Assembly (NCBI GenBank): GCA_043823085.1 | Contig: JBDRBE010000004.1 | Coordinates: 342,780 to 406,779, forward strand | Direction: 5' to 3' | DNA length: 64,000 bases | Source of the DNA: Candidatus Levyibacteriota bacterium | Lineage (GTDB): Bacteria > Patescibacteriota > Microgenomatia > Levybacterales > UBA12049 | Shown here: in pieces, positions 1 to 64,000 of the stretch | Layout: every line of letters starts with the position of its first letter | How positions within the stretch are numbered: the first letter of the stretch is position 1 | Notes under the pieces: model-generated | Databases searched by the model: none | The model's input: the letters and a program-made list of their open reading frames with translations, nothing else | What the model was told of the DNA's origin: nothing | Position numbers and translations under genes: made by a program

Positions 1-151
1 TGAACGATATTAACAACAAGTGATACCAAAAAGAATGAACTCAATGCCAAATGACTAATACTCCCCTCCTCCATCTTAATTTTTCTAAAAATGTAAGTAA
101 AAATGCCAAAAAAAATGGCAAAAATTGCCGAAACAATTAATAAGCCATTTA

Positions 152-373
152 TCAAAAACCAAAAAGGGAGCACGAAAATAAAGGAAAGACTAAAAAAATC
201 CAGCAATCGCAAAGTTTGAATTTTTGATCTTTTTGACATGATAAAAAAATACAAAAAAGCAGCCGCAACTCCCCCAAAGAGAGAAAGTCCGGGATGATAA
301 GGAAATAAAGCAAAAATAAACGGGTTAAAAAATTTTGGATCAAAATGAAAAACGACATAAAAAATCCTGGCAA
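152..373 (-). CDS. hypothetical hydrophobic ORF. It is possibly part of a membrane protein at the window edge.
   Basis: 73-aa highly hydrophobic ORF. The surrounding minus-strand sequence is hydrophobic-codon rich. No homology assignment. Confidence 0.15.
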   Translation of the reverse strand: MPGFFMSFFILIQNFLTRLFLLYFLIIPDFLSLGELRLLFCIFLSCQKDQKFKLCDCWIFLVFPLFSCSLFGF

Positions 374-534
374 AAAATAGTCCGATAATTATTGCTACAA
401 ATGCCAAATCATAAACTTTGTCCATCGAAATGTTTTTTCTGATAAGTACAAAGTCGTCATGGGCAAAGATGTAAAGACAAATCAAAAAAAGCAAAAAACA
501 GAACGCAAAAAGAAAAAATGAAAATTGCATAAAT

Positions 535-1806
535 TTACCGTCTGGCCATCAACACTCTTAACCCGCTAAAAGCGATTAAACTGATTCCAATTCCTGTCAA
601 AACGCGCCCCACTCCAAAAATGTCAGAAAGTTCTCCAACAATAATAACCGGCAAAAAAGAAGAAATCCCAACCAGAGAATTTAATACTCCATAAATCTTT
701 CCCCTAATTTCATCAGAAGTTTTTTCCTGCAAGAGCGTGTTTGACGGCACAAAAATCAAAGCGTTGGCAAATCCCAAAACAAAAGCCAAAAAAACCATGA
801 TATGAAGGATGTTAATAGTAAAAATATGCGGCAAATAATCATTTATTGTCTGAACAATTTCTCTTGAGGTAACTTTTGATCCATAAGGTAAAAAAAGAAT
901 CGATAATCCTCCGAGCATTACTCCGATATTGGCCATTTTTTCCCTTGAAAAATCATGAAAAAAATTAGCAATAATAATTGCGCCAACTACCATTCCAAGG
1001 GCCGCCGGCGTAACCAAAACTAATGGAAACTCCTCAACGTTAATTCCTAAAACCTGATGAGCAAATCCCGGCCCGACCACGGCAAAAAGTAAAATCAAAA
1101 CTTGCGAAAGAGTCAAAAGAAAAAGAGAATGATAAATCTCTTTAGTTTTTGCGATAAGACTAAAAGAGCTTCTTAATTCTCTGCCAAAATCGAGTTTTAA
1201 ACTCATCGCTTCCTCTTTTACTTTTTTGATTTTAGGAGCTTTAAGAAACGATATCGCAAATGCGGCTATAAAAAAAAGAACGGCAAGCACTATAAAAACG
1301 TTCCTTGAACCAAAAAAAATTAAAAAAGGTCCGGAAAGTGCATAAGCGACTAAAATTGAACCATATATCCCCATGCCAAAAAGCGCATTTGCCGAAAGAA
1401 GAAGTTTTTTTTTCACAACTAAGGGAATCATTGGGGTTTCTGCCGGAATAAAAAATTGCGTCACAATCGACATTGCAAAAGATAAAAGATAAATGAAGAA
1501 AAGATTGGAATGCAAAAAAGCAAGAATTATTAAAAGCATTGCCCGAACAATATTTGTGATAAAAAGAACATTTCTTTTATTCCATCTGTCAACATAAACT
1601 CCCGCCAATATTCCAAAAATGACAGCAGGTAAAGTAAATGAAAGAACAATCCCCGAAACAGCTGTATTTGAATTAGAAATTTTAAAGGCCACGATGATGA
1701 GAATAAAATTCATCATGTTAAAGCCTACTTGAGAAAAGACTTCGGCAATCCAAAGAAGAGAAAATCTTTTATTAAAAAGGGCGCAAAGAAGATGATTGTT
1801 CTTCAT
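535..1806 (-). CDS. MFS family transporter
   Basis: 423 aa, about 12 predicted TM segments. N-terminal MFS-like motifs (GxLaD-RwgrR-like: VYVDRWNKRN). Confidence 0.65.
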   Translation of the reverse strand: MKNNHLLCALFNKRFSLLWIAEVFSQVGFNMMNFILIIVAFKISNSNTAVSGIVLSFTLPAVIFGILAGVYVDRWNKRNVLFITNIVRAMLLIILAFLHSNLFFIYLLSFAMSIVTQFFIPAETPMIPLVVKKKLLLSANALFGMGIYGSILVAYALSGPFLIFFGSRNVFIVLAVLFFIAAFAISFLKAPKIKKVKEEAMSLKLDFGRELRSSFSLIAKTKEIYHSLFLLTLSQVLILLFAVVGPGFAHQVLGINVEEFPLVLVTPAALGMVVGAIIIANFFHDFSREKMANIGVMLGGLSILFLPYGSKVTSREIVQTINDYLPHIFTINILHIMVFLAFVLGFANALIFVPSNTLLQEKTSDEIRGKIYGVLNSLVGISSFLPVIIVGELSDIFGVGRVLTGIGISLIAFSGLRVLMARR

Positions 1807-1811
1807 TATTC

Positions 1812-2366
1812 TTAAACTCTTTCGCTATACTCTCCGGTTCTTGTATCAATTCTAACTTTATCGCCTATTTTTATAAAAAGAGGGACTCTGGTTTTCAATC
1901 CGTTTTCTAAAATCGCGTCTTTATAAATATTAGTTGCCGAATTTCCTCTAATTGACGGCCCGGTGTCTGAAACCGTAAAATCCATTTTTGGCGCAAGGCT
2001 TATCGATAATGGCTCATTTTCCAAAAAACTAATAGAACAACTTTCCCCTTCTTTTAAAAATTTATGCTCGGGGATTTTATTAAGCGCAATTACTATTTGC
2101 TCAAAGGTTTGAGGATTCATAAAATAAACCGATTCGTCATCTTTATATAAATATTGATAATCCTTTTTGACCAAAAACACCTCGCTGACTTTAGCGCCGT
2201 TGATAAAACTTTTTTCAGTAGTCGAGCTACTTTTTAAATTTCTAACTTTAACCTTAATATTGGCGCTTCCCCGCCCCATTTTTATATGCTCGTAGGAAAG
2301 CACCTGAAAAATTTGTCCCTGATCTTCAAAAATAGTACCGCTTCTTAAATCTGTAACTGATAACAC
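1812..2366 (-). CDS. efp: translation elongation factor P
   Basis: Protein matches EF-P architecture (GTIFEDQGQIFQVLSYEHIKMGRGSANIKVKVRNL ...). The ORF track has a spurious N-terminal extension; the likely start is near 2366. Confidence 0.8.
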   Translation of the reverse strand: MLSVTDLRSGTIFEDQGQIFQVLSYEHIKMGRGSANIKVKVRNLKSSSTTEKSFINGAKVSEVFLVKKDYQYLYKDDESVYFMNPQTFEQIVIALNKIPEHKFLKEGESCSISFLENEPLSISLAPKMDFTVSDTGPSIRGNSATNIYKDAILENGLKTRVPLFIKIGDKVRIDTRTGEYSERV

Positions 2367-2521
2367 AATTGTACAAAATGGCGAGAGAATAAGATTTTCG
2401 CAAGTCGCGAATAATGAATACAATCATCAACTAATCACAGACGACCTAGTAGTCTAAACATCAATAACTAGCACATTGAACCGCGACAAGAAAATTCTAT
2501 TCTCGAGCCAAACAATTCTAC

Positions 2522-4030
2522 TTAAAGGCTTTTCAAATAATTAAGCATTAATCTCACTCCAAACCCCGTCCCCCCTTTTGGCCCTAATTCAAAACTTTTT
2601 TCAGCATACGCCGGTCCGGCAATATCCAAATGCACCCATGGCTTGCTATCCACAAATTCTTCCAAAAACAATCCGCCTGTTATTGCTACACCATATCGAG
2701 AGCTTGAAGTATTTGAAACGTCAGCCACTTCGCTTTTATTTAATTCTTTGTACTCTTTAACAAGCGGTAGTTCCCAAACTTTCTCACCCGTTTCTTTTGC
2801 AACTTTTAGTAATTTTGATTTTAGTTCTTCATTGTTGCCCATAAGACCGGCATATTCTGTTCCAAGAGCAACCATACATGCACCGGTTAAAGTTGCCAAA
2901 TCAATAATTTCGGTTGCTCCTTTTTTAACCGCATAAGAAAGACTGTCTGCCAAAGTAAGCCTGCCTTCTGCATCAGTATGAAGAACCTCGATTGTTGTTC
3001 CATTCATTGCTTTTAAAACGTCTCCTGGAGCAAGAGATTTTCCGGAAATCAAATTAGGCGTTGCGGCAATTAAACCCATAATGCACATCTGCGGTTTAAT
3101 TTCGGAAATCACCGAAAAGACCGAAAGAACTACTGCCGCTCCGGCCATATCCATTTTCATATCAAACATTGACTCGCCTCTTTTAATTGACAGTCCTCCG
3201 CTGTCAAAAGTAATTCCTTTGCCGACAATGGCCAGTTTTTGTTTTTTGTGAGAAAGACCTTTTGGACAATATTCAAGATGAATAAATTTTGGCGGAGTTT
3301 CCGCTCCTTTTGCAACACCCAAAAATGCACCCATACCTATTTTTTCAAGCTCCAATCTGTCATAAACAGTGCATTTTAGGTCTTTATTTTTCTTTGACAA
3401 ATCCTGCGCCAATTGAGCAAGAAATGTCGGATCTACAACGGCTGACGGTTCATTAACTAAATCGCGGCAAAGCTTTGTGGCATTTGAAAAAATCTCTGCC
3501 GTTCTTACTCCCTCTTTTATTTTTAGCGCCATATTTTTATTACTCTCCGAAAATATTATTAAACTCAATTCTTTTACATCTTCATCCTTTTTCTTATATT
3601 TGTTGAATTGATAAACGCCAAGCAAAAACCCCTCACTAGTCACTTGTGATTGAACTTCTGCTCCAATTTTAAAATCTTTTTCTTCAAGTATTAGAAGTGC
3701 AACGGATGAAAGTTTTTTGCTGTTTGATTTTGCAAATCCGGAAATTACTTTTCGAAGAATATTTTGATTAAACTCCTCTTTTTTACCAAACCCTAAAACA
3801 AAAACTTTAGGGGCAAGAATTTTATCGCAGGTGTGAATGATTACGAGCTCTCCTTCTTTTGCCTTAAAATTTTCCTGTTTAACAAAATCCGAAATCTGGT
3901 TTTTTAAGACTTTATCAAGCATTAAAAATCCTTGACTTGGCAAAATCCCCTCTTTTTGCTCAAAGGCAAAAAGCAGAATTGCGTCTGCCGAAATATTATC
4001 TAGAGAATTAGATGAAACCTCAAAATCCAT
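2522..4030 (-). CDS. pepA: leucyl aminopeptidase (M17 family)
   Basis: 502 aa. Carries the M17 signature NTDAEGRLTLAD and a conserved C-terminal catalytic domain. Confidence 0.85.
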   Translation of the reverse strand: MDFEVSSNSLDNISADAILLFAFEQKEGILPSQGFLMLDKVLKNQISDFVKQENFKAKEGELVIIHTCDKILAPKVFVLGFGKKEEFNQNILRKVISGFAKSNSKKLSSVALLILEEKDFKIGAEVQSQVTSEGFLLGVYQFNKYKKKDEDVKELSLIIFSESNKNMALKIKEGVRTAEIFSNATKLCRDLVNEPSAVVDPTFLAQLAQDLSKKNKDLKCTVYDRLELEKIGMGAFLGVAKGAETPPKFIHLEYCPKGLSHKKQKLAIVGKGITFDSGGLSIKRGESMFDMKMDMAGAAVVLSVFSVISEIKPQMCIMGLIAATPNLISGKSLAPGDVLKAMNGTTIEVLHTDAEGRLTLADSLSYAVKKGATEIIDLATLTGACMVALGTEYAGLMGNNEELKSKLLKVAKETGEKVWELPLVKEYKELNKSEVADVSNTSSSRYGVAITGGLFLEEFVDSKPWVHLDIAGPAYAEKSFELGPKGGTGFGVRLMLNYLKSL

Positions 4031-4081
4031 ATATCTTCCTATTCTATCATCTTGCCCTCAAAAATCAAGGGATACTAAATT

Positions 4082-4110
4082 AGCTTCGCAAGGCGACGCC
4101 TTGCGAAGCT
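4082..4110. repeat. 29-bp near-perfect palindrome AGCTTCGCAAGGCGACGCCTTGCGAAGCT. A second copy is inside folA at 62503-62531.
   Basis: Seen directly in the sequence. Intergenic, between the pepA start and tRNA-Leu. Confidence 0.6.
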
Positions 4111-4179
4111 AAAATTTGAATAGTGCCATCGAAGCCAATTAAAGTTAAAGCTTGTTATGTTATAATTATTCCAGTCTTA

Positions 4180-4265
4180 AGGGCAAGTGGCGGAACGGTA
4201 TACGCGTGAGTCTCAAAAACTCATGAGCTGAAAGGTTCATGTGGGTTCGAATCCCTCCTTGCCCA
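4180..4265 (+). tRNA. tRNA-Leu(CAA), type II with a long variable arm
   Basis: Acceptor GGGCAAG/CTTGCCC. D-arm GTGGCGGAACGGTATACGC is like bacterial tRNA-Leu. Anticodon stem TGAGT/ACTCA with loop CTCAAAA gives anticodon CAA. T-loop TTCGAAT. Discriminator A, with no encoded CCA. Confidence 0.8.
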
Positions 4266-4302
4266 CAAAAGAAAGGGTTGAATTTATTCAATATTTTCTA
4301 CA

Positions 4303-5160
4303 ATGATCTGGCTTTTATTTGCATTTTTAACAGCCCTTTTTGAGTCCTTAAAGGATATCTTAAGCAAACACAATCTCAAAAAGATTGACGAATATTCCGC
4401 TTCTTTGGCTTTCCGTTTATCTTTTGTTTTTCTCCTGCCATATTTATTATTTTCGAAAATCCCAACCCTCAATAATCTTTTTTTTATCGCTTTAATTTTT
4501 GCTGTTCCAATAAATATTGCAACCGCAATTCTTTATATGAAAGCGTTAAAGAATTCAGATGTATCATTGAGCATCCCCCTTACAGCTTTTACGCCTTTGT
4601 TTCTTTTAATCACTTCCCCTTTGATTATTCACGAATTTCCTTCTTTTTTAGGCCTTTTGGGGGTGCTTTTAATAGTTTTTGGTTCATATCTTCTAAACCT
4701 CCAAGAAAGACATAAAGGATTTTTTGTTCCTTTTAAGGCCTTACTTAAAGAGAAAGGCCCTCGCTTTATGCTCCTTGTCGCTTTTTTGTGGAGTATCGGT
4801 TCAAACTTCGATAAAATCGGAGTTTTAAATTCCTCCCCTATTTTTTGGGTCATTGCCGTAAATTTCTGCTCAACTTTAATTTTAATTCCAATTGTTTTCA
4901 AAAGAAATAAAAATGCTGCAATAACTCTTCCCAAAAACTTAAGTCTTCTCACAATAAGTCTTGCTAGCGCTTTAAGTTTGGCTTTCCAAATGACTGCAAT
5001 ATCCCTGGCTCTTGTCTCTTATGTTATTTCTATAAAAAGAACAAGTATCCTAATAACCATTATTTTAGGAGCGCTAGTATTTAGAGAAAAAGGCTTGAAA
5101 GAAAGATTAATTGGAGGCATAATAATGATTGCAGGCATCATTTTAATCGCATTTTCATAA
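4303..5160 (+). CDS. EamA/DMT family transporter
   Basis: 285 aa with about 10 TM helices and two EamA-like halves. Confidence 0.65.
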   Translation: MIWLLFAFLTALFESLKDILSKHNLKKIDEYSASLAFRLSFVFLLPYLLFSKIPTLNNLFFIALIFAVPINIATAILYMKALKNSDVSLSIPLTAFTPLFLLITSPLIIHEFPSFLGLLGVLLIVFGSYLLNLQERHKGFFVPFKALLKEKGPRFMLLVAFLWSIGSNFDKIGVLNSSPIFWVIAVNFCSTLILIPIVFKRNKNAAITLPKNLSLLTISLASALSLAFQMTAISLALVSYVISIKRTSILITIILGALVFREKGLKERLIGGIIMIAGIILIAFS

Positions 5161-5289
5161 GGTGACCAAGCTAGTTCACCTTAGAGGTGGTCTAGATAGG
5201 CCACCTCGCTCCTACTCCATCCCCTGCATTATTAAAATTTCTGTTGAAAGCAACAAAAAATATTTCGATTGGCTAAAAGGTCAAATTTC

Positions 5290-5649
5290 TTAAATAATCT
5301 TTTTTCCTGTTTCCAAATCGACAACTTCACTAATTCCAACCAGTATTGCGGATTTTGGGAGAGGCGGGTTGCTTTTGGAAATCGCAAGATTTAAATATTT
5401 CCCCGATGAATAAACTGATGCTGTACCATCAATTCTGAAATAATGCTTGTCCTCATTTGCTACTATTGAAACTTTGTTGTTCTCTTTAATATTTTCCAGG
5501 GTTTTCTTCATCAAACACGCCCCAATTAATATTTTATTATCAATAATGCCAAGGGAAAGTACAGCGATAGCTCGTGACCTTCCGTCTTTTGAACTGGTTG
5601 CCAGAACAATCGCCTGTCTTTCTTTTAGCGCCTTTTTCCAAAAATCCAT
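5290..5649 (-). CDS. pyridoxamine 5'-phosphate oxidase-like (FMN-binding split barrel) protein, putative
   Basis: 119-aa protein with a PNPOx-like N-terminal pattern (LATSSKDGRSRAIAV). Weak assignment. Confidence 0.35.
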   Translation of the reverse strand: MDFWKKALKERQAIVLATSSKDGRSRAIAVLSLGIIDNKILIGACLMKKTLENIKENNKVSIVANEDKHYFRIDGTASVYSSGKYLNLAISKSNPPLPKSAILVGISEVVDLETGKKII

Positions 5650-5653
5650 AAAT

Positions 5654-5872
5654 TTACACTCCTACTTTGGCAGAAATAGCAGCTAGTTTTTCTTCTATTC
5701 TTGCAAGCGACGCCAAGATCTTTTCATGCGGGTCCCCTCCTGGAACCGGCCCTCCCATTGGAGGCGGTGGCGGTGGAGGCGGCCCGCCTAGTCCTGGCGA
5801 GACTGGCATCCCTCCCGGTGGAGGCGGAACAAGTCCCGGTCCTCCTAGTCCTTGATTTATTTGATCATCCAT
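5654..5872 (-). CDS. small Pro/Gly-rich protein (PPPPPPPP tract) with a C-terminal helical tail
   Basis: 72 aa. GGGGGTG RBS 7 nt upstream of the ATG. GC-rich low-complexity coding in an AT-rich genome. The start of the next gene follows 5 bp downstream, so an operon is likely. Confidence 0.5.
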   Translation of the reverse strand: MDDQINQGLGGPGLVPPPPGGMPVSPGLGGPPPPPPPPMGGPVPGGDPHEKILASLARIEEKLAAISAKVGV

Positions 5873-5880
5873 TATTTATC

Positions 5881-6003
5881 ACCCCCTAACCATTTAGAAT
5901 TTTTGAAGTTGGATATCTTTGACATATTTGATCTTGAATATTTGAATAATTGACATCTTTATATCTAGAATTCAAGAAAATCACACTTCTAATCTCAAGA
6001 ATT
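5881..6003. repeat. partial copy of the palindromic intergenic element family (TCAAGA/GATATC/TCTAGA words, ..AATCACACTTCTAATCTCAAGAATTCTAAT terminus)
   Basis: Shares terminus and word composition with the elements at 42151, 43544, 48677 and 62074. Lacks the CAGCTG core. Confidence 0.45.
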
Positions 6004-7323
6004 CTAATCACTCTCTCTCTTTTTTTCGACACTATAAAATCTTATTCTATCTCCCCTAAAAAGTAAATCGATTTCGCCTGTTGGTCCGTTTCGATGCTTG
6101 GCAATTAAAAGTTTCATCGGCATTGTTTTTCCGTATTCTTCTTCGGTTCTATACAAAAACATCACCACGTCCGCGTCTTGTTCAATAGCTCCACTTTCCC
6201 GAAGATCCGCAAGCTGCGGTTTCCTCTCTCCCCTGTGCTCAACAGCACGCGAAAGTTGGGAAACTGCCAGAACCGGAACTTTAAGTTCTCTTGCCAAATT
6301 TTTTAAAGATTGGGAAACAATTGAAACTTCCTGAACCCGGTTGTCATAACGTCTCCCCGGATCTGCCAACTGTAAATAGTCAACGATAATCAATTTTATT
6401 TTATGCTCTAGCTGAAGTCTTCTTGCTTTAGAACGCATATCCGAAACAGAAAGTCCCGGCGTATCGTCAATAAAAATTGGCGCATCTGCAAGCTGTCCCA
6501 TGGCTTCTGACAAATTGCTAAAATCGCTTTCTGAAAGTTTTCCGGTTTTTAATCTCCAGGAATCAACATCTGCCTGATTAACCAAAAGTCTATCCACAAC
6601 TTCCTCCTTGCTCATTTCAAGGGAAAAAAATCCAACCGGAATTTTCTCATTAACGCCTATAAATTGTGCGATATTTACTGCCAGCGCTGTTTTTCCCTGT
6701 CCGGGACGAGCCGCCAAAATTATCAAATTTGACTCCTGAAGTCCGGAAAGCATATTATCTAAATCCATGAAACCTGTTTTTATACCGCGGAACCCCGCTC
6801 CCTTTTTATGCAGTTCATCAATTCTGTCAAAACTCTCGGCTAAAGCCTCACGAATTGGAATAAACCCTTTTGAAATTTGCCATTGAGAAAGAGAAAAAAT
6901 TGATGACTCGGCTTTATTGAGAATATCTTTTACTTCCTCTTCGCTGAAACCAAGTTCCGAAATTTCGTTGCCTGCCTTTATTAATGACCTTTTTAGAGAT
7001 GCTTCTTTTATAAGAAGAGCGTAGTGTTCAACATTTGCCGCGGTCGGAACTTTATTAATAAGATCGCTGATAAAAGACGCTTCGATTTTTTTGTCCATTT
7101 TTTCTTTTTTGAGTCTTGAGGTTAATGTAAGAATATCGATTGGTTTTTTATCTTCATATAAAGTTAGCATCACATTGTAAATAATGGCGTTTATGTCGTT
7201 ATAAAAATCTTTTGGAGAAATAATTTCGGAAACAATACTTATTGCATCTTTATCAATAAGAATTGCGCCCAAAACGCTTTCTTCTGCCTCGTCATTATGT
7301 GGAAGGATGCGTGAAACTACCAT
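6004..7323 (-). CDS. dnaB: replicative DNA helicase DnaB
   Basis: 439 aa. N-terminal DnaB domain (LPHNDEAEESVLGAIL). Walker A GARPGQGKT. RecA-like C-terminal domain. Confidence 0.9.
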   Translation of the reverse strand: MVVSRILPHNDEAEESVLGAILIDKDAISIVSEIISPKDFYNDINAIIYNVMLTLYEDKKPIDILTLTSRLKKEKMDKKIEASFISDLINKVPTAANVEHYALLIKEASLKRSLIKAGNEISELGFSEEEVKDILNKAESSIFSLSQWQISKGFIPIREALAESFDRIDELHKKGAGFRGIKTGFMDLDNMLSGLQESNLIILAARPGQGKTALAVNIAQFIGVNEKIPVGFFSLEMSKEEVVDRLLVNQADVDSWRLKTGKLSESDFSNLSEAMGQLADAPIFIDDTPGLSVSDMRSKARRLQLEHKIKLIIVDYLQLADPGRRYDNRVQEVSIVSQSLKNLARELKVPVLAVSQLSRAVEHRGERKPQLADLRESGAIEQDADVVMFLYRTEEEYGKTMPMKLLIAKHRNGPTGEIDLLFRGDRIRFYSVEKKRESD

Positions 7324-7324
7324 A

Positions 7325-7400
7325 ATACTAGTTTATTAGCGTCTAGCGGCTAGCGTTTAGTTTAACTATACGCTATACACTATTAACTAGACGCTAGTAA
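7325..7400. repeat. ACGCTA/TAGACGCTAG word-repeat block
   Basis: Sequence ttagcgtctagcggctagcgtttag..aactatacgctatacactattaactagacgctag. Same word family as 31980-32010, 32302-32360 and inside dnaX at 45001-45070. Confidence 0.5.
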
Positions 7401-7898
7401 TACTTTTTCCAACTCCGCCGGTAAGCTTTCTTTTTTTACAACGTATTTGGAAACTGATTTTAACGAACTGTCAAGACCTGAATCTGCTTTAAGTTTATTT
7501 TCCTCACCGTAAAAAATAGCAACTTTCGGTTCAATATTGGTAAGAATCGACGGGTCAAACTTTTGGTCAACATGAATTATCGCAATATCATACCCTTTTG
7601 TTTCTGCTTTAATTTTTTCCAATTCCGATGATTTTCCCAAAATTAAACTTATTCCGTCTACAAAAAGATCATAGGTGTGATTAAGCGAAGAAACCTTGAC
7701 GCCGGAGAACTCATACTCCCCCGCTCCATTTATTAAAATCCGTGAACCTTCAACCTTAGACGAATCAAATTCGCAATCTTTTAGAAGTAAAACGGCATCG
7801 CTTGGTGTTTTTGTCTTTAACATTGAAGGGTCAACAAGAAGCGACGAATTTTTTCCTTTTATTCTTAAACAATTTTCTCCGACAAGTTGTATTTCCAT
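7383..7898 (-). CDS. hypothetical protein. It may have a degenerate metallo-beta-lactamase-fold-like N-terminus.
   Basis: 171-aa ORF. N-terminus MEIQLVGENCLRIKGKNSSLLVDP resembles short MBL-fold proteins, but the His motifs are absent. Confidence 0.3.
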   Translation of the reverse strand: MEIQLVGENCLRIKGKNSSLLVDPSMLKTKTPSDAVLLLKDCEFDSSKVEGSRILINGAGEYEFSGVKVSSLNHTYDLFVDGISLILGKSSELEKIKAETKGYDIAIIHVDQKFDPSILTNIEPKVAIFYGEENKLKADSGLDSSLKSVSKYVVKKESLPAELEKVLLASS

Positions 7899-7973
7899 AG
7901 AAACATCCTATCACAGGCAATTTTTCTTGACAAGAGGATTTTTTTGAATTATCATATGGTTTATTAAAACGAG

Positions 7974-8399
7974 ATGAAAACCGAAAGAATTGTCATATCT
8001 TTTATTGCCGTTGCCATTGGCATACTTTTTGCGGGAATTGTTTTTTATTTTTACCAGACAACCAAAGTCGTACCGGCATCACAAACAAAAACCATTACTG
8101 TTACTTCTCCTTCGCCAACTTCAAGTCCATCAATATCTTTATCGGTTGATAATCCAAAAGACGAAGCAGTTTCCGACACAAAAATAATTTCAGTTTCAGG
8201 GAAAACTACAACAGATGCTGTGATAGCAATCATTACAAACTCACAAAATCAAGTTGTAACACCCGCTTCCAATGGTAATTTTTCCGCCAATATCACTCTG
8301 GATGACAGACAAAATGAGATAGAAATAACTGCTATCGCTGCAAATGGAGAAGAAACAAGAATTGTAAGGACTGTTACATATTCAACAGAAAATTTTTAA
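7974..8399 (+). CDS. hypothetical membrane-anchored protein
   Basis: 141 aa. N-terminal TM helix, then a Ser/Thr-rich linker and a beta-rich domain. Confidence 0.4.
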   Translation: MKTERIVISFIAVAIGILFAGIVFYFYQTTKVVPASQTKTITVTSPSPTSSPSISLSVDNPKDEAVSDTKIISVSGKTTTDAVIAIITNSQNQVVTPASNGNFSANITLDDRQNEIEITAIAANGEETRIVRTVTYSTENF

Positions 8400-8402
8400 G
8401 AT

Positions 8403-9170
8403 ATGAAAAATAAAAAAATCATTATTTTGTTGTTTGTTGTTTGTTGTCTGTTGTTTGTTGTCGCCGTACCGCAGGCAACGGCCAAACCAACTCCAACGCC
8501 AACAATTAGTAAAAGCGAACAGCAGTTAAATGAAATAAAAGACAGAATCGCATCGAGAGTTGCCGAATTAAAGCTTGTCGAAAAAAGAGGAATAATCGGA
8601 ACAGTTACTGATACTTCCGATACGCAAATCACAATTTCCGATTTGGCAACAAATACAAGATTTATTGACGTTGACGAAATAACGAAATTCTCATCACCTG
8701 GCGCAAAAACGACTTTTGGCATTTCCGATCTTACCAAAGGAGAAAAATTGGGAATTTTAGGTTTATATAACAAGCAGTCACGAAGAATTTTGGCAAGATT
8801 TGTAAATGTTTTGAATCCTCAAAAAATTATCTATGGCGCAGTTGAATCGATAGACGCACAAAATTTCACTGTTAAAATTATTACCGAAAAAAAAGAATCG
8901 ATTGACGTTGACGTTGAAAAAACAACTAAAACTTCTTCCTACACAAAAGACAGCGGACTTGTTAAATCCGGATTTTCAAAAATATTAGTTGAACAAAGAA
9001 TAATTGTTAGGGGAATTTCGGATATTAAAAACCCAAGTCACGTTTTTGCCTCGCAAATTATTATTTTCCCGGACATTCCTAAAAATCCAAAAATTGTTTT
9101 ATCGCAAATTTCCCCAACTCTCACAGAAACAATTACACCTTCCCTTCAACCGGAAGCGGTAAAAAATTAA
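8403..9170 (+). CDS. hypothetical secreted protein
   Basis: 255 aa. Signal peptide (MKNKKIIILLFVVCCLLFVVAVPQATA) followed by a PTPTPT linker. Immediately downstream of the previous ORF. Confidence 0.45.
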   Translation: MKNKKIIILLFVVCCLLFVVAVPQATAKPTPTPTISKSEQQLNEIKDRIASRVAELKLVEKRGIIGTVTDTSDTQITISDLATNTRFIDVDEITKFSSPGAKTTFGISDLTKGEKLGILGLYNKQSRRILARFVNVLNPQKIIYGAVESIDAQNFTVKIITEKKESIDVDVEKTTKTSSYTKDSGLVKSGFSKILVEQRIIVRGISDIKNPSHVFASQIIIFPDIPKNPKIVLSQISPTLTETITPSLQPEAVKN

Positions 9171-9233
9171 CGCCAATCACAAAATAGCTAATAGCTTATG
9201 GCTAATAGCTAATGGTTAAAACCTCTTATATCA

Positions 9234-9980
9234 ATGATAAAAACCAAATCTGAGATTAAAAAAATTGAAAGGGCTTGCCAAGTTACCGATGAAACCTTTG
9301 ACCATATATTGAAAAAGATTAAGGTTGGAATTTCCGAAAGACAAGTTTCACTGGAAATTCAAAGATTCATCAAAAAATTTGGCGCCAAACTTTCTTTTCG
9401 GCCGATTATTGCTTTTGGAAAAAATTCCGCCAACCCTCATCATAAACCAAACAACACTATATTGAAAAATGGCGATTTTATAAAACTCGATTTTGGCGCA
9501 AAAGTCGACGATTACTGCTCCGACATGACCCGAACTGTTTTTATGGGAAAAGCAAGCCGCAGGCAAAAAAAAATTTATCAAACAGTCCTTGCTGCCCAAA
9601 AAAAAGCCATTAACTATCTTGAGTGGAGTCATTCTGAGCAGAGCGAAGAATCTCGAATGTCAGCGAGATCCCTCGGCCTTCGGCCTCAGGATAACATTCG
9701 GGGAAAAGATGTCGATAAGGCGGCAAGAGATTATGTTATTTCCAAAGGCTATCCCTCCTTCCCCCACGGCTTAGGTCATGGCATTGGAAAAAAAGTCCAT
9801 CAAAAACCAAAGCTTTCTCCAAAATCAAAACATTTTTTAAAACCCGGCATGGTGTTTTCCGTTGAGCCCGGAATATACCTAAGAAGCTTTGGTGGAGTTC
9901 GAATCGAAGACACGGTTGTTTTAGAAAAAACGGGCCTTCGCATCTTGACCAAAAGCACAAAAAGAATAATTGAACTTTAA
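9234..9980 (+). CDS. M24 family metallopeptidase (Xaa-Pro/methionine aminopeptidase-like) carrying an in-frame repeat insertion
   Basis: M24 C-terminal pita-bread motifs (DFGAKVDDYCSDMTRT, HGLGHGIG, VEPGIY, EDTVVL). A foreign 70-odd-nt segment, 9625-9697, is translated as HSEQSEESRMSARSLGLRPQDN. Confidence 0.7.
   Translation: MIKTKSEIKKIERACQVTDETFDHILKKIKVGISERQVSLEIQRFIKKFGAKLSFRPIIAFGKNSANPHHKPNNTILKNGDFIKLDFGAKVDDYCSDMTRTVFMGKASRRQKKIYQTVLAAQKKAINYLEWSHSEQSEESRMSARSLGLRPQDNIRGKDVDKAARDYVISKGYPSFPHGLGHGIGKKVHQKPKLSPKSKHFLKPGMVFSVEPGIYLRSFGGVRIEDTVVLEKTGLRILTKSTKRIIEL
9625..9697. repeat. GTCATTCTGAG..CTCAGGATAAC hairpin-type small element inserted in-frame in the M24 peptidase gene
   Basis: Sequence gtcattctgagcagagcgaagaatctcgaatgtcagcgagatccctcggccttcggcctcaggataac. 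Imperfect terminal inverted repeats and an internal GGCCTTCGGCC hairpin. GC-rich relative to the gene. Related GTCATTCTGA/GTCATGCTGAA words occur at 51078 and 56864. Confidence 0.5.
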
Positions 9981-9987
9981 TTCCCCG

Positions 9988-10016
9988 TTGACATTTAGCG
10001 AATTGAACCCTATATT
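9988..10016 (+). promoter_or_regulatory. sigma70-type promoter TTGACA-N17-TATATT placed 6 nt before the ATG of the 10023 gene (leaderless-type)
   Basis: Sequence ttgacatttagcgaattgaaccctatatt, then aaaatt, then ATG. Confidence 0.5.
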
Positions 10017-10022
10017 AAAATT

Positions 10023-10481
10023 ATGAATGCTGATATTAGTATCGCTGAAAGAAAACCTCCATCTCCAGAAACCCCGAGGTTAAACATGACCTTTATTTCC
10101 CTTAAATACCCAGGCGGCAAGGGAGATGAACAAAAAGCGCTCAATGATTTTGAAAACTTTCTCAACCCCAAAAGAAGCGGTTGTTATGACAAAGCGCAAG
10201 GACGTATAGATCTATATCGTGAACGCGGATTTAGCATTACTGATTATGGTAAACTTCAGGGCGAATGGGAGAAAGGTGTTCCAGACGATCTTAAAAGAAC
10301 TCTGGGTAAAATCGATCCTGAAACTGTTGAATGGATAAAAAACACAAGAGGAGATTACATTGTTCGACAACACAAAATTTTAGAAAACGAAATTACCACA
10401 ACCGAATCGTTTATTAGCGAAGACAAAATTAAAATCGTAAATGCCCAGAGTCCAGGTATTCAACCCCCTACAACCCGCTAA
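10023..10481 (+). CDS. hypothetical protein
   Basis: 152-aa ORF with a strong upstream promoter. No recognisable domain. Confidence 0.4.
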   Translation: MNADISIAERKPPSPETPRLNMTFISLKYPGGKGDEQKALNDFENFLNPKRSGCYDKAQGRIDLYRERGFSITDYGKLQGEWEKGVPDDLKRTLGKIDPETVEWIKNTRGDYIVRQHKILENEITTTESFISEDKIKIVNAQSPGIQPPTTR

Positions 10482-10511
10482 ACTGTAAAATCCCCGCAAA
10501 ATGTACTATAA

Positions 10512-11135
10512 TTGCCGTATAAATATATGACAGTAATTGAAGCCTTAGGAACAAGAAGGGCAGCTGAACCAAAAGGATCAAAACTAAGAAACAGTGCAGA
10601 ACTAGAAACTGATAAATTAATTAACAACACTATCAGCACTGTATTATTATGTCTGCCTCATCGAAGAAGATTGCAAACAATTGCAAGAGATGGACGAGTT
10701 ATACCTGTTAGGGTTGGCGATGTAGAATGGAAATTTAAAGTTGAGGCTGGTGATAAACCTCTTGTTTTAATGACAACCACTAACCCTAAAACAAATGAGA
10801 TTTGTACATATGGAATAGCCACAGACCCAGAAATTAAAAAAATAACAGGGGTTTTTAGAGAGGTCGGTGAACAAAAGTTGGCTCTTGGAATTTCTCCCAT
10901 TGATTTGAAAAGTGCTATGAAAGAATTGAGAAGAAATGAACGCGGAAGGGCATTGCGTTCATTTTGGCGTACTCATTCTATTGAAACAACCTCCCAACAT
11001 CTTGGTATTCCCGTATCAAGGGTTAAGGCTCATATCGAAGCTTATAAAAAATATCTAGCTCGTCCAAAAATACCAAAACACATTATTACCACTACATCTG
11101 CTCATTCTCCTAAAAAATCCCCCACCCGGGTATAG
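10512..11135 (+). CDS. hypothetical protein with a C-terminal sigma-70 region-4-like HTH
   Basis: The segment LRSFWRTHSIETTSQHLGIPVSRVKAHIEAYKKYL resembles sigma region 4 / LuxR-type HTH. Confidence 0.35.
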   Translation: MPYKYMTVIEALGTRRAAEPKGSKLRNSAELETDKLINNTISTVLLCLPHRRRLQTIARDGRVIPVRVGDVEWKFKVEAGDKPLVLMTTTNPKTNEICTYGIATDPEIKKITGVFREVGEQKLALGISPIDLKSAMKELRRNERGRALRSFWRTHSIETTSQHLGIPVSRVKAHIEAYKKYLARPKIPKHIITTTSAHSPKKSPTRV

Positions 11136-11148
11136 CTCACCCGAAAAT

Positions 11149-11177
11149 TTGACAAGGAAAGTTTCTGTGGTATAAAC
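11149..11177 (+). promoter_or_regulatory. promoter TTGACA-N16-TGgTATAAA upstream of the RAYT gene. A near-identical copy sits at 11904-11931.
   Basis: ttgacaaggaaagtttctgtggtataaa compared with ttgacaaggaaaacttttgtggtatgat. Confidence 0.45.
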
Positions 11178-11184
11178 AACTATC

Positions 11185-11203
11185 ACACCCCCGAGGTGTA
11201 ACA
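11185..11203. repeat. REP-like hairpin (ACACCCCCGAGGTGTAACA), upstream flank of the RAYT gene
   Basis: Inverted repeat stem with a CCCGAGG loop. Same family as 11881-11902 and 33841-33877. Confidence 0.55.
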
Positions 11204-11212
11204 AGTACCATA

Positions 11213-11878
11213 ATGTGCTATTATTTAATTATGCCTTATCGAACAACTCCACTTGTTAATAACGGTCTTTATCATATATATAACCGTGGCGTGGAAAAAA
11301 GACAAATCTTTATGAAAGACCGAGATTATCAAAGATTTCTCCAAACTCTCTACTATTATCAGTTTAGCGGTCCTAAAGCTCGTTTTTCTACGCATAAGAA
11401 ATTCAAAAATAAAAATTTTGATAAAAATCCTAAAATCGTGGAAATTATCTGTTACTGTTTAATGCCAAACCATTTTCATTTATTACTGAAACAATTAAAG
11501 GATAATGGCATTCAGGAATTTTTGAGTAAAGTAGCAAATAGTTATGCAAAATATTTCAATACTAAGTACAAACGAGTTGGTCCACTTTTACAAGGTCAAT
11601 TCAAAGCGGTAACTGTAGAAACCGATGAACAATTAGTCCATTTATCAAGATACATACACCTAAATCCATTCACAGCTGAAATTACAAAAGATTGGGAGAA
11701 CTTTCCCTACTCTTCCATTCAAGAGTTTATTGAGGATACAACTTCCAAAATTTGCGCCATTGAACAAATTTTAAATTTATTTACAAATCAAGCAGGATAT
11801 AGATCGTTTATTTCCGATAACCAATCATACGCTTTGGAACTTAGTAAAATCCAACATCTTTTAATAGACGAAGAATAA
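11213..11878 (+). mobile_element. REP-associated tyrosine transposase (RAYT; IS200/IS605 TnpA-like Y1 HUH transposase)
   Basis: HUH motif in CYCLMPNHFHLLL. Conserved YHIYNRG, SYAKYFN, RVGPLLQGQFKA and the catalytic Tyr region RYIHLNP. Flanked on both sides by REP hairpins. Confidence 0.75.
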
Positions 11879-11880
11879 TT

Positions 11881-11902
11881 GTTACACTCCCGAGGTGTAA
11901 CA
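11881..11902. repeat. REP-like hairpin GTTACAC-TCCCGAG-GTGTAAC, downstream flank of the RAYT gene
   Basis: Perfect 7-bp stem. Followed by a duplicated TTGACA..TATGAT promoter. Confidence 0.6.
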
Positions 11903-11926
11903 GTTGACAAGGAAAACTTTTGTGGT

Positions 11927-12400
11927 ATGATACCTAGCATGCCATTTGCTCCTGTAGAAATAGCAACCATAAACCTTGCTAACGAGCTCCGTGAAGGAGA
12001 TAAATTGCGTGATGCAAAAAAAATAAGAGATGAACATGATAGCGCATGGAAGACTCTTGGCGGAAAATTTGGAATCGCTGTTACCGACGAACAAATGGTT
12101 AATGTATTAAAAGCAACGCTCAACATGTTGCGATTTGGTTTAGAACGAGGACTTGGTAGCCCTCCTTCCGAAAAAACTATCGAAGAATTAGAAAAGGCGC
12201 AGGATCTTAGTACCACAAAAGGAAGACAAGCTGCAAATGCGTTTTTTGAACGATTAGCAGGAATTTATGCATATAAAAAATATCCTCCTCTTGACCCAAT
12301 TGAGAACGAAAGAAAATGCATAGCATGTGAAATCGCAGCAATTTCTTTACGCAAACCTAGAGAATTTGACAAACCGCCTGTTTTAAAGTATACTCCTTAA
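11927..12400 (+). CDS. hypothetical protein
   Basis: The ORF track begins inside the REP/promoter. The likely start is MIPSMPF at 11927, after the duplicated promoter. Confidence 0.4.
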   Translation: MIPSMPFAPVEIATINLANELREGDKLRDAKKIRDEHDSAWKTLGGKFGIAVTDEQMVNVLKATLNMLRFGLERGLGSPPSEKTIEELEKAQDLSTTKGRQAANAFFERLAGIYAYKKYPPLDPIENERKCIACEIAAISLRKPREFDKPPVLKYTP

Positions 12401-12590
12401 TACAATTAAATATAAATGCGCTTGACCGAAGTCACGATTCGGGAGCAGAAGGCCAAAATGCCTTACGGAAAAGTTTCAGCCGTATAAAAAGAAACATTCG
12501 GTGTCGCCAAGTTACAACACTGAGCTTGTCGAAGTGCGGAGCCGGACCAAGAGCCTTAGAGAAAAAAGCTTTAAGGAAATAAGGATGGGA

Positions 12591-12610
12591 CCGCGGGAAG
12601 CGGTTTTTTG
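12591..12610 (+). terminator. intrinsic terminator candidate (CCGCGGGAAGCGG plus T6)
   Basis: GC stem, GGAA loop and a U-tract. Confidence 0.45.
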
Positions 12611-12623
12611 TTGAAAAAAACTA

Positions 12624-12683
12624 CCTCTCGTTCCTTGTTCACTATTTTTGTAGTGGATAACGAACGGGAGGTTTTTTGTTGTT
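12624..12683 (+). terminator. strong intrinsic terminator: long hairpin CCTCTCGTTCC..GGAACGAACGGGAGG plus TTTTTTGTTGTTT
   Basis: About 12-bp near-perfect stem followed by a T-rich tract. Tandem with the previous terminator. Confidence 0.55.
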
Positions 12684-12798
12684 TATTTAACGAACTTTTG
12701 TGAGTTTAGAAAACAACAAACCCTTCCGAAGCGAGCATTCGTTTGCGTGGACGTAGCCCACGAAACGAATTCAAGCGAAGGAGGGTAAATTGAAAAAT

Positions 12799-12919
12799 GG
12801 TGGCTGTAGCTTAAATGGTTAGACCTGCCCGCCATCGGCTTTTGCCGAAGGCATATGCGCAGGCGGGGCATTAGGTCGTGGGCTTAAAAGTTGCGGGTTC
12901 AAATCCCCTCAGCCACCCA
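12799..12919 (+). tRNA. tRNA-like gene with a roughly 45-nt insertion in the anticodon/variable region (candidate intron-containing or aberrant tRNA)
   Basis: Acceptor GTGGCTG/CAGCCAC with discriminator C. Canonical U8 A9. D-arm TAGCTTAAATGGTTAGAC like elongator tRNAs. T-arm GCGGG-TTCAAAT-CCCCT. Total about 120 nt. The helix TGCCC/GGGCA encloses a 35-nt segment containing the CGGCTTTTGCCG hairpin. No clean U33 anticodon loop could be assigned. Confidence 0.4.
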
Positions 12920-12940
12920 AGGGAAAGGAAATAAATAATT

Positions 12941-13195
12941 ATGGAAAGAGAATATAGTCAAAAATATTTACAAATCAACCGGGGTAAAAGCATCATTTTT
13001 GATGCGGAAGAATTACCATTTTTTAGAGTCGCGTCTGATCTTTCCGATCTTGGACGTAATTCTCGTGTGGAAAAAGACTTTCGAGATCGCTATTCGAATA
13101 TTGACTTTGCCTTAGGATGCACTGTCGACGGAGCTGTTCTTATTCAAGACATCCTTCCGGAATATTCTGGAAGGTGGCTTCATCGAAAGAACTAA
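12941..13195 (+). CDS. hypothetical protein
   Basis: 84-aa ORF with an AAGGAAA RBS. Confidence 0.35.
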   Translation: MEREYSQKYLQINRGKSIIFDAEELPFFRVASDLSDLGRNSRVEKDFRDRYSNIDFALGCTVDGAVLIQDILPEYSGRWLHRKN

Positions 13196-13235
13196 TCAAA
13201 GACTAAGAGAATTAAATGATATTTCAAAAATTACT

Positions 13236-13841
13236 TTGCAGGTTGTTGATGGAGCTGTTTTATCTAGAACTTTAATTGATCTTTGCATGAAAGACGAAGA
13301 GCTAAAATCAAAAAAACCTTTGCTTGTTTTTCCTGGAGAAGGAGCAAGAGTAGTTGGCAAATATCTTAAGAAAATGAAGCCTAAACTTACTGCGAATAAT
13401 GAAGTTTTTTTACCAACTCGAAGAACCATGGTTAAATCAGGAGTATTTAATCTTTCCGTTGACTACTCTAGTTTACCAAACACTTTAGATACCAATACTG
13501 TTTTAATTATTGACGACGTAGTCGCAACCGGACAAACAGCAGAAGAGGTTGCCTCAACATTAAAAATGCGTTTTCCGGGAATTCGATGCATTCTTGCCTC
13601 TTGGCTTTTTGTGTGGCCTTCGACAAACGAAAACAAAAAATCCCCCTCGGGCGTTAATGGAATTGATAAAATAATCACCAGTATTATTCTCAAGGGCAAT
13701 TACACTGCTCGCCCACCGATAAACAGCATTTCATGTTTTATGCGAAACGAACAACGATATCGAGATGTTAAAAAAAACTTTACAGATAAATATATTGGCG
13801 ATAAAAATGCGTTCCAAGAGATTATGGAAGAATTGAAATAA
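13236..13841 (+). CDS. phosphoribosyltransferase-domain protein (type I PRTase fold)
   Basis: PRPP-binding motif VLIIDDVVATGQTAEE. Start uncertain (TTG at 13236 or an internal ATG). Confidence 0.5.
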   Translation: MQVVDGAVLSRTLIDLCMKDEELKSKKPLLVFPGEGARVVGKYLKKMKPKLTANNEVFLPTRRTMVKSGVFNLSVDYSSLPNTLDTNTVLIIDDVVATGQTAEEVASTLKMRFPGIRCILASWLFVWPSTNENKKSPSGVNGIDKIITSIILKGNYTARPPINSISCFMRNEQRYRDVKKNFTDKYIGDKNAFQEIMEELK

Positions 13842-13845
13842 GCAT

Positions 13846-14757
13846 ATGAATAAAGATAAAGAAACAGAAAAACTTAAATTATCAGAAATCCTAGGAATAC
13901 CAAAAAAAGGAATTATTTTTTGTGATTTAGATGGGGTATTTTTTGATGAAGAAAATAACTTTGCTTCTCCCAATCCATCAGATTTAGCTATTTTAGATGA
14001 AGCAAAAAACGCCGGTTTTTGGATTGTTTTAAATTCTGATACTGGAGTCTCTGCTCTTGCATCTTTTGGTCAACAACTAGGATGTACTCCGTTAGTTATT
14101 GGAGAAAACGGAGCGGTAATTTATGCACCTAATCAAAGAATAAAAGAATTTTTATCATCAGATAAACAATTCTTTGATCAATACAGAAAAGAAGTTGTGG
14201 AAAATCTTATAGACCCAGAAAATACTATCATTCTTGGAGATGCAACATCATTGATAAAAAATCAGCAAAGACTAGAAATTCCAGGGTCTATGTTATATGT
14301 TGTAAATACAGCAAGAGATTGCAGTTTTGGCGTATATACAAGAAGATTCGATGAAAATGGAATTTTAGTAGTCGATGACAAGAGAACAAAACAAACTGAA
14401 GAATTATTAAAAAATCTTCTTTCAAAAAATGGCAGAGAAAAGGATTTATCTTGCAAAAGATATCCTGTGTTAGGAAGTTGTCTTGTCAAAAATCCAAGGA
14501 TTAAAAAAACATTAGGAGTTAAATATATCATTGGTCAGATGCCAAAAGGTTTATCATATTTTATGATAGGTGATACAATAAATGATGCTATTATGTATGG
14601 ACTTGAAGACAAAGTTCGGACATGCGCTGTTGGTAATGCAACCGAAGAATTAAAAGATATGGTTTCTCAAAACGGTGGGATTATTGCACCAAATCAATTT
14701 GGTTTAGCAAAAGGCGTAACTTTTATAATAGCTAACATTTTGGGAGGAGGAAAATAA
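13846..14757 (+). CDS. HAD superfamily hydrolase (Cof-type phosphatase-like)
   Basis: HAD motif I FCDLDGVFF and motif IV GDTINDAIM. Confidence 0.6.
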   Translation: MNKDKETEKLKLSEILGIPKKGIIFCDLDGVFFDEENNFASPNPSDLAILDEAKNAGFWIVLNSDTGVSALASFGQQLGCTPLVIGENGAVIYAPNQRIKEFLSSDKQFFDQYRKEVVENLIDPENTIILGDATSLIKNQQRLEIPGSMLYVVNTARDCSFGVYTRRFDENGILVVDDKRTKQTEELLKNLLSKNGREKDLSCKRYPVLGSCLVKNPRIKKTLGVKYIIGQMPKGLSYFMIGDTINDAIMYGLEDKVRTCAVGNATEELKDMVSQNGGIIAPNQFGLAKGVTFIIANILGGGK

Positions 14758-15548
14758 TGAGACAACCGCACCTTCTTTGTGATAAAAAAGATATTTCTGA
14801 AATTGTCTTACTTACTGGAGATCCAGGAAGATCTGAATATATTGCAAAAAAATATCTTGAAAAACCAAAACTGATTGCACAAAACAGAGAGTTCACAACT
14901 TATACTGGTTTTTATAAGGGTGTAAAAATAACAACAACGTCAACTGGTATTGGAAGTCCTTCTACGGCAATCGCCGTTGAGGAATTAATAAATATTGGAG
15001 CAAAAATTTTAATAAGAGTTGGAACATGCGGCGGTGCTCTAAAAAAAGAAATAAAAGCTGGTTCAATAATCATTCCAACTGCAGCGATTAGGGAAGAAGG
15101 AACAACAAAAGAGTATTTACCGCCGGAATTTCCAGCAGTTGCTGATTATAAAGTTGTGGAAACACTTATTGAAAGTGCAAAAAAATTAGACTATAGATTC
15201 TTTATTGGAATAAATAGAACACATGATGCATTTTATGGACAATCGCAAAATATTAAAAGATGGGGATCTATTTATTTAAATCCTAGAATGAAAAATTGGG
15301 AATATCCATTAATCAGTTCCGAAATGGAATGTGCTCCTCTCTTTTTGATTGGAACATTACGAGGAGTTAGAACTGGGGCTGTTTTGTCAGTAAATGCAGA
15401 CCCAGAGCCATTAAAAGAAATAATCTTGGGAAGATTTAAATTTGATATTCCGCAAACTAAAATTCAAACTGACGAGGCAGAAAAAAGTATAGACAGAGCG
15501 ATATTGGTTGCAGTTGAAGCTTCATTATTATTAAAGAAAATGCTATGA
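14757..15548 (+). CDS. nucleoside phosphorylase (PNP/UDP family 1, DeoD/MTAP-like)
   Basis: Motifs GDPGR, TSTGIGSPSTAIAVEEL, RVGTCGG and a conserved C-terminal EMECA motif. Start overlaps the upstream stop (ATGA). Confidence 0.7.
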   Translation: MRQPHLLCDKKDISEIVLLTGDPGRSEYIAKKYLEKPKLIAQNREFTTYTGFYKGVKITTTSTGIGSPSTAIAVEELINIGAKILIRVGTCGGALKKEIKAGSIIIPTAAIREEGTTKEYLPPEFPAVADYKVVETLIESAKKLDYRFFIGINRTHDAFYGQSQNIKRWGSIYLNPRMKNWEYPLISSEMECAPLFLIGTLRGVRTGAVLSVNADPEPLKEIILGRFKFDIPQTKIQTDEAEKSIDRAILVAVEASLLLKKML

Positions 15549-16786
15549 TGAAAAATATGATTGAACCAAAAATTTTAAAGGGCTTTCGGGATTTTTTGCC
15601 GAAAGTTGCCAAAAAGAGACAATTTGTTATTAACGCCTTAAAAGAGGTGTTCCAGTTGTATGGCTTTGAGCCGCTTGAAACACCGGCGCTTGAATACGAA
15701 GAAGTTTTGCTTGGAAAATACGGCGAGGAGGGCGACAAACTAATGTATCGCTTTACTGATAATGGGAAAAGAAAAGTTGCTCTTCGCTACGACCAAACCG
15801 TTCCCCTTGCCCGCGTTGTTGCACAATATCAAAGTGAACTTCCGATACCTTTCAAAAGATATCAAATTCAGCCGGTTTGGCGCGCAGAGAACACACAAAA
15901 AGGAAGATTTCGAGAATTTTTGCAGTGCGACATCGACACTGTCGGTTCCTCCTCTTCCCTCTCGGATGCAGAAATAATTTCCTGCACATTAGATTCTTTA
16001 AAAAAACTAGGATTTAAAAAATCACAAATTTGGGTAAACGATAGAACAATTTTTGATACTCTTGGACTGAAAAAAGAGGAAGTTATCATTTTAGATAAAT
16101 TAGATAAAATTGGGAAAGAAGAAGTTATTGCCCAGTGGGAAAAAAATGGAAGAAAAAATGCCAAAGAATTATTCGATAGTCTAAAAAATAGTGAACCGAC
16201 ACAAAAACTTAATGAGATATTTTTGATACTCCAAAAGCAAGGATATAAAAGTGGCGAAGATTTTGTTTTTGTACCTTATTTAGCAAGAGGATTAGATTAT
16301 TATACAAGCATAATTTTTGAATCAAAAATTCTCGATCAAACAAGTATATCTTTGCTATCGCTGGCTGGAGGTGGAAGATATGATAATCTTATTGGAATGT
16401 TCTCTGGTAAAAAGGTGCCGGCTGTAGGTGTTTCTTTTGGTTTTGACAGAATAATTGAGGCAATGGATGAATTAAAACTTTTCCCCGATGATTTGTTAAC
16501 TACTAACATTTTAATAACAGTTTTTTCACCGGATTTATTGGAACAATCTATTAAAATAGTTTCAGAATTACGCTCAGAAAATATCAATACCGAACTCTGG
16601 TTAGATCCGGAAATCAAACTTGATAAACAATTAAAATACGCGGATCAAAAAGAAATCCCTTTTGCAATTATTATCGGCCCGGATGAAGCGGCAAAAAACG
16701 TTATCACTCTCCGCAACATGAAAACCAGGGATCAAAAGGAAATTTCCCAAGAAGAGCTCATAAATGTTTTAGCGAGAAGTCTTTAG
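15545..16786 (+). CDS. hisS: histidyl-tRNA synthetase
   Basis: Class II motifs (FRDFLP, RYDQTVPLAR, REFLQCDID, GGGRYD) and an anticodon-binding C-terminal domain. Confidence 0.9.
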   Translation: MMKNMIEPKILKGFRDFLPKVAKKRQFVINALKEVFQLYGFEPLETPALEYEEVLLGKYGEEGDKLMYRFTDNGKRKVALRYDQTVPLARVVAQYQSELPIPFKRYQIQPVWRAENTQKGRFREFLQCDIDTVGSSSSLSDAEIISCTLDSLKKLGFKKSQIWVNDRTIFDTLGLKKEEVIILDKLDKIGKEEVIAQWEKNGRKNAKELFDSLKNSEPTQKLNEIFLILQKQGYKSGEDFVFVPYLARGLDYYTSIIFESKILDQTSISLLSLAGGGRYDNLIGMFSGKKVPAVGVSFGFDRIIEAMDELKLFPDDLLTTNILITVFSPDLLEQSIKIVSELRSENINTELWLDPEIKLDKQLKYADQKEIPFAIIIGPDEAAKNVITLRNMKTRDQKEISQEELINVLARSL

Positions 16787-17461
16787 TTCCTCAAGAACCA
16801 TTACTACATTTTTCACCATTATTTTGGCTGGAAGAACAAACACGCCAATCCCATTCTCGATAGCCGATATCCTTTTTCTTTGTCTGTCAAAAATTTTCGG
16901 ATCAACTTGTCCATAAACATATTCAACCTCGCTCATTTTAATTTCTGGTTCTCCACCGTAAATCTTACTCATTTTCAAACATAAACACACTGCGTAAACT
17001 ATTTCCAGAAAACGTTTATCTGGCCATCTTTTCCGTATAGGCTTAGCACCGTTTTCTTCAAGCACTAAATCTACCTCTGGTTCGTTTGAATTTCTAATAA
17101 TTAGTCTTGCCTTAGCACCAAGAGCGATCTCTCTTTTTTTTATTTCTGTTAACGGTCTACCACAACGTGACTCCCTCATTTTTATAACCGTTTCTGCAGG
17201 AAGAATTATCCCAGTCCTGGTTCCAGACGAACCCATACTGCTTCTACTTAGATGCCTTCTTTTTTCTTCTGACGAAAGAGTTACTCCAGTCTTTTTCCTC
17301 CAACGATATAGTACTTTTGTCACTGCTTGACGACTGGCGTCTATTTCTTTAGCAATTTCTTTTACGGTTTTATCCGTATAAAAAAAGGGCTCAACAAGCT
17401 TTGTTAATTCATTCCGTCGCCATTTATGAAAACCCGAACCCAGTTCTTTGCTTGATACCAT
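16769..17461 (-). CDS. hypothetical protein with an N-terminal HTH, possibly transposase/recombination related
   Basis: N-terminal segment [25 protein letters not shown] resembles transposase-type HTH. The rest is unassigned. Converges on and overlaps the hisS 3' end by 18 bp. Confidence 0.3.
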
Positions 17462-17481
17462 AAAAATTTTATTAAAGAGCC

Positions 17482-17510
17482 TTGTAACTGGCTCAAAAAT
17501 AGGCTATAAT
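17482..17510 (+). promoter_or_regulatory. promoter TTGTAA-N17-TATAAT placed 6 nt before the rpmE ATG (leaderless-type)
   Basis: Seen directly in the sequence. Confidence 0.5.
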
Positions 17511-17516
17511 TATAGC

Positions 17517-17816
17517 ATGAAAGCGGATATTCATCCAAAATACTTTGAAAATGCGCAAGTTGTTTGCGCCTGCGGAAATAAATTTACTATTGGTTCAACC
17601 CAAGAAGTAATTCACGTGGAGCTTTGCAATAAATGCCATCCTTTTTACACCGGCGAGCAAAGATTTGTAGATGCGGCGTCCCGAATTCAAAGATTCAAGC
17701 AAAAAGAAGAAGTTTCGCAAAAATACAAAGTTATAAAGGCTAAAAAGAAAGAAGTCGAAAAGCAAAAACAGCAAGAACCCAAGACTCTCCGAGAAATGCT
17801 TTTGGCAATGAAGTAG
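17517..17816 (+). CDS. rpmE: ribosomal protein L31 with a Lys-rich C-terminal extension
   Basis: MKADIHPKY..CxC..CHPFYTG zinc-ribbon L31 signature. Confidence 0.85.
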
Positions 17817-17825
17817 CCCCACAAA

Positions 17826-18698
17826 ATGGAAGATTACAGATTAGTACAACTTAACGAGCTTAATAAAAAAATCGAGGAAACAAAACTTCTTTTAAATGAC
17901 CCCGAGTTAGTTGAATTGGCAAAAAAGGAAATTAGTGAACTTGAAGAGCAAAAAAAATCACTTGAAGAAAGTCTCAATAAAGAACCTGAGGGAGAATCTT
18001 TTGACACCCGTAACGTAATTTTAGAAGTAAAGGGCGCAACAGGCGGACAGGAAGCAAAACTCTGGGGCGAAGAATTACTGCGAATGTATTCCCGCTTTGC
18101 GCAAAAAAAAGGATTTGATATTGAATCTTTTGACGAAAAGGTTCTTAAAATAAGCGGTTCTCAAAAAGCCCAAAATCCTTTTGGAGTTTTTAAATTTGAA
18201 GCAGGAGTCCACCGAGTCCAAAGAATTCCGGAAACTGAAAAACGCGGAAGAATTCACACGTCAACTGCAACAATTTCCATACTTCCAGAACTTGAAGATA
18301 TTGATTTACATATTAATCCCGAAGACATTGAATTTGAAGCGTATAGATCTGGCGGACACGGCGGACAAAATGTCAACAAAGTTTCAACTGCTGTAAGATT
18401 AAAACACAAACCAACCGGCATCGTTGTTACTTGCCAAACGCAAAGATTTCAAGCTCAAAACAGAGAACTGGCAATGGAATTACTCCGTGCCAAACTTTGG
18501 GAAATAGAAATTGAAAAACAAAACAAAGAAATCTCATCGCTAAAATCAACACAAGTTGGCCGCGGAATGCGGGCTGAAAAAATCAGAACCTATAATTTCC
18601 CGCAAAACCGCCTGACAGACCATAGGATTAATAAATCGTGGCACAACTTAGAAGAAATACTAGAAGGAAATTTGGATGAGGTAGTCAATAGTTTTTAA
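17826..18698 (+). CDS. prfA: peptide chain release factor 1
   Basis: GGQ motif [10 protein letters not shown]. Tripeptide PET (the PxT class) and no SPF, which points to RF1 rather than RF2. Confidence 0.8.
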
Positions 18699-18753
18699 TT
18701 TAAATGTTTTGAACATTAAAAATTGATTGGAAATTGAAAATTGAAAATTTGGT

Positions 18754-20433
18754 TTAAGAAAGGTAGTTGAGATCTTTTGTTTTTAATTTTTCTATAGAAT
18801 CCAGTTTATCCTCTTTTAGAATTTTTGCAATATGTCTTCCGCCTGACAAATGCGGTAGGACAACATAATCTGCTCCCGCCTGATAAAGTTTCTTTGCCTC
18901 ATCTAAATCCTGTGAGACCACAATAACCTTTGCCTTTTTATTATTAGCTTTAAGTGCCTGCAAAAGAAGAAGATTATCCTCCGGATCTGTAATCGTTGAT
19001 ATTACAAGTTTTGCAGAAACCAATTGAGCAACTTCCTGAATCTCTAAATCCGTAATATCGCCAAAAAAACTGTCAATGCTTTCATTCCCTAATTTATTAA
19101 TAATGTCCGGATCAAAATCAATCACCACCACCTGATCTCCAAAATCTTTTAGCTCATCTAAAATGCTCTGTCCCATCCGGTGAGCCCCAACCAAAACAAC
19201 ATGATCCTTAAAGATTTTACGCTCTCCTATCTGTTCTTCATGCGCATCTTTTCTTTCGAAAATACTAAGATACCGATTCAACCACTGGTATAGAATATTA
19301 TTTCCTAAAATCATATAGCTTGAAAAAATAAAGGTAATAATACCAACCATTGTAACTAACGCCACTATTTCGTTTGGTATATGACCTAATTTATTTCCCA
19401 TAAAAACAACAATCAAACTAAATTCAGAAATTTGCGCAACAGTCAGTCCCGCAAAAAACGATGTTCTTTTGCGATACCGCAAAAGCCCCATTATGATCAT
19501 CACAATGATAGGATTTCCAATAAGCACAAAGCTTGCTAAGATAAGTGCCGGTAGCCAAATAGCGCCAATGTCTGAAAAAAGCATATTCATACCAAGGAGT
19601 ACAAAAAAAATGGTAATGAAAAAATCTCTCAAAGCTTTTACCCGCGCGGCAATTTGAAAGTTCTCACTGGAGTTGGCAAGTGCAAGTCCGGCCAAAAATC
19701 CTCCGATCTCAATCGAAAACCCAAACGGTGCAGAACTAACCAATGCAGTGACAAAAAATGCCCAAGCAATACTAAACAAAAATAAAGTTTCCGGAAATTT
19801 TGCAATTAGATCGGTAAACCTTGGAAAAATTTTTCGGCTTAGATAAATAATCGTCACAAATAATAACAAACCTTTCAGCAGAATCAAACCAAAATCAAAA
19901 AGTGAAATTGATACTCCATTTGTCTGGCTAAAACCGGAAAGAATCATAAGAATTAGAATTGCCACAAAATCCTGAACCAGTAAAAATCCAATCGATATCT
20001 TTCCATACAAACTGTTTAGGTCTTTTTTGTCTGAAAGAAGTTTGACGATGATAATCGTGCTTGAAAAAGTAAGTGCAACAGCAATATATAAGGCGGGAAG
20101 GGAAGAAAATCCAAGCAAAAGCGCAATTGTATATCCAATTATCGAGGTAAAGATAATCTGCGTAATCCCGGTAATAATGGCGATCTTTCCGACAGAGCGA
20201 AGCTCGTTGAATTTAAGTTCTAAACCAACCATAAACAAAAGAAATGTAATTCCCAGCTCAGCCAAAACGCGAAATATCTCTTGATTCCCAAACTGGAGTT
20301 GTCCAAAAGGACCTACAATAATACCGGTGAGAATGTAAGCTAGAATTGTTGGTTGCTTGAGAAGCCGAAAAACTACCGAAAGCAAAGAAGCCAAACAAAT
20401 AATAATGGTTATCTCAAAAAAAATACCGCCCAC
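18754..20433 (-). CDS. CPA2 family cation:proton antiporter with a C-terminal TrkA-N (RCK) domain (KefB-like)
   Basis: 559 aa. An N-terminal transmembrane region of about 13 TM helices and a Rossmann-like C-terminus (VVLVGAHRMGQSI..VVVID). Confidence 0.75.
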   Translation of the reverse strand: MGGIFFEITIIICLASLLSVVFRLLKQPTILAYILTGIIVGPFGQLQFGNQEIFRVLAELGITFLLFMVGLELKFNELRSVGKIAIITGITQIIFTSIIGYTIALLLGFSSLPALYIAVALTFSSTIIIVKLLSDKKDLNSLYGKISIGFLLVQDFVAILILMILSGFSQTNGVSISLFDFGLILLKGLLLFVTIIYLSRKIFPRFTDLIAKFPETLFLFSIAWAFFVTALVSSAPFGFSIEIGGFLAGLALANSSENFQIAARVKALRDFFITIFFVLLGMNMLFSDIGAIWLPALILASFVLIGNPIIVMIIMGLLRYRKRTSFFAGLTVAQISEFSLIVVFMGNKLGHIPNEIVALVTMVGIITFIFSSYMILGNNILYQWLNRYLSIFERKDAHEEQIGERKIFKDHVVLVGAHRMGQSILDELKDFGDQVVVIDFDPDIINKLGNESIDSFFGDITDLEIQEVAQLVSAKLVISTITDPEDNLLLLQALKANNKKAKVIVVSQDLDEAKKLYQAGADYVVLPHLSGGRHIAKILKEDKLDSIEKLKTKDLNYLS

Positions 20434-20475
20434 ATATTAAGACTAACATTTTTTATTAACTTATTTCAACAAGGA

Positions 20476-21630
20476 TTACTGGTTTGGGGCGGATTCGAAG
20501 GTTACCTTAACTTCTATTGTTTTTTCGTCTCTCCAAAGAGTAATTGTCGAACTATCCCCAACTTTCTTTTTTGCAATAACTGCAGAAATTTCAGTTGTCC
20601 CGGCAATTCTTTGATTATCGATTTTAGTAATAATGTCAGTACTTTTTATTCCGCCCTTATCTGCCGGTGAATTTGCAATAACTTTTTGCACATATGCTCC
20701 CTCAGGTAAATTATTCATCACTGCCAAATCGCGGCTAATCATTTTATACGTTACACCAAGATAAGGCCTGTTGAATTGACCGGTTTTATTAAAATTATCA
20801 AGAGAATCTTTAACTACATTTATCGGAAGAGCAAAACCAATATTTTGTCCATTACTTGCAACCGCAGTATTTATACCAATAACTTGAGCGCTGGAATTAA
20901 GAAGAGGCCCGCCGGAATTTCCCGGATTTATTGCCGCATTTGTTTGGATTACATTATCAAGCTTTTCAACATAGCCTTGAAATTGATCTCCTGCAGTAAT
21001 TCCCCTGCCAAGTCCCGAAATTACTCCGGTTGTCACAGTATTTCTAAATTCTCCAAGCGCTGTTCCTATGGCAATTGCAAACTGTCCAACCTGAAGACGC
21101 GAAGAATCCCCCATTGTAATGGGCTTTAAATCTGCGCCGGGATTTTGGGACGGATCAATTTTTAAAATTGCTATATCATTTAACGGATCGCGGTAAATTT
21201 TTTGAACATCATATTTTTTATCATTGCTTGTAATAATCTGATATTTTCCACCGATATCTGAAACAACATGTTTATTAGTTACTACCAGCCCATCCGAAGT
21301 CACAATAAAACCTGAGCCGATATTTTGCGGCTGGGGCGTTTGCTGTTGGTTTTGATCAGGAATCCCAAAAATCGAAAACGGTCCAAAGTCAAAAAAGGAA
21401 GAAGAAGCAACAAGTGAAATTTCTTCCGAAACTGTTACAACCGACGGTCCAACTTTCTTTACCGCGTCTATCACAACCGATTCTTCCGTTACAACTTTTA
21501 CTTTTTCACTTTGAAGAGCCAATGGCTGATTTTTTAGAATGTTTAGGACCGAAGTTCCGTATTTATCTGCGGCATTAAAAACTATAAGCGCAATGACTAA
21601 TATTAAAACTAAAATAATAAGTTTTCTCAT
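20476..21630 (-). CDS. htrA: HtrA/DegP-type serine protease (S1C) with a PDZ domain
   Basis: Catalytic motifs HVV, DIAILK, GNSGGPLLN. C-terminal PDZ domain. N-terminal signal anchor. Confidence 0.85.
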   Translation of the reverse strand: MRKLIILVLILVIALIVFNAADKYGTSVLNILKNQPLALQSEKVKVVTEESVVIDAVKKVGPSVVTVSEEISLVASSSFFDFGPFSIFGIPDQNQQQTPQPQNIGSGFIVTSDGLVVTNKHVVSDIGGKYQIITSNDKKYDVQKIYRDPLNDIAILKIDPSQNPGADLKPITMGDSSRLQVGQFAIAIGTALGEFRNTVTTGVISGLGRGITAGDQFQGYVEKLDNVIQTNAAINPGNSGGPLLNSSAQVIGINTAVASNGQNIGFALPINVVKDSLDNFNKTGQFNRPYLGVTYKMISRDLAVMNNLPEGAYVQKVIANSPADKGGIKSTDIITKIDNQRIAGTTEISAVIAKKKVGDSSTITLWRDEKTIEVKVTFESAPNQ

Positions 21631-21650
21631 AGTTAACGCTTTTAGAAAGC

Positions 21651-21805
21651 GCGGGAAGGCACAAAATTTTCGCAGTTCGCATTTCGAGCTAACAACTTTT
21701 GATACGAATTTTTAAAACCCCCAGAGTATTATTTTGCTTTGAATTAAATCAAAACTGTTGCGAGCTGCGGAACAAGAAAACTTTTGTGCCGACCTCAGCG
21801 CGACA
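21651..21805. mobile_element. MITE-like element with terminal inverted repeats GGCACAAAATTTTCGCAGTTCGCA / TGCGAGCTGCGGAACAAGAAAACTTTTGTGCCGAC
   Basis: Terminal inverted repeats are reverse complements of each other. Full copies at 36031-36190 and 48401-48525. Solo arms at 2380-2412, 45935-45990 and 58291-58340. Confidence 0.6.
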
Positions 21806-21808
21806 TCA

Positions 21809-23065
21809 CTATTTTATCAATTCCAAAACTGCCTTTTCAAGCTGTGTATCATGCGTTATATCTTTTTCGTCCGCAGAAACTGCGATATCCGGCGTCAATC
21901 CTTTTCCGTTAACCCAAGTTCCATTTGGCGTCAGCCATTTGGCAATTGTTACATGGAGTCCGGCCCCGTTTCCCAAATCTTCTGCCTGCTGAATTGTTCC
22001 CTTGCCAAACGAAGTTTCTCCAATTAATTTTGCCCGTTTGTAATCAGACATTGCTCCCGCGACAATTTCCGACGCCGAAGCGCTTCCTTTATTTATCAAA
22101 ACCGCCAATGGAACATTTGTCAAAAGTCCTTTTCTTGAAACTGCAAAAGGAGTTTTATTATCATTTCCTTTATCCTGAATTACAACTGTTCCGCTTTTTA
22201 TAAATTCCGAAGCAATAAATGTTGCATCAGTCAAATACCCTCCCGGATTATTTCGTAAATCCAAAATCACTCCTTTAATACTTTTGTCCTCATTCAATTT
22301 AAGCGATAAATTATTCGCCAGAGACAGCCATTCCTGGTTTGTATTATCGCCAAATTGCGACAATCGAATGTAAGCTATCTTACTTTCGGCAAATTTTTGG
22401 TCAAGCTTAATTCCGGCAATTTCGGAAACTTTTTTAATCCACATCGTCACGCTTTTTACAACAATTACATCTCTTGTTATTTTAATATCAACCGCCTTTT
22501 CGGAATTTTTATGTAAAATTGATAAAACAACCTGCGTACCTTTTGGTCCTCTTATTTTTTCTACAGCTTGAGAAAGAGTCCAACCGGCTGTTTGTTTGCC
22601 ATCAACTTTAAGAATTGCATCTCCAGCTTTTATCCCCGAATTTTGGGCAGGGGTACCGTCAAGGGGCGAAATCACAATTATTTGCTTATCTTTTAATCCA
22701 AGCTCCGCGCCAATTCCTTGAAATTGTCCTGACAAACCCTCCTTAAAATCAGAGTTTTGAACCGGCGGTAAAAAAACAGTATAAGGATCACCAATGCTTG
22801 AAACCATACCCGAGATAGCACCGTTAAGAAGTTTTTTTGGATCAATTATTGTTTTATCGTAATATAAAGTATTTAATTTATCGAAAACTGACCAGAAAAG
22901 TGTAAAATCAACCGAGGAATCTGCGGTGGGCGGCTCGCGGTTTATAACCGTAACCTTTGGTTTAAAATTTTTCCACTCAAGAGAAACTTTGGAAACGCCA
23001 ATATAATAACCTAAAAAAGCGGATATTAAAGCAATGACAACAATTTGCAGAAATTTTGGCTTCAT
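21809..23065 (-). CDS. ctpA: carboxyl-terminal processing protease (S41, CtpA-like) with a PDZ domain
   Basis: S41 motifs (GVILDLRNNPGGYL, GSASASEIVAG, catalytic Ser/Lys). N-terminal signal anchor. Confidence 0.85.
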   Translation of the reverse strand: MKPKFLQIVVIALISAFLGYYIGVSKVSLEWKNFKPKVTVINREPPTADSSVDFTLFWSVFDKLNTLYYDKTIIDPKKLLNGAISGMVSSIGDPYTVFLPPVQNSDFKEGLSGQFQGIGAELGLKDKQIIVISPLDGTPAQNSGIKAGDAILKVDGKQTAGWTLSQAVEKIRGPKGTQVVLSILHKNSEKAVDIKITRDVIVVKSVTMWIKKVSEIAGIKLDQKFAESKIAYIRLSQFGDNTNQEWLSLANNLSLKLNEDKSIKGVILDLRNNPGGYLTDATFIASEFIKSGTVVIQDKGNDNKTPFAVSRKGLLTNVPLAVLINKGSASASEIVAGAMSDYKRAKLIGETSFGKGTIQQAEDLGNGAGLHVTIAKWLTPNGTWVNGKGLTPDIAVSADEKDITHDTQLEKAVLELIK

Positions 23066-23074
23066 TAAAAGAAT

Positions 23075-23305
23075 TTATCTGTTTGCGATAAATGGCAAAA
23101 GCGCAAGGAATCTTGCGTGTTTAATGGTAAAAGTTAGAACCCTTTGATGTTTTGAACAAAGTCCGTTTCGGCTTCTTGGCACAATCTTTCCTCTCTCGGT
23201 TAGATACCTGCGCAAAGTTTCAATTTCGCCATAAAAAGGCTCTTTTTTTTCCTTACAGAAATAACAATTTTTTGGTACAACTATTTTTTTTTGTAATCGT
23301 CTCAT
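23075..23305 (-). CDS. rpsR: ribosomal protein S18
   Basis: Motifs CYFCKE..IETLRRYLTERGKIVPRSRNGLCSKHQRVLTFTIKHARFLALLP. The ORF track has a spurious N-terminal extension; the likely start is MRRLQKK. Confidence 0.8.
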   Translation of the reverse strand: MRRLQKKIVVPKNCYFCKEKKEPFYGEIETLRRYLTERGKIVPRSRNGLCSKHQRVLTFTIKHARFLALLPFIANR

Positions 23306-23306
23306 G

Positions 23307-23795
23307 TTAGAAAGGAATATCGTCTGGAGACACCTCTTCTTCCGGCTCTGCAGATTCAACCTTGGCTTTTTCTTCTTTTTTAGCGCTGACTTTTTTAGAC
23401 TCTTTCTTTTCTTCCGCTGGTTCTTTTGAAACTTCACTGCTTCTTGCCTCTTCTCCTACTCTTTTGGAGTCAAGCAGAAGCATATCGTCAATAACTACTT
23501 CCGTAATAGTTTTTTGCGTACCGTCCTGTGCTTGCCAGGATCTTGTCGAAAGCCTTCCCTCAACATAAACTTTTCGCCCCTTTACTAAAAATTGACTGCA
23601 AATCTCTGCTAATTTATTCCAGGAAACAATTCTGTGAAATTCCGTGTCTTCTTTTTTTTCGCCGGTATCTGTCGTCCAACTTCTATTGGTTGCAATACCG
23701 AAAGAACAAACTGCTGTTCCGTTTGCCGTATAGCGCAACTCCGGATCGCGGGTCATATTCCCAATCAACTGTACTCTATTTAAACTTCGTGCCAT
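23307..23795 (-). CDS. ssb: single-stranded DNA-binding protein
   Basis: OB-fold N-terminus MARSLNRVQLIGNMTRDPELRYT. Acidic tail ending DDIPF. The upstream extension is translated repeat sequence. Confidence 0.85.
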   Translation of the reverse strand: MARSLNRVQLIGNMTRDPELRYTANGTAVCSFGIATNRSWTTDTGEKKEDTEFHRIVSWNKLAEICSQFLVKGRKVYVEGRLSTRSWQAQDGTQKTITEVVIDDMLLLDSKRVGEEARSSEVSKEPAEEKKESKKVSAKKEEKAKVESAEPEEEVSPDDIPF

Positions 23796-23955
23796 ATCCT
23801 TTTGGATTTCTTGACGTTGGATATTCTTGATATTCTTGACCTTGACGTTTTTGACTTTTTGATATCTTGAAATCAAGAATTCAATTCTTCAATTCGTCAG
23901 CTGACGAATCAAGATCAAAAATATCGCACTTCCAACTTCTAGATATCTAATTTCA
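23796..23955. repeat. palindromic intergenic element (TTCGTCAGCTGACGAA core flanked by TTGAAGTCTTGATATCTTGA words)
   Basis: Family copy between rpsF and ssb. Confidence 0.6.
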
Positions 23956-24231
23956 CTATTTTTTCCTAATCAATAACGACCTTAAAACTCCTTCTTGATT
24001 CAAAATTTTCTTTTCAAAATCCTGCGGGATTGAATCTCCTTCTAGCGATAAGTGATAATAAAATCCGCTTTTTTCTCTTTTTATCGGATAGCTCAAAACT
24101 TTCTCGCCCCATTCTTCTTCCTTTGTAACTTTTATTTTCCCAAGCCAGGATTTTATTGTTTCAAGTAGTTTTTTTCGGGCGTTTTCGGCCATTGAACTGT
24201 TAAAAATCACGGCTAAATTGTATGTTCGCAT
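23956..24231 (-). CDS. rpsF: ribosomal protein S6
   Basis: MRTYNLAVIF..YYHLSLEG. Operon order rpsF-ssb-rpsR is canonical. Confidence 0.85.
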   Translation of the reverse strand: MRTYNLAVIFNSSMAENARKKLLETIKSWLGKIKVTKEEEWGEKVLSYPIKREKSGFYYHLSLEGDSIPQDFEKKILNQEGVLRSLLIRKK

Positions 24232-24267
24232 AGTTTTTTAATACTATCATATTCAAAAACGAAAAAG

Positions 24268-24343
24268 CAAGCCCCGTATAAGCGCTCCTTCGACGCGAGG
24301 ATGTAAACCTCGAGAGAAGGTAAGCTTTGTACGGGGCAAGCAC
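24268..24343 (-). promoter_or_regulatory. candidate structured 5' leader of the rpsF operon (possible S6:S18 autoregulatory leader)
   Basis: GC-rich nested helix GCAAGCCCCGTA..TACGGGGCAAGC enclosing CTCGAGG/CCTCGAG hairpins. Lies in the rpsF 5' UTR, roughly 60 nt upstream of the ATG. Confidence 0.3.
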
Positions 24344-24460
24344 TATTGCAGACTGTATTGCAAACTGTTATTGACAAACATACCTATACCTTTATACACT
24401 GTAAACAAGAAAGAAATTGCCCCCTTAAAAATTAAGGGGATGTTTTTGGTGAATTAACAT

Positions 24461-25705
24461 ATGAGGCGTTTCTCAAGAGCTCAAATTTTAGCTATTATTA
24501 CCACCATTATCATTGTTGGAGCTATTCCTCTCACCGTCTTTCTCGCCCGCCAACAGCAGGAAATAAGACAAAGAGCCTCCGGAAGAGAAAATGCACACTG
24601 CAACACTGGTGATACTAATTTTCCAGGCGGATATGATTATGTTGCCGGCGGACTTGATACTTATGTCCTTGCTTCTAATGGCGCTTGCAACGAAACAGGC
24701 GCAATTCCAGGAGTCCTTGTGCATGCCGAAGCCCTTCATAATGGTCCATGCGATAGAAACAATGAAGCAAATGATTTTCCTGGTTGTACAACTAGAGAGT
24801 TCATTCCACGGACGGAAATTGATGGGGAAGGATGCGGAATGAGTGGGAATGGCAGAACTGATATACATGGAGAAACCTATCTTTTTCCTCTTAATTGCGG
24901 GCACAATAATTTTCGAATCTCCGTTATAATTTCCCCAGATTATAAATTTACAGGATGGAATATTAACGGCGGGACATGTAGCACCACTGAATTAAGTCAG
25001 GCAGAAATAGAAGTACTAAATGGCGGCGATAAAATTTTGAGAATTTTTTATCAGCCGCCGACTGCACCAACTCCAACTCCTCCAACAGCAACTGCCACCG
25101 TCACTCCTCCAACAGCAACTGCCACCCCAACAAAAACCCCTACTCCAACGCCGACTGGAGTCCTCCCAACAGCGACTCCAACGAAAACTCCTACTCCTCC
25201 AACAACTGCAACTGTGACGCCGCCGGTTTATCCAACTCCCGAACCTTTCTATGTCTCTTTCGTCTGTAACAATTGTCAAGCAGCCCAAGTTCCGACTGCA
25301 ACGCCAACGCCTACAATAGCTGTAACTTCGCCCTCTTACTATCCACCGCTACCTCCAGCTACAGCTTGGCCGAGTGCCACACGTGTTCCAACAGTAACTC
25401 GTACTCCAACGCCAACACCGACGCGCACGCCAACACCGACGCCAACTCGTGGTCCAACGCCAACACCGACGCGCACGCCAACACCCGGCCCGACCGGCAC
25501 GCCAAGGCCGTCTTACTTTGTTGTAATTACAACAAAACCAACAATAGTTATAACAAGTAAAGTTGGCGGCCCAACTCAAGCTGCTCAAGGAGGAAGTCCT
25601 GCGCCAACTCTGCCGCCGACAGGAAGCATTAGTACACCTGTTGCCATAGGAATTGGCGGAATTATCTCTGTTATAATAGGAAGTATTATTTTCTTATTGT
25701 TATAA
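24461..25705 (+). CDS. cell-surface protein with an LPXTG-type sorting signal (LPPTGS plus a hydrophobic tail), a Cys-rich domain and a long Thr/Pro linker
   Basis: N-terminal signal anchor. PTATPTPTPPTATATV repeats. C-terminus TLPPTGSISTPVAIGIGGIISVIIGSIIFLLL. Confidence 0.6.
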   Translation: MRRFSRAQILAIITTIIIVGAIPLTVFLARQQQEIRQRASGRENAHCNTGDTNFPGGYDYVAGGLDTYVLASNGACNETGAIPGVLVHAEALHNGPCDRNNEANDFPGCTTREFIPRTEIDGEGCGMSGNGRTDIHGETYLFPLNCGHNNFRISVIISPDYKFTGWNINGGTCSTTELSQAEIEVLNGGDKILRIFYQPPTAPTPTPPTATATVTPPTATATPTKTPTPTPTGVLPTATPTKTPTPPTTATVTPPVYPTPEPFYVSFVCNNCQAAQVPTATPTPTIAVTSPSYYPPLPPATAWPSATRVPTVTRTPTPTPTRTPTPTPTRGPTPTPTRTPTPGPTGTPRPSYFVVITTKPTIVITSKVGGPTQAAQGGSPAPTLPPTGSISTPVAIGIGGIISVIIGSIIFLLL

Positions 25706-25711
25706 ACAAGT

Positions 25712-26482
25712 TTGAAAGCTCGCTTGAAAACTTTGTTTTCAAGCTTCGCTTATAAAATTATGAAATTACGATCAAAAAAAGGTATTTTTTCAATTTTTAT
25801 TCTTCTGCTTTTAATTGGCGGCGTGGCGCTAACGGTTTATCAAGCAAGAAAACCCCAGGAAATTCGCCAAAGAGCTCAAGAAGCCCAACCATGCACAAAA
25901 GGAACGGTCGTTTGCCAATGGAACCCCCAAACTCTCCCCTCCGGCATTACTTCCTCCCAGCTGCTATATAAGTTAGAAATTTTTGATACTGGCGATGATA
26001 AAATTATTGCGTATCAGGATAATAATGTTAGCTATAGCACCACCTCAATAACAAAATCCTACCCTGTAAATTCCTATCCATTCTACGCGGATCATAAATA
26101 TGCCTGCCGGATAACACCAAGATTTGTCATCTCTGGTCAGACCATCCTCGGAAATCCACAAACATCGACCCCTCCACAAGCTATCTGTTCTTCGCAAGCC
26201 GCCACGGCAACCCCGGTTCCCGTAATTGGTGCTCCAACCGTCACTCCCGTGGCCGTCGCGACCGGCACGCCAGTACCAGGAAGTGGACAATGCTATGCAG
26301 ACTGTACCACTAACAAAGCTTCATGTTCCTCCCCCTACAAATGTCTTTCTTTTTGCCCAAATGGCAAGTTTTATGGTCCCAACTCTAGCAATTATTGTAG
26401 TTCTGACGTTTTCACATATAAATGCGCCAATGATGGCTGTCCAGACTTCCCCACCTGCGACTGCGGTGGATCCCAAGACTAA
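25712..26482 (+). CDS. secreted Cys-rich protein, N-terminal paralog of the preceding gene
   Basis: Shares the anchor motif TV(Y/F)xAR..QEIRQRA with the 24461 protein. Multiple Cys. No LPXTG. Confidence 0.5.
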   Translation: MKARLKTLFSSFAYKIMKLRSKKGIFSIFILLLLIGGVALTVYQARKPQEIRQRAQEAQPCTKGTVVCQWNPQTLPSGITSSQLLYKLEIFDTGDDKIIAYQDNNVSYSTTSITKSYPVNSYPFYADHKYACRITPRFVISGQTILGNPQTSTPPQAICSSQAATATPVPVIGAPTVTPVAVATGTPVPGSGQCYADCTTNKASCSSPYKCLSFCPNGKFYGPNSSNYCSSDVFTYKCANDGCPDFPTCDCGGSQD

Positions 26483-26598
26483 ATAAAAATCTTCCTTATC
26501 CTCTTGAATCTTTGACTATGGCGGAAGTGATTAGATCCTCTCAAATCTTGCATTTTCCGCCGAATTTTCGTATCATTATAGGTCAATAAATAGCTCAT

Positions 26599-27237
26599 AT
26601 GATGCTTTCAGAAGTCCTTACAAAAAATGATCATTTACCAGGAACGAAATCTCACAAAGTTGTTACTATATATGAAATGAAACCTCCTAAAACAACAGAT
26701 TGCTCTTTTTTACCTCAAGAACCAGATGAGTATCCCGAAGAAACCAGAAAAAAAATAGTATTTTATACCATGGCCATAAACAAAGTCTTGGATGACCCTG
26801 CCGGAAAACCGCTTCAGCAGGAACAAAAAAATGAATATAAAATGGCGCTGCTTACCTACTGTTTCCATTTAGGTTTAGGCAACCATTCAACATATTCAAT
26901 AACTAGTGATACTGACGATACAGCAAGGGTACTTAATATTGCAAACCTAGAATGTCGGAGACTTTTAGGATCATTGAGAACCCCTCGCCTAGAAAAAGCC
27001 GTAGATGATCTAGAAGGAATAATTATTCCAATTGATACATTTCGGAAAAGAATTGATCACAAGGTTAAATCATTTAAAAAGAATGGGCAAATGCTATCCG
27101 CTGAAGAAATAGCAGAAATCCTCAATATAAGTCTTGATGAGGCAGAAAGAGCTTTTAAGAGAATGAAAAAAAGATCAGAAGGCAGAGGTGGTCGTCACTC
27201 AATTGGAAAACCAAAAGCAACTATCCCCCAATTTTAA
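26599..27237 (+). CDS. hypothetical protein with a C-terminal sigma region-4-like HTH
   Basis: HTH segment MLSAEEIAEILNISLDEAERAFKRMKK. Confidence 0.35.
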   Translation: MMLSEVLTKNDHLPGTKSHKVVTIYEMKPPKTTDCSFLPQEPDEYPEETRKKIVFYTMAINKVLDDPAGKPLQQEQKNEYKMALLTYCFHLGLGNHSTYSITSDTDDTARVLNIANLECRRLLGSLRTPRLEKAVDDLEGIIIPIDTFRKRIDHKVKSFKKNGQMLSAEEIAEILNISLDEAERAFKRMKKRSEGRGGRHSIGKPKATIPQF

Positions 27238-27301
27238 TCCCTGCTACCCCTAGGGGGTTATCATATTGCAATTTTGACTAAAATATTGTATACTATAAGT
27301 T

Positions 27302-27904
27302 ATGGTTACAGAACTAGCTCCCAAATGTTTGCCAGTAGAAGAACAAATTGCAAGGATAAGGAAAGATTACAAGTTGCCTAGATTGACAGTAACTAATAAT
27401 ACTCTGGAAATTATTGCTAGACTTGTTGTAGCTATTGATAAATTGCCCCATATGTTATCACCAGGAGAGAAACGGGCTCTACTTGTGACAGGCTACTATA
27501 CTCGTGCCGATGATTATCCGGACAATTATTGTCCTTCCGTAGAAGAAGTTGGAAAAACTTTAGGAGTTAATGAGGAAAAAGTTTGGGATTATTTTAAATC
27601 AACGGTCGATAGTAAAACCCTAGGACCAATACTAGAGAATCTTTCGAACGCCGGTAAAACTTATCACCTTAACGGTGATCTTAGAGGTATTGATGCAAGA
27701 GTTTTTGAGATCGTAAAAAATAATCCTCTATTAGGCGTTAAAGAATTAACAAGTCGCTTAAGAGTAAATAAGACAAATTTTGCTAAACTTGAAACAATAA
27801 TACGTTCTCTGAAAAGAATAAAAGAACACCTTGATTGTCACGGGCAAAATTATGATGATCTCCCAATCTTAAACTCAACTACATCCCCGTCTTTTACGAT
27901 ATAA
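27302..27904 (+). CDS. hypothetical protein with a sigma region-4-like HTH
   Basis: HTH segment LSPGEKRALLVTGYY..PSVEEVGKTLGVNEEKV. 3' end overlaps the converging ychF. Confidence 0.35.
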   Translation: MVTELAPKCLPVEEQIARIRKDYKLPRLTVTNNTLEIIARLVVAIDKLPHMLSPGEKRALLVTGYYTRADDYPDNYCPSVEEVGKTLGVNEEKVWDYFKSTVDSKTLGPILENLSNAGKTYHLNGDLRGIDARVFEIVKNNPLLGVKELTSRLRVNKTNFAKLETIIRSLKRIKEHLDCHGQNYDDLPILNSTTSPSFTI

Positions 27905-28932
27905 TCCCTGCCTTCCATTCTTGCTTTTCCCAATTCTCTCGCTCTCTTCCAGCCGCCTGACTGAACAAAATCATCAAAAAAAACAGCTTCGGCTTTAATA
28001 AAGTTTGCAATAAAATCCGTGTGAATCACTCCCGCCGCCTCAACAGCTTTCATCCCCTTTTGAATAGTCCAGGCTCTAACTTCCTTTTCGCCGGCTGTCA
28101 AGAAAGAAATTAAATTAAGAGTTTCATAGGCCTTTTTAACTAACCTCTCAAGCCCTTGCTCTTTTAGTCCTAACTCCAAAAGATATTCTTTTTGTTCACT
28201 TTCGGATAACTCCGATAATTCCTGTTCTATTTTTGCGCTGATTGCAATTGTGTCTTCTCCGAAATTATTTTTTAAATCACTCTCGTCAACATTGGCAACA
28301 TAAATTATCGGTTTAAAAGTTAAAAGCGCTAAATCTTTGACCAATATTTTTTCTTCGTCATTTAACTTACACTCTCTTGCAAGCTTTCCCTCATCCAATG
28401 TTTTTTTTAATTTTCCAATTGCACTAAATCTGATTATTTCATCTTTGGATGCGATTTTTTTGGGTCCTTGCTGTTTTTCCAGTGTTTGTAAATCAGCCAA
28501 CATAAGTTCTGTATTTACAATTGATTTATCCGATTCCGGATTTGGTTCGCCGCCAACATGAATTACATCTTTGTCTTTAAAATGCCTGACAACTTCACAA
28601 ATTGCATCAACTTCACGTATATGTGATAAAAATTTATTTCCCAAACCCTGCCCTTTGGCCGCTCCTTTCACCAAACCGGCAATATCGACGAACCGAACGG
28701 TAGCCGGTACAACCGGCGGACGTGAGGTCCTGAGCGAAGTCGAAGGATTTCCCGCGACAATATCTGCTAGCACCTCTAACCTTTTATCCGGCACCGGAAC
28801 AATTCCAACATTTGGTTCAATTGTCGCAAAAGGAAAATTCGCTACAAACGCAGCCTGCTTTTTCAACAAAGCATTGAACAATGTACTTTTTCCAACATTC
28901 GGCAACCCAACAATCCCAATTGCTAAAGCCAT
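27850..28932 (-). CDS. ychF: ribosome-binding ATPase YchF (Obg family GTPase)
   Basis: G1 motif GIVGLPNVGKST. YchF-type TGS C-terminal domain (VRAWTIQKG..GDVVEF). Confidence 0.85.
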   Translation of the reverse strand: MALAIGIVGLPNVGKSTLFNALLKKQAAFVANFPFATIEPNVGIVPVPDKRLEVLADIVAGNPSTSLRTSRPPVVPATVRFVDIAGLVKGAAKGQGLGNKFLSHIREVDAICEVVRHFKDKDVIHVGGEPNPESDKSIVNTELMLADLQTLEKQQGPKKIASKDEIIRFSAIGKLKKTLDEGKLARECKLNDEEKILVKDLALLTFKPIIYVANVDESDLKNNFGEDTIAISAKIEQELSELSESEQKEYLLELGLKEQGLERLVKKAYETLNLISFLTAGEKEVRAWTIQKGMKAVEAAGVIHTDFIANFIKAEAVFFDDFVQSGGWKRARELGKARMEGRDYIVKDGDVVEFKIGRSS

Positions 28933-29169
28933 TTTATAATTTTATCACAAATTATAAATATAAAAAAACTATCCCATAATATTGCTTTTTCTACTTTTTC
29001 GTGGGATAAAAGCGCAAAGGAATACCTTTCTCTCTACAATAAACTTATTGAACCTACGCCTTAAATCTCTTTGATATAGCAGATAAAATATCCCAAAAAC
29101 AACTTTTTCTACAAACAAAAAACTAATTAATTTAAGAAAGCTATTCGGTTCCAAAATCTTCCCCCCTTT

Positions 29170-31026
29170 TTAATTTCCTCCCGAACAATCTTTCGGACAA
29201 TTTTCTTTGGTTTCACCATTAATCGACTCGCAAATAGTATCACCGCATTTACTGGTTCCTTGTTTATTTTCTCCACCGGTCACCGGACTTGTTTTCTGGC
29301 CTAATAAACCTAAAATGAAATTAATAACCTGCTGTAACAAACCGGTTTGTCCTTTCCCTGAAAGCTGGTTTTCTATGCCGCTTGCTCCATTGTTCATTTC
29401 TTTCATCGCTTCACTCATTGGTTTTGGCTCAATAATCTTATCGCAGGAAAAAACTTTTGTCCTGTTTGGAGATAAAATCTCTTCAAAAAAGTAGGGGGAA
29501 CCGCCAGTTCCGACCGCAATATATTTACCATTTGCAGAAACAGCCACTTCTTCCACAAATTCTTTAAACTCTACAGGCGTATCTTTTTTTCCGCCAGCTG
29601 GCGGATTGGGATCCAATATGTGAACTTTGCTATCGGTGCTTCCCAAGGCAATTATGCTGCCGTCATCGGAAATATCAGCCGAACCTATGGTAGTATTTAA
29701 ATGCCAGTCTGAAATTGATTTACCATTTTTATTCAAAAGATAAACATCGCCTATAGTATTGGCTACCACAATTGAGTTTCCGTCAGATGTCATACCCATT
29801 GCCCTGGCAGCTTTGGAAGCAGAACCTGTAAATTTCCACAAGGGCGTAGAGGAGTTTCTAGAAAATGCTACTACCATTGAAGAATCAGGACCGCCGTCGG
29901 TAGAAAAACTGGCAAAACTTCCGTCTTTGGTAATCCTGGCTCGCTGAACTGGCGAATCATAAGTCAATCTGCCGGAAATCATTACCGGCTTATTGGAATC
30001 CTTACTGAAAATGTAGGCTTGGCGGTCCGGGCAGCCGGTTGAACCAACCACAAAACTACCGTCTTGGGAAAATGCAATATCATGAAAATTACCGGAAGAA
30101 TGATACTGCCACAATGGCTTTGAGGAATCTGCTTTCCATATAATTAACAAGTTGCTGTTTTGTTCATTTTCCGAACCGGCTGTGGCCGCTCCAACATATT
30201 GTCCGTCTTTAGAAATTGCTACATTATAGGCATTGCCTACATTGGACATCCAGACAGGCTGTTTACTGGATTTATTAAAAAATAAAACAGTGTCACCAAT
30301 TGAGGCAAAAATCTTTGAACCGTCAGAAGAAATTGCCGCCCCGCCTTTAACATCTCCGCCAATCATTCCTCCAGCACCTTGCTCGTAAACCCATAAAGGC
30401 TTACTGGATTTAGAAGTATCAAACAACAAAACTTTTCGGGAGGTTTTCGCAGCCAGGTATTTTCCATCATTAGATAAAGCTACTCCGCCAACCCATTCAT
30501 CACCCAACGGATATTCCAGAATCTTCTTGCCGGAACTGTCCATTACCGCTATCTCGTTATGTAGAAAATCTGATTCAAAAAGCACCGGCCCGTTGCCGGG
30601 AGAATCAATTATTCCTTCCCGAGTCTTGCCTAAACCGTTAGAGGCTTCAAAGAAGAAAAAGTTGCTGCCGATTTTATTGGGAACAAATTTATAAATGTAG
30701 CGGACGCCCTTTTTATAATCATTATTATTTGGATCTTCTTTTTGAGGTGTAATCCAACTGCCGTTAAAATACATTTTTACATATTCCGGCGGCCTGCCCT
30801 CTTTATCTTTGTAAGTTGTGTGATAAGTATATCTCTGACAGGGCGGCCCCCACATAGGATAAACCCCGCCATTTTCTAAAATTGGATCATTGGGAGTTTG
30901 AGGAAGTTTTGGAATCATCTGGCCCGGACCGGGCGGAGGCTTACTTTCTGCCAAAGTTTTAGGTAAACCAAAAAAGTGGCTGATTAAAAATAAAACCAGA
31001 CCAATCAGAAGAATTCTTTTCATCAT
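29170..31026 (-). CDS. secreted beta-propeller repeat protein (PQQ/WD40-like) with a Cys-rich C-terminal tail
   Basis: Likely start MMKRILLIGLVLFLIS (signal peptide). Repeated beta-propeller blades. C-terminus CGDTICESINGETKENCPKDCSGG. The upstream extension in the ORF track is spurious. Confidence 0.5.
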   Translation of the reverse strand: MMKRILLIGLVLFLISHFFGLPKTLAESKPPPGPGQMIPKLPQTPNDPILENGGVYPMWGPPCQRYTYHTTYKDKEGRPPEYVKMYFNGSWITPQKEDPNNNDYKKGVRYIYKFVPNKIGSNFFFFEASNGLGKTREGIIDSPGNGPVLFESDFLHNEIAVMDSSGKKILEYPLGDEWVGGVALSNDGKYLAAKTSRKVLLFDTSKSSKPLWVYEQGAGGMIGGDVKGGAAISSDGSKIFASIGDTVLFFNKSSKQPVWMSNVGNAYNVAISKDGQYVGAATAGSENEQNSNLLIIWKADSSKPLWQYHSSGNFHDIAFSQDGSFVVGSTGCPDRQAYIFSKDSNKPVMISGRLTYDSPVQRARITKDGSFASFSTDGGPDSSMVVAFSRNSSTPLWKFTGSASKAARAMGMTSDGNSIVVANTIGDVYLLNKNGKSISDWHLNTTIGSADISDDGSIIALGSTDSKVHILDPNPPAGGKKDTPVEFKEFVEEVAVSANGKYIAVGTGGSPYFFEEILSPNRTKVFSCDKIIEPKPMSEAMKEMNNGASGIENQLSGKGQTGLLQQVINFILGLLGQKTSPVTGGENKQGTSKCGDTICESINGETKENCPKDCSGGN

Positions 31027-31147
31027 CAACTGTAGCCTAATAAAACAGTATGTTATTGAGAAATTTTTGTCAAGAGCTAAAGGTTGAGTCTGGTGCAAAA
31101 ATCTTCTCCTTGACTTTGTTGTTTTAAAAACAGTACGATATAAACCT

Positions 31148-31708
31148 ATGGCAAAAGCTGATAAAAAAATCGAAGACCCGAATTTGTGTCCCAAGTGCGG
31201 CTCAACACTTGCCGAAATAACCGTCACCAAAACCGGACGAAAACTGCAAAGATGCGCTAAAGGCTCCTGGGATCCCGAGACTAGAAAAAATGTCGGATGC
31301 GATTATGTCAAATGGTTTGAAATTGAGCCGCAAGAACTGGATGAAATATGTCCCAAATGCGGCAGTAAATTAGTGTTGGCAGTTACCCGTTTTGGAAAGA
31401 AAATGAAAAAGTGTTCGAAAGGCTCTTGGGATAAAGAAGCCAAAAAAGCTGTCGGATGCGATTATATCGAATGGATCAATGGAACGACAGAACCATTAGA
31501 TGAAGAATGTCCGGACTGCCAAGAAAAATTGGTTTTGTTTACAACTGTAAACGGTAAAAAAATGAAAAAATGTTCAACCGCAGGATGGGACAAAATTGAG
31601 CGCAAAGCAACCGGCTGCCCGTATGTTTACTGGCTCAAGCCCAGTGAATATCCCCAAAATATTGATAGCGGCGGTGAAGAATATCTTCCCCCAGAACCGG
31701 AAGAGTAA
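31148..31708 (+). CDS. protein made of three tandem topoisomerase-I-type C4 zinc ribbons
   Basis: Three repeats of CPKCGS..(K)CSKGSWD..VGCDY(I/V)(K/E)W. Confidence 0.55.
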   Translation: MAKADKKIEDPNLCPKCGSTLAEITVTKTGRKLQRCAKGSWDPETRKNVGCDYVKWFEIEPQELDEICPKCGSKLVLAVTRFGKKMKKCSKGSWDKEAKKAVGCDYIEWINGTTEPLDEECPDCQEKLVLFTTVNGKKMKKCSTAGWDKIERKATGCPYVYWLKPSEYPQNIDSGGEEYLPPEPEE

Positions 31709-31766
31709 TTCCATATTTTTCATCTTGACAAAATGCTGGATTTATTTTATAAATATCTTTTATAAT

Positions 31767-31979
31767 ATGGGAAGGAAAGAATTTCGTCCGTTAAATGGAT
31801 TAAATCCCCGAGGAGTTCATTCTGGAAATGGCGGGAAAGAAACATTTTCATTATCACCAAGACAAGAAAGAATCAAGCTTAAAGAAAGCGTGAGAGCATG
31901 GACAGAAGGTGGCGAAGGAACGTATTATGAATCATTAGGCAAAAAAGCTGTTGAAACAGGCGCGCTCAAACACCCCTAA
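31767..31979 (+). CDS. small hypothetical protein (70 aa)
   Basis: Preceded by TTGACA..TATAAT. Followed by the perfect hairpin GTCAAACG-N9-CGTTTGAC plus a T-tract at 32012-32045. Confidence 0.3.
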   Translation: MGRKEFRPLNGLNPRGVHSGNGGKETFSLSPRQERIKLKESVRAWTEGGEGTYYESLGKKAVETGALKHP

Positions 31980-32088
31980 ACTATACGCTATCCCCTATTT
32001 CCCTATACGCCACAGTCAAACGTGGCTGTCGCGTTTGACGCGACGCTATTTTTTGCATATTTTTACAATTGTGCTAAAATCAAGGCGT

Positions 32089-32301
32089 ATGACAAGTGCA
32101 TTAGCAGAAACTCGTGAATTCCCTAGGAAACGTGTTATTCATGATAATCAAAAAACGGCTACAGTCGTCATAAATCTGGATGGTACTAATGAGGGCCATC
32201 GCGGTTTTGTTGATCCGAACAAATTAAGAAGAGAACTCAGACTATATCGGGGACTGGGACCAAGATTTCACGGCCATCACCCTCATCATCACCGCCATTA
32301 A
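32089..32301 (+). CDS. small hypothetical His-rich protein (70 aa, ends HGHHPHHHRH)
   Basis: Own promoter TTGCAT..TGCTAAAAT. The downstream sequence repeats that of the previous small ORF. Confidence 0.3.
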   Translation: MTSALAETREFPRKRVIHDNQKTATVVINLDGTNEGHRGFVDPNKLRRELRLYRGLGPRFHGHHPHHHRH

Positions 32302-32486
32302 ACTATCCCCATTTCCTATCCCCCCTAAACGCTAGACGCTATTAACTATACGCTAATTTCATTGTTCGTCCGAAAACACCGAATAAAACTTCCCTTCGGC
32401 CAATTTTTTGGCATGCCTTGACTGTTTAATAATTATAGGCTAAAATAGCATTTGTAATTTAAGAAAACTTATAATAGTTTTTACTC

Positions 32487-33308
32487 ATGGTTACACATAT
32501 GACGCACGCTGAAACAGAACCAAAACAAGCTGTCGCTACAGATATAAAACCATTATTGTGGGAGCAATACCCAATGAGCCCTTTATCTAGCGAAGAACAA
32601 GCTCTATTCCAAGGCTTGACGTGGATAAACACAGAAGTTAGAAAAATGGAATACCCGCAACCCAAGTTTGGAATAAGTGAAATAGTAGTTGGTGAACCCA
32701 CGCAAGTTGTTATGATAACTCAAGGCGAAAAAGGTAATTTGGTCAAAAGAATCATTCCAGAAAAAGATAGAACAGTGGTTGGTTTGGGAGCTGGTCCATC
32801 TGTTCCCGAGCGCAGTGTATACTCTAACGATAGTTTTGTTAATTTCGGACCAGCCGATAATAACAGTGTTAAAAGACATGTGGTTTTTCAGAAAGGAACT
32901 GACATTAATAGTAAAACAATACAAAAAGCTATAGCTCTAACTGAAATGTTACAGACTGCAATACAACAAGATCAAGCTTCTCGAAAAATTAAACAAGCAG
33001 AAAGAGATCTCATAGAAAATCTTGGGCTCTCCGACATGGACCCAGTCATAACTGAAGCCCTTACGCAAAGTTTATTTAGCAAACTTCAGGAGGCAGCAAT
33101 TGAGTCTGGGCTTATTAAGACATCGAGAAGTGAACTGCCACAGAAGATACGTAACTTAGCAGATGAAATAGAAAAAGCCGGGATTAAATGCATTGAGTTT
33201 TGGATTGATGGAAGTGTTTATTGGCCAGATGGTATTCGAAAATCGTGGATGCCAGAAACTGATGAATATGCATGGAGCGTGTGGGGCAAACCAAGAAGCA
33301 TAATTTAG
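32487..33308 (+). CDS. hypothetical protein
   Basis: 273 aa. Promoter TTGACT-N17-TAAAAT at about 32420-32450. Confidence 0.4.
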   Translation: MVTHMTHAETEPKQAVATDIKPLLWEQYPMSPLSSEEQALFQGLTWINTEVRKMEYPQPKFGISEIVVGEPTQVVMITQGEKGNLVKRIIPEKDRTVVGLGAGPSVPERSVYSNDSFVNFGPADNNSVKRHVVFQKGTDINSKTIQKAIALTEMLQTAIQQDQASRKIKQAERDLIENLGLSDMDPVITEALTQSLFSKLQEAAIESGLIKTSRSELPQKIRNLADEIEKAGIKCIEFWIDGSVYWPDGIRKSWMPETDEYAWSVWGKPRSII

Positions 33309-33372
33309 GAATCAAAAATTCTGAGAAGCAGCTTAGCTTATTTTCCTGAAAGATCCTAAATCTTTTCTATCT

Positions 33373-33795
33373 CTAATAGCCAAAAGATATTTCCCCTTCT
33401 GCTCTAATTTCGCCGTTTACTGACGCGCGAACATGACCTTTCCCATAATTTGACCGCATTTTGCCAAGCTCTGCTTCCAATATTACTTCCTCTCTCCTTT
33501 CAATCGGTTGACCAAATTTAAAATTGTTCACTCCTGTCAACACAGCTAATTTACCTTTATTTTCCGGTAATCCCAAAATTGCAACAGCACCAGCCTCTGA
33601 TAAAGCTTCTATTATTAAAGGTTGCGGAAAAGTTTTACGAGTCCCAAGTACCGGGTCATTTGTCCAGTCAGTCATTATTCCAACCGCCCACTCGCCAGGT
33701 TGAACAGTAATCGATTCAACAAAAAATGTCGGCGGTCTATGGGGAATAATTCCCATTACTTGTTCTCTTGTAAGACTTCTAAATTTTTCCGACAT
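33373..33795 (-). CDS. FabZ/FabA-like hot-dog fold dehydratase
   Basis: Motif IPHRPPTFFVESI ... G.M.E...Q resembles the FabZ N-terminus LPHRYPFLLVD. Hot-dog fold length. Confidence 0.5.
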   Translation of the reverse strand: MSEKFRSLTREQVMGIIPHRPPTFFVESITVQPGEWAVGIMTDWTNDPVLGTRKTFPQPLIIEALSEAGAVAILGLPENKGKLAVLTGVNNFKFGQPIERREEVILEAELGKMRSNYGKGHVRASVNGEIRAEGEISFGY

Positions 33796-33840
33796 AAATT
33801 CTTCTTGCGCAAAATTACGCTGCAGCTGAAATCGGCGCAT

Positions 33841-33877
33841 TTGTTACACCTCTTGTTACACCTCGGGGGTGTAACAA
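33841..33877. repeat. REP-like hairpin TTGTTACACC-TCGGGGG-GTGTAACAA, with a partial extra half-copy
   Basis: Inverted orientation relative to the copies flanking the RAYT gene. Intergenic, between the fabZ-like gene and cysS. Confidence 0.6.
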
Positions 33878-33881
33878 AATT

Positions 33882-35321
33882 TTAGAGCTTTTTTACTTCC
33901 GAACCACTTTCGGTGTCCGTAACTTCCCAGCCGAGTTTTTTAATTCTCTGGCGAAGACCGTCCGCCAAATGAAATCTTTTTTGATATCGTAACTCTTCCC
34001 TTTCTTTAACCATTTTCATAATTTCCTCTGGGACTTTCTCTTGTTGAACATTGTTTTTCGTTTGAACTGATTTAAGGTTCAATCCAAGCACTTCATCCAT
34101 TTTATATAGGCTATTTGCTTTCGCAGACTTTGGCGCATTTGAGCGAATCATGTCCCAAACAGCAGCCATTGCTTTTGGCATATTTAAATCATCGTTTATC
34201 GCCTCCAAAAACTTCTGCTCGAACTCTGAACAGATAATTTTTGATTCTTCTAATTCATGCTTGTCCGCCGAAGCCTTGGCGAAGGCGGAATTCATAATTC
34301 CTAATTCTTTCCGCAAGTTTTCCAGCGCATTTTGCGCCGCTTCCAAGGCTTCCCAAGTAAAATTCATTTTTTGTTTGTAGTGAACAGTCATTGCCAAATA
34401 TCGAAAAGAAAGAGGATCAAATTTACGCTTTTCAATTTCCGATAAAACATAAACATTTCCTTTTGACCGTGACATTTTTTCATTATCAACAAGTAAATAT
34501 CCTCCGTGTACCCAATAATTAACAAACTTTTGTCCGGTCGCCCCTTCAGATTGCGCAATTTCATCTTCGTGATGAGGAAAAATTAAATCCTCTCCGCCTG
34601 TATGAACATCGATCGTAATCCCCAATTCATTAATCGCCATCACGCTACATTCAATATGCCAGCCGGGAAAACCCTCTCCCCACGGACTTTCCCATTTCAT
34701 AAGTCTCGCACCTTCCGCTTTTTTCCAAAGCGCAAAATCAATACTGTCTTTTTTATCTGTTTCAACAGAAACGCGGACTGCTTTTAATAAATTATCCATT
34801 TTGTCCAAAGTGTTTCCAGAAAGTTTTCCATAATCCTTGAATTTTTTAACGTCAAAATAAACTGTGCCATCAACCTCGTATGCCAAACCTTTTTTGAGAA
34901 GAACTTTTATAATTTCAATCATTTCTTTAACATTTTCCGAGGCTTTAGGAAATTTGTTGGCCTTTTTAATATTGAGTTTTTCTTCGTCTTCTAAATATAG
35001 CTCCGTGTAGTGCTCTGAAATTTCCTGCGGAGTTTTACCTTCTTTTAGCGCCTCTTCTATTATCGGATCGATTTGATTATCTTGATTTTCCCCGGGCCGC
35101 CTCATGTGTCCGACATCGGTAATATTTTTAACGTGCTTTACTTTGTAGTCATTATATTCCAAAGTCCGGCGCAAAAAATCAGCTGTTAAATATGTACGCA
35201 TATTGCCGATATGAACCTCCCGATAAACTGTGGGCCCGCAAGTATACATGCCGACATTGGGCGGATTGATGGACACAAACTCCTCGATTTTTCTTGAAAG
35301 TGTGTTATAAATTCTTAACAT
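33882..35321 (-). CDS. cysS: cysteinyl-tRNA synthetase
   Basis: HIGN motif. KMSRSKGN (KMSKS) motif. Zinc-binding CGPTVY. Confidence 0.9.
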   Translation of the reverse strand: MLRIYNTLSRKIEEFVSINPPNVGMYTCGPTVYREVHIGNMRTYLTADFLRRTLEYNDYKVKHVKNITDVGHMRRPGENQDNQIDPIIEEALKEGKTPQEISEHYTELYLEDEEKLNIKKANKFPKASENVKEMIEIIKVLLKKGLAYEVDGTVYFDVKKFKDYGKLSGNTLDKMDNLLKAVRVSVETDKKDSIDFALWKKAEGARLMKWESPWGEGFPGWHIECSVMAINELGITIDVHTGGEDLIFPHHEDEIAQSEGATGQKFVNYWVHGGYLLVDNEKMSRSKGNVYVLSEIEKRKFDPLSFRYLAMTVHYKQKMNFTWEALEAAQNALENLRKELGIMNSAFAKASADKHELEESKIICSEFEQKFLEAINDDLNMPKAMAAVWDMIRSNAPKSAKANSLYKMDEVLGLNLKSVQTKNNVQQEKVPEEIMKMVKEREELRYQKRFHLADGLRQRIKKLGWEVTDTESGSEVKKL

Positions 35322-35439
35322 AGTCTAAATTTTCAATTTTAAATTTTCAATTTCAAATCAAATCTGAATGTTTTAATTATTAAATTTTAAATCATTAAAA
35401 ATTCATTAAAAATTAAATATTTCGAATTTAAAATTTGGT

Positions 35440-36009
35440 TTATCCCGCTCCAATTGGAACTTCTACTCTTTGCTTTTTTTGCTTAACCAGTTCCGGCACA
35501 CCTTTGGCTTTTTTCTCTTTTTCTTCTTGCAATTCTTCCATTTTTTCCCTTTCCACTTTTTCGGCCGGCTTTTCTTCCGCCTGTCTTTGCGGGGTCGTTA
35601 ATTTATGATAATATTCACCATGCAATCTTTGTTTTAATGCTTCCTCTTTTTGCTTATCTTCAATCTCTTTTTGGGCGATTTGTTCTTTTGGTATTTCGGG
35701 TTTTTCCCCGCCGTATAAATGCTTGACTACGTCTTTTGTTTCCTGCGTTTGCTCAATTGGTTTTTGCGGAAGTTCGGATTTTCCTGGCGCGCTTTTTGGA
35801 CTGATCCCAACTGCCGTTTGAACAGCACCGCCGAATCCCTTTTGTCCCTGTTGCTTATTGCTTGCTACTTGTTTCTGTTGCGCTTGTGTTTTTTGTCCGG
35901 CCGCTTGGTATTTTTGTTTTCCTGTAATTTGACTACCAGCAGTTTTTATCGACTCAATCCCCTCTTCTTTTATTGTTTCCAGCGAACCACCGAGAATATT
36001 TTTTATCAT
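35440..36009 (-). CDS. hypothetical Lys/Gln/Glu-rich low-complexity protein
   Basis: 189-aa ORF. No domain recognised. Confidence 0.35.
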   Translation of the reverse strand: MIKNILGGSLETIKEEGIESIKTAGSQITGKQKYQAAGQKTQAQQKQVASNKQQGQKGFGGAVQTAVGISPKSAPGKSELPQKPIEQTQETKDVVKHLYGGEKPEIPKEQIAQKEIEDKQKEEALKQRLHGEYYHKLTTPQRQAEEKPAEKVEREKMEELQEEKEKKAKGVPELVKQKKQRVEVPIGAG

Positions 36010-36030
36010 ACTTTGTTTTATTTAGATTTT

Positions 36031-36190
36031 TGCGAGGAGGCATAAAATTTTCGCCGTTCGCATTTTGAGCTTAACATAAAAAGAACCGATTGAAAAGAGA
36101 CCTAATGAACAAATTAAGTAATTTTTAAAGAATGACTGTTGCGAACTGCGGAACAAGAAAACTTTTGTGCCGACTTCAGCAAAAATCTAG
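36031..36190. mobile_element. MITE-like element, second full copy (GGCATAAAATTTTCGCCGTTCGCATT ... GCGAACTGCGGAACAAGAAAACTTTTGTGCCGAC)
   Basis: Same terminal inverted repeats as 21651-21805. Confidence 0.6.
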
Positions 36191-36495
36191 CCCAGAACCC
36201 CTAACTTCTTTTTTGCACTTTTTGAAATTCTTTCCGGTGTCCACACAGGCTCCCAAACCAAGTCAACTTTAACCTTTTTCACTCCTTTTACTTCTTTTAT
36301 TCCCTCCTCCACCCAATCGCTAAAAGCAGTAGCAAGCGGACAGCCGGGAAAAGTTAGCGTCATTTTGACGTTAACATTGCCCGTTTTTTGCTCAATTTTA
36401 ACGCCGTAAATCAACCCCAAATCAACAATATTGATACCAAGCTCGGGGTCAATAACTTTCTTTAATTGCCTCCGAATTTGTTTCTCATTAATCAT
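36187..36495 (-). CDS. DUF59/MIP18-family Fe-S cluster assembly protein (SufT/PaaD-like)
   Basis: Segments MINEKQIRRQLKKVIDPELGINIVDLGLIY and TFPGCP are typical of the family. Confidence 0.6.
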   Translation of the reverse strand: MINEKQIRRQLKKVIDPELGINIVDLGLIYGVKIEQKTGNVNVKMTLTFPGCPLATAFSDWVEEGIKEVKGVKKVKVDLVWEPVWTPERISKSAKKKLGVLG

Positions 36496-36530
36496 TTGCT
36501 TGTTTATTCTAAATTCTTTTTACAACTCTT

Positions 36531-36558
36531 CACTTAAATGATATATATCATTTAAGTG
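36531..36558. promoter_or_regulatory. 28-bp perfect palindrome CACTTAAATGATATATATCATTTAAGTG immediately 3' of the TrpR-like gene
   Basis: Seen directly in the sequence. A sister palindrome is at 37006-37033. Confidence 0.5.
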
Positions 36559-36559
36559 G

Positions 36560-37003
36560 TCAGAAGGCTTTTCTGTTTTTCCATTTTCTTTCTTCATGCT
36601 TTCTTCGATAATACGACCATGTACTTCCTTTGGACGGAGGAATTTTTGCCAGCATGTCTTCCACCTTTTGCCAAAATTCGCTTATCTTTTCGTCACGAAG
36701 TATTTTTTCAACCGCCTTTTTATAGCCTTTACCTGAATATTTAAGACTAATGCTTACCGAGGCGATTGTTGGAGGAGTAACCCGCAAGATATTTCCTATT
36801 GAAGGATACCTATAACCCTTTTCCAGTAAAACAGCAATTGAGAGACGTTTTGCCAACATTATTTTCTCTACTGGTGAGAGAAATTCTTCTAGAAAATCGT
36901 CGATATCCTGCGAATCCTTAAGACTTGCTATTACACTTTTAAAAATCTCAAACATTCTCTTTTGGACATCTTTATGAATCGGATATTTTGAAACCTGCGC
37001 CAT
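36560..37003 (-). CDS. TrpR-like (YerC/YecD family) DNA-binding protein
   Basis: TrpR-fold HTH region LSPVEKIMLAKRLSIAVLLEKGYRYPSIGNILRVTPPTIASV. Confidence 0.65.
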   Translation of the reverse strand: MAQVSKYPIHKDVQKRMFEIFKSVIASLKDSQDIDDFLEEFLSPVEKIMLAKRLSIAVLLEKGYRYPSIGNILRVTPPTIASVSISLKYSGKGYKKAVEKILRDEKISEFWQKVEDMLAKIPPSKGSTWSYYRRKHEERKWKNRKAF

Positions 37004-37005
37004 AA

Positions 37006-37041
37006 CACTTTAATGATATATATCATTAAAGTGGTTGTCAA
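37006..37041 (-). promoter_or_regulatory. 28-bp perfect palindrome CACTTTAATGATATATATCATTAAAGTG overlapping the promoter TTGACA-N17-TATCAT-N9-ATG of the TrpR-like gene (putative operator)
   Basis: The palindrome spans the promoter spacer and -10 and ends 2 nt before the start codon. Confidence 0.5.
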
Positions 37042-37166
37042 GAATTATTTTTTGATTCAATAACTTCTACCCTACCCTTTTTACTAATCTCTTAATTACC
37101 ATTTGCTGATTACTTATTTACTGATTTTTATTGACAGCATATTGTGCTTGTGCTAATATCACCGAT

Positions 37167-38429
37167 ATGTATAGAGGTGAAAAACTACAAGGTGAAACAT
37201 TAAGAAATCACTGTTTATCAAAGATTCAAAATGCTCTAAGAGAAGTTTGGGCTTTGCCGGAAGGGCAGGCTTTAGACTCTTCGACTATAAATGTTCTCCC
37301 GCTTAACATAAAAGGAGACAACGAAACAACTGAGTTCCTACGAAACCACATTATGAACAAAGTTATTGGTAAAATAATATTTGTCTGCGATCCAAGTCAA
37401 AGAGGTACAGGAAAATCTGTTGAATTGTCAGCGGAAACTCTTCGCTCAGAGGGTCTTTTTAACTATTTAGAAGAAGAACGATTAATTATTGCTACTGACT
37501 TCTTTCAAGGAATAAGAAGAATTATTCTTCCGGGTCTTTGGCGAAATTTAGATGGCGGTTGCTTTAATTCTTCTCGCGATGATGAATTTAGTAGCATCCC
37601 ATTTGGTAACATTGGTAACACAAAAGAACAGATCCTGCTAGATCCTGATTCAGTTTTAATCATTGCGGTAAATTCCGAAAACGAATTATTTTTTAACGCA
37701 GCCGGCATGCCAGATGGTTGGCAGGAAGCATTTCCAAAACCGCAAGAAAACCCAACCGCTGCCGCCGCATCCTCCCCCCCAGACACTGCTGATTCTACCC
37801 CGGCCATACCTGATGTTACAACAGCTCTCAATTATTTAAAAGAGCAGGTAGAACTGTATCTAAATGGAAAACGAGTTGCCGCCGAACAACCTCCAGATTC
37901 TCTTGACCAAATTTTGGCCGGTTTTGAAACTTTTTCCAAATATAAAGGCCCGGTAAAAGAGCTTAGAGACAAAAATGCAAGACTAGGTGTTTTGGCTGGG
38001 CGCGGAACCGAGGTCAGAATAGTCTCAAGCGAAAATTCAACAATAATTACTCTCTATGATTTAATGATAGATGAATTATCTAATCGTGAATGGGCTTGTC
38101 GCTACCAGACTCCTACTTTACAACAAATTAAATATTGTTTTTGCGGCGATAGAGAACATGATAACAGACAAAGATTTGGCAGATTAGTTATCGAAATACA
38201 AACCTTACCGGATGGAACCAAAGTTATTGATCCTAGAATTGAAGAATTTAACAAACATAACACAAAATATGAGGTAATAGAAGCTAGACGACTAGTAGCG
38301 CATCTAAAGACAAATGAATTTCTCGAACCTTTACTCTCTGAGATCAAACCTCATGAAAGAAGTGCTATCGTGGTACCTCGTCCTCGCCCCAGAACTCCTC
38401 GCCGCCCCAGAACTCATTTCTGGGAGTAA
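37167..38429 (+). CDS. hypothetical protein, paralog A of a three-member family
   Basis: Own promoter TTGACA-N17-TAATAT-N7-ATG at 37131-37166. Shares the central motif LL..FxxAAGMPDGWQEAFPK, a P/T/A-rich linker and the C-terminal domain (RLGVLAG..ITLYDL..CF..R.G.LVIEIQT) with the ORFs at 38471 and 39771. Confidence 0.5.
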   Translation: MYRGEKLQGETLRNHCLSKIQNALREVWALPEGQALDSSTINVLPLNIKGDNETTEFLRNHIMNKVIGKIIFVCDPSQRGTGKSVELSAETLRSEGLFNYLEEERLIIATDFFQGIRRIILPGLWRNLDGGCFNSSRDDEFSSIPFGNIGNTKEQILLDPDSVLIIAVNSENELFFNAAGMPDGWQEAFPKPQENPTAAAASSPPDTADSTPAIPDVTTALNYLKEQVELYLNGKRVAAEQPPDSLDQILAGFETFSKYKGPVKELRDKNARLGVLAGRGTEVRIVSSENSTIITLYDLMIDELSNREWACRYQTPTLQQIKYCFCGDREHDNRQRFGRLVIEIQTLPDGTKVIDPRIEEFNKHNTKYEVIEARRLVAHLKTNEFLEPLLSEIKPHERSAIVVPRPRPRTPRRPRTHFWE

Positions 38430-38470
38430 CCTTGACTCCCCTCTCCCGCTTGTGTTAATATCGCCAGCAT

Positions 38471-39457
38471 ATGGCAAACCCAAGAGAGGAAGAAAAACCT
38501 GTTCAACCATCGCTGGTTTATCAAATGAAAGCCACAATTTCAGGCGGTTTGCAAAACCTTGAAATGCTACCAGTGGGAGAAATTGTAGACCCAAAATTCA
38601 TTTACTTTCCCATGCTCATTATAGACGAAGATGCTTCTGAAATTTTAGGAGACAAAAAAATTCCGCTTGTCGTAGTTAAATTTCCAAAAAGCAATTATCA
38701 AGGGGAACTATTTGATTTATCAACCGAACACAATATTTGGGAGGATGAAGAAAGACTTAGGCTATATTGTTATTCAAACTCTAATACTCTAGTCATAGAC
38801 TTACAGCTTCCCAAATTAGTCGACGATGATGGCTACCAGGCCTCTTTTGACAGAGATGACGTTTATGGTGAAAACCCCAATGTTATAATGATTCCGGGGA
38901 CAATCGGAGCACCAGAAGATATTTTACTAGTTGCCTTGGACGGCGAAAGAATAGGCTGCACGACCGTCTTCTTTCCAGAAAACTGGAGAAAAGCTGTAAA
39001 AAATGGAGGACTGGATGAAGAAACGCCAACAGCAGATGATTTCGCTCCGCTAAATTTTTTTGCAGGAATCACGGAAACTCCACCCACGTGTGCAAAAATG
39101 ATTGAACCGACTCGTGAAGAAACTCCTAAACCAAAAAAGTCGGAGACTCTCCGAGATTTTGTGGCAAGACTTCAAGACGGCGAAAGCTTTCCCTTATTTA
39201 ACGTTCCTGGAATAGTTGTCGAAGAAGGGACAAGAGTGGCAGTTTTGGGGAAAAATCCTGGAACTGATATTAGATTCGTAAACAATGATAATTTTGTCAG
39301 GCTTACATTTTACGATTTAAATTTAGAAACAGTTTGGGAATTATCAAAAAAAGATGCCTTAAAACCAGATGATCTTTTATCTTGTTTCGAAAGAAATAAC
39401 CAAAGACAAGGTCAACTGATTATAGAAATAAAAAAAACAGAGGAAGGTATCTCTTGA
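38471..39457 (+). CDS. hypothetical protein, paralog B
   Basis: Promoter TTGACT-N18-TAATAT-N9-ATG at 38432-38470. Motif FFPENWRKAVKNGG. C-terminus RVAVLGK..LTFYDL..CFERNNQRQGQLIIEIKKT. Confidence 0.5.
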   Translation: MANPREEEKPVQPSLVYQMKATISGGLQNLEMLPVGEIVDPKFIYFPMLIIDEDASEILGDKKIPLVVVKFPKSNYQGELFDLSTEHNIWEDEERLRLYCYSNSNTLVIDLQLPKLVDDDGYQASFDRDDVYGENPNVIMIPGTIGAPEDILLVALDGERIGCTTVFFPENWRKAVKNGGLDEETPTADDFAPLNFFAGITETPPTCAKMIEPTREETPKPKKSETLRDFVARLQDGESFPLFNVPGIVVEEGTRVAVLGKNPGTDIRFVNNDNFVRLTFYDLNLETVWELSKKDALKPDDLLSCFERNNQRQGQLIIEIKKTEEGIS

Positions 39458-39770
39458 AAAGATGTTATAAGAGAATTAAATGCGGCAACGATTTGGGAAG
39501 ATACATTTATTCCGGCATTAAATTTAACTGTCTGCACCCGCGAAGGCCTGACTAACCTTTTATCGAAAATGGCACCTCCTTCCCCACCAGATTATTGGGA
39601 ACAACGCGCTTTTGAAAAACAGGTTCAAAAGGATTTGGGAGAAATAAGACGTGAAGAAGAAGCAAGAGAACGGAGACGATTTAGACCTCCTCAAAGAGGA
39701 TACCGCAGACATTGGTAACAAACTAATCCACCTTGACGGCAAAAATAACTTGTGCTAATATCCCTTCCAT

Positions 39771-40955
39771 ATGATTCAACTAGCCGAAAGAGGGCTTGAT
39801 ACTGGGGTTTCCCAAGAACACAATCCTCAACAGATAAGGACAGAGTGCGTCAATCGCATAGAAAGCACCTTAAGGAGAATAGGCTCATTATCAAAAGAAC
39901 ACATAAAACCTTCCGATATTTCTGCGCCTCCCATAACTTACAGCAATTCATTAAAAGCTTTTGCTAATCTTAACTGCCCGGTATTGACAGAAACCGGCTT
40001 GATAATTATGCATCAACCCGCTAAAAAATCAAACAAAGACGGACAATCTGTCTGCTTAACAACAAGGATATTAGCAACGAAAGATTCGCCAACACGCGTA
40101 AGGGTTGATACTCAAGGTTTTCTCACTAAACGATATAATCTTACTCTGCCGCCTTTAGAGGCTAATCTATTGGCGTGGGAATTTCGCGTAAACAAAGCTG
40201 ATGAAAGCGGAGATTTCGAAGGGGATATGGACAATAATGCTCCTTTGGGCAAAAAAGATGGTCGTGAGCAAGTTTTATTAATTGTTATTAAACCTAAAGG
40301 CAAACATCTTCTTACATCTGTTTTAATGCCAAAAAATTGGCGTGAAGCATTCAATAAAAATGGACAGCTCATACCTCTTGAACCAAAAAAAGTAGAAGCC
40401 CCCGCCGTCCCCGCCTCTGCTGCAATTATTCACACAGAAACACCAACACCTACTACTGTATTTTCCGCGACATCGCCTACAGAGAGAGAAAAACCAAAAC
40501 TGATTTCCACTTTTACCCAACTCTTGGCCACGCTTGAACAATGTTCAAGAGAAACCGCTAAAAATAGAAACCGAAGAGCTGTGTTAGAGGGCCCAAATAC
40601 TAATGTATCAACTTCCAAAGATCCAAAAAACCCGGGAATGATTTGTACTTTTCATGGCCTCTCTCGAAATGATGCTTTACAACTCATCCGGAATACATAT
40701 CCAGACATAAATGACCTCATACATTGTTTTTCCAAAACTACGAATGTAAATGACAGCCTGGTTATTAAGTTTACAAAAGATCCAAGAGCAGACAATTTTG
40801 GAGTGACTTTTGCAATTAGGTCCCCGAGAAAGGCAAATAGCATACGAGCCAAAAATTCACGACAGATAGTTGGAAAAATCAGTCTTATCTTAGAAAGACA
40901 AGTTCTCTCTGACTTTCTTTCTCACCTAAAACCACCCAGCGGAGGGAAAAACTAA
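39771..40955 (+). CDS. hypothetical protein, paralog C
   Basis: Promoter TTGACG-N17-TAATAT-N9-ATG at 39733-39770. Motif LMPKNWREAFNKNG. C-terminal homology to A and B. Confidence 0.5.
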   Translation: MIQLAERGLDTGVSQEHNPQQIRTECVNRIESTLRRIGSLSKEHIKPSDISAPPITYSNSLKAFANLNCPVLTETGLIIMHQPAKKSNKDGQSVCLTTRILATKDSPTRVRVDTQGFLTKRYNLTLPPLEANLLAWEFRVNKADESGDFEGDMDNNAPLGKKDGREQVLLIVIKPKGKHLLTSVLMPKNWREAFNKNGQLIPLEPKKVEAPAVPASAAIIHTETPTPTTVFSATSPTEREKPKLISTFTQLLATLEQCSRETAKNRNRRAVLEGPNTNVSTSKDPKNPGMICTFHGLSRNDALQLIRNTYPDINDLIHCFSKTTNVNDSLVIKFTKDPRADNFGVTFAIRSPRKANSIRAKNSRQIVGKISLILERQVLSDFLSHLKPPSGGKN

Positions 40956-40957
40956 TT

Positions 40958-41521
40958 ATGGCAGCACCACAAGAAGCACCAAAAAAAAATTGTATTTCAG
41001 AAGGAATTTCTCCAGCAAGTCTTTTTTTAGCGGAAGTTACAAGTTCATTTGGAGGCCCGATTAATGCAAGGCAAATTTGTAACCCAGAACTAAAATGCAA
41101 TTCTGCTACCGATATAAGACTTTGTCGAACACACGGTGTCGGTCAATTACCTGAAATAATTGTAATCTCTTCCGATTTAAAAGAAATAAATGAATCAGAA
41201 AACAATTCCTTATCTGTTTTTGTTACGTATGTTAATGAGTTTTGTATTGATCTCTCGGGTTGTCTAGCTAAAAGAACTCCCTTAATTAAACTAGATCTTA
41301 TCGTAAGACGCGATGAAGTTTTTTTTCAATTAGCAAGAATTCGCGATACTTCTTGGATAAGAATTTTACCGGAGGGTAGAATCTGTTTTTCAAGCAAGGG
41401 AACGGTTTTAGGAATAAAAGAAGACTCTGGTAAATTTACAATTTCAGCAATTGATATTGATCCTTTATTGATTGAAGAGGTTTTTGACTACGATGGCAAA
41501 CTAGATCTTTCTGAAAATTAA
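40958..41521 (+). CDS. hypothetical Cys-containing protein, probably co-transcribed with paralog C
   Basis: Starts 3 nt after the stop of C. No recognisable domain. Confidence 0.4.
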   Translation: MAAPQEAPKKNCISEGISPASLFLAEVTSSFGGPINARQICNPELKCNSATDIRLCRTHGVGQLPEIIVISSDLKEINESENNSLSVFVTYVNEFCIDLSGCLAKRTPLIKLDLIVRRDEVFFQLARIRDTSWIRILPEGRICFSSKGTVLGIKEDSGKFTISAIDIDPLLIEEVFDYDGKLDLSEN

Positions 41522-42150
41522 TACTCACTCCTTCCTTCCATGGCGCGTTGGAGAGTTAATTCGTCGGCGTATTCAATATCTGAACCGGTGGGCAGTCCCC
41601 TGCCAATTCGTGTTATTGTTAATTGTTGATTGTTGATTGTTGATTGTTGGCGAAGTTGCTTCGCCAAGTACATCGCCGTCGCCTCCCCTTCCATGGTCGG
41701 ATTCGTCGCCAGTATTATCTCGCGGACTAATGCTGAACTCGAACGCGGAACCGCGCCGACTCGCTCTAGCAGTTGGTGAATATAAATTTCATCCGGGCCG
41801 ATATTGTTGAGCGGATCAATCCTCCCATGGAGGACATGATAAACGCCGTTATACCTGCCGTTTTTTTCCAGCGCCAAAACATCCAAGGGCTCTTCAACCA
41901 CACAAATAGTTGAATCATCTCTTTTCTCATCAGAACAAATATTACAGGGGTCTTGCTCCCCTATCATAAAACATTTCGAACATAAGACCGTATCTTTTTT
42001 CAAATTGATAATAGATGAAGAAAATCTATCCAGTTCACCTTGAGGAACATGCAGTAAATAAAATGTTAGCCTCTGCGCTGTTTTTGGCCCAATTCCCGGC
42101 AGTCTTTCAAAGGACTCAATCAAATTCGCAATTGCTTTTGGGACTCTCAT
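41518..42150 (-). CDS. recR: recombination protein RecR, carrying an in-frame heptamer-repeat insertion
   Basis: HhH segment GIGPKTAQRL. C4 zinc finger CSKCFMIGEQDPCNIC. Toprim domain. (ATTGTTG)x5 at 41615-41649 encodes QQSTINNQQLT. Confidence 0.85.
   Translation of the reverse strand: MRVPKAIANLIESFERLPGIGPKTAQRLTFYLLHVPQGELDRFSSSIINLKKDTVLCSKCFMIGEQDPCNICSDEKRDDSTICVVEEPLDVLALEKNGRYNGVYHVLHGRIDPLNNIGPDEIYIHQLLERVGAVPRSSSALVREIILATNPTMEGEATAMYLAKQLRQQSTINNQQLTITRIGRGLPTGSDIEYADELTLQRAMEGRSEY
41615..41649. repeat. ATTGTTG heptamer tandem repeat (x5) inside the recR coding sequence
   Basis: Seen directly in the sequence. The same repeat is inside proS at 49581-49615. Confidence 0.7.
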
Positions 42151-42295
42151 ATTGGAATTCTTGAAGTCAGATTTCCTTGACGTTTTTGATCTTGATTCGT
42201 CAGCTGACGAATTGAAGTCTTGAAGTCTTGATATCTAGAAATCAAATTATCAAGAAATCAAGTTCAAGAAAATCCCACTTCTATCTTCAATGATT
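42151..42295. repeat. palindromic intergenic element (CAGCTG core, TCAAGAAAATCCCACTTCT terminus)
   Basis: Between recR and prs. Confidence 0.6.
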
Positions 42296-43255
42296 CTATT
42301 TTTTTATTTCTTCGGCGATAATATCAGCGACTGTTAGAATTTGCAGTTTGGGAAATCTTTTTTCTCTTGGACAATAAACCGTATCTGTCACAAAAAATTT
42401 CTTCACTGCCGATTTTTGCAAAATTTTTGGCGCACTCTTTGAAAATACTGAATGCGTCACAAAAACATAAACTTCCTTTATCCCCAATTTTCGGAGAAGT
42501 TTTGTCGCGGTAATTATTGTTCCTCCAGATGAAATCATATCATCAACAATAAACGCCCTTTTAATTTGCTTTAAACTGATATTTTCCAAACCCTCAATTT
42601 TATCTGCTGTCACTTGTCCGGTTTCCAAATTTCTGCTTTTGACAATCGCGCCAAAAAACATATCATTTAACATTTGCGAAAGCAATTTTATCCGTCTTAA
42701 TCCTCCCATATCCGGTGAAATCAAAAGGCTCTGCGAATTATTCCATTTATTTTTTTTAATTGTTTTGGCAAAAAGAGAAAGCGCAGAAAGATGAATAATC
42801 GGCATATGAAAAAGCTCGGGAATTTTAATAGAGTGGAGGTCAAAACAGATAAGTTTATCCATCCCCATCGCTTCTAAAGTTTTGATAATAACTTCCAAAG
42901 ACACCGCCTCGCCTGTTCTAAAAAGATGATCCTGCCTTTGATAACCAAGATACGGAATAACAGCGGTAATTGATTTTGCGCCGCTTCTTCTTAGAGCATC
43001 GACAATAAAAAAAAGCTCCATGTAATTTTGGTCAACAGGCGTACAGCAACTTTGCAAAACAACGCATTTTTGGTCTAAAACTTTGTCAATAATTCGAACG
43101 CGTTTTTCGCCGTCCGGGAAGATATATATTTCCAGAGGTGTTGGACTTGTGCTTAATTTACCTGCGAGTTTTTTTCCAAGTGTCTTACTGGAACTACCGC
43201 TTATAATCTTCACAACAGTTATTGTACTATGTGTCGAAAAAAAATCAATAAGCAA
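42296..43255 (-). CDS. prs: ribose-phosphate pyrophosphokinase
   Basis: PRPP synthetase motifs (DLHS, VDDMISSGGTI). Confidence 0.9.
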   Translation of the reverse strand: MLIDFFSTHSTITVVKIISGSSSKTLGKKLAGKLSTSPTPLEIYIFPDGEKRVRIIDKVLDQKCVVLQSCCTPVDQNYMELFFIVDALRRSGAKSITAVIPYLGYQRQDHLFRTGEAVSLEVIIKTLEAMGMDKLICFDLHSIKIPELFHMPIIHLSALSLFAKTIKKNKWNNSQSLLISPDMGGLRRIKLLSQMLNDMFFGAIVKSRNLETGQVTADKIEGLENISLKQIKRAFIVDDMISSGGTIITATKLLRKLGIKEVYVFVTHSVFSKSAPKILQKSAVKKFFVTDTVYCPREKRFPKLQILTVADIIAEEIKK

Positions 43256-43543
43256 TTAACGCCCAAGTAGTCCTCCGAGTCCTCCGCCCATTTGGGAAAG
43301 TTTACGTGCTGCCACTTCTTGGGACTTTTTAATGGCTTCGTTAACCGCCTCTTTAATATCGTTATCGGACTTTCCATTTGACGATAATTCTTTTATTTTT
43401 TGATCGCCGCTTATTACGACATTAACGCCATTTTTTTCAACCGTAACTTCTTCTCCTTGAAGCTGTTTTTGAATTTCCATGGCCTGATCGCGCATTTTCT
43501 TTAAATCGCCTAATTGTTGAAATGGATTCATCATAAAAATCAC
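43256..43543 (-). CDS. ybaB: nucleoid-associated protein YbaB/EbfC
   Basis: 95 aa. Matches the family (QQLGDLKKMRDQAMEIQKQLQ). The canonical dnaX-ybaB-recR order is partly kept. Confidence 0.8.
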   Translation of the reverse strand: MIFMMNPFQQLGDLKKMRDQAMEIQKQLQGEEVTVEKNGVNVVISGDQKIKELSSNGKSDNDIKEAVNEAIKKSQEVAARKLSQMGGGLGGLLGR

Positions 43544-43704
43544 CCCCTACTGTTTAGATTTCTTGACGTGAGATATTTTTGATATTCTTGATCTTGATTC
43601 GTCAGCTGACGAATTGAAGTCTTGAAATCTTGATATCTTGAGTTCAAGAAATCAAAAATTCAAGTTCAAGAAAATCCCACTTCTCACTTCAAAAATTCTA
43701 ATTA
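43544..43704. repeat. palindromic intergenic element, the fullest copy (TTGACGTGAGATA ... TTCGTCAGCTGACGAA ... GTTCAAGAAAATCCCACTTCTCACTTCAA)
   Basis: Between ybaB and dnaX. Confidence 0.6.
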
Positions 43705-45249
43705 CTATTTCTGTTTTAGTGAAATTGAAACGTCGATTGGGCTTCCTATAATTTGTTTACAAACCTTTTCTATAATATCACGAGTTTTTCTTTCTTCCAA
43801 GCGCTCTTTATGAAACTTATATCCGGCTTCTATGGCAAGATTTTTCCCGTCAAAACTTTTTAAAGTACATCCTCTTAGAACTCCTGCCACCGAATGATTG
43901 TAGGGCTTGACCAAATCAATAAGCTGTTTTAGGACATTTTTTTCGTCAAATATTCCGGGTTGATTAATCGCAGGATTCGATAACACTTCTTCTTTCTCCA
44001 CCTTTTTGTCGCGGAAAGACGCAGAACCGGACGCCAAACTACGCTGACTTTGAACATCTTGGTTTTGATTATTAGTTTCGCGTTTTTCTGCATTTTGTTC
44101 CGCATTCTTCTGCGCCTGTATTCCCCACTCCACAATTGCAATTTCAAGCGGCAATTGCGGCAGGACCGCATATTTTATTTCTCCATACGCCTTTGCCAAA
44201 ATTTCAATCAAAGACTTAATTTCATTAAGTTCTAAATTATAAGTTACAAGTCCTAAGTTATTTTCTACACCGACTTTTGATAATAAATTTAAATGCAGTT
44301 GGGAAATCATTTCTGATATAAAATATTTAACATCTATCCCCTCTTTTGTAATTCTTGATACCAATTCTAAGCTTTTTTTAGTGTCTTTTTTAGAAAGATA
44401 GTCCAACATCTTTGATACTTGATACTTGATACTTGATACTTGATATTTCTCCTCCACCAATTCTTTGGTAATCTTTTTTTTATTGGACATTAAAACAAGT
44501 TCTTCTAAGATTTTTACACCGTCGCGAAAACTGCCGTCGGACAATGAGGCAATATATTTTAGTTCTTCTTTTTCTATTGGAATATTTTCCTCTTTGGCAA
44601 TCCGCGAGAATGAACGCAGAAGTTCTTCTTGGGTCGCTCTCTTAAAAGAAATATGAAAACAACGCGAAAGGATAGTCGCCGGAACTTTTTGCGGTTCCGT
44701 GGTACAAAGAATAAAAACAGCATGACTCGGCGGCTCTTCTAAAGTTTTTAAAAGCGCATTAAAAGCTTCTGTGGTCAACATGTGAACTTCATCAATAATG
44801 TAAACTTTTTTAGAAGCCAGAGCAGGCGAAAGCCGTATTTTCTCACGCAAATCTCTTATCTCATCAATCCCTCTATTTGATGCTCCGTCTATTTCCAAAA
44901 CATCTAAATTTGTGCCATTAGTAATAGATTTACATTGCAAGCATTTATTACAAGGCTCAATACTAGCATCTAGCGTATACCTGCCTGCCGGCAAGGCAGG
45001 GCGTTTAGCGTTTAGTTTTTTTTCTTTTGAACTAGACACTAATTTATTAGACGCTAGACGCTCGCAATTGAGGATTTTTGCGACAATTCTGGCGGTTGAA
45101 GTTTTTCCAAGTCCTTTAGGTCCGGTAAAAAGAAAAGCGTGTTGTTCTGATTTTTGATCGCCGGAAAAAACAGCGGTTAATTTTTCTCTAATTTCTTGAC
45201 TATCAAGATCTTTAATTTTTTGCGGCCGATATTTTCGATAATAAACCAT
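43705..45249 (-). CDS. dnaX: DNA polymerase III subunit gamma/tau, carrying two in-frame repeat insertions
   Basis: AAA+ Walker A GPKGLGKTS and sensor motifs. (CTTGATA)x5 at 44410-44447 encodes SIKYQVSSIKYQVS. An ACGCTA-word block at 45001-45070 lies inside the Zn module, between NCE and EPCNKCLQC. Confidence 0.85.
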   Translation of the reverse strand: MVYYRKYRPQKIKDLDSQEIREKLTAVFSGDQKSEQHAFLFTGPKGLGKTSTARIVAKILNCERLASNKLVSSSKEKKLNAKRPALPAGRYTLDASIEPCNKCLQCKSITNGTNLDVLEIDGASNRGIDEIRDLREKIRLSPALASKKVYIIDEVHMLTTEAFNALLKTLEEPPSHAVFILCTTEPQKVPATILSRCFHISFKRATQEELLRSFSRIAKEENIPIEKEELKYIASLSDGSFRDGVKILEELVLMSNKKKITKELVEEKYQVSSIKYQVSKMLDYLSKKDTKKSLELVSRITKEGIDVKYFISEMISQLHLNLLSKVGVENNLGLVTYNLELNEIKSLIEILAKAYGEIKYAVLPQLPLEIAIVEWGIQAQKNAEQNAEKRETNNQNQDVQSQRSLASGSASFRDKKVEKEEVLSNPAINQPGIFDEKNVLKQLIDLVKPYNHSVAGVLRGCTLKSFDGKNLAIEAGYKFHKERLEERKTRDIIEKVCKQIIGSPIDVSISLKQK

Positions 45250-45325
45250 AAACTAAAAATTTCTAAGTTCTAATTTCTAATTGACCTAAATAATTTAGAA
45301 ATTAGGTTAATTAGGTTAATTTTTA

Positions 45326-45715
45326 TTATTCCTCATGATGTATTCCTAATAAATGTAATAGGCCATGTTGCACCAATTCGTCGATTTTTTCGTCAACAAG
45401 GACCTCTTCGAGTGCCGCTTCTTGGATAACTTTTGGATAAGAAACTACAACGTCGCCCAATCGAAGTGTGTCTGTTGGCAAAACCCCTGCTTCTCCCTCG
45501 TTTAGAGAAAAAGACAACACATTGGTCGCCATATCTTTTCCTTTATATTTTTTATTGAGGCTTCTCATTTTTCGGTTTCCAACAATTGCGACCGAAACCT
45601 CTGCCGGCCCAACAACTCCCTGCTCTTTTAATAAAGTTTTTACAGCAGTTGTAATGCGTTTGCGGTTGACCTGATATCTTGATTCAACGAAAATTAAAAT
45701 CTTAAAATTGTCCAT
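45326..45715 (-). CDS. ybeY: rRNA maturation endoribonuclease YbeY
   Basis: Metal-binding motif HGLLHLLGIHHEE. Confidence 0.75.
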   Translation of the reverse strand: MDNFKILIFVESRYQVNRKRITTAVKTLLKEQGVVGPAEVSVAIVGNRKMRSLNKKYKGKDMATNVLSFSLNEGEAGVLPTDTLRLGDVVVSYPKVIQEAALEEVLVDEKIDELVQHGLLHLLGIHHEE

Positions 45716-45893
45716 AAGCCCTTTTTGCCGCTCTTCTGGCATCTTCTTTTTTCTGCTTTCGGGCTAAAGATGGTTTAAGATAAAATCCTCGTCTTTTTGC
45801 TTCCTGCAAAATTCCTTCTGCCATTACTTTTCTGGAGAATTTACGAATAAGTCCTTCGTCGCTATCTCCAGGCATTTTTTTAACAATTACCAT
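45702..45893 (-). CDS. rpsU: ribosomal protein S21
   Basis: N-terminus MVIVKKMPGDSDEGLIRKFSRKV. Basic C-terminus. Likely start at 45893. Confidence 0.7.
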   Translation of the reverse strand: MVIVKKMPGDSDEGLIRKFSRKVMAEGILQEAKRRGFYLKPSLARKQKKEDARRAAKRAYGQF

Positions 45894-46183
45894 AATAAAA
45901 AACACCCCCTCCGAAAATACTACCAATCTTCAATATCTCAATAAAGGCGAGGAAACAAATTTTCGCAAGTTGCGAAGAATCATCAAAGACTTTCAAGGTT
46001 ATATGAGATACTAATAACGCAACCAATATCCAATAATCTAAAAAGAACCGGCGACAAGAAAATTTTGTTTCCGAGCCGTTTAAATTTCTCTATATATGAC
46101 CTGTGCTAGATGTCTCGTTCTATTCTACTCCAAGAAGTCAGCGGTGTAAATAGCCCGAAGTATTTTCTTTTAATGTGAGACAG

Positions 46184-46390
46184 TCAGTCTTTTAAAGGCG
46201 GCCGCATTCCAAGAGAGATATGCGGTCGTTTCTTGCGATAGTATACCAGATAATTCTCAACCTCTTTGGTTAAAACAGGTAATTCTTTTAATTTATATTT
46301 TGTCCAACCTAAACATTCCTTTCTCAAGCTCCTGTTAAAACTCTCAATAAGTATCTGCCGGAAAGGTCTTGAAAAGCCATAACCGTTCAA
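46184..46390 (-). pseudogene. C-terminal remnant of a DDE (rve) transposase, IS3/IS481-like
   Basis: ESFNRSLRKEC...YYRKKRPHISLG matches the conserved end of the integrase core domain. Only about 65 aa remain. Confidence 0.55.
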
Positions 46391-46504
46391 TAAAACCTTT
46401 CTAATTAAAAGTATATCAGAAAATTTTCGACGAAAAATTCAAAGGACCAAAGACTCAAAGAAACTAAAATCCAAAAACGAAGTGTCAAAAAATTCAAGAA
46501 CTAA

Positions 46505-47125
46505 TTACTTGCGAGGAGAAACGACAAACCCAACTCCAAGATCCCACCGGTCATCAAGGTCAGCATAAAGAGCACCCAACCACAACCCGTCCTCGTAGCG
46601 TACAACATACAAGACATCCGGACCGCCGCTCGAGTCAGTAACGGGTTCCATGACTCCAACCAAAGGTTTTCCTGTTTCAACATGGATATTGCCTTTTACT
46701 GCTTCTATTGCAATTTTTAACATTGCTTCCGCAGAAACCTTGTCTCCAAACTCTTCTGCTTTTCCCCAAACTTGCTTGGTTGTTGGATAATCACTACGTA
46801 TTCCCATGGTGCGGGCATCCATGACTACGGGATTTAGGGGTTCTTGGGGAGCAGTAGACCCTCTTTGAAGAATATATCTTCCCCAAATTCCGAGCCTTAG
46901 CCCTTCTGTGGAATCTGCCAATTTTTCCATATCTCCATTACTCATACCTGCCGTTTCAATTTCGGGGAGACGAATTGCTCCTTCAGGAAAAGGAGAAACT
47001 TTTAAAAGCCTCTCTAAACCTCTTTGTCTTGCAATTTTTGCCAATCCAAAAAGCCCTTTAGAAATATCTTCATTGCCAAAACGGCCATTAAATTCTTTAG
47101 CTAATTTTTCTAAATCTGCTGCCAT
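46505..47125 (-). CDS. hypothetical protein in a GC-rich (about 50%) islet
   Basis: 206-aa ORF. Markedly higher GC than its surroundings. Adjacent to the transposase remnant. Confidence 0.4.
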   Translation of the reverse strand: MAADLEKLAKEFNGRFGNEDISKGLFGLAKIARQRGLERLLKVSPFPEGAIRLPEIETAGMSNGDMEKLADSTEGLRLGIWGRYILQRGSTAPQEPLNPVVMDARTMGIRSDYPTTKQVWGKAEEFGDKVSAEAMLKIAIEAVKGNIHVETGKPLVGVMEPVTDSSGGPDVLYVVRYEDGLWLGALYADLDDRWDLGVGFVVSPRK

Positions 47126-47145
47126 TGAAAGTAGATGTTATCATA

Positions 47146-47511
47146 CTATGAGTTGATTGTCAATACCTCGGCGATTTTGGTAAAGTCTTTGGTGGCAAAT
47201 TTTGGCGGTTTTTTGTAATGAGGAGTTAAATGGACATGAGCGTGAGGCACATCAATTCCAATAACTCCCATCTGTATCCAATCTGCTCCTAATTTTTCCT
47301 TTAATAAAAGCGCAATTTCCTTAACCTTTTGGAAATACTCGGAGTAATTTTCCACCTCCCAAACCCACTCGTAATGTTTTTTTGGAATCACCAGCGTATG
47401 TCCGACGCCAAACGGATTAATGTCTAAAAAAGCAAGAAAATCCTTATCCTCATAGACCTTATAGCTTGGCAATTCACTTTTGACAATTTTACAAAAAACA
47501 CAACCTGTCAT
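47146..47511 (-). CDS. HIT family (histidine triad) hydrolase
   Basis: Segment GCVFCKI and the HxHxH motif PHAHVHLTPH. Confidence 0.75.
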   Translation of the reverse strand: MTGCVFCKIVKSELPSYKVYEDKDFLAFLDINPFGVGHTLVIPKKHYEWVWEVENYSEYFQKVKEIALLLKEKLGADWIQMGVIGIDVPHAHVHLTPHYKKPPKFATKDFTKIAEVLTINS

Positions 47512-47608
47512 TGCTTCATTGCTGCATTGCTCCATTGTTATCTTTAGCAATGGAACAATTGAACAATCCAACAATGTTCTTTTAAAACGACTGTGCCTTT
47601 TAATTCTA

Positions 47609-48676
47609 TTATATTTTTTCTAAAACTTGAATAATCTGTTTTAAAGTTAATCTTGATGCTCTCATTTTTGGGTTTTTGGCACTGCCGTTTAGAAGCATTT
47701 TCTTTGATACGTGCAAAAACCACGATGCTTGCGGATCCATTTTTTTGAATTTTTCATAAACCAAAGTCAGATCTGCTCCTTTTTCTCCGCTGACACTGGG
47801 CCGCGCTTTTATCCTTACATATCCTTTTCTCGGATCGCGTCTTACAACTATTGCATACCCCATTTTTTGCGCCAATTTTATAACCGAGTCATTAACTGTC
47901 TCAACACCCAAACCTTTCCCCCATCTTGTCTTAAACTCAATTCCTTTCTCGGCGATTTCTTTTTCGGCCCAAACTCTGTTTTCAAAATCATGTAAAATTG
48001 CATCAAGGCACTGCGAAATAAAATCAACATAAAAATTATCATCATTTGGCTTTTCAAGTTTCAACCCGTCTAAAATTCCTAAAATTGCAAAATCATGATA
48101 AAAAGCCGTAGGATTTTCCCACAAAGCTTCTCTAAAATGATCAATATCTGTCACAACCTTTACAATTCTACCTATGGCTTCGCTCTTGTCTTTCATTCTC
48201 TCGCTCTCCGAACTTTGAACTTTGCCCTGAACTTGTCGGATGGATGAATTTTGAACTTTCTTGATGTAGTCCCAAACCAAACTGGATGCGCTGATGCTTT
48301 CATCGGAAGTTAAATGATGGTCCAAAGGTCCAAGTCCAGTATCAACATGAATCATTTCGTTGTCATCAATCTTCTCGATAGCATCTAAAGAAGAATTTTT
48401 GCCGCGGGGAGGCACAAAATTTTCGCTGTTCGCATCTTGTCGAGCGCCAATGCGTTGATGAACGCCTTGAGACTCATCGCGAGACAACTGCGGAACAAGA
48501 AAATTTTCGTGCCGACCTAAGCGGCTCAAACCCTCTTTTCCTCTCACTCGCAACCTTTCTCCCGATAAAACAAATCTCACTTCTGCATTTTCCCATCCTG
48601 CTAAAAATCTTTTTGTCAACCAAACCGAGCAAATCGCATCTAAATCAGGAGAAGTATGGGTAACAACAATTTTCAT
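47609..48676 (-). CDS. DHH family phosphoesterase (NrnA-like) carrying an in-frame MITE insertion
   Basis: DHH motif I HTSPDLDAICS and the DHH motif in VDTGLGPLDHH. A 125-nt MITE copy at 48401-48525 is translated between them. A GAACTTTG-repeat insert lies at about 48181-48260. Confidence 0.6.
   Translation of the reverse strand: MKIVVTHTSPDLDAICSVWLTKRFLAGWENAEVRFVLSGERLRVRGKEGLSRLGRHENFLVPQLSRDESQGVHQRIGARQDANSENFVPPRGKNSSLDAIEKIDDNEMIHVDTGLGPLDHHLTSDESISASSLVWDYIKKVQNSSIRQVQGKVQSSESERMKDKSEAIGRIVKVVTDIDHFREALWENPTAFYHDFAILGILDGLKLEKPNDDNFYVDFISQCLDAILHDFENRVWAEKEIAEKGIEFKTRWGKGLGVETVNDSVIKLAQKMGYAIVVRRDPRKGYVRIKARPSVSGEKGADLTLVYEKFKKMDPQASWFLHVSKKMLLNGSAKNPKMRASRLTLKQIIQVLEKI
48401..48525. 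mobile_element. MITE-like element copy inside the DHH phosphoesterase reading frame
   Basis: GGCACAAAATTTTCGCTGTTCGCAT ... CTGCGGAACAAGAAAATTTTCGTGCCGAC. 125 nt, which is about 42 codons with no stop. Confidence 0.6.
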
Positions 48677-48897
48677 ATACTGTAAGTATACAAAAAATTC
48701 AAACTCTTGACAAACTTTTAAAAATGTTACAATATATTATTATACCGAATTTTTGAGGTGGGAAGTGGGATTTTCTTGAACTTGATTTCTTGATAATTTG
48801 ATTTCTAGATATCAAGATTTCAAGACTTCAATTCGTCAGCTGACGAATCAAGATCGAAGACGTCAAGGATATCTAACTTCAAGAATTCCAAATAATT
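48677..48897. repeat. palindromic intergenic element plus overlapping divergent promoters
   Basis: GGTGGGAAGTGGGATTTTCTTGAACTTGA ... TTCGTCAGCTGACGAA. TTGACA on the plus strand at 48706. On the minus strand, TTGTCA-N17-TATACT-N6-ATG serves the DHH gene. Confidence 0.55.
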
Positions 48898-49371
48898 ATG
48901 GACCCGAAAACTGCCCAATTAGATCCTAAACTGAAAGAAGCCTACGAACGCGTTATGGGCACAGCCGTTCCCAAAACGCAAACTCCCCAAGCTCCTCAAA
49001 CTCCCCAACCTCTAACGCCAGTGAAGGAGGCCTCCATTCCTACGGCTAATACCAAAGGAGTTATCATACCCCCTGTCCAAAATCCTTCAGTTGCGCCCGT
49101 TGCTCCAAATACTCCAACACCAGGAATTATTACTAATTCGGGAATAACAACTCCTTCTGTTAAAACTCCGGTTTCTCCATCTATAAATAAAGGAACAAGT
49201 TTTAGCGCAACTGCTGGCAAAGGGGGGTCAGGAGGATTTCCCAGAATTTTAATTTTTCTTTTTCTGCTGATCTTTTTTGTAGGATACGGTATATTTTGGA
49301 TTAAATTCTTTAAACTCTCTGTCCCTTATCTTTCCGACCTTGTCATCCCCGGCCTTGGCAAAGTCTTTTAA
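48898..49371 (+). CDS. hypothetical Pro/Thr-rich protein with a C-terminal TM anchor
   Basis: 157 aa. PQTPQ repeats. C-terminus FPRILIFLFLLIFFVGYGIFWI. Confidence 0.4.
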   Translation: MDPKTAQLDPKLKEAYERVMGTAVPKTQTPQAPQTPQPLTPVKEASIPTANTKGVIIPPVQNPSVAPVAPNTPTPGIITNSGITTPSVKTPVSPSINKGTSFSATAGKGGSGGFPRILIFLFLLIFFVGYGIFWIKFFKLSVPYLSDLVIPGLGKVF

Positions 49372-51079
49372 TTACTTCGTCTATTGTTAACATTTCTGTT
49401 TCGCTTTTAGCTCTTTCTTTGCATTCAATTTTATCACCGGTTTTGCCTGAAATTACTAAACGTATTGGACAACCGATTAAATCGCAGTCGGCGAATTTTT
49501 CCCCTGCCGAAATATCTCTATCGTCATAAAAAACCTCAATCCCCGCATCTTGCAATTTTTCATAAATTTCATCCGCCATTTTGTTGATTGTTGATTGTTG
49601 ATTGTTGATTGTTACGAGGTGTACCAAGTATGGTGCAACCGCTTCCGGCCACTTAATCCCTTTATCATCAGAGTGAACTTCAACAACCGCCGCCATTGTC
49701 CTTGCAATTCCAATTCCATAACAACCCATGTAATATGGTTTTTCTTTTCCGTTTTCGTCTGTAAAAGTGGCGCCTTTCATTTTTGAAGAATAGTGAAATC
49801 CAAGCTGAAAAATATTTCCAACCTCAATCCCCCGTTTTTCTATCAGTTTTTGACCGTTTGGCGCGGCGTATCCTGCTTTTGCAAGCTTGAACTCATAAAA
49901 CTTTTCAGGCTTGGGCAAGTCCCTGCCAAAATTTACATTAATATTGTGAATATTGGTTTTATTCGAACCCATTTCAAAATTCTTTCTTCCTCTCATTGAC
50001 TCATCCATAAAAATTCTGACATCTTTTGGTAAATTCAAAAGCCCGGCATATCCCACTTCTGCTCCTGTTATTTTTCTGACAGTCTCGGCCGACGCAAGCT
50101 TTAAAGAATAAACTTTGGCAACATGCGAGAGCTTAGTTTCATTTATCTCAAAATCTCCTCTGACTGCCGCGGCAATAACTTTTCCATTCTCGTCTTCAAA
50201 GAGAAGTGTTTTTGTGGTTTGTTCAACCGGAATATCAAGAAACTTCGCCAGCTCAAAAACTCCAATAATCCCTTTGCCCTCAACTTCTTCCATCGGCCTC
50301 TCTTCTTCACCGCTTTCTATTTGGTTTAATGAAAGTTTTGCAACGTCTTCATGGACACAATAACTTCCATCCTCTGTTGTCAAATACCTGCTTTCTCCGC
50401 TTTCATGTTCCACCACAAATTCATGACAATATTCCCCCCCGATATAACCGTTATCCGATTCAACAATAATAGTTTTCAACCCCAAACGCTCAAAAATTTT
50501 AGTGTAAGTTTTTTTCATTTTTTCATACTCTTTTTTGAAATCTTCCTCTGTTGTATGAAAAGAATATCCGTCTTTCATCACAAATTCTTTAACTCGCAAA
50601 AGCCCCCCCCGCGGCCGCAGTTCATCCCGAAACTTGGTAGAAAATTGGTAGAGATTAAAAGGCAAATCTTTGTAGCTTATCTGAAATTTACGAACTAAAT
50701 CAACCAGCATTTCCTCTGCTGTCCCACCCAAAACAAATTCCATTTCGTTTCTGTCTTTAACTTTTACAAGTTCAAAACCAACCGAATTTGTGCGGTTTGT
50801 TTCTTTCCATAAAGCAACCGGATGAAGAATTGGTGCTGTGATTTCCTGCGCACCTGCTTTATCCATTTCAACTTTTATAATATCTTGAATTTTCTGGTGG
50901 ACTTTTTGGCCAAGCGGTAAAAAATAATAACGCCCTGCTGTACTTTCGCGGATAAATCCTGCCTTATAAAGAAGTTTATGGGAAGTAATAACCGCATCCT
51001 TTGGCGCTTCCCGAATTGTTCTTCCAAACAGTTTTGAATATCTCATAACAAAAGTATAGCACAAATCCGCGATTGTCAT
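49343..51079 (-). CDS. proS: prolyl-tRNA synthetase (bacterial type), carrying an in-frame heptamer-repeat insertion
   Basis: Class II motifs and an anticodon-binding C-terminus. (TTGTTGA)x4 at 49581-49615 encodes TINNQQSTIN in the linker. Confidence 0.9.
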   Translation of the reverse strand: MTIADLCYTFVMRYSKLFGRTIREAPKDAVITSHKLLYKAGFIRESTAGRYYFLPLGQKVHQKIQDIIKVEMDKAGAQEITAPILHPVALWKETNRTNSVGFELVKVKDRNEMEFVLGGTAEEMLVDLVRKFQISYKDLPFNLYQFSTKFRDELRPRGGLLRVKEFVMKDGYSFHTTEEDFKKEYEKMKKTYTKIFERLGLKTIIVESDNGYIGGEYCHEFVVEHESGESRYLTTEDGSYCVHEDVAKLSLNQIESGEEERPMEEVEGKGIIGVFELAKFLDIPVEQTTKTLLFEDENGKVIAAAVRGDFEINETKLSHVAKVYSLKLASAETVRKITGAEVGYAGLLNLPKDVRIFMDESMRGRKNFEMGSNKTNIHNINVNFGRDLPKPEKFYEFKLAKAGYAAPNGQKLIEKRGIEVGNIFQLGFHYSSKMKGATFTDENGKEKPYYMGCYGIGIARTMAAVVEVHSDDKGIKWPEAVAPYLVHLVTINNQQSTINKMADEIYEKLQDAGIEVFYDDRDISAGEKFADCDLIGCPIRLVISGKTGDKIECKERAKSETEMLTIDEVIKRLCQGRG

Positions 51080-51146
51080 TCTGACCTAAACCATCTTATA
51101 GTCCATCTTGACTTCCAGCCCGAAAGGACTATAATAACGGTTAGAT

Positions 51147-52595
51147 ATGACTACTAGCGAACTTGGGCCTCGTTATGAAGCAGATCCTTCAATGTCGCGG
51201 GCAGAAAGAGTTCTTGCCGACGCGCGATCTATTTTAAAAGAACGGAGGGGTTTTAGTAATACTGCTCATTTAGAATGTCTTTACGGTCATAAGTTGCCAA
51301 CTGGAATTTTGCAAAAATGTCCAGAGTGTCCAGATGATGTTTTTCCTGCCAGCCGCTTATCTGTCAAGTATGACTTTCCCGAAAAATTAAATCCAAATGA
51401 GTTAAAAGCCCGTTGGGAATTTAGAAAATTATCACAAAACCCTACTGATACAAGTGGCGTTTGGCGCTTTAGAGAACTTTCTCCTTTCTGCGACGATGCA
51501 GAGAAAGTTGTTACATTGGGCGAGGGAAATACACGTCTGCTAGATGCTCCAACATGTGCGATGTATGTAGGCTATGATAAGGAACATTGCGATAATCTAA
51601 AATTCAAACACCAAGGTGATAATCCTACAAGATCGTTTAAAGACCCAGGCATGACCGCCGGCATAACATATGCGAATATGTTAGACATGGTTGGAATTAT
51701 TGTTGCTTCCACGGGAAATACATCAGCATCAGCCGCAGCTTATGCCAGAAAAGCAGGTATGACTCCCTTTGTTCTTGTGCCAAAAGGCGAAGTCTCAAAA
51801 GCTAAATTGGCTCAAGTCTTAGACTATGGAGCTCATGTTGCTCTTGTCAACGGAGATTTTGACAAATCAATGGCGCTTGTTGAAGAAGTAGCCCCAAAAC
51901 TAGGCATCATGGTTGTTAATTCATCTAATCCTTTCCGCATGGAAGGACAAAAAACAATCGCACCTGAATTGTTGGAACAATTAAATTGGGAAATTCCAGA
52001 TGTAATTGTTGTTCCCGGGGGAAATCTTGGAAATGTGTCATCTCTCTATAAAGGTCTTCGAGAATTAAAAGAACTAGGCTTTATTGATAAATTACCTAGA
52101 CTAGTTGTTGTACAGGTAGAGGGCGCAAATCCGTTGTTTAAGGCATTTGCAGAAAAACATCCTGACGAACTTATCCCAGTCAAAGCAGATACTCTGCTTA
52201 CTGCTGTCCGGATTGGTAATCCTGTTCGTTTCAAATACGCGGTCGAGGCAATAGAAGAAACAGGCGGGTGTGTCGTTGAGGTTTCGGAGCAAGAAGCAGC
52301 TTGGGGCAAAGAAGAAATAGGCATAGCCGGAATTGGATGCGAACCAGCCTCAGCGCTTACTCTGGCAGGTACAAAGAAACTACTTGAACAAGGAAAAATT
52401 ACACAGGAAGAAAAAGCTGTTTTAGTTCTTACAGGAGACGTTCTAAAAGATCCAAACTATTCAGCTAATTTTCATGCAGGCGAATTAAGTTTTCATGACC
52501 AACTTATTTTGCCAAAACGCGAGAATAAGCTAACTGAAATTTCTAATGAGTACGAAATGAAAAGATGGATTAGCACTTGTACAAAAAACACTTAG
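51147..52595 (+). CDS. thrC: threonine synthase family PLP-dependent enzyme with an N-terminal extension
   Basis: PLP-Lys motif NPTRSFKDPGMT and the glycine-rich loop. About 100-aa N-terminal extension containing CPECPDD. Confidence 0.65.
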   Translation: MTTSELGPRYEADPSMSRAERVLADARSILKERRGFSNTAHLECLYGHKLPTGILQKCPECPDDVFPASRLSVKYDFPEKLNPNELKARWEFRKLSQNPTDTSGVWRFRELSPFCDDAEKVVTLGEGNTRLLDAPTCAMYVGYDKEHCDNLKFKHQGDNPTRSFKDPGMTAGITYANMLDMVGIIVASTGNTSASAAAYARKAGMTPFVLVPKGEVSKAKLAQVLDYGAHVALVNGDFDKSMALVEEVAPKLGIMVVNSSNPFRMEGQKTIAPELLEQLNWEIPDVIVVPGGNLGNVSSLYKGLRELKELGFIDKLPRLVVVQVEGANPLFKAFAEKHPDELIPVKADTLLTAVRIGNPVRFKYAVEAIEETGGCVVEVSEQEAAWGKEEIGIAGIGCEPASALTLAGTKKLLEQGKITQEEKAVLVLTGDVLKDPNYSANFHAGELSFHDQLILPKRENKLTEISNEYEMKRWISTCTKNT

Positions 52596-52604
52596 TTATT
52601 GTTT

Positions 52605-53606
52605 TTACTTCTTCTTCACCGGATGTCTTCCAAATTGCCAGCGCATGGCGGCAACCACTTTGTTACGAAATCCGTTTGGTGATATTTCTTTATCTTTATC
52701 TGAATTATCGCGAACGCAAACTGATGCGTTAAGGACTGGCGTCTCAACACCCATTTTCTTTGCCATTTCAACAGTCCAGTGCCCCTCCCCTTTTGTTTTT
52801 CCAGAACCTCCGCCTGAACCAATGACCGATGAAATATCCGAAAGGTTTTGGTCTTTTTTTAATTCATTTAAAGTCCAGCCAACTAAACGCGATTCTATTA
52901 TTGAACCGTTATTGTAAATTCGAAAGACTTCGCTAAGGTCATATTTAAACGGAGCATATTTTAAAATCGCCGCGCCTTCGCCAATTGCCTCCATCATGCC
53001 ATATTCAATTCCGTTGTGAATTGTCTTGGCAAAATGTCCAGCTCCAATTGGCCCCAAATGCGCGTAGCCGTCTTTTCTGGCAGCAGATTTTAGAATCGGC
53101 TCAATTCTTTTGAAGTCTTCTTTTTGCCCTCCGACCATAATACATGCGCCATTTCTTGCTCCTTCTATTCCTCCGCTTATTCCGCAGTCCATATAATGAA
53201 TTTGTTTTTTTGCTAAAGTTTTTGCACGCCGCAAAGTATGTGTGTAAAGCGAATTTCCTCCGTCAATTATCAAATCGCCAGAGGATAATTTATCCATCAA
53301 CTCGTTTAAAACCGCATCAACGGCCTCTCCAGCGCTAACCATCAGCCAGATTATTCGTGGGGTCTTTAAAGTTTTAACTAATTCTTCTAAGGTTTTTGTT
53401 GTTGTTAAATTCCCACCATTTGAATTATGAATTATGAATTTTGAATTATGAATTTTTTTATTTTTCCATAATTCCTGATTCCTAATTCTTAATTCTTCTA
53501 TCGATTCTTTTGATCGATTCCACGCCACAATTTCCATCCCCTCTTCCAAAAGATGCAAAACCATTGCCTTTCCCATTTTGCCCAAACCAATAAATCCAAT
53601 CTTCAT
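52605..53606 (-). CDS. gnd: 6-phosphogluconate dehydrogenase-like NAD(P)-binding protein (short form), carrying an in-frame repeat insertion
   Basis: N-terminus MKIGFIGLGKMGKAM is a Rossmann fold. C-terminal 6PGDH domain. AATTCATAATTCA-type repeats at 53421-53500 encode RIRNQELWKNKKIHNSKFIIHNSNGG. Confidence 0.65.
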   Translation of the reverse strand: MKIGFIGLGKMGKAMVLHLLEEGMEIVAWNRSKESIEELRIRNQELWKNKKIHNSKFIIHNSNGGNLTTTKTLEELVKTLKTPRIIWLMVSAGEAVDAVLNELMDKLSSGDLIIDGGNSLYTHTLRRAKTLAKKQIHYMDCGISGGIEGARNGACIMVGGQKEDFKRIEPILKSAARKDGYAHLGPIGAGHFAKTIHNGIEYGMMEAIGEGAAILKYAPFKYDLSEVFRIYNNGSIIESRLVGWTLNELKKDQNLSDISSVIGSGGGSGKTKGEGHWTVEMAKKMGVETPVLNASVCVRDNSDKDKEISPNGFRNKVVAAMRWQFGRHPVKKK

Positions 53607-53666
53607 AATAGAAATTCTTACATTTATAAATAAGAGAGTCAAGTCCTAAATTATTTAAACAAATAA

Positions 53667-53703
53667 ACAAAATACTACAGTGCTATGTAGTGCTAAAGTT
53701 TAG
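53667..53703. promoter_or_regulatory. 37-bp repeat ACAAAATACTACAGTGCTATGTAGTGCTAAAGTTTAG, 3' copy, overlapping the stop of the TrpR-like gene
   Basis: 34 of 37 identical to the copy at 54250-54286. Contains CTACA..TGTAG and TAGCGCTA-like dyads. Confidence 0.5.
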
Positions 53704-54238
53704 AACGCAAAAGTTTTTCAATACGCCTATGGAGCTCGTTTTTTTCGTCCAGCTTCTTTAACACATTGCTTATTTTGTCTTTCTGTTTTTGACTCGCACT
53801 TTCTATTACTTTTTCCAAAAGAAGCTCCGGCCAAAAATACAAAGCATGTCTTCTTTTAAATTTATCCCAATCTGAAATATCTGCCCAACTTTTTCCCTTC
53901 TCTATTTCTTGTTTAGGAAGTTTTTTTATTATATTCCTAAAACCATCTCCTCTTTCTGAAAGCCAAACAGCTATCTTCGCAATAGTGGCATAACTTACAT
54001 GCAATTGCCGATTCACTTTTTGATAAGTCAATCCTTTTATCAAAAGTTTTGCTATTCTTAATCTTTTAGATAAAATTTGAACTTCTTTCTTTGTCAATAA
54101 ATCTTGAAGAAATAAAGCAGCCTCGCCGATATTTCCTGTATAAACTAATGCATTAAGTAAATCAAAAAATAAGTCTCTCTGTTCATTTTTTGAAAGCTTT
54201 TCAATTCTTCTTGGTTTTTCAAAAAATGTTTTATTCAT
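53693..54238 (-). CDS. TrpR-like (YerC/YecD family) DNA-binding protein, second paralog
   Basis: HTH region TYQKVNRQLHVSYATIAKIAVWL. Family similarity to the 36560 protein. Confidence 0.6.
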   Translation of the reverse strand: MNKTFFEKPRRIEKLSKNEQRDLFFDLLNALVYTGNIGEAALFLQDLLTKKEVQILSKRLRIAKLLIKGLTYQKVNRQLHVSYATIAKIAVWLSERGDGFRNIIKKLPKQEIEKGKSWADISDWDKFKRRHALYFWPELLLEKVIESASQKQKDKISNVLKKLDEKNELHRRIEKLLRSKL

Positions 54239-54249
54239 AAAATGAACTA

Positions 54250-54286
54250 ACAAAATACTACAGTGCTATGTAGCGCTAAAGTATAG
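54250..54286. promoter_or_regulatory. 37-bp repeat, 5' copy, just upstream of the TrpR-like start (putative operator with a TATACT -10)
   Basis: In gene orientation, TATACT is followed directly by the TAGCGCTA palindrome and the CTACA-N6-TGTAG dyad. Confidence 0.5.
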
Positions 54287-54352
54287 ACGTAATTAGCCTA
54301 ACATATTAATTATGGAAGAATCAATAAGAAGAATTCGCAAGATAATTGGAGA

Positions 54353-54679
54353 TTATTTGATTACGCTTCCCTCCGGAACTTCTTTGTCGGGAGATAAAAG
54401 AACGCATTTACCATCAACATCAACTGCCATAAGCATCCCCTGACTTTCCAATCCTTTTATAACTTTTTGTTCCATATTCATAATAAAAGTAGATTCTTTT
54501 CCAATTAAAGTTTCAGGCTTATAAAACTCCGCAATGCCAGAAATTACTTGTCTTTTTTCAGCACCGAAGTCAACTTCAAGTTTTAATAATTTATCAGCAC
54601 CTGCTACCTTTTCCGCCGCCAAAACTTTCCCAATTCTTATTTCTAATTTCTCAAAATCTTTAAAACCTACTGTATCCAT
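54353..54679 (-). CDS. tRNA-binding domain protein (CsaA/Trbp111/EMAPII-like)
   Basis: MDTVGFKDFEKLEIRIGKV..KLEVDFG matches the tRNA-binding OB fold. Confidence 0.65.
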   Translation of the reverse strand: MDTVGFKDFEKLEIRIGKVLAAEKVAGADKLLKLEVDFGAEKRQVISGIAEFYKPETLIGKESTFIMNMEQKVIKGLESQGMLMAVDVDGKCVLLSPDKEVPEGSVIK

Positions 54680-56115
54680 TTTCTCCCATCCTTCTGGATT
54701 AATTCATTTGCCTCTTTTGGTCCCCACGTCCCTGATTCATAATTCATAATTCCTGATTCCCGTCTCTTCCATCCTTCCAGAATTTTAGTGATAAACTCCC
54801 ACGAACTGTCAAGCTCGTCAGAGCGGTTAAAAAGCATCTGGTCACCAACAAAAATGTCCAAAAGAACTTTTTCGTATGCATTTGTACCTTTTGTATGAAA
54901 TTCGTCTTCGTAATTAAAATTCATATTTACTGTTCCCAACGACACTTTTGAACCCGGCTTTTTTGCGATAACGCGAAGACTAATTCCTTCATTCGGTTGA
55001 ATTCTGATAGTCAAAACATTTCCGGTCTCTGGACAACCATATTCTTTAAATAAAACATGGCAAGTTTGAATAAAAACTATAGAAATTTCCACAGTGCTTT
55101 TTGGCATTTTCTTCCCTACTCTTGCATAAAACGGCACATTTTTAAATCTTTCCGAGTCAACATATAATTTCATTGCAACAAAGGTTTCGGTATTTGATTT
55201 CGGATCAACATCCTTTTCTTTTAGATAGCCTTCATATTGTCCTCTTGCCACAAACTTATCAACCTCATTAGATTCTATGGAGCGGATTGCTTTAATTGCA
55301 TTTGCCCTAACATCACGCATATCGTCTCTTGTAAAGCTTCTTGGCTGTTCCATGGCAACTGCCGCTACCATTTGCATAATGTGATTTTGACCCATGTCCC
55401 TTAACGTCCCAACTCCGTCAAAAAACTTTCCTCTTCTTTCTATTCCCTTTTCTTCTGCAAGTGTGATTTGCACATGATCAATAAAATTTTTGTTCCAGAC
55501 CGGTTCAAAAATTCCGTTGGCAAATCTAAAAGCAATCATGTTCTGCACCGTCTCTTTTCCTAAATAATGATCAACCCTAAAAATCTGTCTTTCTTCAAAG
55601 ATCTCCGAAAGCCTTTTATCAAGCGCTCTCGCAGTCTCTAGGTCTTTACCAAAGGGTTTTTCAATAATAATTTTTGTCCACTTATTGCTTCCCTGTCCGC
55701 ACCCTTCGGAAAGTTTTGAATGATTAAGATGCTCTAAAATTTCCGGATAATTGGCTGGCGGCGTTGCCAAATAAAAAAGGCGCGTAACACAAGCGCCAAT
55801 TTCTTTATCAAATCCTTCCAGTTTTTTAATTAATTCTTCGTAATCTTCCTTTTCCTCAAATTTTCCTTGTTGGTAAAAAATATTTTTTGAAAACGCGTCC
55901 CAATCACTCTGACGATATGTATTATTAGAGTGTAAAAATTCTTTTAGAAGACTATGAAACTCGCTGTTTGTGAACTCTCTTCTTGCAAAACCAATGAGAT
56001 AAAATTTTTCCGGTAATTTTTTTTCTTGAAAGAGTTTAAAAAGAGAAGGAAGAAGTTTAGTCCGCATCAAATCCCCTGTTGCCCCAAAAATAATCATTGC
56101 AAATGGAGAATTCAT
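54667..56115 (-). CDS. zwf: glucose-6-phosphate 1-dehydrogenase
   Basis: NADP-binding GATGDL. Active-site segment DHYLGKE. Motif EKPFG. Small in-frame insert IMNYES from AATTATGAATTATGAAT near the C-terminus. Confidence 0.85.
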   Translation of the reverse strand: MNSPFAMIIFGATGDLMRTKLLPSLFKLFQEKKLPEKFYLIGFARREFTNSEFHSLLKEFLHSNNTYRQSDWDAFSKNIFYQQGKFEEKEDYEELIKKLEGFDKEIGACVTRLFYLATPPANYPEILEHLNHSKLSEGCGQGSNKWTKIIIEKPFGKDLETARALDKRLSEIFEERQIFRVDHYLGKETVQNMIAFRFANGIFEPVWNKNFIDHVQITLAEEKGIERRGKFFDGVGTLRDMGQNHIMQMVAAVAMEQPRSFTRDDMRDVRANAIKAIRSIESNEVDKFVARGQYEGYLKEKDVDPKSNTETFVAMKLYVDSERFKNVPFYARVGKKMPKSTVEISIVFIQTCHVLFKEYGCPETGNVLTIRIQPNEGISLRVIAKKPGSKVSLGTVNMNFNYEDEFHTKGTNAYEKVLLDIFVGDQMLFNRSDELDSSWEFITKILEGWKRRESGIMNYESGTWGPKEANELIQKDGRKWIQ

Positions 56116-56125
56116 TAAAATTATT

Positions 56126-56860
56126 CTACACCTTTTGGTCGGTTATTAAAAGCGTTTTTTTGGAGATTTCGGGCTTCAAATAAAAACGGGATGGAATTTC
56201 TTCAAGAGAACCTTGTTTGAACATCAAGCTCAACGCATTTTTCTTTGAAGAACCAAATACAAAAATAATCAAAAAATCAAACATTTCCATTGCTTTAAAA
56301 GTTAAAGTAATCCTTTTTCCAAACCCGGTTTGGAAAGTATTTCCGTCATCAAAACATGAAACAAATAAATTTTCCTGATCTTTTCCAAAAAGAGGATTTA
56401 CGAAATTATCTTTGTTTGGCGCAATCCCCGCAGTGTGACCATCATTCCCCATTCCAAAAATCCCTACACTCTTTGGAAATTTGGAAAGCAGTAAGCGGAC
56501 AGTTTCGTCATAATCTTTGACAGTTTTTTCAAAATCTTTATTCTCTAAAATTGGATAAAACCTAACGTTTGAACTTTGGAGATAAGAAACAAAACCTGTT
56601 TCTCTAATCATTTTTTCATTGCTGTCGGGATGATTTATTTCTCCATAACGTTCATCAACCAAAGCAACTGCGCCTGGTTTTAAAATTTTTTCTCTTGCAA
56701 TTTCTTCGTATAAAGCTTTTGGGGTTGAACCGCCGGACAGAAAAAGAACAGTTTTTTTATCAATAACTCCATAAAGAATTTCTTTGGCAGATTGCAGTTC
56801 TTGTTGGATATTATCTGCGGTTAAAATAGAAACGCCTTCTTTTTTCGCAAATTCATCCAT
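56126..56860 (-). CDS. pgl: 6-phosphogluconolactonase
   Basis: GlcN6P deaminase/6PGL fold (LSGGSTP motif). Confidence 0.7.
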   Translation of the reverse strand: MDEFAKKEGVSILTADNIQQELQSAKEILYGVIDKKTVLFLSGGSTPKALYEEIAREKILKPGAVALVDERYGEINHPDSNEKMIRETGFVSYLQSSNVRFYPILENKDFEKTVKDYDETVRLLLSKFPKSVGIFGMGNDGHTAGIAPNKDNFVNPLFGKDQENLFVSCFDDGNTFQTGFGKRITLTFKAMEMFDFLIIFVFGSSKKNALSLMFKQGSLEEIPSRFYLKPEISKKTLLITDQKV

Positions 56861-56960
56861 ATTCTCTCCATGTCATGCTGAACTTGTTTCAGCATCTCGA
56901 TTTATTCACTGTGCAATGAGATTCCGAAATAAATTCGGAATGACACTACATGATTTTTTT
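56861..56960. repeat. hairpin-rich intergenic block (GCTGAA-CTTG-TTTCAGC; ATTCCGAA-ATAA-ATTCGGAAT) flanked by GTCATGCTGAA..GAATGACAC
   Basis: Two perfect hairpins between pgl and rseP. The flanking motif is related to the 9625 element. Confidence 0.45.
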
Positions 56961-56962
56961 AA

Positions 56963-58192
56963 TTATGGACCAAAAATATTTTTGCCGGAAATTAATCTGG
57001 TTAAATCATGAAAAGTTATTAAGGCAATTAAAGTCAAAAGTAATGCCATACCAATCGCGTGAGAGTAGCTTTCGAATTTGGCCGGAACTCTTCGCCGAGT
57101 TGCTACTTCTATCAGAATAAAAAACAATCTTCCACCGTCCAAAGCCGGAATTGGCAAGATATTAAAAAAAGCAAGCGAAATCGACAATATTCCGGCGAGA
57201 TTTAGAACCTGTAAAATTTTTTCTTTAAGATCGGGTATTTTAACAATATTTCCAACCAAAGAGTATATTCCTACCGGACCGGCAACGCTTTGGGAAATAG
57301 GCTCGGCGGTTTTTTCTTTTATCGAAATACCAATTAGCTGTCCCATGATGTTGAAATTGTAAGCCAGAAGATTTAATGGATGAGTAAATCCGGAAAATAT
57401 TTTTTGAGGAACAGTTTTATAATCTAAAACTACCATTGAAACCGGAAAAAAACTAATTCCGATTGCTCCCTCGTTTTTGGGAGGATTTATTCTTGGTGTA
57501 ATTTTTGCAAAATAATTTTTATTATTTTTTGCATCCTGCCATGCAACTGTAATTTCTTTTCCTTTATTTTTACTAATAATTTCGGCAAAATAATTCACAT
57601 CATTAACTTTTTGTCCATTTATAGAAAGAATCTTTGAAAAAGATTTAATTCCCGCAATTTCTGCCGGCGAGTTTTTGGCAACATCGGCAATAATTATATC
57701 CGAAGAGTTAGTTTGAGAAACGGCAAAAAATTTATGATCGCCCAAAAGCGGGAGCTGGGTTTTAAAATCGGAAATAAATAAAAATGCGTAGAAAATAACT
57801 GCGGCAAGAACTGTATTCATAAAAACGCCGGCCACTACAATCACCGCTCTTTGTCCGACCGGTCTTGCAAAAAACGCACGGTCTTTATTCTTAATTCTTA
57901 ATTCCTGATTTTTAATTCCCGGCCTGCCGCTACCGGCCTCATCCTCGCCATAAAGTTTTACAAATCCGCCAATCGGCAGCCAATTAATTGAATAAATAGT
58001 CTCGCCCTTTTTTATGCCAAACGCTCTTGGAGGAAGTCCAAACCCAAATTCTTCAACTTTTATCCCTAATTTTTTTGCTACAAAAAAATGCCCAAACTCG
58101 TGAATCAACACTAAAATCGAGAGAATAACCAAAAAAACAACGGCCGTAATTATCATAAATTTTGACTTATATATCGCGGGGAGCCTTTTCAT
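56963..58192 (-). CDS. rseP: RseP-type site-2 protease (M50) with a PDZ domain
   Basis: HEFGH zinc motif in TM1. PDZ domain. LDGG motif. In-frame insert IKNQELRIKNKD from the TAATTCTTAATTCCTGATT repeat at 57886-57921. Confidence 0.8.
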   Translation of the reverse strand: MKRLPAIYKSKFMIITAVVFLVILSILVLIHEFGHFFVAKKLGIKVEEFGFGLPPRAFGIKKGETIYSINWLPIGGFVKLYGEDEAGSGRPGIKNQELRIKNKDRAFFARPVGQRAVIVVAGVFMNTVLAAVIFYAFLFISDFKTQLPLLGDHKFFAVSQTNSSDIIIADVAKNSPAEIAGIKSFSKILSINGQKVNDVNYFAEIISKNKGKEITVAWQDAKNNKNYFAKITPRINPPKNEGAIGISFFPVSMVVLDYKTVPQKIFSGFTHPLNLLAYNFNIMGQLIGISIKEKTAEPISQSVAGPVGIYSLVGNIVKIPDLKEKILQVLNLAGILSISLAFFNILPIPALDGGRLFFILIEVATRRRVPAKFESYSHAIGMALLLTLIALITFHDLTRLISGKNIFGP

Positions 58193-58340
58193 GAGGTGAC
58201 GTCTTCACTAGAGTCGCCGAAGGCGACCGTATCCCGAGTCCCGCCGATGAGGCGGGACGGAGGGACGCTTGCGTTTGAAGACTCGCCGAACTGGAAAGGC
58301 GACCTAAGCGATATTCCCTGAACAAGAAAACTTTTATACC
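58193..58340 (-). promoter_or_regulatory. GC-rich structured 5' leader upstream of rseP, with promoter TGGTATAAAAG
   Basis: In gene orientation: GTCCCGCC-TCATC-GGCGGGAC (8-bp stem) and GTCGCC-TTCG-GCGAC (UUCG tetraloop). Preceded by a solo MITE arm and a TATAAA -10. Confidence 0.3.
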
Positions 58341-58350
58341 AAAGTAAAAA

Positions 58351-58914
58351 TTATATCTGCATTAACTCTTCTTCTTTTTTCTTTCCCAAATTTTCAATTT
58401 CTAAAATTACCGAATCGATTTCTCTTTGAACTTCTTTTTCCAAACGAAGCTGTTCGTCTTCGGAAATTGTTTTATCGTTATAATGTTTTTTTATTTCATT
58501 CATTGCTTCATGCCGCACTTGACGCGCCTGAATTTTTCCGCCTTCCAATTTTTGTTTCATCAAATGAATCAGCTGTTGACGCCTTTCCTCTGATAATGCC
58601 GGTATGGAAATTCTAATCACTACTCCATCAATCACAGGAGTCAGTCCGACATTTGCTTCCTGAATTCCTTTTTGGATTTCACCAATTATTGAATTGTCAA
58701 AAGGGGTAATAACTAGAGTTTGATTATCCGAAGCAGCAATTGTGGCAAGTTCTAAAACTTTTAATTTTTGCGCTCCTCCGTAAGCGTTAATAGAAATATG
58801 TTCAACCAACGATGGCGCGGCGCGGCCGGTTCTAACCGTCGCCAAATCATTTTTCAAAATCTCCAAAACTTTCTGAATTCTCTGTTTCGTTTCTGCTGTA
58901 AAATCCGGATTCAT
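58351..58914 (-). CDS. frr: ribosome recycling factor
   Basis: 187 aa. Canonical RRF sequence. Confidence 0.9.
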   Translation of the reverse strand: MNPDFTAETKQRIQKVLEILKNDLATVRTGRAAPSLVEHISINAYGGAQKLKVLELATIAASDNQTLVITPFDNSIIGEIQKGIQEANVGLTPVIDGVVIRISIPALSEERRQQLIHLMKQKLEGGKIQARQVRHEAMNEIKKHYNDKTISEDEQLRLEKEVQREIDSVILEIENLGKKKEEELMQI

Positions 58915-58920
58915 AAACTA

Positions 58921-59379
58921 TTACCCTATTTCAAATCTCTGGAATTTCTTAACGACGATATTTTCGCCAAGTTTTCCGATAACGCTTTTTATTAAATCAT
59001 TAATTGTCATTGAACTATCGCGAATATACTCTTGTTTTAATAAGCTTGCAACGTCTTTTGGATTCATGGCGCAAATTTGCATGGCAATTTCGTGAGCTAA
59101 ATTTTTAAATTCTTGTGTTCTTGCAACAAAATCCGTTTCACAAAGTATTGAAATTAAAGCGCCGACTCGGCCATTTTGGTGAATGTAGGCTTCAACAAGT
59201 CCTTGTGAAGTCTCACGCTCTGCTTTTTTCTCGGCTTTTTCTATTCCTCTTTTTTTAAGCCAGGCAAGCGCTTTTTTATAATCGCCCGCTGATTCTTCCA
59301 ATGCAATTCTGCAATCGGAAACTGAAGCTTGTGTTTCATTTCGCAGTTTTTTTAAGTCTTGAAGATTTATGCTTACCAT
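58921..59379 (-). CDS. tsf: elongation factor Ts (short form)
   Basis: UBA-like N-terminus LKKLRNETQASVSDCRIALEESAGDYKKALAWLKKRG plus the dimerisation domain. The upstream extension in the ORF track is spurious. Confidence 0.8.
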   Translation of the reverse strand: MVSINLQDLKKLRNETQASVSDCRIALEESAGDYKKALAWLKKRGIEKAEKKAERETSQGLVEAYIHQNGRVGALISILCETDFVARTQEFKNLAHEIAMQICAMNPKDVASLLKQEYIRDSSMTINDLIKSVIGKLGENIVVKKFQRFEIG

Positions 59380-59380
59380 T

Positions 59381-60187
59381 TTACTTCTCCTTACTGGGTT
59401 TTGTTTTTGGTTTTGTTGTCGCCGCCCGTTTAGTTTTAGTTTCCTTTGACGATACGGGTTTGGAAACCTCAACCTTTGCCGATTTTCTTCCCTCAACCCA
59501 CGCTTCTATTATATATGAAATTATTAATTTCAAACTGCCGACCGCATCATCGTTTGCCGGAACAGCATAATCAATTAAGTATGGATCTGCATTGGTATCG
59601 GTTATGCCAACTGTTGGAATACTCATTCTTTTTGCTTCGCGAACTGCTAAATCTTCAAGATGCGAATCAATGATAAACAAGGCGTCGGGAAGTTTTTTCA
59701 TTTCCAAAACTCCGCCGTAAAAACCTTCAAGTTGTAGTTTTTCTTTTTCCCATAGTCCAACTTCCCTTTTGGTATATTTTGCTCTTTCTTCTTCATTTTT
59801 TAACCGTTCTCCTAAATCTTTTAATTTCCTATAATTTTTGGCCATTTCCGAATAATTGGTTAAAGTTCCGCCCATCCAGCGATTGGCAACCCAAAATAAT
59901 CCATCGGCAAAACCTTCTATTTTTGCTTTTTCAATTGCTTCTTTTAGAATCCCTTGCGCTTGCCTTTTTGTTCCAACCACCAAAAAACTTGATCCTTCTT
60001 TTTTGGCAACTGATTTTACAAATGCGGCGGCATTGTCTAAACCCTCCTTGGTTTTTGCTAAATCTATAATGTGGATATTATCGCGAGCTTCAAAAATATA
60101 ATCGCGGGCCTTTGGGTTTGAACGAGTTACCTGATGCCCGAAATGGCATCCTGCTTCCAATAATTCTTCAAGTGTAATTTCTCTCAT
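59381..60187 (-). CDS. rpsB: ribosomal protein S2 with a Lys-rich C-terminal extension
   Basis: MREITLEELLEAGCHFGHQVTRSNP. GGAGG RBS. Confidence 0.9.
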   Translation of the reverse strand: MREITLEELLEAGCHFGHQVTRSNPKARDYIFEARDNIHIIDLAKTKEGLDNAAAFVKSVAKKEGSSFLVVGTKRQAQGILKEAIEKAKIEGFADGLFWVANRWMGGTLTNYSEMAKNYRKLKDLGERLKNEEERAKYTKREVGLWEKEKLQLEGFYGGVLEMKKLPDALFIIDSHLEDLAVREAKRMSIPTVGITDTNADPYLIDYAVPANDDAVGSLKLIISYIIEAWVEGRKSAKVEVSKPVSSKETKTKRAATTKPKTKPSKEK

Positions 60188-60208
60188 ACCGTTTCCTTTT
60201 ACCTCCAC

Positions 60209-60714
60209 TTACAATTAATCTTATTCAGGAAACATAAAGTAAGTGTGTGAATTAAATTCATGATAGCAGAAAAAGAAAAAAAATACAATCCCAAACTTAT
60301 CTTACGCCGCCTTGCGGCCATTCCCTGTCCGGCAAATATTGGCGCGGAAAAGAAGAGGATAAAAGAAATGCAAGTCTCTTTTATACTGCTCACTATATCT
60401 TTTTAATTCTTCTGGTAATGCATCCACGCCACAATGCCAGATAAATCTCGCACACATTTGAAGATCTGTCGGTAGCTTTACCAACGTTCCTTGTCGATCA
60501 ACCCCAGCTCTTCTTGTTCGCTCAAAAACAACATTACTATCTGTCTCTAGTTGACGGTGTACTCTTGGACCACCTAAATCATGCTCTGATAATGCTTAAA
60601 ACCGCTTTCCTTGTCTGTTTCTTAAAAATCTTCTAAGGGCCTCTGGTCGACGACATACTTCTATCATATAATTTATAATTGAATAATATCACTAAATCCC
60701 ATTTTTGCAAGAGG
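60209..60714. pseudogene. about 500-bp non-coding stretch with broken reading frames, a possible decayed gene
   Basis: Minus-strand frames read MIEVCRRPEALRRFLRNRQGKRF, then a stop, then ALSEHDLGGPRVHRQLETDSNVVFERTRRAGVDRQG.. No intact ORF longer than 64 aa. Composition differs from the neighbouring intergenic DNA. Confidence 0.2.
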
Positions 60715-62073
60715 TTATGCTACGGGGAATTTGGAGCAAAGGCTTTTGACTTCTTTATTGATTAAAATTAATTTTTTATTTTTAATAACATTTGTTCTAA
60801 ATTCTTTCCAAAACTGTCCTCTTTCTTCTTTGTTTTGCGGAATCTGCGAGTTTCCTACCTCTTGACAAATTTCATTTATCCATTTGGCGATTTTTACCAT
60901 TTCTCTCTCCTTCATCCCCCGCGTAGTTATGGCAGGTGTTCCCAAACGAATTCCCGAAGGGTAAAACGGAGGCATCGGGTCATTTGGAACAGCGTTTTTA
61001 TTAACAACTATTCCCGCAATTTCTAAAGCCAAAGCCGCAGCCGCACCATTAACATTTTTATTTTTTAAATCTATTAAAAGCAAATGATTTTCTGTTGTAC
61101 CGCTTATTAAATTAAATCCATATCTTGTAAGTTCATCTGCCAGCGTTTTTGCATTTTTAACAATCTGCGCGCCGTATCTTTTGAAAGATGTTAAACTTGC
61201 TTCATAAAGAGCAACGGCAATTGCGGCAGTTTGATTGTCATGCGGGCCTCCCTGCAATCCTGGAAAAACCGCTTTATTAATTTTTTCTCCAAGCTCGGGA
61301 TCTTTTTTTAGTCCTTTATCTGTAACCATTATCATCGCTCCTCTTGGACCTCTCAAAGTTTTATGTGTTGTCGTCATAACTATATGGGCATATGGGATAG
61401 GACTTGGATGAACGCCGGCAACAATAAGACCGGTAATATGGGAAATATCGGCAAGCAAATATGCTCCGACTTTATCGGCAATTTGTCCGAATCTTTTAAA
61501 ATTGATGATTCTAGGATAAGCTGTATAACCGCAGACAATAATTTTTGGCTTTTCTTTAACTGCCAATTTTTCAAGTTCATCATAATCCAACAAACCATCT
61601 TTACCAAGCTGATACTGAACTGTCTTAAAATATTTTCCCGAAAAAGAGACCGGCGCACCGTGAGTTAAATGCCCACCGAATGCCAGAGAAAGCCCCATAA
61701 TTTTATCCTTTAAAGGCTCTAAAAGCGCAAAGTAAATCGCTGTGTTGGCCGGAGAACCGGAATATGGCTGAACGTTTACATATGGAACGCCGAAAAGTTT
61801 TTTAGCCCTTTCTTGAGCCAAAATTTCTACTTCGTCGGCAAACTTTTGTCCTTGATAATAACGTTTTTTTGGATACCCTTCGGAATATTTATAGTTTAAA
61901 ACGCTACCCAATGCCTGAAGCATTGCTTTGCTTAAATGATTGTTCGATGGAATCATTTCTAATGTATTTTGAACTCGTTTTTCCTCGTCTTTGATAAGCT
62001 TGTAAATTTTGGGGTCGGTTTTTTGCAATGCTTTCACAAAATAGATAATACTAATAATTTTAAAAATAATCAA
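60715..62073 (-). CDS. glyA: serine hydroxymethyltransferase
   Basis: PLP motif VMTTTHKTLRGPRG and the overall SHMT sequence. Confidence 0.9.
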   Translation of the reverse strand: MIIFKIISIIYFVKALQKTDPKIYKLIKDEEKRVQNTLEMIPSNNHLSKAMLQALGSVLNYKYSEGYPKKRYYQGQKFADEVEILAQERAKKLFGVPYVNVQPYSGSPANTAIYFALLEPLKDKIMGLSLAFGGHLTHGAPVSFSGKYFKTVQYQLGKDGLLDYDELEKLAVKEKPKIIVCGYTAYPRIINFKRFGQIADKVGAYLLADISHITGLIVAGVHPSPIPYAHIVMTTTHKTLRGPRGAMIMVTDKGLKKDPELGEKINKAVFPGLQGGPHDNQTAAIAVALYEASLTSFKRYGAQIVKNAKTLADELTRYGFNLISGTTENHLLLIDLKNKNVNGAAAALALEIAGIVVNKNAVPNDPMPPFYPSGIRLGTPAITTRGMKEREMVKIAKWINEICQEVGNSQIPQNKEERGQFWKEFRTNVIKNKKLILINKEVKSLCSKFPVA

Positions 62074-62213
62074 GGGCTAGTTTTTAGAATCTTTGATGTG
62101 AGAAGTGGGATTTTCTTGAACTTGACCGTTTTGATATCTAGATATCTAGAATTCAAGAAATCGAAGATTCAAGATCAAAAATGTCAAAAATATCTCACGT
62201 CAAAAATTCTAGT
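62074..62213. repeat. palindromic intergenic element, a copy lacking the CAGCTG core
   Basis: Termini TAGAATCTTTGATGTGAGAAGTGGGATTTTCTTGAACTTGA and ATATCTCACGTCAAAAATTCTAG. Aligns with the reverse complement of the 43544 copy. Confidence 0.55.
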
Positions 62214-62744
62214 TCATCTCTCCAATTCCAAAAACTTATATTTATGTCCTTCCCACTTTCCTTCTTTTTCAAAAACTATTTTTTTGAATATTGATTCGTA
62301 TTCCGGGAAAAAAGTGTCGGCGTCTTTAACAGCATCTACAATTGTTAAATATAATTTATCCGTTAAACCAATCGCCTGCTGATAAATCTGTCCCCCCCCG
62401 ATAATAAATATTTCTTTTTTATTGTCATGCCAAACTTGTTTCGGCATCTCACGAGATTCTGAAGCCATTTTCAACGCTTCATCCAAAGAACTCGTAATTT
62501 TTAGCTTCGCAAGGCGTCGCCTTGCGAAGCTAGAATCTCGCGAAATAACTATGTTCGTCCTATTGGGAAGAGGATGGCCAATCGACTCGAAGGTTTTTCG
62601 CCCCATTATAATAGTATGGCCACATGTTTTTTCGCGAAACCGCTTCATATCTTCGGGGATTTGCCACAACAATTTATTATCGTTCCCAATTCCTCTGTCT
62701 TTTGAAATCGCTACGATGATGCTGATTTTTGAATTATGAATCAT
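62214..62744 (-). CDS. folA: dihydrofolate reductase, carrying an in-frame palindrome insertion
   Basis: DHFR motifs (IVAISKDRGIG, LLW, MGRKTFESIG). The 29-bp palindrome at 62503-62531 encodes SSFARRRLAKLKI. Confidence 0.8.
   Translation of the reverse strand: MIHNSKISIIVAISKDRGIGNDNKLLWQIPEDMKRFREKTCGHTIIMGRKTFESIGHPLPNRTNIVISRDSSFARRRLAKLKITSSLDEALKMASESREMPKQVWHDNKKEIFIIGGGQIYQQAIGLTDKLYLTIVDAVKDADTFFPEYESIFKKIVFEKEGKWEGHKYKFLELER
62503..62531. repeat. 29-bp palindrome AGCTTCGCAAGGCGTCGCCTTGCGAAGCT inside folA. Sister copy at 4082-4110.
   Basis: Seen directly in the sequence. GC-rich in an AT-rich gene. Confidence 0.6.
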
Positions 62745-63229
62745 AAATTATGAATTTTTGAACTTTTAATCAAACCGTTTGAATCGCTAAAAAACTTAAT
62801 TGCATCCTCCACCGTTTGTTTAACATTTGCCAATAATTGATATTTATCTAAATCTGACGTTTTTACCCATTCCGGAATTGTTTCTTCCGATTCTTTTATT
62901 TCCCCTGAAAATTTTAAACAAAGAAAAACATGCCAGGAAAAATTTACAACTCCCTGTTTTCTTTTAATTGCCGCATAATAAATATTATTAGGATAATCAA
63001 CAAATGAAATTCCTGTTAACCCCGTTTCTTCTTTTAATTCTCTAATTGCCGTATCTTTTTCTGTTTCACTCTCATCAACTTTTCCGCCGGGCAAACCATA
63101 AATTCCTGTCAAATGTCCTGCTTTTTGGGTATGTCTTACAAGCAAAACTTTATCATCTTTGATAAGTAATGCCGCCGCTGATAAAACAATATTTTTAAGT
63201 TTTTGATTTTTCGTAGAAGCCTCCTGCAA
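62741..63229 (-). CDS. NUDIX hydrolase
   Basis: Nudix box GGKVDESETEKDTAIRELKEETGL. Confidence 0.7.
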   Translation of the reverse strand: MQEASTKNQKLKNIVLSAAALLIKDDKVLLVRHTQKAGHLTGIYGLPGGKVDESETEKDTAIRELKEETGLTGISFVDYPNNIYYAAIKRKQGVVNFSWHVFLCLKFSGEIKESEETIPEWVKTSDLDKYQLLANVKQTVEDAIKFFSDSNGLIKSSKIHNL

Positions 63230-64000
63230 CAGTTAATTCACCTTTTAAAACAGGATAAGGATCGTAATTTTCCAAAGTCACGTGTTCCACGCGAAAATCG
63301 TCAATTTCTTTTACGCCTTTATCGATTGTTACTTTTGGAAAAGGACGGGGTTTTCTTTTTAGTTGTTCTTTCACTTGTTCAATATGATTTTTATAAATAT
63401 GCGCATCGCCAAAAGTATGAACAAACTCTCCCGGCTTAGCTTTTAAAACTTGAGCAATTATTATTGCTAGTAAAGCATAACTTGCAATATTAAAAGGAAC
63501 TCCCAAAAATAAATCGGCACTTCGCTGATAAAGCTGTAAATAAACTTTTCCGCCTTTCAAACTAATTTGGTACATGTTGTGACAGATTGGAAAACGCGAG
63601 GCGTCTTTGTATTCTGCCATTTTGTAGAGATATTCCGGATTCCAGGAATTCACAATTGCATTACGGGCATATTTATCTTCCCGAAGTTCACCAATCGCCC
63701 ATTTTAACTGATCTATTGTTCTTTTTGTTCTTGTTGGCCATCTTCTCCATAATTCTCCATAAATTTTAGGAAGATTCCCCCACTTTTTTGCAAATTTATT
63801 ATCGTCTTTAATTTTTTGAATAAACTCCTCTTTTGCCATTTGTTGATTCGTTGTTTTATTGATTTGTTGATTGTAAATTTTGTACGGGTAATCGTCCCAG
63901 ATATGAACATTGTTATCAACAAGATATTTGATATTTGATTGCCCCGACATAAACCAATAAAGTTCATGCAAAACCCCTTTCCAGTAAACTTTTTTAGTGG
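63195..64000 (-). CDS. thyA: thymidylate synthase, N-terminus outside the window
   Basis: HELYWFMSG, RRWPTR..P and the C-terminal ThyA motifs. Contains a degenerate QQINKTTNQQ insert from TTGTTGATT-like repeats at 63841-63880. Confidence 0.85.
   Translation of the reverse strand, partial: TKKVYWKGVLHELYWFMSGQSNIKYLVDNNVHIWDDYPYKIYNQQINKTTNQQMAKEEFIQKIKDDNKFAKKWGNLPKIYGELWRRWPTRTKRTIDQLKWAIGELREDKYARNAIVNSWNPEYLYKMAEYKDASRFPICHNMYQISLKGGKVYLQLYQRSADLFLGVPFNIASYALLAIIIAQVLKAKPGEFVHTFGDAHIYKNHIEQVKEQLKRKPRPFPKVTIDKGVKEIDDFRVEHVTLENYDPYPVLKGELTVAGGFYEKSKT

Follow-up and report, generated by a model that had tools for sequence, protein, structure and literature searches.

The window, that is, the whole 64-kb stretch of DNA analysed here, contains a gene for a DHH-family phosphoesterase whose reading frame runs through a hairpin-forming repeat, and relatives of this repeat lie at further sites in the same stretch. 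The gene and the repeats, with the subfamily of each repeat, are as follows.

2379..2510, minus strand, complete B-type element (covariance model 30.1 bits, E 3.5e-4)
21649..21801, minus strand, A-type element, long form (75 bits; closing helix GCGC/GCGC)
36027..36185, minus strand, A-type element, long form (76.1 bits; closing helix TTTTTGC/GCAAAAA)
45943..46080, minus strand, complete B-type element upstream of rpsU (covariance model 29.2 bits, E 5.4e-4)
47609..48676, minus strand, DHH-family phosphoesterase gene, intact ORF of 355 aa
48401..48525, minus strand, A-type hairpin element in the DHH ORF, codons about 50-92 (covariance model 82.3 bits, E 9e-16)
58173..58312, minus strand, complete D-type element downstream of frr (closing helix ATCGC/GCGAT, junction TTAGG-TC / TC-CCC)
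58316..58340, minus strand, remnant 5' arm of an A-type element, GGTATAAAAGTTTTCTTGTTCAGGG, adjoining the D-type element at 58173-58312

The motifs and the predicted fold place the host gene in the DHH phosphoesterase superfamily. Asp11, Asp13, Asp112, and Asp119-His120-His121 are invariant in an alignment of 25 orthologs, and the top Foldseek matches of the structural model are family II pyrophosphatase, NrnA, and RecJ, with E values from 7.5e-4. The Pfam DHH match of the 355-aa ORF is weak (21.9 bits; cut-off, 28.1), and scores below the cut-off are also found in orthologs without inserts. In the AlphaFold2 model, which is a prediction and not a solved structure, pLDDT falls below 50 solely at residues 45-96 (example peptide, LGRHENFLVPQLSR), flanked by two confident strands; the loop formed by the insert joins strand 2 (residues 32-36) to strand 3 (residues 100-103). 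This low-confidence region suggests that the repeat-encoded segment forms a floppy surface loop tolerated by the DHH fold, as the initial annotation had proposed to check by structure prediction. The in-frame read-through reported there was reproduced, with exactly the translation quoted, and the integrity of the ORF suggests that the insert is translated. An HMMER search with the insert peptide gave no relevant match among 1.84 billion representative proteins, the sole match being an unrelated repeat protein, and the same 46-aa peptide gave no usable match in a word-index protein search.

The repeats were compared across 41 metagenome loci and one genome locus (L-numbers below), which hold approximately 30 true copies. 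Subfamilies A, B, C, and D and minimal G+C hairpins share one common plan, with sizes ranging from 40 to 165 nt. The outermost part of every copy is a closing helix that ends in G-C/C-G and whose outer bases are different at each site. Inside this helix the two arms carry a conserved junction, one reading (T)GAGG-TC and the other TC-CCC, which forms a tandem TC/TC mismatch (GA/GA on the opposite strand). The junction is followed by a 5-bp stem that covaries between genomes, and the innermost part differs from subfamily to subfamily and has conserved single-base bulges and a tip that varies. The copy at 48401-48525 (125 nt, 2 mod 3), read on the minus strand, has the closing helix GCCGC/GCGGC, the junction TTAGG-TC / TC-CCC, and the stem GGCAC/GTGCC in its outer part; the inner part consists of the stem AAAATTTTC/GAAAATTTT and the core GTTC-C-GCA/TGC-GAAC, and the apical region (about 48436-48486) is G+C-rich and stop-free.

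Pairing in this plan was assessed against shuffled and swapped sequences. In the 5-bp stem, 44 cells are changed on both sides, compared with 9.7 in shuffles (0/500 shuffles as high), and one pair shows all four Watson-Crick types. When a copy's own flanks are compared, their longest complementary run is 5.65 bp on average, against 3.80 bp when flanks are swapped (0/20000 permutations as high); the closing helix is specific to each site. As for the strand that folds, the predicted folding energy is better on the strand opposite to the gene-sense strand in 23 of 31 copies. A first hand count of core pairs on the gene-sense strand put A.C far above G.U, but the model-based alignment gave 12 A.C and 8 G.U, plus one conserved U.G, and the claim of antisense folding was therefore dropped. 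K-turn, hammerhead, and other small ribozymes, considered from the junction sequence, were rejected because no 3-nt bulge lies beside the G.A pairs and no Rfam match was found. One position of the 5' arm is either C or T, and its state is correlated with that of a G/A position in the 3' arm; this correlation fits no helix tried.

The three inverted-repeat copies of the initial annotation are all present. A pattern search gives three matches compared with none expected; the copies lie on one strand, with complementary arms of approximately 35 nt that are near-identical between copies, and their divergent middles fall to about 50% identity. On the minus strand, the two intergenic ones indeed follow the stop codon of one gene and precede the start codon of the next: the copy at 36027-36185 separates the FeS-assembly (DUF59) gene (36190-36501) from the ORF at 35440-36009, and the copy at 21649-21801 separates the S41 peptidase gene (21809-23065) from the HtrA-like protease gene (20476-21630). 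The arms described as solo arms divide differently. Those at 2380-2412 and 45935-45990, near efp and rpsU, each form one end of a complete but diverged element (30.1 and 29.2 bits, E about 4e-4), the former between the M17 aminopeptidase gene and efp with the closing helix TGGC/GCCA, a TC/TC junction, and the stem GAGAA/TTCTC. The one at 58291-58340 does include a true remnant (58316-58340), beside a complete element; its stem GGTAT is identical in the complete frr-downstream copy of L020/L041. The interior of the neighboring D-type element is akin to two inserts in the DHH ortholog of L043. The called start of the M50 peptidase ORF at 58192 falls within an element.

The copies, of which there are several per 10-60 kb, lie mostly just 3' of the stop codons of housekeeping genes. 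Judging from sequence comparison, copies at orthologous sites are constrained more strongly than neighboring genes; at the site between the HIT gene and rpsU, they are 96-99% identical, compared with 75-79% for the HIT gene at the DNA level. The B-type copy of the window at this site is syntenic with A-type copies in L009, L010, L022, and L029, and the site is empty in L051 (18-nt gap). The site between the DHH and HIT genes carries an element in L010 and L022 but none in the window or L050, and the frr site holds an A-type remnant together with a D element. The elements are nonetheless gained, lost, truncated, and replaced over time. A scan of viral contigs returned a single chance match in which the second arm is absent.

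The same turnover is seen inside genes. DHH orthologs keep one outer "socket" at the insert loop, GCGC-TGAGG-TC ... TC-CCC-GCGC, and the interiors that this socket holds are of five kinds, 38 to about 140 nt long. It is present in orthologs that are just 55-65% identical, in which the interior alone differs. The types found are the minimal hairpin (L050 and L051), the C type (L009), the D type (L043, twice), and the A type (window). In dnaX, in-frame copies are found in L010 (C type) and L025/L038 (short), and the dnaX loop behaves in the same way as the DHH loop. Six socket-to-socket lengths were measured (125, 38, 50, 113, 113, and 65 nt), and all are 2 mod 3. Since only in-frame, stop-free versions are seen at the DHH site, the enzyme has a loop of approximately 43 aa and otherwise looks intact. 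A further apparent in-ORF copy, in a 485-aa ORF of L027, was rejected as an upstream extension of the dnaB ORF call without an insertion.

The DHH site is therefore old rather than freshly occupied, and the comparison of orthologs suggests that the interior of the hairpin has been exchanged between lineages; no exchange event was caught between near-identical genomes. The expectation of a lineage-specific insert holds for the A-type interior, which occurs in no other ortholog of the 25-sequence alignment, but not for the outer hairpin, which orthologs of 55-65% identity share.

The orientation of the copies should also be noted. All six window copies are on the minus strand, and GC skew is positive on the element strand in 27 of 28 loci. 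In L011, L012, and L035, the flanking genes are antisense to the element, and the third-codon-position GC skew is positive in both gene orientations. In these three loci gene direction and replication strand are separable, and the polarity there appears to follow the G-rich replication strand, not gene direction.

Among the roughly 59 window ORFs scanned (64 kb), no transposase or recombinase linked to the elements was found; the scan gave no DDE transposase and no integrase-type Pfam match. The window has a single gene of mobile type, a RAYT-like Y1 HUH (Y1_Tnp) gene at 11213-11878, with 48.4 bits to NCBIfam NF047646 (cut-off, 80). This gene is flanked by its own 21-nt hairpin, GTTACAC-N7-GTGTAAC, and in five genomes it is accompanied by hairpins of its own, never by A-D elements. 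Model R1 found no element in four loci homologous to the RAYT-like gene locus, which carry their own conserved hairpins, and tblastn of the gene against all comparison loci gave no homolog. A partnership between this gene and the elements is accordingly unsupported, although paralogs elsewhere in the genome might still be partners.

We consider it probable, with some reserve, that the window segment is one copy of a hairpin-repeat superfamily (40-165 nt) specific to Levybacteria/Microgenomates, of REPIN or RPE type and spreading through a folded strand, and that the DHH site is old with its interior swapped. The repeats would behave as resident hairpin DNA of that type, propagated or recombined as a folded single strand at the replication fork, and the junction may be the recognition or exchange point. 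A bolder version, which we put forward tentatively and regard as rather doubtful, is that these are "socket-and-cargo" elements, an undescribed kind of single-strand DNA element of candidate-phylum bacteria. The junction (GAGG-TC / TC-CCC; tandem G.A on the other strand) would then be where an enzyme acting at the replication fork recognizes and exchanges DNA, and interiors would be inserted into or swapped between existing hairpins, even in essential genes, repeatedly remodeling surface loops of proteins.

The elements might instead be cis-acting RNA structures of the host, such as intercistronic stabilizers, processing hairpins, or terminators, co-transcribed with the upstream gene, with the in-ORF copies being accidental. 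Most copies begin 2-25 nt past a co-oriented stop codon, covariation is strong, conservation exceeds that of adjacent coding DNA, and the conserved U.G on the gene-sense strand and wobble pairs in some closing helices are also as expected for RNA. However, the elements of L011, L012, and L035 are antisense to both neighbors and yet on the G-rich strand, and on the gene-sense strand the junction is a destabilizing TC/TC mismatch. A T-tract does not consistently follow the hairpin, no terminator-like call spans a whole element, and hairpins of -50 kcal/mol within intact, essential-type ORFs also argue against an RNA role. Rfam gives no match either: a scan of the window with Rfam 15 at the gathering threshold returned tRNA-Leu only, and scans of two elements at E up to 10 gave noise only, including the one weak line that names Rickettsia, Ricks_sRNA10 (13.2 bits; gathering score, 97). 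The family appears to be absent from Rfam and to correspond to no described RNA. A promoter in the arms, as the initial annotation supposed, did not emerge: the arms contain no sigma-70-like site, and the 12 promoter-like matches in the region are not above the 7.8 +/- 2.5 in shuffles. We regard an RNA role as unlikely.

The elements might also be folded single-strand recombination sites of the attC kind, at whose junction a recombinase would swap the interior module or neighboring DNA. They are built much like attC sites: the outer box varies but is complementary and has a conserved dinucleotide on its inner side, the spacer is partly unpaired, the inner box carries extrahelical bases, the tip is variable, and the whole spans 40-165 nt. 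Position at gene 3' ends, polarity relative to replication, and different interiors in one socket at orthologous sites agree with such sites as well. Nevertheless, RYYYAAC/GTTRRRY boxes are absent, the outer boxes read directly at the ends being NNNNGC ... GCNNNN; the window scan found no integrase-type gene, and on either side lie housekeeping genes in conserved synteny rather than shuffled cassettes. That the elements are such sites is quite unlikely.

The label MITE given in the initial annotation is apt insofar as the repeats are a dispersed inverted-repeat family. A classical MITE would be a deletion derivative of a DDE-type IS, moved by cut-and-paste in trans, with the DHH copy being recent. 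Terminal inverted repeats of approximately 35 nt, small size, lack of coding capacity, many dispersed copies, and presence or absence differing among genomes are all found. No target-site duplication is seen, however: direct repeats are 4.04 nt in a copy's own flanks and 3.67 nt in swapped flanks (p = 0.05), and the outermost bases, the least conserved of the element, are inverted complements rather than duplicated. Near-identical arms around A-type middles diverged to about 50% identity, persistence of orthologous copies across species, and a DHH site common to distant orthologs also speak against a recent cut-and-paste insertion, and no parent IS or cognate transposase with the same ends was found among the window ORFs (64 kb). 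This origin is highly unlikely.

It is hardly credible that the DHH gene is a pseudogene inactivated by the element, or that the element is excised from the mRNA ahead of translation. In favor are the high stability of the hairpin (-53 to -56 kcal/mol, z about -4.5 to -5.4) and a Pfam DHH score under the gathering cut-off, but insert-free orthologs score low too, the full-length ORF retains all residues invariant over the 25 orthologs, and the six measured in-ORF copies in two genes are all 2 mod 3 and stop-free, properties that matter only if such copies are translated.

Levybacteria are tiny uncultured bacteria, and CPR genomes are very small. Approximately 1.3% of the 64-kb stretch nevertheless consists of structured repeats that are better conserved than some genes, which suggests either a function or a very stable genomic parasitism. 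The repeats are also a second independent case, after the Rickettsia palindromic elements (RPEs), of palindromic DNA repeatedly turned into protein sequence. Since the same DHH and DnaX loops are remodeled in different lineages, these lineages can be compared to see how protein evolution is affected. For annotation, the elements cause wrong start-codon calls, as in the M50 peptidase ORF, and inflate "hypothetical" insertions in protein alignments of these phyla. The site-specific closing helix, the junction common to the copies, and the polarity relative to replication offer concrete starting points in the search for the enzyme and the mechanism.

Several known systems resemble these repeats in part. 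Integron attC sites (PMC5371416) likewise conserve structure above sequence; they have a complementary outer box, a spacer that stays unpaired, extrahelical bases, and a terminal structure that varies, and they too lie at gene 3' ends, where the strand matters. Unlike them, the Levybacteria elements have no R'/R'' core sequences, no integrase in the window, and neighbors that are not cassettes, and their inner sequence is far more conserved than that of typical attC sites. Elements mobilized by TnpA through subterminal hairpins are similar in making no target-site duplication, in needing imperfect hairpins, and in an insertion polarity linked to the lagging-strand template; however, each has a pair of unlike subterminal hairpins and integrates 3' of a fixed tetra- or pentanucleotide, whereas here one hairpin is the whole element. 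ERIC, Correia, and BOX-type repeats (PMC10969869) are also small, transcribed in operons, and occasionally intragenic with open reading frames. Correia elements differ in their target-site duplications and their link to DDE-type elements, and none of these repeats has the arrangement of a socket with an exchangeable interior.

The likeness to REP/REPIN systems with RAYT, the REP-associated tyrosine transposase (PMC3116915, PMC3337134), is that hairpin-forming repeats are inherited vertically and persist at fixed, orthologous sites, in many copies per genome and without target duplications, and that a RAYT-like HUH Y1 gene is present in this genome. A single-copy RAYT gene is flanked by its cognate repeats, whereas the gene here has only GTTACAC-N7-GTGTAAC hairpins beside it and no A-D elements. 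REPINs are doublets of short REPs and are described as extragenic, whereas each Levybacteria element is one long hairpin whose junction and bulges are conserved, and such elements also occur in ORFs.

The initial annotation considered an in-frame mobile element unusual, but in-frame palindromic inserts are well known in Rickettsia (Ogata et al. 2000, summarized in PMC10969869), and several of the genomes compared here have them repeatedly, in DHH and DnaX. As described in that summary, and compared by description rather than by sequence, RPEs are palindromic repeats of approximately 100-150 bp in several families, both intergenic and in-frame inside conserved housekeeping genes, with the inserted peptide at fold-compatible positions and hosts with small reduced genomes. 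The same stop-free, in-frame palindromic repeats are found here in DHH (window, L009, L043, L050, and L051) and dnaX (L010 and L025). The Levybacteria copies are set apart by an unrelated host phylum (Patescibacteria/CPR) and by an outer socket kept at the same codon position in distant orthologs while its interior is exchanged, and the site-specific closing helix and replication-strand polarity may be further differences. By these comparisons, the hairpin repeats of these candidate-phylum bacteria form a new family that resembles REP/REPIN elements and RPEs.

The DHH gene of the window and its in-frame segment are located as follows.

47609-48676, minus strand: DHH ORF, 355 aa, matching Pfam DHH weakly (21.9 bits)
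48401-48525, minus strand: A-type element inside the DHH ORF, 125 nt, with conserved arms common to 21651-21805 and 36031-36190

The initial annotation described this segment as a mobile element with terminal inverted repeats, read in frame inside the enzyme. Its core observation is borne out: the ORF reads through the segment exactly as quoted there, and the arms are shared with the two other copies. A Candidatus Levyibacteriota MAG (431-kb contig) has a deposited hypothetical protein of identical sequence. In an alignment of 25 DHH orthologs, typically about 295-310 aa long, D11, D13, D112, and D119-H120-H121 are invariant, and the number of residues between FVPAGERL and IEKIGxDEVIHVDTG ranges from a few to about 70. 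The AlphaFold2 model of the DHH protein, predicted with this alignment, has a mean pLDDT of 79. Residues 45-96, flanked by strands 32-36 and 100-103, are the only long segment with pLDDT below 50. Foldseek matches of the model are weak, but every one belongs to the DHH superfamily. On the pLDDT profile, these matches, and the invariant residues, the insert forms a low-confidence loop at the surface that is probably disordered, and the enzyme, whose ORF is intact, is apparently functional. We infer that the insert is translated. The A-type peptide is absent from the other aligned orthologs and from 1.84 billion representative proteins. Further repeat-like inserts are found in the same loop and two other loops of orthologs P0005, P0039, P0098, P0002, and P0072 in alignment A3 (e.g., ARGPVAPSS...LRALDGTPS), which points to hairpin families beyond types A-D. 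The DHH ortholog at L044, one of the metagenome or genome loci compared (L numbers), contains an inverted repeat, AAGTGAACGCCGAC/GTCGGCGTTCAGTT, at 311-402.

Along the strand that carries the upstream gene, the parts come in one order in all copies. The outer closing helix is 4-7 bp long, and its last pairs are G-C then C-G. The junction is usually (T)GAGG-TC in the 5' arm and TC-CCC in the 3' arm, where GG is paired with CC and TC lies opposite TC. Inward of the junction follow a 5-bp stem, one bulged base, and the palindromic stem AAAATTTTC/GAAAATTTT; the core helix GTTC-C-GCA / TGC-GAAC has single bulged C residues, with a variable tip beyond. Comparison of genomes shows covariation in the 5-bp stem (GGCAC/GTGCC, GGAAC/GTTCC, GGGAC/GTCCC, GGTAC/GTACC, and others). 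Both sides are changed in 44 cells versus 9.7 in shuffles, none of 500 shuffles being as high, and all four Watson-Crick types occur at one pair. The closing helix is site-specific, even among copies of the same genome with common inner stems; those of the A-type copies in the window are GCGC/GCGC, TTTTTGC/GCAAAAA, and GCCGC/GCGGC. At 23 independent sites, the longest complementary run averages 5.65 bp with a copy's own flanks and 3.80 bp with swapped flanks (0/20000 permutations as high), whereas direct repeats that would mark target duplications are not clearly enriched (own 4.04 versus swapped 3.67 nt, p = 0.05). The stem covariation and the site-specific closing helix argue against plain terminal inverted repeats. 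In all A-type copies (alignment A2, columns 41 and ~89), C/T in the 5' arm (CAG[C/T]TCG) is perfectly correlated with G/A in the 3' arm (GCTC[G/A]AAATGCG). No helix register pairs these positions, and their correlation may come from common descent, from a tertiary contact, or from an alternative fold.

The 24-nt arm pattern has three matches in the window, all in the same orientation, and none in dinucleotide shuffles; the arms of these A-type copies are near-identical and the middles differ. It was found at one locus among GTDB representative genomes, in a Microgenomates MAG, and at 41 loci in metagenomes, about 30 of which have both arms. A-type copies occur in a short form (~90-110 nt) and a long form (~140-165 nt). 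A covariance model of 18 short-form copies, R1, gives 75-82 bits for the three known window copies. On several metagenome contigs it detects additional copies (second and third), and all copies of a contig lie on one strand. Inspection of the R1 matches by reading defines subfamily B, consisting of diverged but complete hairpins. The further elements in the window are as follows.

2372-2518, minus strand: complete B-type hairpin at efp (R1 match, 30.1 bits, E ~4e-4)
45936-46086, minus strand: complete B-type hairpin at rpsU (R1 match, 29.2 bits, E ~4e-4)
58316-58340, minus strand: remnant A-type 5' arm downstream of frr
58173-58312, minus strand: complete D-type element following the A-type remnant at frr

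Solo arms had been proposed at efp, rpsU, and frr. Those at efp and rpsU turn out to be complete B-type elements, and only the one downstream of frr is a true remnant. The mechanical ORF of the neighboring M50 peptidase (56963-58192, minus strand) starts at an ATG (58192) inside the D-type element; Pfam similarity sets in at residue 20, and a later ATG, at ~58157, is the likelier start.

The outer part of the hairpin, comprising the closing helix and the junction (GCGC-TGAGG-TC ... TC-CCC-GCGC) and here called the socket, occupies the same place of the DHH gene in ortholog DNA, with differing interiors.

Elements in the DHH gene of the compared loci
L050: socket AGCGC-TGAGG-TC-[18-nt G+C hairpin]-TC-CCC-GCGC, 38 nt, translated KSAEVA...SPR
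L051: socket as in L050 with another G+C hairpin, 50 nt
L009: socket with C-type interior, 113 nt, R1 score 28 bits
L043: two D-type interiors, the first in the same loop and the other in a second loop
Window: socket whose closing helix is one C-G pair longer, with A-type interior, 125 nt

In L010, which is close to L009 (HIT 89% identical), just the 3' half of the element, TCCCGCGCAATGCG, is kept, indicating that the remainder was probably lost by deletion. No socket is present at the loop in L022 and several other orthologs. A loop of DnaX shows the same pattern: L010 has a 113-nt C-type copy, L025 and L038 have a different 65-nt version with the socket and a 5-bp stem identical to that of L010, and the window has no element in the corresponding loop. 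The socket-to-socket lengths are 2 mod 3 in all six measured copies, which makes sense only if these stretches are translated and selection removes variants that break the frame. A lineage-specific insertion, as initially assumed, does not hold, since orthologs bear the same palindromic DNA socket; what they share is this DNA, in differing reading phases, and not a conserved protein motif. From these sequences, the DHH site is old and its interior has apparently been exchanged. Such exchange would proceed actively at the junction and not through template switching or ordinary recombination. DnaX (43705-45249, minus strand; L010 239-1816; L025) has a second variable, genome-specific insertion between NCE and PCNKC in the N-terminal ATPase region, where Pfam splits the domain in two. 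This loop may be another acceptor of repeat-derived sequence.

The gene order on the minus strand of the window is DHH, HIT, a 206-aa ORF, the B element, rpsU, ybeY, and dnaX. L010 and L022 show the same synteny, with A-type copies in the DHH|HIT and HIT|rpsU gaps. The HIT|rpsU element is 96-99% identical among L009, L022, and L029, whereas the adjacent HIT gene has 75-79% DNA identity, so that the copies must be old and constrained. They are dynamic as well: the window and L050 have no element between DHH and HIT, the HIT|rpsU site, which in L051 is a gap of 18 nt, holds a B type in the window versus an A type in L022, and at frr a truncated A element lies alongside a D element.

In most loci, the element lies 2-25 nt after a co-oriented stop codon; in L011, L012, and L035 it is antisense to both neighboring genes. 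On the element strand, 27 of 28 loci have positive GC skew, and third-codon-position skew on that strand is likewise positive whichever way the genes run, also in the three antisense loci. Polarity therefore tracks the G-rich strand (leading-strand sequence, hence lagging-strand template), not transcription. All six window copies lie on the minus strand, which is G-rich throughout the window. By predicted folding energy, 23 of 31 copies would fold better on the strand complementary to the genes, where the junction is a tandem G.A mismatch. Core wobble counts favor neither strand clearly, with 12 A.C versus 8 G.U, and the gene strand also has a conserved U.G. We infer that the elements act as folded single-stranded DNA.

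Among ~59 window ORFs searched against Pfam, all are housekeeping except one Y1_Tnp gene.

11213-11878, plus strand: Y1_Tnp gene, 221 aa, Pfam 31.3 bits
11175-11902, plus strand: IS200-like unit with this Y1 HUH (RAYT-like) gene, flanked by the 21-nt hairpin GTTACAC-N7-GTGTAAC

In NCBIfam, the gene scores best with the REP-associated tyrosine transposase model, at 48.4 bits against a cut-off of 80, and it has the motifs NHFH (HUH-like) and YIHLNP. Of the flanking hairpins, the one at 11181-11203 is imperfect and the one at 11881-11901 perfect; the hairpin occurs a third time, inverted, at 33855-33875. Homologs number thousands in Microgenomates. In four other Microgenomates genomes, the homolog lies in unrelated neighborhoods, always between its own two hairpins and with no A-D element beside it, so that, with its hairpins, it seems to form an IS200-like unit of its own. 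Neither the window nor these genomes gave any link to the repeats as their mobilizer. Both window flanks of the unit contain a strong promoter-like site, TTGACA-N17/18-TGGTATAAA/TGGTATGAT.

Other repeats also occur in the window. An unrelated family of ~150 nt (42152-42301, 43554-43703, 48747-48892 inverted, 23848-23925, 5883-6012, and 62078-62211; 84-92% identity between best pairs) has 8-nt periodic TTCAAGAA/TCTTGA-like units flanking a central palindrome, CGTCAGCTGACG. Its copies lie in gene-upstream regions, one directly upstream of DHH, in the gap to the divergent ORF 48898-49371. Simple intergenic (TTGTTGA)n-like and (GAATTAT/TGAATTA)n-like repeats are located near gene ends (8427-8459, 41616-41648, 49581-49613; 53421-53465, 54725-54758, 57877-57910, 62723-62767). 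The 37-nt internally palindromic TAGCTTCGCAAGGCGACGCCTTGCGAAGCTAAAATTT occurs at 4081-4117 and, inverted, 58 kb apart at 62496-62532 (97%); one copy is just upstream of tRNA-Leu (4181-4266). In ORF 24461-25705 (plus strand, no Pfam match), imperfect 12/24-nt tandem repeats at 25111-25509 encode a Thr/Pro-rich tract.

Rfam 15 contains no family matching the elements, and no paper on such repeats in these phyla was found in the literature. In-frame palindromic insertions are a hallmark of Rickettsia RPEs (PMC10969869), and REPINs (PMC3116915, PMC3337134) are typified by long-lived hairpin repeats that are passed on vertically and lack target duplications. Polarity relative to the lagging-strand template is a hallmark of IS200/IS605 single-strand transposition. 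The layered hairpin architecture is like that of integron attC sites, but the elements here have no attC core boxes. On the features tested, the family belongs to none of these four systems, and it is best filed as a resident hairpin repeat of the REP/RPE kind.

Follow-up and report, generated by a model that had tools for sequence, protein, structure and literature searches.

Heptamer-armed hairpins in protein-coding genes of Candidatus Levybacteria as probable derivatives of a palindromic cassette family linked to PF05635 genes

Introduction

The same AT-rich words recur in several protein-coding genes of a 64-kb stretch of a Candidatus Levybacteria genome (hereafter the window), namely in a 6PGDH-like (gnd-like) gene, in zwf and in rseP, and again at the junction of a nudix gene with folA. 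A preliminary description took them for a repeat family embedded in coding sequence. The locus thus raises the question whether the words are merely AT-rich sequence driven by codon usage or copies of an element with an origin of its own, and, if the latter, how such copies come to lie in reading frames. Tandem repeats of heptamers are known from bacteria, the cyanobacterial STRR being an example.

Results

Heptamer arrays in the window

Run over the whole window, TRF resolved the AT-rich words into tandem arrays of period 7 at 53421-53454 (TGAATTA, 4.9 copies), 53464-53495, 54731-54760, 57882-57918 and 62730-62756, the unit being GAATYAN, or NTRATTC when the opposite strand is read. The words are thus present where the preliminary description had placed them, although it gave these five arrays as four sites and overlooked another one in cysS (34289-34309); heptamer words occur at six places in the window. 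Compared with dinucleotide-preserving shuffles, which defined the chance expectation for word counts, they are about 20-60 times more common: AATTCATAATTCA with at most one mismatch was found nine times (0.40 expected), TAATTCTTAATTCCTGATT with at most three mismatches five times (0.20 expected) and exact AATTCNTRATTCNT seven times (0.11 expected). None of 100 shuffles reached the observed counts. The embedded repeat family is therefore real and not codon-usage noise, the possibility that the preliminary description had itself named as speaking against it.

Pfam confirmed the gene identities given earlier. The repeat is not special to the pentose-phosphate cluster, given the copy in cysS, sister arrays in recR, proS and dnaX and the same hairpin in unrelated bacteria, and what had been counted as a third repeat family is probably not independent, since the TTGTTGA/TGTTGAT arrays of the window, read on the other strand, give CAATCAA, which differs from GAATCAA at one base. 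Period-7 arrays of any unit number 18 in the window against 2.35 expected; across 80 Levybacteria loci there are 14 per 64 kb, built from 127 different units and 7-8 times over-represented genome-wide. Different units fill the same loop in different Levybacteria species, the gnd-like loop holding ATTTCAA, NTCAAAA or AAATACW arrays in other species. This excess, with its 127 units and its loop shared by different units, also fits a process that generates repeats in situ.

A complete hairpin in the gnd-like gene

The two arrays of the gnd-like gene run in opposite orientation and form a complete hairpin without an ORF (53421-53497, minus strand), recognised by inverted repeat, fold and insertion relative to orthologs. 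In gene sense, the left arm (53467-53497) reads GAATTAA GAATTAG GAATCAG GAATTAT, the loop covers 53451-53466 and the right arm (53421-53450) consists of four to five NTAATTC units; the in-frame translation is RIRNQELWKNKKIHNSKFIIHNSNGG, and the predicted peptide through the insert includes ELWKNKKIHNSK. No other inverted repeat of the window is as long as the one formed by these arms (29 nt each, 83% complementary, with 16 nt between them), and the RNA hairpin has a minimum free energy of -21 kcal/mol (z = -6.2 against shuffles; a second z-score for this hairpin type was -4.5).

Among the window sites, only this one is an insertion relative to orthologs, adding 14-26 aa (up to 26 aa, 14 aa beyond the family-wide loop). 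The earlier suggestion of lineage-specific inserts thus holds here, whereas the zwf and rseP sites are rewritten variable loops of the same length as in orthologs. The identical codon position carries the hairpin in L008 and L081-L086, with about 85% DNA identity between genes whose proteins are only 42% identical, and the differences between copies are nearly all non-synonymous. Among close relatives and orthologs the distribution is patchy: the nearest relative of the window's gene (73% identical) has no insert, nor has P0122, which is 78% identical to L008. In an alignment of eight hairpins, 97.7% of the outer-helix cells are paired. Covariation was discarded as proof of a selected RNA structure, as the 26 pairs in eight sequences include one compensatory pair and shuffle controls were not exceeded; pairing is conserved mainly through sequence conservation, which is all that the alignment supports. 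Its DNA identity between such diverged genes marks the hairpin as conserved at the nucleic-acid level.

In the AF2 model of the protein, low confidence is limited to residues 53-64 while the rest of the fold has pLDDT >90; in the model the left-arm part prolongs a helix, and the right-arm part is predicted to be disordered. The left arm aligns with the ancestral EELKKEAKEL helix. Two hairpin-bearing clusters (seven and five members, >90% identical) showed no variation in unit number, and the frame-switching copy-number differences among close strains that characterise phase-variable SSRs were absent from both; the shortness of two cluster members is due to a contig end in L087 and to a 10-N scaffold gap beside the hairpin in L088.

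Heptamer arrays flank PF05635 genes

In many bacteria, heptamer arrays flank a gene for a four-helix-bundle protein of about 125 aa (PF05635/TIGR02436, "23S rRNA IVS protein", Avd-like; here IVP), the left array containing its start codon (MNQESGK...) and the right array its C-terminus and stop (...SSKAIIHNS). At L099, L106/L121 and L138, the IVP gene (TIGR02436, 1.7e-36; PF05635, 1.2e-37) is preceded by GAATTAN arrays and followed by NTAATTC arrays, with ORF-less hairpins alongside; L223 and L224 have the same array-gene-array arrangement at the DNA level, and in L099, L106, L223 and L224 the IVP ATG lies inside heptamer units. By HMM, 24 PF05635 genes were found in the collected loci, most with inverted flanking arms of heptamer-like units, and the median inverted-repeat score was 30 at these genes compared to 17 at 362 randomly chosen ORFs of comparable size (Mann-Whitney p = 6e-11). 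In Patescibacteria the IVP family numbers thousands of copies, and diversity-generating retroelements contain a relative of it.

The L106 protein has 6598 homologs with E <= 1e-10, the named ones being from Patescibacteria. Among the best 120 of these 6598, whose termini were scored, 92 start with MNxE[SL], 70 end in IHNS or IHDS, and several carry extra units (ELGIMNQESGK, ELRIMNQESRK, MNESGIMNQESGK) that equal the window's peptides. Compared with PF05635 four-helix-bundle homologs, the gnd-like peptide corresponds to an IVP N-terminus followed by an IVP C-terminus, and over about six codon-equivalents its loop ATGGAAAAATAAAAAAAT is similar to the 5' codons of the L224 IVP gene. An HMM search detected no PF05635 ORF in the 64-kb window, where the remnants are this loop and a 12-codon relic in nudix (62780-62741); the window copies thus appear to be ORF-less derivatives. 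No GAATYAN-armed cassette was present in 1.25 Mb of Levybacteria loci, the cassettes there using other heptamer units, and an IVP gene with matching arms lies near only 4 of about 130 ORF-less hairpin loci. Among the neighbour genes of 80 metagenome hairpins, PF05635 is the only family that recurs (five loci).

A decayed cassette and solitary arms

DNA alignment with IVP 3' ends identified the right end of a decayed cassette at the nudix-folA junction (62724-62780, minus strand). The final 12 nudix codons read NGLIKSSKIHNL before the stop, to be compared with IVP C-termini ending in ...INGLIKSSKAIIHNS, and this tail, NGLIKSSKIHNL, is a relic of the last ~12 codons of the four-helix-bundle gene. 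Over 62780-62741, the 3' end of nudix can be aligned with the 3' end of the L067 IVP gene and its right arm; in L067 this gene is the immediate upstream neighbour of a folA that starts MIHNTKIS. A second alignment of the junction DNA is with the corresponding region of L106. That the repeat provides both the nudix stop and the folA start had been proposed before, and both codons do lie in the array: within right-arm heptamers, the nudix TGA (62743-62741) overlaps with the ATG of folA (62744-62742), which starts with MIHNSK. A search upstream of nudix found no left arm, and nudix was dropped as a candidate cassette cargo.

Near the zwf C-terminus, a solitary left-arm array (54731-54762, minus strand; GAATCAG GAATTAT GAATTAT GAATCAG) is translated as ESGIMNYESG, matching extended IVP N-termini such as MNESGIMNQESGK. 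Alignment with orthologs showed no length change, and the array is conserved in L001 and L002 including its synonymous sites, while flanking third positions differ. Its last units overlap the native conserved Y-E-x-G-T-W-G-P motif, and as the array overlaps native N-Y-E-x-G, local slippage or conversion seeded by native codons could have produced this copy. A Shine-Dalgarno or internal-start role of AGGAAUUAUG in zwf was considered and dropped, as the downstream gene begins 50-80 nt further on. The rseP array (57882-57921, minus strand) is read as GIKNQELRIKNKD in a variable loop of the RseP/M50 protease that aligns at the same length as ortholog loops, and its peptide matches the IVP N-terminal extensions ELRIMNQESRK and MNNESRIKNHES. 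In cysS, AGAATTA GGAATTA TGAATTC (34289-34309, minus strand) is read as KELGIMNS, matching the IVP extension NDELGIMNQESGK, and sits in the loop of a G+C-rich inverted repeat (34270-34290/34332-34352); compared by eye with the E. coli protein, this array is presumably not an insertion. None of the four solo-arm sites of the window folds into a stem. The zwf, rseP and cysS arrays are best described as single left arms in variable loops; by alignment those of zwf and rseP are not insertions.

Related elements in the window and beyond

An intergenic ORF-less hairpin of CTAATTN units (45254-45325, no strand assigned; inverted repeats and fold) has arms near-identical to those around the IVP gene in L022 and L014. 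Its flanks show no homology to the flanks of the L022 and L014 cassettes, so that it occupies a different genomic site and documents dispersal rather than an empty site. In dnaX (43705-45249; Pfam DNA_pol3_delta2/AAA), a hairpin of TAGCGTT/CTAGACG units lies in frame (44996-45065, minus strand; fold -27.9 kcal/mol) and is an insertion relative to the shortest orthologs, and another, of CTAGCGN-type heptamers, is intergenic (7330-7400, no strand assigned; inverted repeat; fold -28.6 kcal/mol). The proS gene carries a CAATCAA array of 4.7 copies (49581-49613, minus strand), a one-base variant of GAATCAA translated as TINNQQSTINK, where L040 has GIMNQESRIKE at the same residue position; its sister array lies in recR (41611-41649). 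An Rfam 15 scan of the window yielded, at gathering score, a tRNA (4181-4265) and no other family and no rRNA.

A metagenome scan returned at least 120 hairpin stretches on contigs of 32-68% GC, most of them, among the matches listed, outside long ORFs. Among the matches listed, 12 of 136 hairpins are in frame, in genes for an aminoacyl-tRNA synthetase, a class-V aminotransferase, a 5'-3' exonuclease, RNR, TsaD, a REC domain and pilin leaders. On viral contigs, 13 hairpin stretches contrast with 0 and 1 for two permuted-unit controls. Across many phyla, the hairpin turns up both between genes and within genes that have nothing in common. Inspection of 80 hairpins by eye revealed no target-site duplication, flank motif or consensus, and ORF-less hairpins do not resemble each other in their loops; in these respects the hairpins are unlike ordinary transposable elements.

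Discussion

Origin of the words

In our judgement the recurring words are probably the arms of a palindromic cassette family whose full form encloses a PF05635 gene, the window copies being gene-less or one-armed. The gnd-like gene holds a whole hairpin without an ORF; the nudix-folA junction is the right end of a cassette whose gene is almost entirely deleted and whose remnant now serves as nudix C-terminus and stop and as folA start; zwf, rseP and cysS contain single left arms. Such a cassette would consist of (GAATYAN)3-5, a loop and (NTRATTC)3-5, the loop of the full form being the gene for the protein of about 125 aa that is related to Avd of DGRs. Of the two arrays, the left one would supply the IVP ribosome-binding stretch and ATG and the right one its last codons and stop, and the paired arms would form a long A/U-rich stem with a mismatch at every seventh base. 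Internal deletion of the gene may have left short hairpins, much like MITEs derived from transposons, further decay of which may have left single arms, and the family would have dispersed within and between genomes like selfish DNA. Since three heptamers make 21 nt, an array would be read in all three phases, and a variable seventh base that avoids stops, together with a tolerant surface loop, could render a copy harmless, so that it would survive in frame. Our best guess is that the element spreads through recombination or template switching, either from one array to another or at the hairpin itself; by analogy with rRNA intervening sequences, the stem would be expected to be cut by RNase III.

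The cassette origin has to be weighed against ordinary heptanucleotide SSRs, which would arise by slippage in place in unconstrained loops of an AT-rich genome, common codons (GAA-TTA, AAT-TCA, ATT-CAT) seeding alike units. The over-representation of period-7 arrays with 127 distinct units, the other arrays found in the gnd-like loop, the zwf, rseP and cysS sites that are not insertions and the alignment of the gnd-like left arm with the ancestral helix all speak for slippage; it leaves unexplained the inverted right arm and its 85% DNA identity at 42% protein identity, the IVP-gene relic at the nudix end, the peptide identity with the termini of about 100 IVP proteins (best 120 of 6598) and the recurrence of this hairpin in genomes reaching 68% GC with its excess over permuted units, and copy-number variation is absent among strains >90% identical. 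We therefore regard it as unlikely. Chance similarity of AT-rich, codon-biased sequence, for which one could cite the 37.7% G+C of the genome, is refuted by the shuffles and has a negligible probability.

Selection on the copies themselves would be another way to account for them. A functional RNA or DNA structure maintained for the host, for example a site of RNase III processing or stability, or an array bound by a protein, that co-regulates pentose-phosphate and folate genes, would agree with folding far better than shuffles, with the almost fully paired outer helices, with greater conservation at the nucleotide than at the protein level and with the stems of related rRNA intervening sequences being RNase III substrates (PMC4990558). 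We nevertheless think it improbable in view of the single compensatory pair, the patchy presence among close orthologs, the copies in unrelated genes and intergenic DNA of many phyla, the lack of an Rfam family for the hairpins at gathering thresholds and the inability of single arms to form a stem. Selection for a useful peptide, for instance IKNQEL or IHNSKF, would account for inserts that are always open in frame and for the modelled helix extension, but hairpin copies differ almost exclusively by non-synonymous changes, disorder is predicted for the right-arm part and the same DNA lies mostly outside genes among the matches listed, which makes this reading very improbable. A DNA-uptake sequence was considered and dropped, as was a CsrA-type GGA sponge, the seventh base often not being G.

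Relation to known elements

Reportedly, Ogata and co-workers characterised Rickettsia palindromic elements (RPE) in 2000 as "selfish DNA in protein-coding genes". Together with 23S rRNA intervening sequences (IVS), RPE are the closest known things to the elements described here, and passages of PMC1779305 and PMC10969869 cite them. Both RPE and the present hairpins are short palindromic repeats that lie in frame in housekeeping genes, add surface peptides to the translated proteins and encode no transposase themselves; the gnd-like insert is such a tolerated in-frame surface insertion, with 12 further in-frame cases among the matches listed. RPE measure about 100-150 bp, are not known outside Rickettsia and carry no known cargo gene, and their architecture is not one of heptamer arrays. 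The present hairpins measure about 55-100 nt, occur in many phyla, here in a Patescibacteria host, and have a gene-bearing parent form.

In the Coxiella 23S rRNA IVS, an S23p ORF follows three to four tandem heptamers within a 28-bp inverted-repeat stem that is cut by RNase III (PMC4990558). IVS of Coxiella burnetii and Leptospira (PMC4990558) share with the present elements the PF05635/S23p cargo family, terminal inverted repeats that form a long stem (here at the gnd-like site), tandem heptamers immediately before the ATG of the ORF (here the period-7 arrays of the window and the units holding the IVP ATG in L099, L106, L223 and L224) and forms in which the ORF is missing or decaying; both are regarded as selfish. 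Insertions in the 16S and 23S rRNA of CPR bacteria also encode 23S_rRNA_IVP (PMC11270868). IVS are inserted in 23S helix 25 or 45, whereas all window copies lie in or between protein genes, none in a 23S or 16S rRNA helix, and none has a PF05635 ORF between its arms. Their unit is GACAGAT instead of GAATYAN, and while IVS are excised, RNase III cleavage being an IVS feature, in-gene copies here must be translated. In the literature, which we searched for the sequence words, for heptamers in connection with PF05635/TIGR02436 and for elements resembling IVS inside protein genes, nothing emerged beyond the Coxiella IVS paper (PMC4990558).

Like MITEs, the hairpins are short, dispersed, non-autonomous derivatives of a gene-bearing element by internal deletion and have inverted ends. 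Unlike MITEs they show no target-site duplication in 80 hairpins inspected by eye, no transposase parent, the sole recurrent neighbour being PF05635, whose product is no recognisable transposase, and no conserved loops. The STRR and the TAACTGA heptamer repeats of Beggiatoaceae, Cyanobacteria and Bacteroidetes (PMC4679880) are likewise tandem 7-nt units, often right before start codons, and their spread across phyla suggests horizontal transfer; they have been described as intergenic direct repeats of other units, and the TAACTGA paper (PMC4679880) mentions neither PF05635 genes nor in-frame copies.

A bolder proposal, which we put forward tentatively and consider rather doubtful, is that heptamer-stemmed cassettes with an Avd-like four-helix-bundle gene constitute one pan-bacterial class of mobile elements. 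The rRNA IVS would then be its first-noticed members, cyanobacterial STRR, TAACTGA arrays and the period-7 excess of Patescibacteria would be its arms and footprints, and the pentameric protein would recognise the units and promote spread, including in-frame colonisation of essential genes. Whether the four-helix-bundle protein binds (GAATTAN)n becomes a directly testable question.

The findings bear on gene calling, on protein-family alignments of candidate-phyla genomes and on metagenome assembly, as contigs break at the hairpins. Repeats that resemble low-complexity noise in essential genes gain a concrete identity, and three things that have been treated separately, the IVP family, hairpin intervening sequences and the heptanucleotide excess of some bacteria, are linked. 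IVS-like hairpins are not confined to rRNA; translated copies persist in a 6PGDH-like dehydrogenase, in aminoacyl-tRNA synthetases, in DnaX and in RNR.

Tandem heptamers in protein-coding genes

The window has a G+C content of 37.7%, and its closest zwf relatives belong to Candidatus Levybacteria (Microgenomates, Patescibacteria/CPR; at most 69% protein identity), among which the gene order rseP-pgl-zwf-(tRNA_bind)-gnd-like is retained. Pfam bore out the gene names of the preliminary description, namely 6PGDH-like (gnd-like, 52605-53642), zwf (54667-56115), M50/RseP (56963-58192), DHFR (folA, 62214-62744) and NUDIX (62741-63229), all on the minus strand. With Daviesbacteria-type proteins the gnd-like protein shares 68-73% identity, versus only ~42% with its syntenic counterpart in most other Levybacteria, which suggests that a xenolog has taken over a conserved position.

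The AT-rich words previously noted in gnd-like, zwf, rseP and at the nudix/folA junction are tandem heptamers reading GAATYAN (left-arm type) or NTRATTC (right-arm type) on the sense strand, and all host genes lie on the minus strand. Left-arm arrays occupy gnd-like 53467-53497, zwf 54731-54762, rseP 57882-57921 and, overlooked in that description, cysS 34289-34309; right-arm arrays occupy gnd-like 53421-53450 and the junction at 62724-62766. The words are real repeats: counts of 9, 5 and 7 against means of 0.40, 0.20 and 0.11 in dinucleotide-preserving shuffles exclude a chance origin.

Period-7 arrays are strongly enriched in general, with 18 in the window versus 2.35 in shuffles, and 14 per 64 kb across Levybacteria loci (1.25 Mb) versus 1.9 for period 6; these comprise 127 unit types, AATTC-containing units being the most frequent. 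In other species the gnd-like loop is filled by arrays of different units, as is also seen in recR, proS and dnaX; at one proS position the window encodes TINNQQSTINK and a comparison locus (L040) GIMNQESRIKE. The TTGTTGA/TGTTGAT arrays of the window are reverse-complemented CAATCAA, one base off GAATCAA. Period-8 arrays (TTGAAATC at 43614, TCATTGCT at 47508, GATTTCAA at 48800) are equally enriched in the window (18 versus 2.85 in shuffles) and far less so in 80 related loci (4.4 per 64 kb).

A hairpin inserted in the gnd-like gene

The two gnd-like arrays are inverted to each other and together make up an inverted repeat longer than any other in the window, with a predicted RNA fold of -21 kcal/mol (z = -6.2). 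Compared with ~240 homologs, they constitute an insertion of 14-26 aa between strands 2 and 3 of the Rossmann fold. The AlphaFold model retains an intact fold (pLDDT 91.9), with the left-arm part modelled as prolonging helix 33-51 and low confidence confined to residues 53-64, the right-arm part. Lineage-specific inserts had been anticipated in zwf and rseP as well, but there the arrays sit in variable loops whose length equals that of orthologs, hence no insertion; the cysS loop was compared by eye only. The final zwf units overlap the native Y-E-x-G-T-W-G-P motif, and in two relatives (L001 and L002) the zwf array is kept, synonymous sites included, against a background of diverged third positions on either side. 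In cysS, a G+C-rich inverted repeat (34270-34290/34332-34352; 21-nt arms, -30.4 kcal/mol) surrounds the heptamer array, so that two repeat kinds are nested within one protein loop.

Seven comparison loci (L008 and L081-L086) carry the hairpin at the identical codon of gnd-like genes whose proteins are only ~42% identical to that of the window, with ~85% DNA identity over the 80-nt element and nearly all differences non-synonymous. Its distribution is patchy, as it is missing in a 78%-identical relative of L008 and in most 60-69% relatives. Pairing of the outer helices is kept in 97.7% of cells with a compensatory change at a single pair, so that the sequence itself, and not a covariation-maintained RNA structure, is conserved or recently shared.

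Two public assemblies are interrupted exactly at this hairpin, by a contig end (L087) or a 10-N gap (L088, 1844-1853), and gene callers there give N-terminally truncated proteins beginning MHNSKF or MIHDS. Among >90% identical Curtissbacteria proteins (P0158 cluster, with P0262 and P0260), 10 aa have been deleted between direct repeats (ISNFQ...QISNFK) and the next 25 residues replaced as a mosaic, which shows rapid turnover of the gnd-like loop.

A gene-bearing cassette with heptamer arms

Scanning public metagenomes for (GAATYAN)2GAAT - 15-45 nt - ATTC(NTRATTC)2 yielded at least 120 hairpin stretches on contigs of 32-68% G+C, most of them, among the matches listed, outside long ORFs. In viral contigs, 13 stretches matched versus 0 and 1 for two permuted-unit controls; three IMG/VR contigs (L213, L214, L220) hold two hairpins each, 0.4-1.5 kb apart, and in L209 and L213 a hairpin lies in frame inside an ORF (LRILNYELRIKRR..NSSFVIRNS). 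Clustering of ORFs beside hairpins gave a single recurrent family, a ~120-aa protein scoring as TIGR02436 'four helix bundle protein' and PF05635 '23S_rRNA_IVP' (hereafter IVP), with a weaker DGR Avd match.

In L099, L106/L121 and L138, the IVP gene is flanked by a GAATTAN and an NTAATTC array; its ATG lies within the left array (GAATT-ATG-AAT-CAG-GAA-TCA-GG, MNQESG) and its stop within the right one (ATA-ATT-CAT-AAT-TCT-TAA, IIHNS*), a layout repeated in two independently fetched Patescibacteria cassettes (L223 and L224). An HMM search of all loci found 24 IVP genes, most with flanking inverted arms of heptamer-like units that vary per cassette (CTAATTN, ATAGCTT, AAAATCA, GAATTAN); their flanks had a median inverted-repeat score of 30, and those of 362 control ORFs a median of 17 (p = 6e-11). 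Arrays do change unit number in some genomes, the right arm having grown to nine perfect GTAATTC units in L099 (5415-5477) and ten perfect ATAATTC units in L168 (from 3684 onward) with the left arm staying at three.

Cassette remnants in the window

No intact cassette was found within the 64-kb window. The IVP of L106, a Candidatus Falkowbacteria contig, has 6598 homologs at E <= 1e-10; among the best 120 of these, the named ones are from Patescibacteria, 92 start with MNxE[SL], 70 end with IHNS or IHDS, and some carry extra units (NDELGIMNQESGK, NNELRIMNQESRK, MNESGIMNQESGK, MNYELGIMENNK). The array peptides of the window are these IVP termini: ESGIMNYESG in zwf (54731-54762), KELGIMNS in cysS (34289-34309), GIKNQELRIKNK in rseP (57882-57921), ELRIRNQELWK...KIHNSKFIIHNS in gnd-like (53421-53497) and, at the junction (62724-62766), SSKIHNL* ending nudix and MIHNSK starting folA, all on the minus strand.

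The nudix gene ends in 12 codons, NGLIKSSKIHNL*, that match the C-terminal helix of IVP, ...INGLIKSSKAIIHNS*. At the DNA level, 62780-62741 aligns with the 3' end of the IVP gene in L067, which lies immediately upstream of a folA that begins MIHNTKIS within the right arm. The gnd-like loop ATGGAAAAATAAAAAAAT resembles the initial codons of an IVP gene of the L224 type (ATGGAAAATAATAAAATT). Given these relics, the junction marks the right-hand end of a cassette that has lost nearly all of its gene, and the gnd-like insert is probably a cassette deprived of its ORF. ORF-less hairpins of further unit families also occur in the window; the one at 45254-45325 has arms near-identical to those around IVP genes in L022 and L014, and its genomic site is not homologous to theirs. 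The dnaX gene (DNA polymerase III gamma/tau, 43705-45249) contains an in-frame TAGCGTT/CTAGACG heptamer hairpin (44996-45065, -27.9 kcal/mol) in a region where ortholog lengths differ greatly, with a similar peptide, SSKKEKLNAKS, in L022.

In other genomes, 12 of the 136 GAATYAN hairpins among the matches listed lie within ORFs of 150 aa or more. Among the hosts are a class-I aminoacyl-tRNA synthetase, an IorA-like TPP enzyme, a class-V aminotransferase, a 5'-3' exonuclease, ribonucleotide reductase, TsaD, a receiver domain and two pilin-like leaders, and in several the insert breaks the Pfam domain match into two parts. The reading is always of the type ...E[SL][GR]I[MK]N[QH]E[SL]... and then ...HNSKFIIHNS...; in the run GAA-TTA-NGA-ATT-ANG-AAT-TAN the seventh base must not make TGA, TAA or TAG, and stops are avoided through the C-variant GAATCA at each third unit, as read from the sequence also in the gnd-like copy.

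Two further repeats were seen in the window. A Trp-repressor-like HTH gene of 186 aa (53693-54253, minus strand) lies between 55-nt direct repeats (53650-53704 and 54233-54287; 84% identical) sharing the exact 18-mer TACTACAGTGCTATGTAG (2 matches versus 0 expected); the arrangement may reflect insertion of a small module or duplication of a promoter/operator. L082 has a similar gene between zwf and tRNA_bind. A near-perfect G+C-rich palindrome, TTAGCTTCGCAAGGCG/CGCCTTGCGAAGCTAA, occurs upstream of a tRNA (4080-4112; tRNA 4181-4265) and within folA (62499-62535), with 4 arm matches versus 0.03 expected, and is a separate repeat family likewise embedded in coding sequence.

Relation to known elements and origin of the copies

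In-frame palindromic elements are already known from Rickettsia. Also known are rRNA intervening sequences that carry an S23p ORF (PMC4990558), CPR rRNA insertions encoding 23S_rRNA_IVP (PMC11270868) and heptamer repeats between genes of Beggiatoaceae and cyanobacteria (PMC4679880). In the Coxiella IVS, RNase III cuts the stem at the first heptamer, and heptamer number differs among strains (PMC4990558). Our literature search found no account of heptamer-armed PF05635 cassettes outside rRNA, of ORF-less hairpins derived from them, or of their arms or hairpins in frame within protein genes.

In-situ slippage alone accounts for the general period-7 excess and perhaps for the solo arms, but not for an arm being inverted or an IVP relic being present, nor for the identity to IVP protein termini or the occurrence in high-GC genomes. 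Three observations weaken the case for a host-selected RNA element: its distribution is patchy, a single pair is compensatory, and nothing in Rfam matched at gathering thresholds. Peptide-level selection is contradicted by differences that are mostly non-synonymous.

The sequences document the cassette architecture in forms with and without the gene, along with decay relics, tolerance of in-frame copies and spread across phyla. Neither target duplication nor a transposase was seen around the hairpins, and the loops of ORF-less hairpins are mutually unrelated. The elements would act like selfish DNA, in which internal deletion would give ORF-less hairpins, and either additional deletion or microhomology-seeded conversion would give solo arms; the least secure status is that of the three solo arms (zwf, rseP, cysS). 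By analogy with the Coxiella IVS, the stem is a candidate RNase III substrate.

Follow-up and report, generated by a model that had tools for sequence, protein, structure and literature searches.

Why should a small regulator gene be enclosed by two nearly identical copies of one palindromic sequence, the first shortly before its start codon and the second on its stop codon? The question is raised by a gene of the TrpR/YerC family from a Levybacteria genome (CPR/Patescibacteria). The gene, here termed TrpR2, lies in the 64-kb window (the whole stretch of DNA that was analysed), in which a second TrpR-like gene, TrpR1, is enclosed in a similar way. The initial annotation had considered a regulator of the oxidative pentose-phosphate pathway, a loop-forming autoregulation, or a cassette-like mobile unit. 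The layout agrees better with a self-control circuit of two operators than with a switch for the pentose-phosphate pathway or with a mobile cassette, and we assign a probability of roughly 0.5 to this reading as a whole, in which the repeats are cognate operators, with an upstream copy (U) for autorepression and a downstream copy (D) as cooperating auxiliary operator. The CPR/Patescibacteria have tiny genomes with few regulators and almost no cultured members, and to our knowledge almost nothing is known about the control of transcription in these organisms. Our literature search found no publication joining TrpR with Patescibacteria or CPR.

The repeat pair and the protein encoded between its copies

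The locus comprises the following features:
53693-54238, minus strand: TrpR2, TrpR/YerC-family regulator gene (181 aa, PF01371), ATG at 54238
54250-54286, minus strand: upstream copy U, with a conserved palindrome of 26-30 bp at 54255-54284 and the core CTACATAG at 54266-54273
53667-53703, minus strand: downstream copy D, with the palindrome at 53672-53701 and the core CTACATAG at 53683-53690

TrpR2 matches the Trp_repressor model PF01371 (E 2.3e-15; 56.9 bits, cut-off 27) and barely exceeds the cut-off of the YerC/YecD model TIGR02531 (44.1 versus 42.2 bits), whose 88 positions cover the N-terminal half only; the PF01371 match bears out its annotation as a TrpR-like protein. With TIGR01321, the model of the E. 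coli-type trp operon repressor, the score of 25 bits is under the cut-off of 67.25. An alignment of orthologues favours the ATG at 54238 over an upstream TTG at 54253 as start codon. The N-terminal ~105 residues form the TrpR-like HTH domain, to which the structurally characterized relatives 3g1c and 3kor (YerC/HisR-type) align exclusively, and the C-terminal ~75 residues constitute a family-specific helical extension. This C-terminal domain is confined almost entirely to the C-terminus of proteins of ~170-190 aa. AlphaFold2 models the full-length protein too poorly for a reliable ligand pocket (pLDDT 60); the C-terminal domain modelled alone reaches a pLDDT of 76.6 and contains two helices, one of them 31 residues long, at pLDDT ~94, and a Foldseek search of this model against the PDB gave no structural match (best E 8). 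The N-terminal HTH shows a weak similarity to the HTH domains of IS630 and HTH_23/38 transposases.

A pattern search detected exactly two copies of the 37-bp repeat on the plus strand of the window, at 53667-53703 and 54250-54286, and shuffles of the 64-kb sequence gave an expectation of 0. As initially described, one copy overlaps the stop codon and the other precedes the start codon, but the copies are identical at 35 rather than 34 of the 37 positions, with differences at position 25 (T/C) and position 34 (T/A). A weaker flanking similarity stretches the pair to 55 nt with 84% identity (53650-53704 versus 54233-54287). The U repeat ends 11 nt before the ATG, with its palindrome centre 31 nt 5' of it, and D spans the final three codons and the stop (CGT TCT AAA CTT TAG, encoding R S K L and stop), the left arm of D being coding sequence for the last codons together with the TAG stop.

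Read along the gene, the strings TATACT, TAGCGCTA and CTACA-N6-TGTAG can all be found as first written, where they had been understood as a -10 element fused to separate dyads. The strings stand, but their reading changes: the orthologues place the conserved dyad axis at the CA of CTACATAG, and each site is one single imperfect palindrome of ~30 bp, ATACTTTAGCGCTA-CA-TAGCACTGTAGTAT, with ATACTTTAG(C/T)(G/A)CTA-CA-TAGCACTGTAGTAT as the form that covers the variation. The CTACA-N6-TGTAG dyad is restricted to this lineage in the orthologue comparison.

A weight matrix that was built from sites of other Levybacteria only, and then run over the 64-kb window, recovers just D and U (34.3 and 33.8 bits); the next best site scores 7.0 bits, and the best site in shuffled sequence 18.2 bits. 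The 37-mer thus is no common dispersed repeat, as only the two flanking copies occur in 64 kb, and there is no REP/BIME-like dispersal either, with no further copies in the 64 kb or in the 3-10-kb flanks of ~35 loci except for local duplicates in two of them (L005, L034). The third copy in L034 was rejected as a separate target, since 365 bp of the upstream region are duplicated in tandem there and the copy lies in this duplication, and small ORFs beside extra palindrome-like sites in L005, L041, L031 and L026 are not TrpR-like.

Conservation of the two sites

The second TrpR-like gene of the window has its own pair of palindromes:
36560-37003, minus strand: TrpR1, 147 aa, PF01371 (E 1.6e-9)
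37006-37033, minus strand: upstream palindrome CACTTTAATGATATATATCATTAAAGTG; a canonical promoter, TTGACA-N17-TATCAT, is interleaved with it, and the ATG follows 9 nt after the -10
36531-36558, minus strand: downstream palindrome CACTTAAATGATATATATCATTTAAGTG, which begins 2 nt after the stop and is without a -35 at the right spacing

TrpR1 scores 38.1 bits with PF01371 (cut-off 27) and 27.9 bits with TIGR02531, which is under the cut-off of 42.2 for this model of the N-terminal half, and it is 30% identical to TrpR2 over 101 aa (BLASTP E 1e-12). Its two palindromes share the form CACTT(A/T)AATGATATATATCATT(T/A)AAGTG. The claim that both TrpR-like genes of the window are flanked by their own presumptive operator thus holds: both brackets were found, and the arrangement is kept in relatives. 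For TrpR1 these are four orthologues (L042-L045), which together with the window gene give five bracketed loci.

The TrpR2 family was analysed in a sample of ~32 complete, non-redundant loci from Levybacteria, Doudnabacteria, Wildermuthbacteria and other Patescibacteria, with identities of 36-75%; the family loci are L003, L005, L007 and L010 plus 30 genome loci (L012-L041). In every locus examined, the TrpR2 orthologue or paralogue is bracketed by a lineage-specific palindrome, with ~30 clear and two weaker pairs (L033, L035) and z-scores up to 23 relative to shuffles. The centre of U lies ~15-50 nt before the ATG and that of D between -18 and +35 nt from the stop, and the distance between U and D is 472-639 bp in 32 pairs. 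As the loci are phylogenetically related, the number of independent observations is smaller than the number of loci. A third homologue search, with the alignment, returned the same close set of Levybacteria and no added diversity. As negative controls we used N-terminal YerC-like matches from Listeria, Staphylococcus and gut records, and the U-D pair was absent at three classical YerC/HisR genes of ~100 aa without the C-terminal extension (z -0.2, 1.6 and 0.5). A fixed two-site architecture at promoter and stop codon characterizes the long-form genes, in contrast to the classical TrpR/HisR genes, which are without it.

The palindrome changes by lineage in step with the recognition helix. The helix S-H-G-T-[IV]-A-K-I-A pairs with CTACATAG, the helix S-F-G-T-I-A-R-V-Q-T-W pairs with TACCAT..ATGGTA, and other helices pair with other palindromes; even paralogues of the same genome carry distinct palindromes (L031/L039 and L033/L038). 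Outside the core, over 22 positions, U and D of one genome share 75% identity, and those of different genomes 55%, a difference that was reached in 0 of 10,000 permutations. Since the similarity of U and D in places extends a few nucleotides past the palindrome, gene conversion may contribute to their concerted evolution. Taken together, these sequence comparisons indicate that the repeats are most probably the cognate binding sites of the TrpR/YerC-family protein encoded between them. A widespread, uncharacterized long-form TrpR/YerC family is now tied to a precise predicted operator for each member examined, and the family offers dozens of natural specificity variants as testable protein-DNA pairs, including orthogonal paralogues of the same genome.

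Could the palindromes act as RNA hairpins instead, i.e. as a terminator after the gene and as a terminator or stabilizer before it? Near-perfect palindromes of the family do fold stably as RNA (-21 kcal/mol, z -4.3, in L012; -29 kcal/mol, z -7.9, in L031), and a place just past a stop codon is typical of terminators. However, the RNA fold of D in the window does not differ from shuffled sequence (-7.1 kcal/mol, z -0.07), a scan of 53450-54450 found 0 terminator-like sites, most copies are without a U-tract, and Rfam has no family at the repeats, the only match of the window at gathering score being a tRNA at 4181-4265. Where promoters are clear, U lies inside the promoter and would not be transcribed. 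Hairpins would need neither a shared sequence of U and D nor a co-variation with the HTH. Moreover, the invariant part of the sites, CTACATAG, would be the loop of such a hairpin, and as this 8-bp centre is the most conserved part of the palindrome, the conservation points to a sequence-specific recognition by protein. The RNA hairpin reading is thus disfavoured and appears highly improbable.

Neighbouring genes

The genes next to TrpR2 are arranged as follows:
52605-53606, minus strand: gnd-like 6-phosphogluconate dehydrogenase gene, next gene downstream (PF03446, E 1.1e-44; PF00393, E 1.6e-18)
53614-53642, minus strand: promoter-like site of gnd, TTGACT-N17-AAGAAT with TG, its -10 ending 7 nt before the gnd ATG at 53606
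54353-54679, minus strand: csaA-like gene for a tRNA-binding protein, upstream and co-directional (PF01588)
54667-56115, minus strand: zwf-like gene, upstream and co-directional (PF00479/PF02781)
56126-56860, minus strand: pgl-like gene, upstream and co-directional (PF01182)

The Pfam matches bear out the described position of TrpR2 between the gnd-like gene and the csaA-like, zwf and pgl genes. The regulation of the oxidative pentose-phosphate pathway that had been suggested on this basis would mean that D is the promoter or operator of the next gene, and that the protein co-regulates itself and gnd. The gnd ATG follows 81 nt after D, the similarity of the repeats runs ~10 nt beyond the palindrome over a -10-like stretch (TAGTAT/TATTTT), zwf and/or gnd are found within 3 kb in most Levybacteria loci, and in L030 D is placed 15 nt before the polA ATG much as U is placed before the regulator ATG. 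On the other side, the gnd promoter-like site is separate from D, ~45 nt downstream of the centre of D and without overlap, and D has not the -35 that is present at U. Within the 64 kb there is no weight-matrix site other than U and D, and thus none upstream of zwf, pgl or the csaA-like gene. D follows the stop codon of the regulator and not the start of the next gene: it stays at the stop despite downstream spacers of 270-411 nt (L003, L012, L041; the spacers range from 24 to 411 nt), and it is retained in front of a convergent next gene (L019, L023). Both observations indicate that D belongs to the regulator gene. What follows the regulator differs from lineage to lineage, the genes being unrelated (rho, sigma-70, polA, cysS, eno, uppP, SAICAR synthase, PCMT, GT2, arginase and others), and the bracket is kept in Levybacteria relatives without pentose-phosphate genes (L003, L007, L013, L018, L021). 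As the neighbouring genes vary so widely, the adjacency to zwf and gnd is a matter of Levybacteria synteny, and this synteny is the sole backing for a regulation of the pathway. We regard a co-regulation of gnd through D as improbable, and the annotation as pentose-phosphate regulator, which was attractive but unsupported, has been removed. A TrpR1-like palindrome inside zwf (55905-55932) was also dismissed as a link to the pathway, as its 8 mismatches are about what we estimate for chance; a pattern search did not find it conserved in other genomes.

The synteny bears likewise on the proposed mobility, according to which the gene together with one repeat would be a present or recent mobile cassette and the repeats recombination sites. 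Integron cassettes carry an attC site at each gene's 3' end, and a further system of this kind is that of the Xer/pdif modules. There are likenesses: an imperfect palindrome directly follows the stop codon, and direct repeats of ~30-55 bp, i.e. two related sites, flank a single gene of 0.55 kb. The position relative to csaA varies among Levybacteria, and the weak similarity of the HTH to transposase domains could be counted here as well. However, throughout the Levybacteria the gene remains in a rpsB-tsf-frr-rseP ... proS neighbourhood; the zwf-regulator-gnd order does not change, and csaA is the gene that moves. The conserved synteny argues against a mobile cassette. The repeats vary by lineage and paralogue together with the HTH sequence, and not with a shared recombinase as cassettes would need. 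There is no integrase or transposase domain adjoining the gene, no array, and no empty site, and only two repeat copies are present. Viral contigs gave no relatives, and the matches in phage records are N-terminal and YerC-like only. The chance that a mobile cassette accounts for the layout is accordingly very slim.

Promoter overlap and the possible roles of the two sites

In which way could a protein act that binds at both ends of its own gene? At U, a promoter-like site overlaps the palindrome:
54280-54309, minus strand: promoter-like site TTAATA-N18-TATACT, at consensus level only, its -10 being the outer left arm of U

TAGTAT (54255-54260), which is part of the right arm, could serve as -10 instead, and with either -10 the palindrome overlaps the core promoter of TrpR2, as judged from consensus matches only. 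The promoter of U in Levybacteria is non-canonical, and a promoter scan of the TrpR2 locus gave 4 sites with 4.1 expected, which is chance level. Perfect TTGACA-N17-TA..AT promoters (TATCAT, TAGTAT or TAGCAT) are interleaved with U at TrpR1 of the window and in L033, L034 and L035. Because U overlaps the core promoter, a protein bound at U would close its own transcription, and U is therefore probably an autorepression operator, which we deduce from its sequence and position. Such a negative autoregulation is established for E. coli trpR and for many hisR genes. The operator consists of short sub-sites containing TAG/CTA, as in case of the TrpR and HisR operators, and its length suffices for two tandem dimers.

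D lies on a stop codon and is not a promoter. It would have the part of an auxiliary operator, whose bound protein would cooperate with that at U, in the simplest case by looping out the ~0.57-kb gene, and the family-specific C-terminal helical domain might bridge the two sites. Looping would tighten the self-control at a very low copy number of the protein. We infer binding of the repeats by the protein, repression as its effect, and cooperation between U and D. The loop-forming autoregulation of the initial annotation remains a live hypothesis, as the bracket is conserved (~32 plus five loci) and the operator tracks the recognition helix, but a helical phasing of the U-D spacing was not seen (Rayleigh p 0.3-0.9), which is neutral for a loop of ~570 bp. 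The looping model does not demand a strict position at the stop codon, and this counts against it as the best explanation. A cooperating or looping function of D is tentatively proposed from the layout, at somewhat below even chances.

Alternatively, the same protein and sites could act on elongating RNA polymerase, as a roadblock or insulator in long co-directional gene arrays. Protein at D (and U) would keep polymerases that come from upstream genes out of the regulator gene, and it would halt transcription from the regulator promoter, or from a convergent gene, at the gene boundary. The unit would be a transcriptional valve under ligand control, placed between neighbours like zwf/gnd or pgk/eno. 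D is indeed found at the stop codon, the usual place of a terminator, whatever gene comes next, including convergent genes. The downstream gene is co-directional in 33 of 35 loci and the upstream gene in 31 of 35, with short spacers, and the window has no intrinsic terminator-like site after TrpR2. The family is set within housekeeping and central-carbon arrays (zwf/gnd, pgk/eno, SHMT/uppP). There is also a precedent for repressors that halt elongation at dispersed sites, namely the stoperators of Cluster A mycobacteriophages, which lie in short spaces at gene ends, away from promoters, and stop elongating polymerase (PMC9283540). However, stoperators are asymmetric 13-bp sites that are bound by a monomer, function in an orientation-dependent way and occur ~20-30 times per phage genome (PMC9283540), whereas the sites here are palindromic, chromosomal, two per gene, and assigned to a TrpR-type protein. 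Furthermore, a protein bound at U would already silence its own promoter, which would make D redundant for that transcript, and a promoter-like site of gnd itself lies past D. A roadblock function seems rather unlikely. Similarly doubtful, if anything a little more so, is the extended idea that the bracketed unit is a self-contained regulatory module typical of Patescibacteria, in which a long-form TrpR-like protein targets only or mainly its own gene ends and acts as ligand-controlled valve or insulator between housekeeping genes. If it were true, such modules would control the flow of transcription where co-directional arrays are long and terminators few, and one small genome would be divided up by several orthogonal copies that differ in their palindromes. 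In a wider sense, the layout raises the question by what means a minimal cell makes its autoregulatory circuits tighter or insulates them.

The preferred two-operator circuit has well-known counterparts. Auxiliary operators and looping are known for lac (O1 with O2/O3), gal (OE/OI) and deo, and lambda CI binds at OL and OR. These systems likewise combine a promoter operator with a distant second copy, and those of lambda flank the repressor gene. Looping repressors form tetramers or higher oligomers by which two sites are bridged. In contrast, the second site here is a single operator that is tied to the stop codon of a chromosomal gene of 0.5 kb and is found superphylum-wide, and looping is a prediction, with no helical phasing seen.

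Among known regulators, the protein comes closest to HisR and TrpR, which have the homologous PF01371 domain, palindromic lineage-specific operators, and one operator at the own promoter (PMC9413887). These regulators have ~100 aa without extension and need an amino acid (His or Trp) as co-repressor for binding. TrpR2 (181 aa) and TrpR1 (147 aa) are longer by a conserved extension at the C-terminus. The operators here are 28-36 bp long instead of 20 bp, with half-site spacers of N12-N14 (N14 in case of TrpR1) instead of N6-N8, there are no his or trp genes nearby, and the sites flank the regulator gene itself. The second operator at the stop codon is obligatory here; it is not described for HisR/TrpR and was absent in the three HisR loci checked. 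The experimentally validated HisR consensus is a 20-bp palindrome, cacTTTA-N6-TAAAgtg, found upstream of his or histidine-transport genes, and the TrpR half-site is GNACT (PMC9413887). The arms of the TrpR1 operator, CACTTTA...TAAAGTG, equal the arms of the HisR consensus, and the TrpR2 core, GNRCT-N4-AGYNC, resembles the TrpR half-site (PMC9413887).

TrpR2 and its flanking repeats

The initial annotation described the TrpR-like gene TrpR2 as bracketed by a 37-bp repeat, and this bracketing is real; the other TrpR-like gene of the window, TrpR1, is likewise flanked at each end by a palindrome of its own, as had also been claimed.

53693-54238, minus strand: TrpR2, 181 aa, PF01371 (Trp_repressor) E 2.3e-15
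54250-54286: upstream copy (U) of the TrpR2 repeat, ending 11 nt 5' of the ATG
53667-53703: downstream copy (D), including the final codons and the TAG stop
36560-37003, minus strand: TrpR1, 147 aa, PF01371 E 1.6e-9
36531-36558 and 37006-37033: TrpR1 flanking palindromes, 28 bp, nearly perfect, different from those of TrpR2

The degenerate 37-mer has exactly two matches in the 64 kb, both on the plus strand (53667-53703 and 54250-54286), and none in 100 shuffles; the bracketing is far from chance. The near-identity of the copies stands, with 35 rather than the claimed 34 of 37 positions identical, and with weaker flanks the similarity covers 55 nt at 84%; the exact dyad structure that had been proposed is only partly right. 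TrpR2 scores just above the cut-off of the NCBIfam YerC/YecD model (44.1 versus 42.2 bits) and below that of the NCBIfam equivalog model for true TrpR (25 versus 67.25 bits), and it lies among gnd-like, csaA-like, zwf and pgl genes.

In all four orthologues on long contigs (60-75% identity; L003, L005, L007, L010), a palindrome with the core CTACATAG is found just 5' of the ATG and a second time at the stop codon, and these sequences have the 8-mer at no other place. Scanning 185,579 species genomes added 30 loci (36-64% identity) from Levybacteria, Doudnabacteria, Wildermuthbacteria and other Patescibacteria. When the upstream and the stop-codon region of a complete locus are compared, their best match is in essentially all cases a palindrome that both contain (z up to 23 versus shuffles), with U centred about 15-50 nt 5' of the start codon and D centred -18 to +35 nt from the stop codon end. 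The pairs of L016, L021 and L026 were identified by inspection, and those of L033 and L035 are weaker, with an inverted pair in L035. The bracket is thus shared by the whole of a large, so far uncharacterised Patescibacteria family and is immediately open to testing. Extra palindrome copies are rare and local within the 3-10-kb flanks of the loci. L005 has a third, tandem copy at 5635-5660, 51 nt past the stop-codon copy, and in L034 the upstream region is duplicated in tandem over 365 bp, which includes an exact second U with its TTGACA -35 (2549-2581).

By the names of its homologues, the window belongs to Candidatus Levybacteria/Levyibacteriota (CPR/Patescibacteria). TrpR2 belongs to a tight family of proteins of about 177-181 aa, whose N-terminus is a TrpR/YerC domain with 3g1c and 3kor (HisR/YerC-type) as nearest solved relatives. 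The C-terminal extension of about 75 aa is strongly conserved (SDWDxFKRRxxLYFWPELLLEE...) and has no Pfam match and no PDB sequence match. Its 72 matches among 1.8 billion representative proteins are nearly all C-terminal in proteins of 170-190 aa, and it is thus almost confined to this architecture. The model of the extension shows one helix and then another of 31 residues (pLDDT about 94), and a fold search with this model gave no match.

Palindromes and the recognition helix

The palindromes fall into lineage classes: AAAGTATAGTACTA-CA-TAGTACTATACTTT is the consensus in Levybacteria, AATACTACCATGAT...ATCATGGTAGTATT is found in Doudnabacteria, and the related loci L040 and L041 have GTAAGTTCCAC...GTGGAACTTAC and AATTCTTCCACCAT...ATGGTGGAAGAATT, respectively. 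The recognition helix S-H-G-T-[IV]-A-K-I-A pairs with CTACATAG, the helix S-F-G-T-I-A-R-V-Q-T-W with TACCAT/ATGGTA, and same-genome paralogues (L031/L039 and L033/L038) have differing palindromes. At 22 variable positions, U and D are 75% identical within a genome versus 55% between genomes, an excess reached in 0 of 10,000 permutations. Together, lineage classes, helix pairing and within-genome identity point to DNA sites that are read by a co-evolving protein, and the obvious candidate for this reader is the protein encoded between them. The invariant part of the palindromes is the centre, which in an RNA hairpin would be the loop, and the arms in the window are imperfect (9-11 of 14). That the repeats are operators of the TrpR-like protein had been suggested before, and indeed they look like it: with a probability of roughly 0.8, the palindromes are predicted to be its cognate binding sites. 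Gene conversion between U and D may also contribute to their similarity, as some of it extends past the palindrome.

HisR sites are 20-bp palindromes (cacTTTA-N6-TAAAgtg) that have been validated in vitro, and hisR is often autoregulated through a single upstream site (PMC9413887). Three classical YerC/HisR genes of about 100 aa (S. aureus, Listeria, a gut Firmicute) served as controls; they have at most one upstream HisR-type site and no U-D similarity (z -0.2, 1.6 and 0.5). The TrpR1 operator shares the HisR arms and has an N14 spacer. Judging from the sequences, it may consist of two HisR-like sites that overlap at an 8-bp offset, and the TrpR2 core appears similar to GNACT half-sites with a shorter spacer. 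Three linked features set the long form apart from the known TrpR/HisR family: the C-terminal extension, operators of greater length, and a second, obligatory operator that sits at the stop codon. No description of the same regulator/two-operator architecture was found in the searchable literature, and we would class it as an autoregulator of the TrpR family that has an auxiliary operator.

Probable autoregulation and the downstream copy

At TrpR1, U and a perfect promoter (TTGACA-N17-TATCAT), 9 nt 5' of the ATG, are interleaved, and the TrpR2-family genes of L033 (TTGACA-N17-TAGCAT), L034 (TATCAT) and L035 (TAGTAT) show the same; the -35 is missing from the D copies of all four. The right arm of U in Levybacteria is usually TATACT, 6-13 nt 5' of the ATG, which is consistent with very short leaders, and the spacing at the gnd-like gene of the window, where the -10 ends 7 nt 5' of the ATG, agrees with this. 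The putative TrpR2 promoter of the window matches the consensus weakly (TTAATA-N18-TATACT; the whole promoter scan is at chance level), and we infer its overlap with U by analogy and because U lies 31 nt from the ATG. Hexamers resembling a -10 are seen 6-13 nt 5' of the starts of the gnd-like gene (53606-53642), TrpR1 (37003-37045) and many TrpR2 orthologues, which suggests that mRNAs without a leader, or with a very short one, are frequent in these genomes.

In the model that is supported best, the TrpR2 protein would bind both palindromes, and at U, which would overlap the promoter, the bound protein would give negative autoregulation; such a role of U in autorepression is probable. D would serve as an auxiliary operator and cooperate with U, in the simplest case by looping out the gene of about 0.57 kb via the C-terminal helical domain. 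Loop formation, already considered in the initial annotation, is plausible, and cooperative looping is at present a tentative proposal. The U-D spacing of 472-639 bp shows no helical phasing, which is uninformative at that length.

What else could D do? A terminator hairpin was rejected for the window, where the scan gave 0 terminator-like sites and D folds as RNA at -7.1 kcal/mol (z -0.07); an Rfam search at the repeats gave no family match. The position of D is not that of an operator of the next gene: D tracks the regulator's stop codon, with spacers of 24 or 411 nt alike, and it is present in L019 and L023, where a metallo-beta-lactamase-fold gene follows in convergent orientation. The gnd gene of the window has its own promoter-like site 3' of D, without overlap, and a conserved partner relationship is contradicted by unrelated downstream genes across lineages (gnd, csaA, rho, sigma-70, polA, cysS, enolase, uppP, PCMT, GT2, arginase, SAICAR synthase). 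The main rival, which we consider less probable than looping, is that U and D act as roadblocks or insulators inside co-directional gene arrays, much as stoperators do in mycobacteriophages (PMC9283540); both models may hold at once, and sequence alone fits either.

Regulation of the pentose-phosphate pathway had been suggested from the neighbouring genes; the analysis found nothing in its favour, and a metabolic link is conceivable but improbable. A weight matrix built solely from other genomes' sites gives the two sites that flank TrpR2 scores of 34.3 and 33.8 bits and no other site in the 64-kb window one above 7.0 (shuffle maximum 18.2); no site lies 5' of zwf or pgl. The zwf-regulator-gnd placement is kept in most Levybacteria, five loci without zwf/gnd genes still have the bracket (L003, L007, L013, L018, L021), and more distant lineages have no pentose-phosphate genes near the regulator; as judged from these loci, the adjacency is gene order conserved within one phylum. 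An imperfect 28-nt palindrome inside zwf (CACTCTGACGATATGTATTATTAGAGTG, 55905-55932), considered as a TrpR1-type operator, was treated as chance: it is 20/28 identical to the TrpR1 operator of the window and, by eye, 24/28 to the type of the TrpR1 orthologue L044, by our estimate chance alone would yield roughly one match of this kind, and a pattern search in the other collected loci found none.

The suggested mobile cassette is unlikely, given the stable rpsB-tsf-frr-rseP ... proS neighbourhood and no adjacent recombinase. No relatives were found in viral contigs, and phage records gave short YerC-like matches only.

Other repeats of the window

11213-11878: IS200-like/Y1 transposase (RAYT-like) gene, 221 aa, PF01797 E 2.5e-7
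11175-11203 and 11874-11902: flanking hairpin repeats (A/T)ACAC(C/T)CCCGAGGTGTAACA; third, inverted-type copy at 33848-33876
5893-6012, 23801-23925, 42152-42301, 43554-43703, 48747-48892, 62078-62211: intergenic repeat family of about 80-150 nt
21651-21799, 36032-36180, 48404-48522, partial 58320-58347: second dispersed repeat (GCGGGAAGGCACAAAATTTTCGC ... GAACAAGAAAACTTTTGTGCCGAC)
4081-4117 and 62496-62532: G+C-rich 37-nt palindrome TAGCTTCGCAAGGCG(A/T)CGCCTTGCGAAGCTA
53461-53494 (gnd-like) and 57877-57910 (rseP-like): short AT-rich repeat
25111-25509: tandem repeat of 12- to 24-nt period (AACACCGACGCGCACGCCAACACC-like)

The intergenic family is dispersed in both orientations with up to 92% identity, consists of TTGA(T/A)ATC / TTCAAGAA-like units and has no Rfam match at gathering score. 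Copies of the second dispersed repeat are 71-89% identical, one lying just 3' of the FeS-assembly gene that adjoins TrpR1. The G+C-rich palindrome is 97% complementary, and of its two copies, 58 kb apart, one adjoins a tRNA gene (4181-4265). The AT-rich repeat is in frame in two unrelated genes, and the protein segments that it encodes resemble each other, being ELRIRNQELWKNKK in the gnd-like protein, where the NAD-binding domain exceeds the Pfam model by about 22 residues, and GIKNQELRIKNKD in the RseP-like protein. The tandem repeat lies inside a 414-aa ORF (24461-25705), and its stretch has many Thr/Pro codons.
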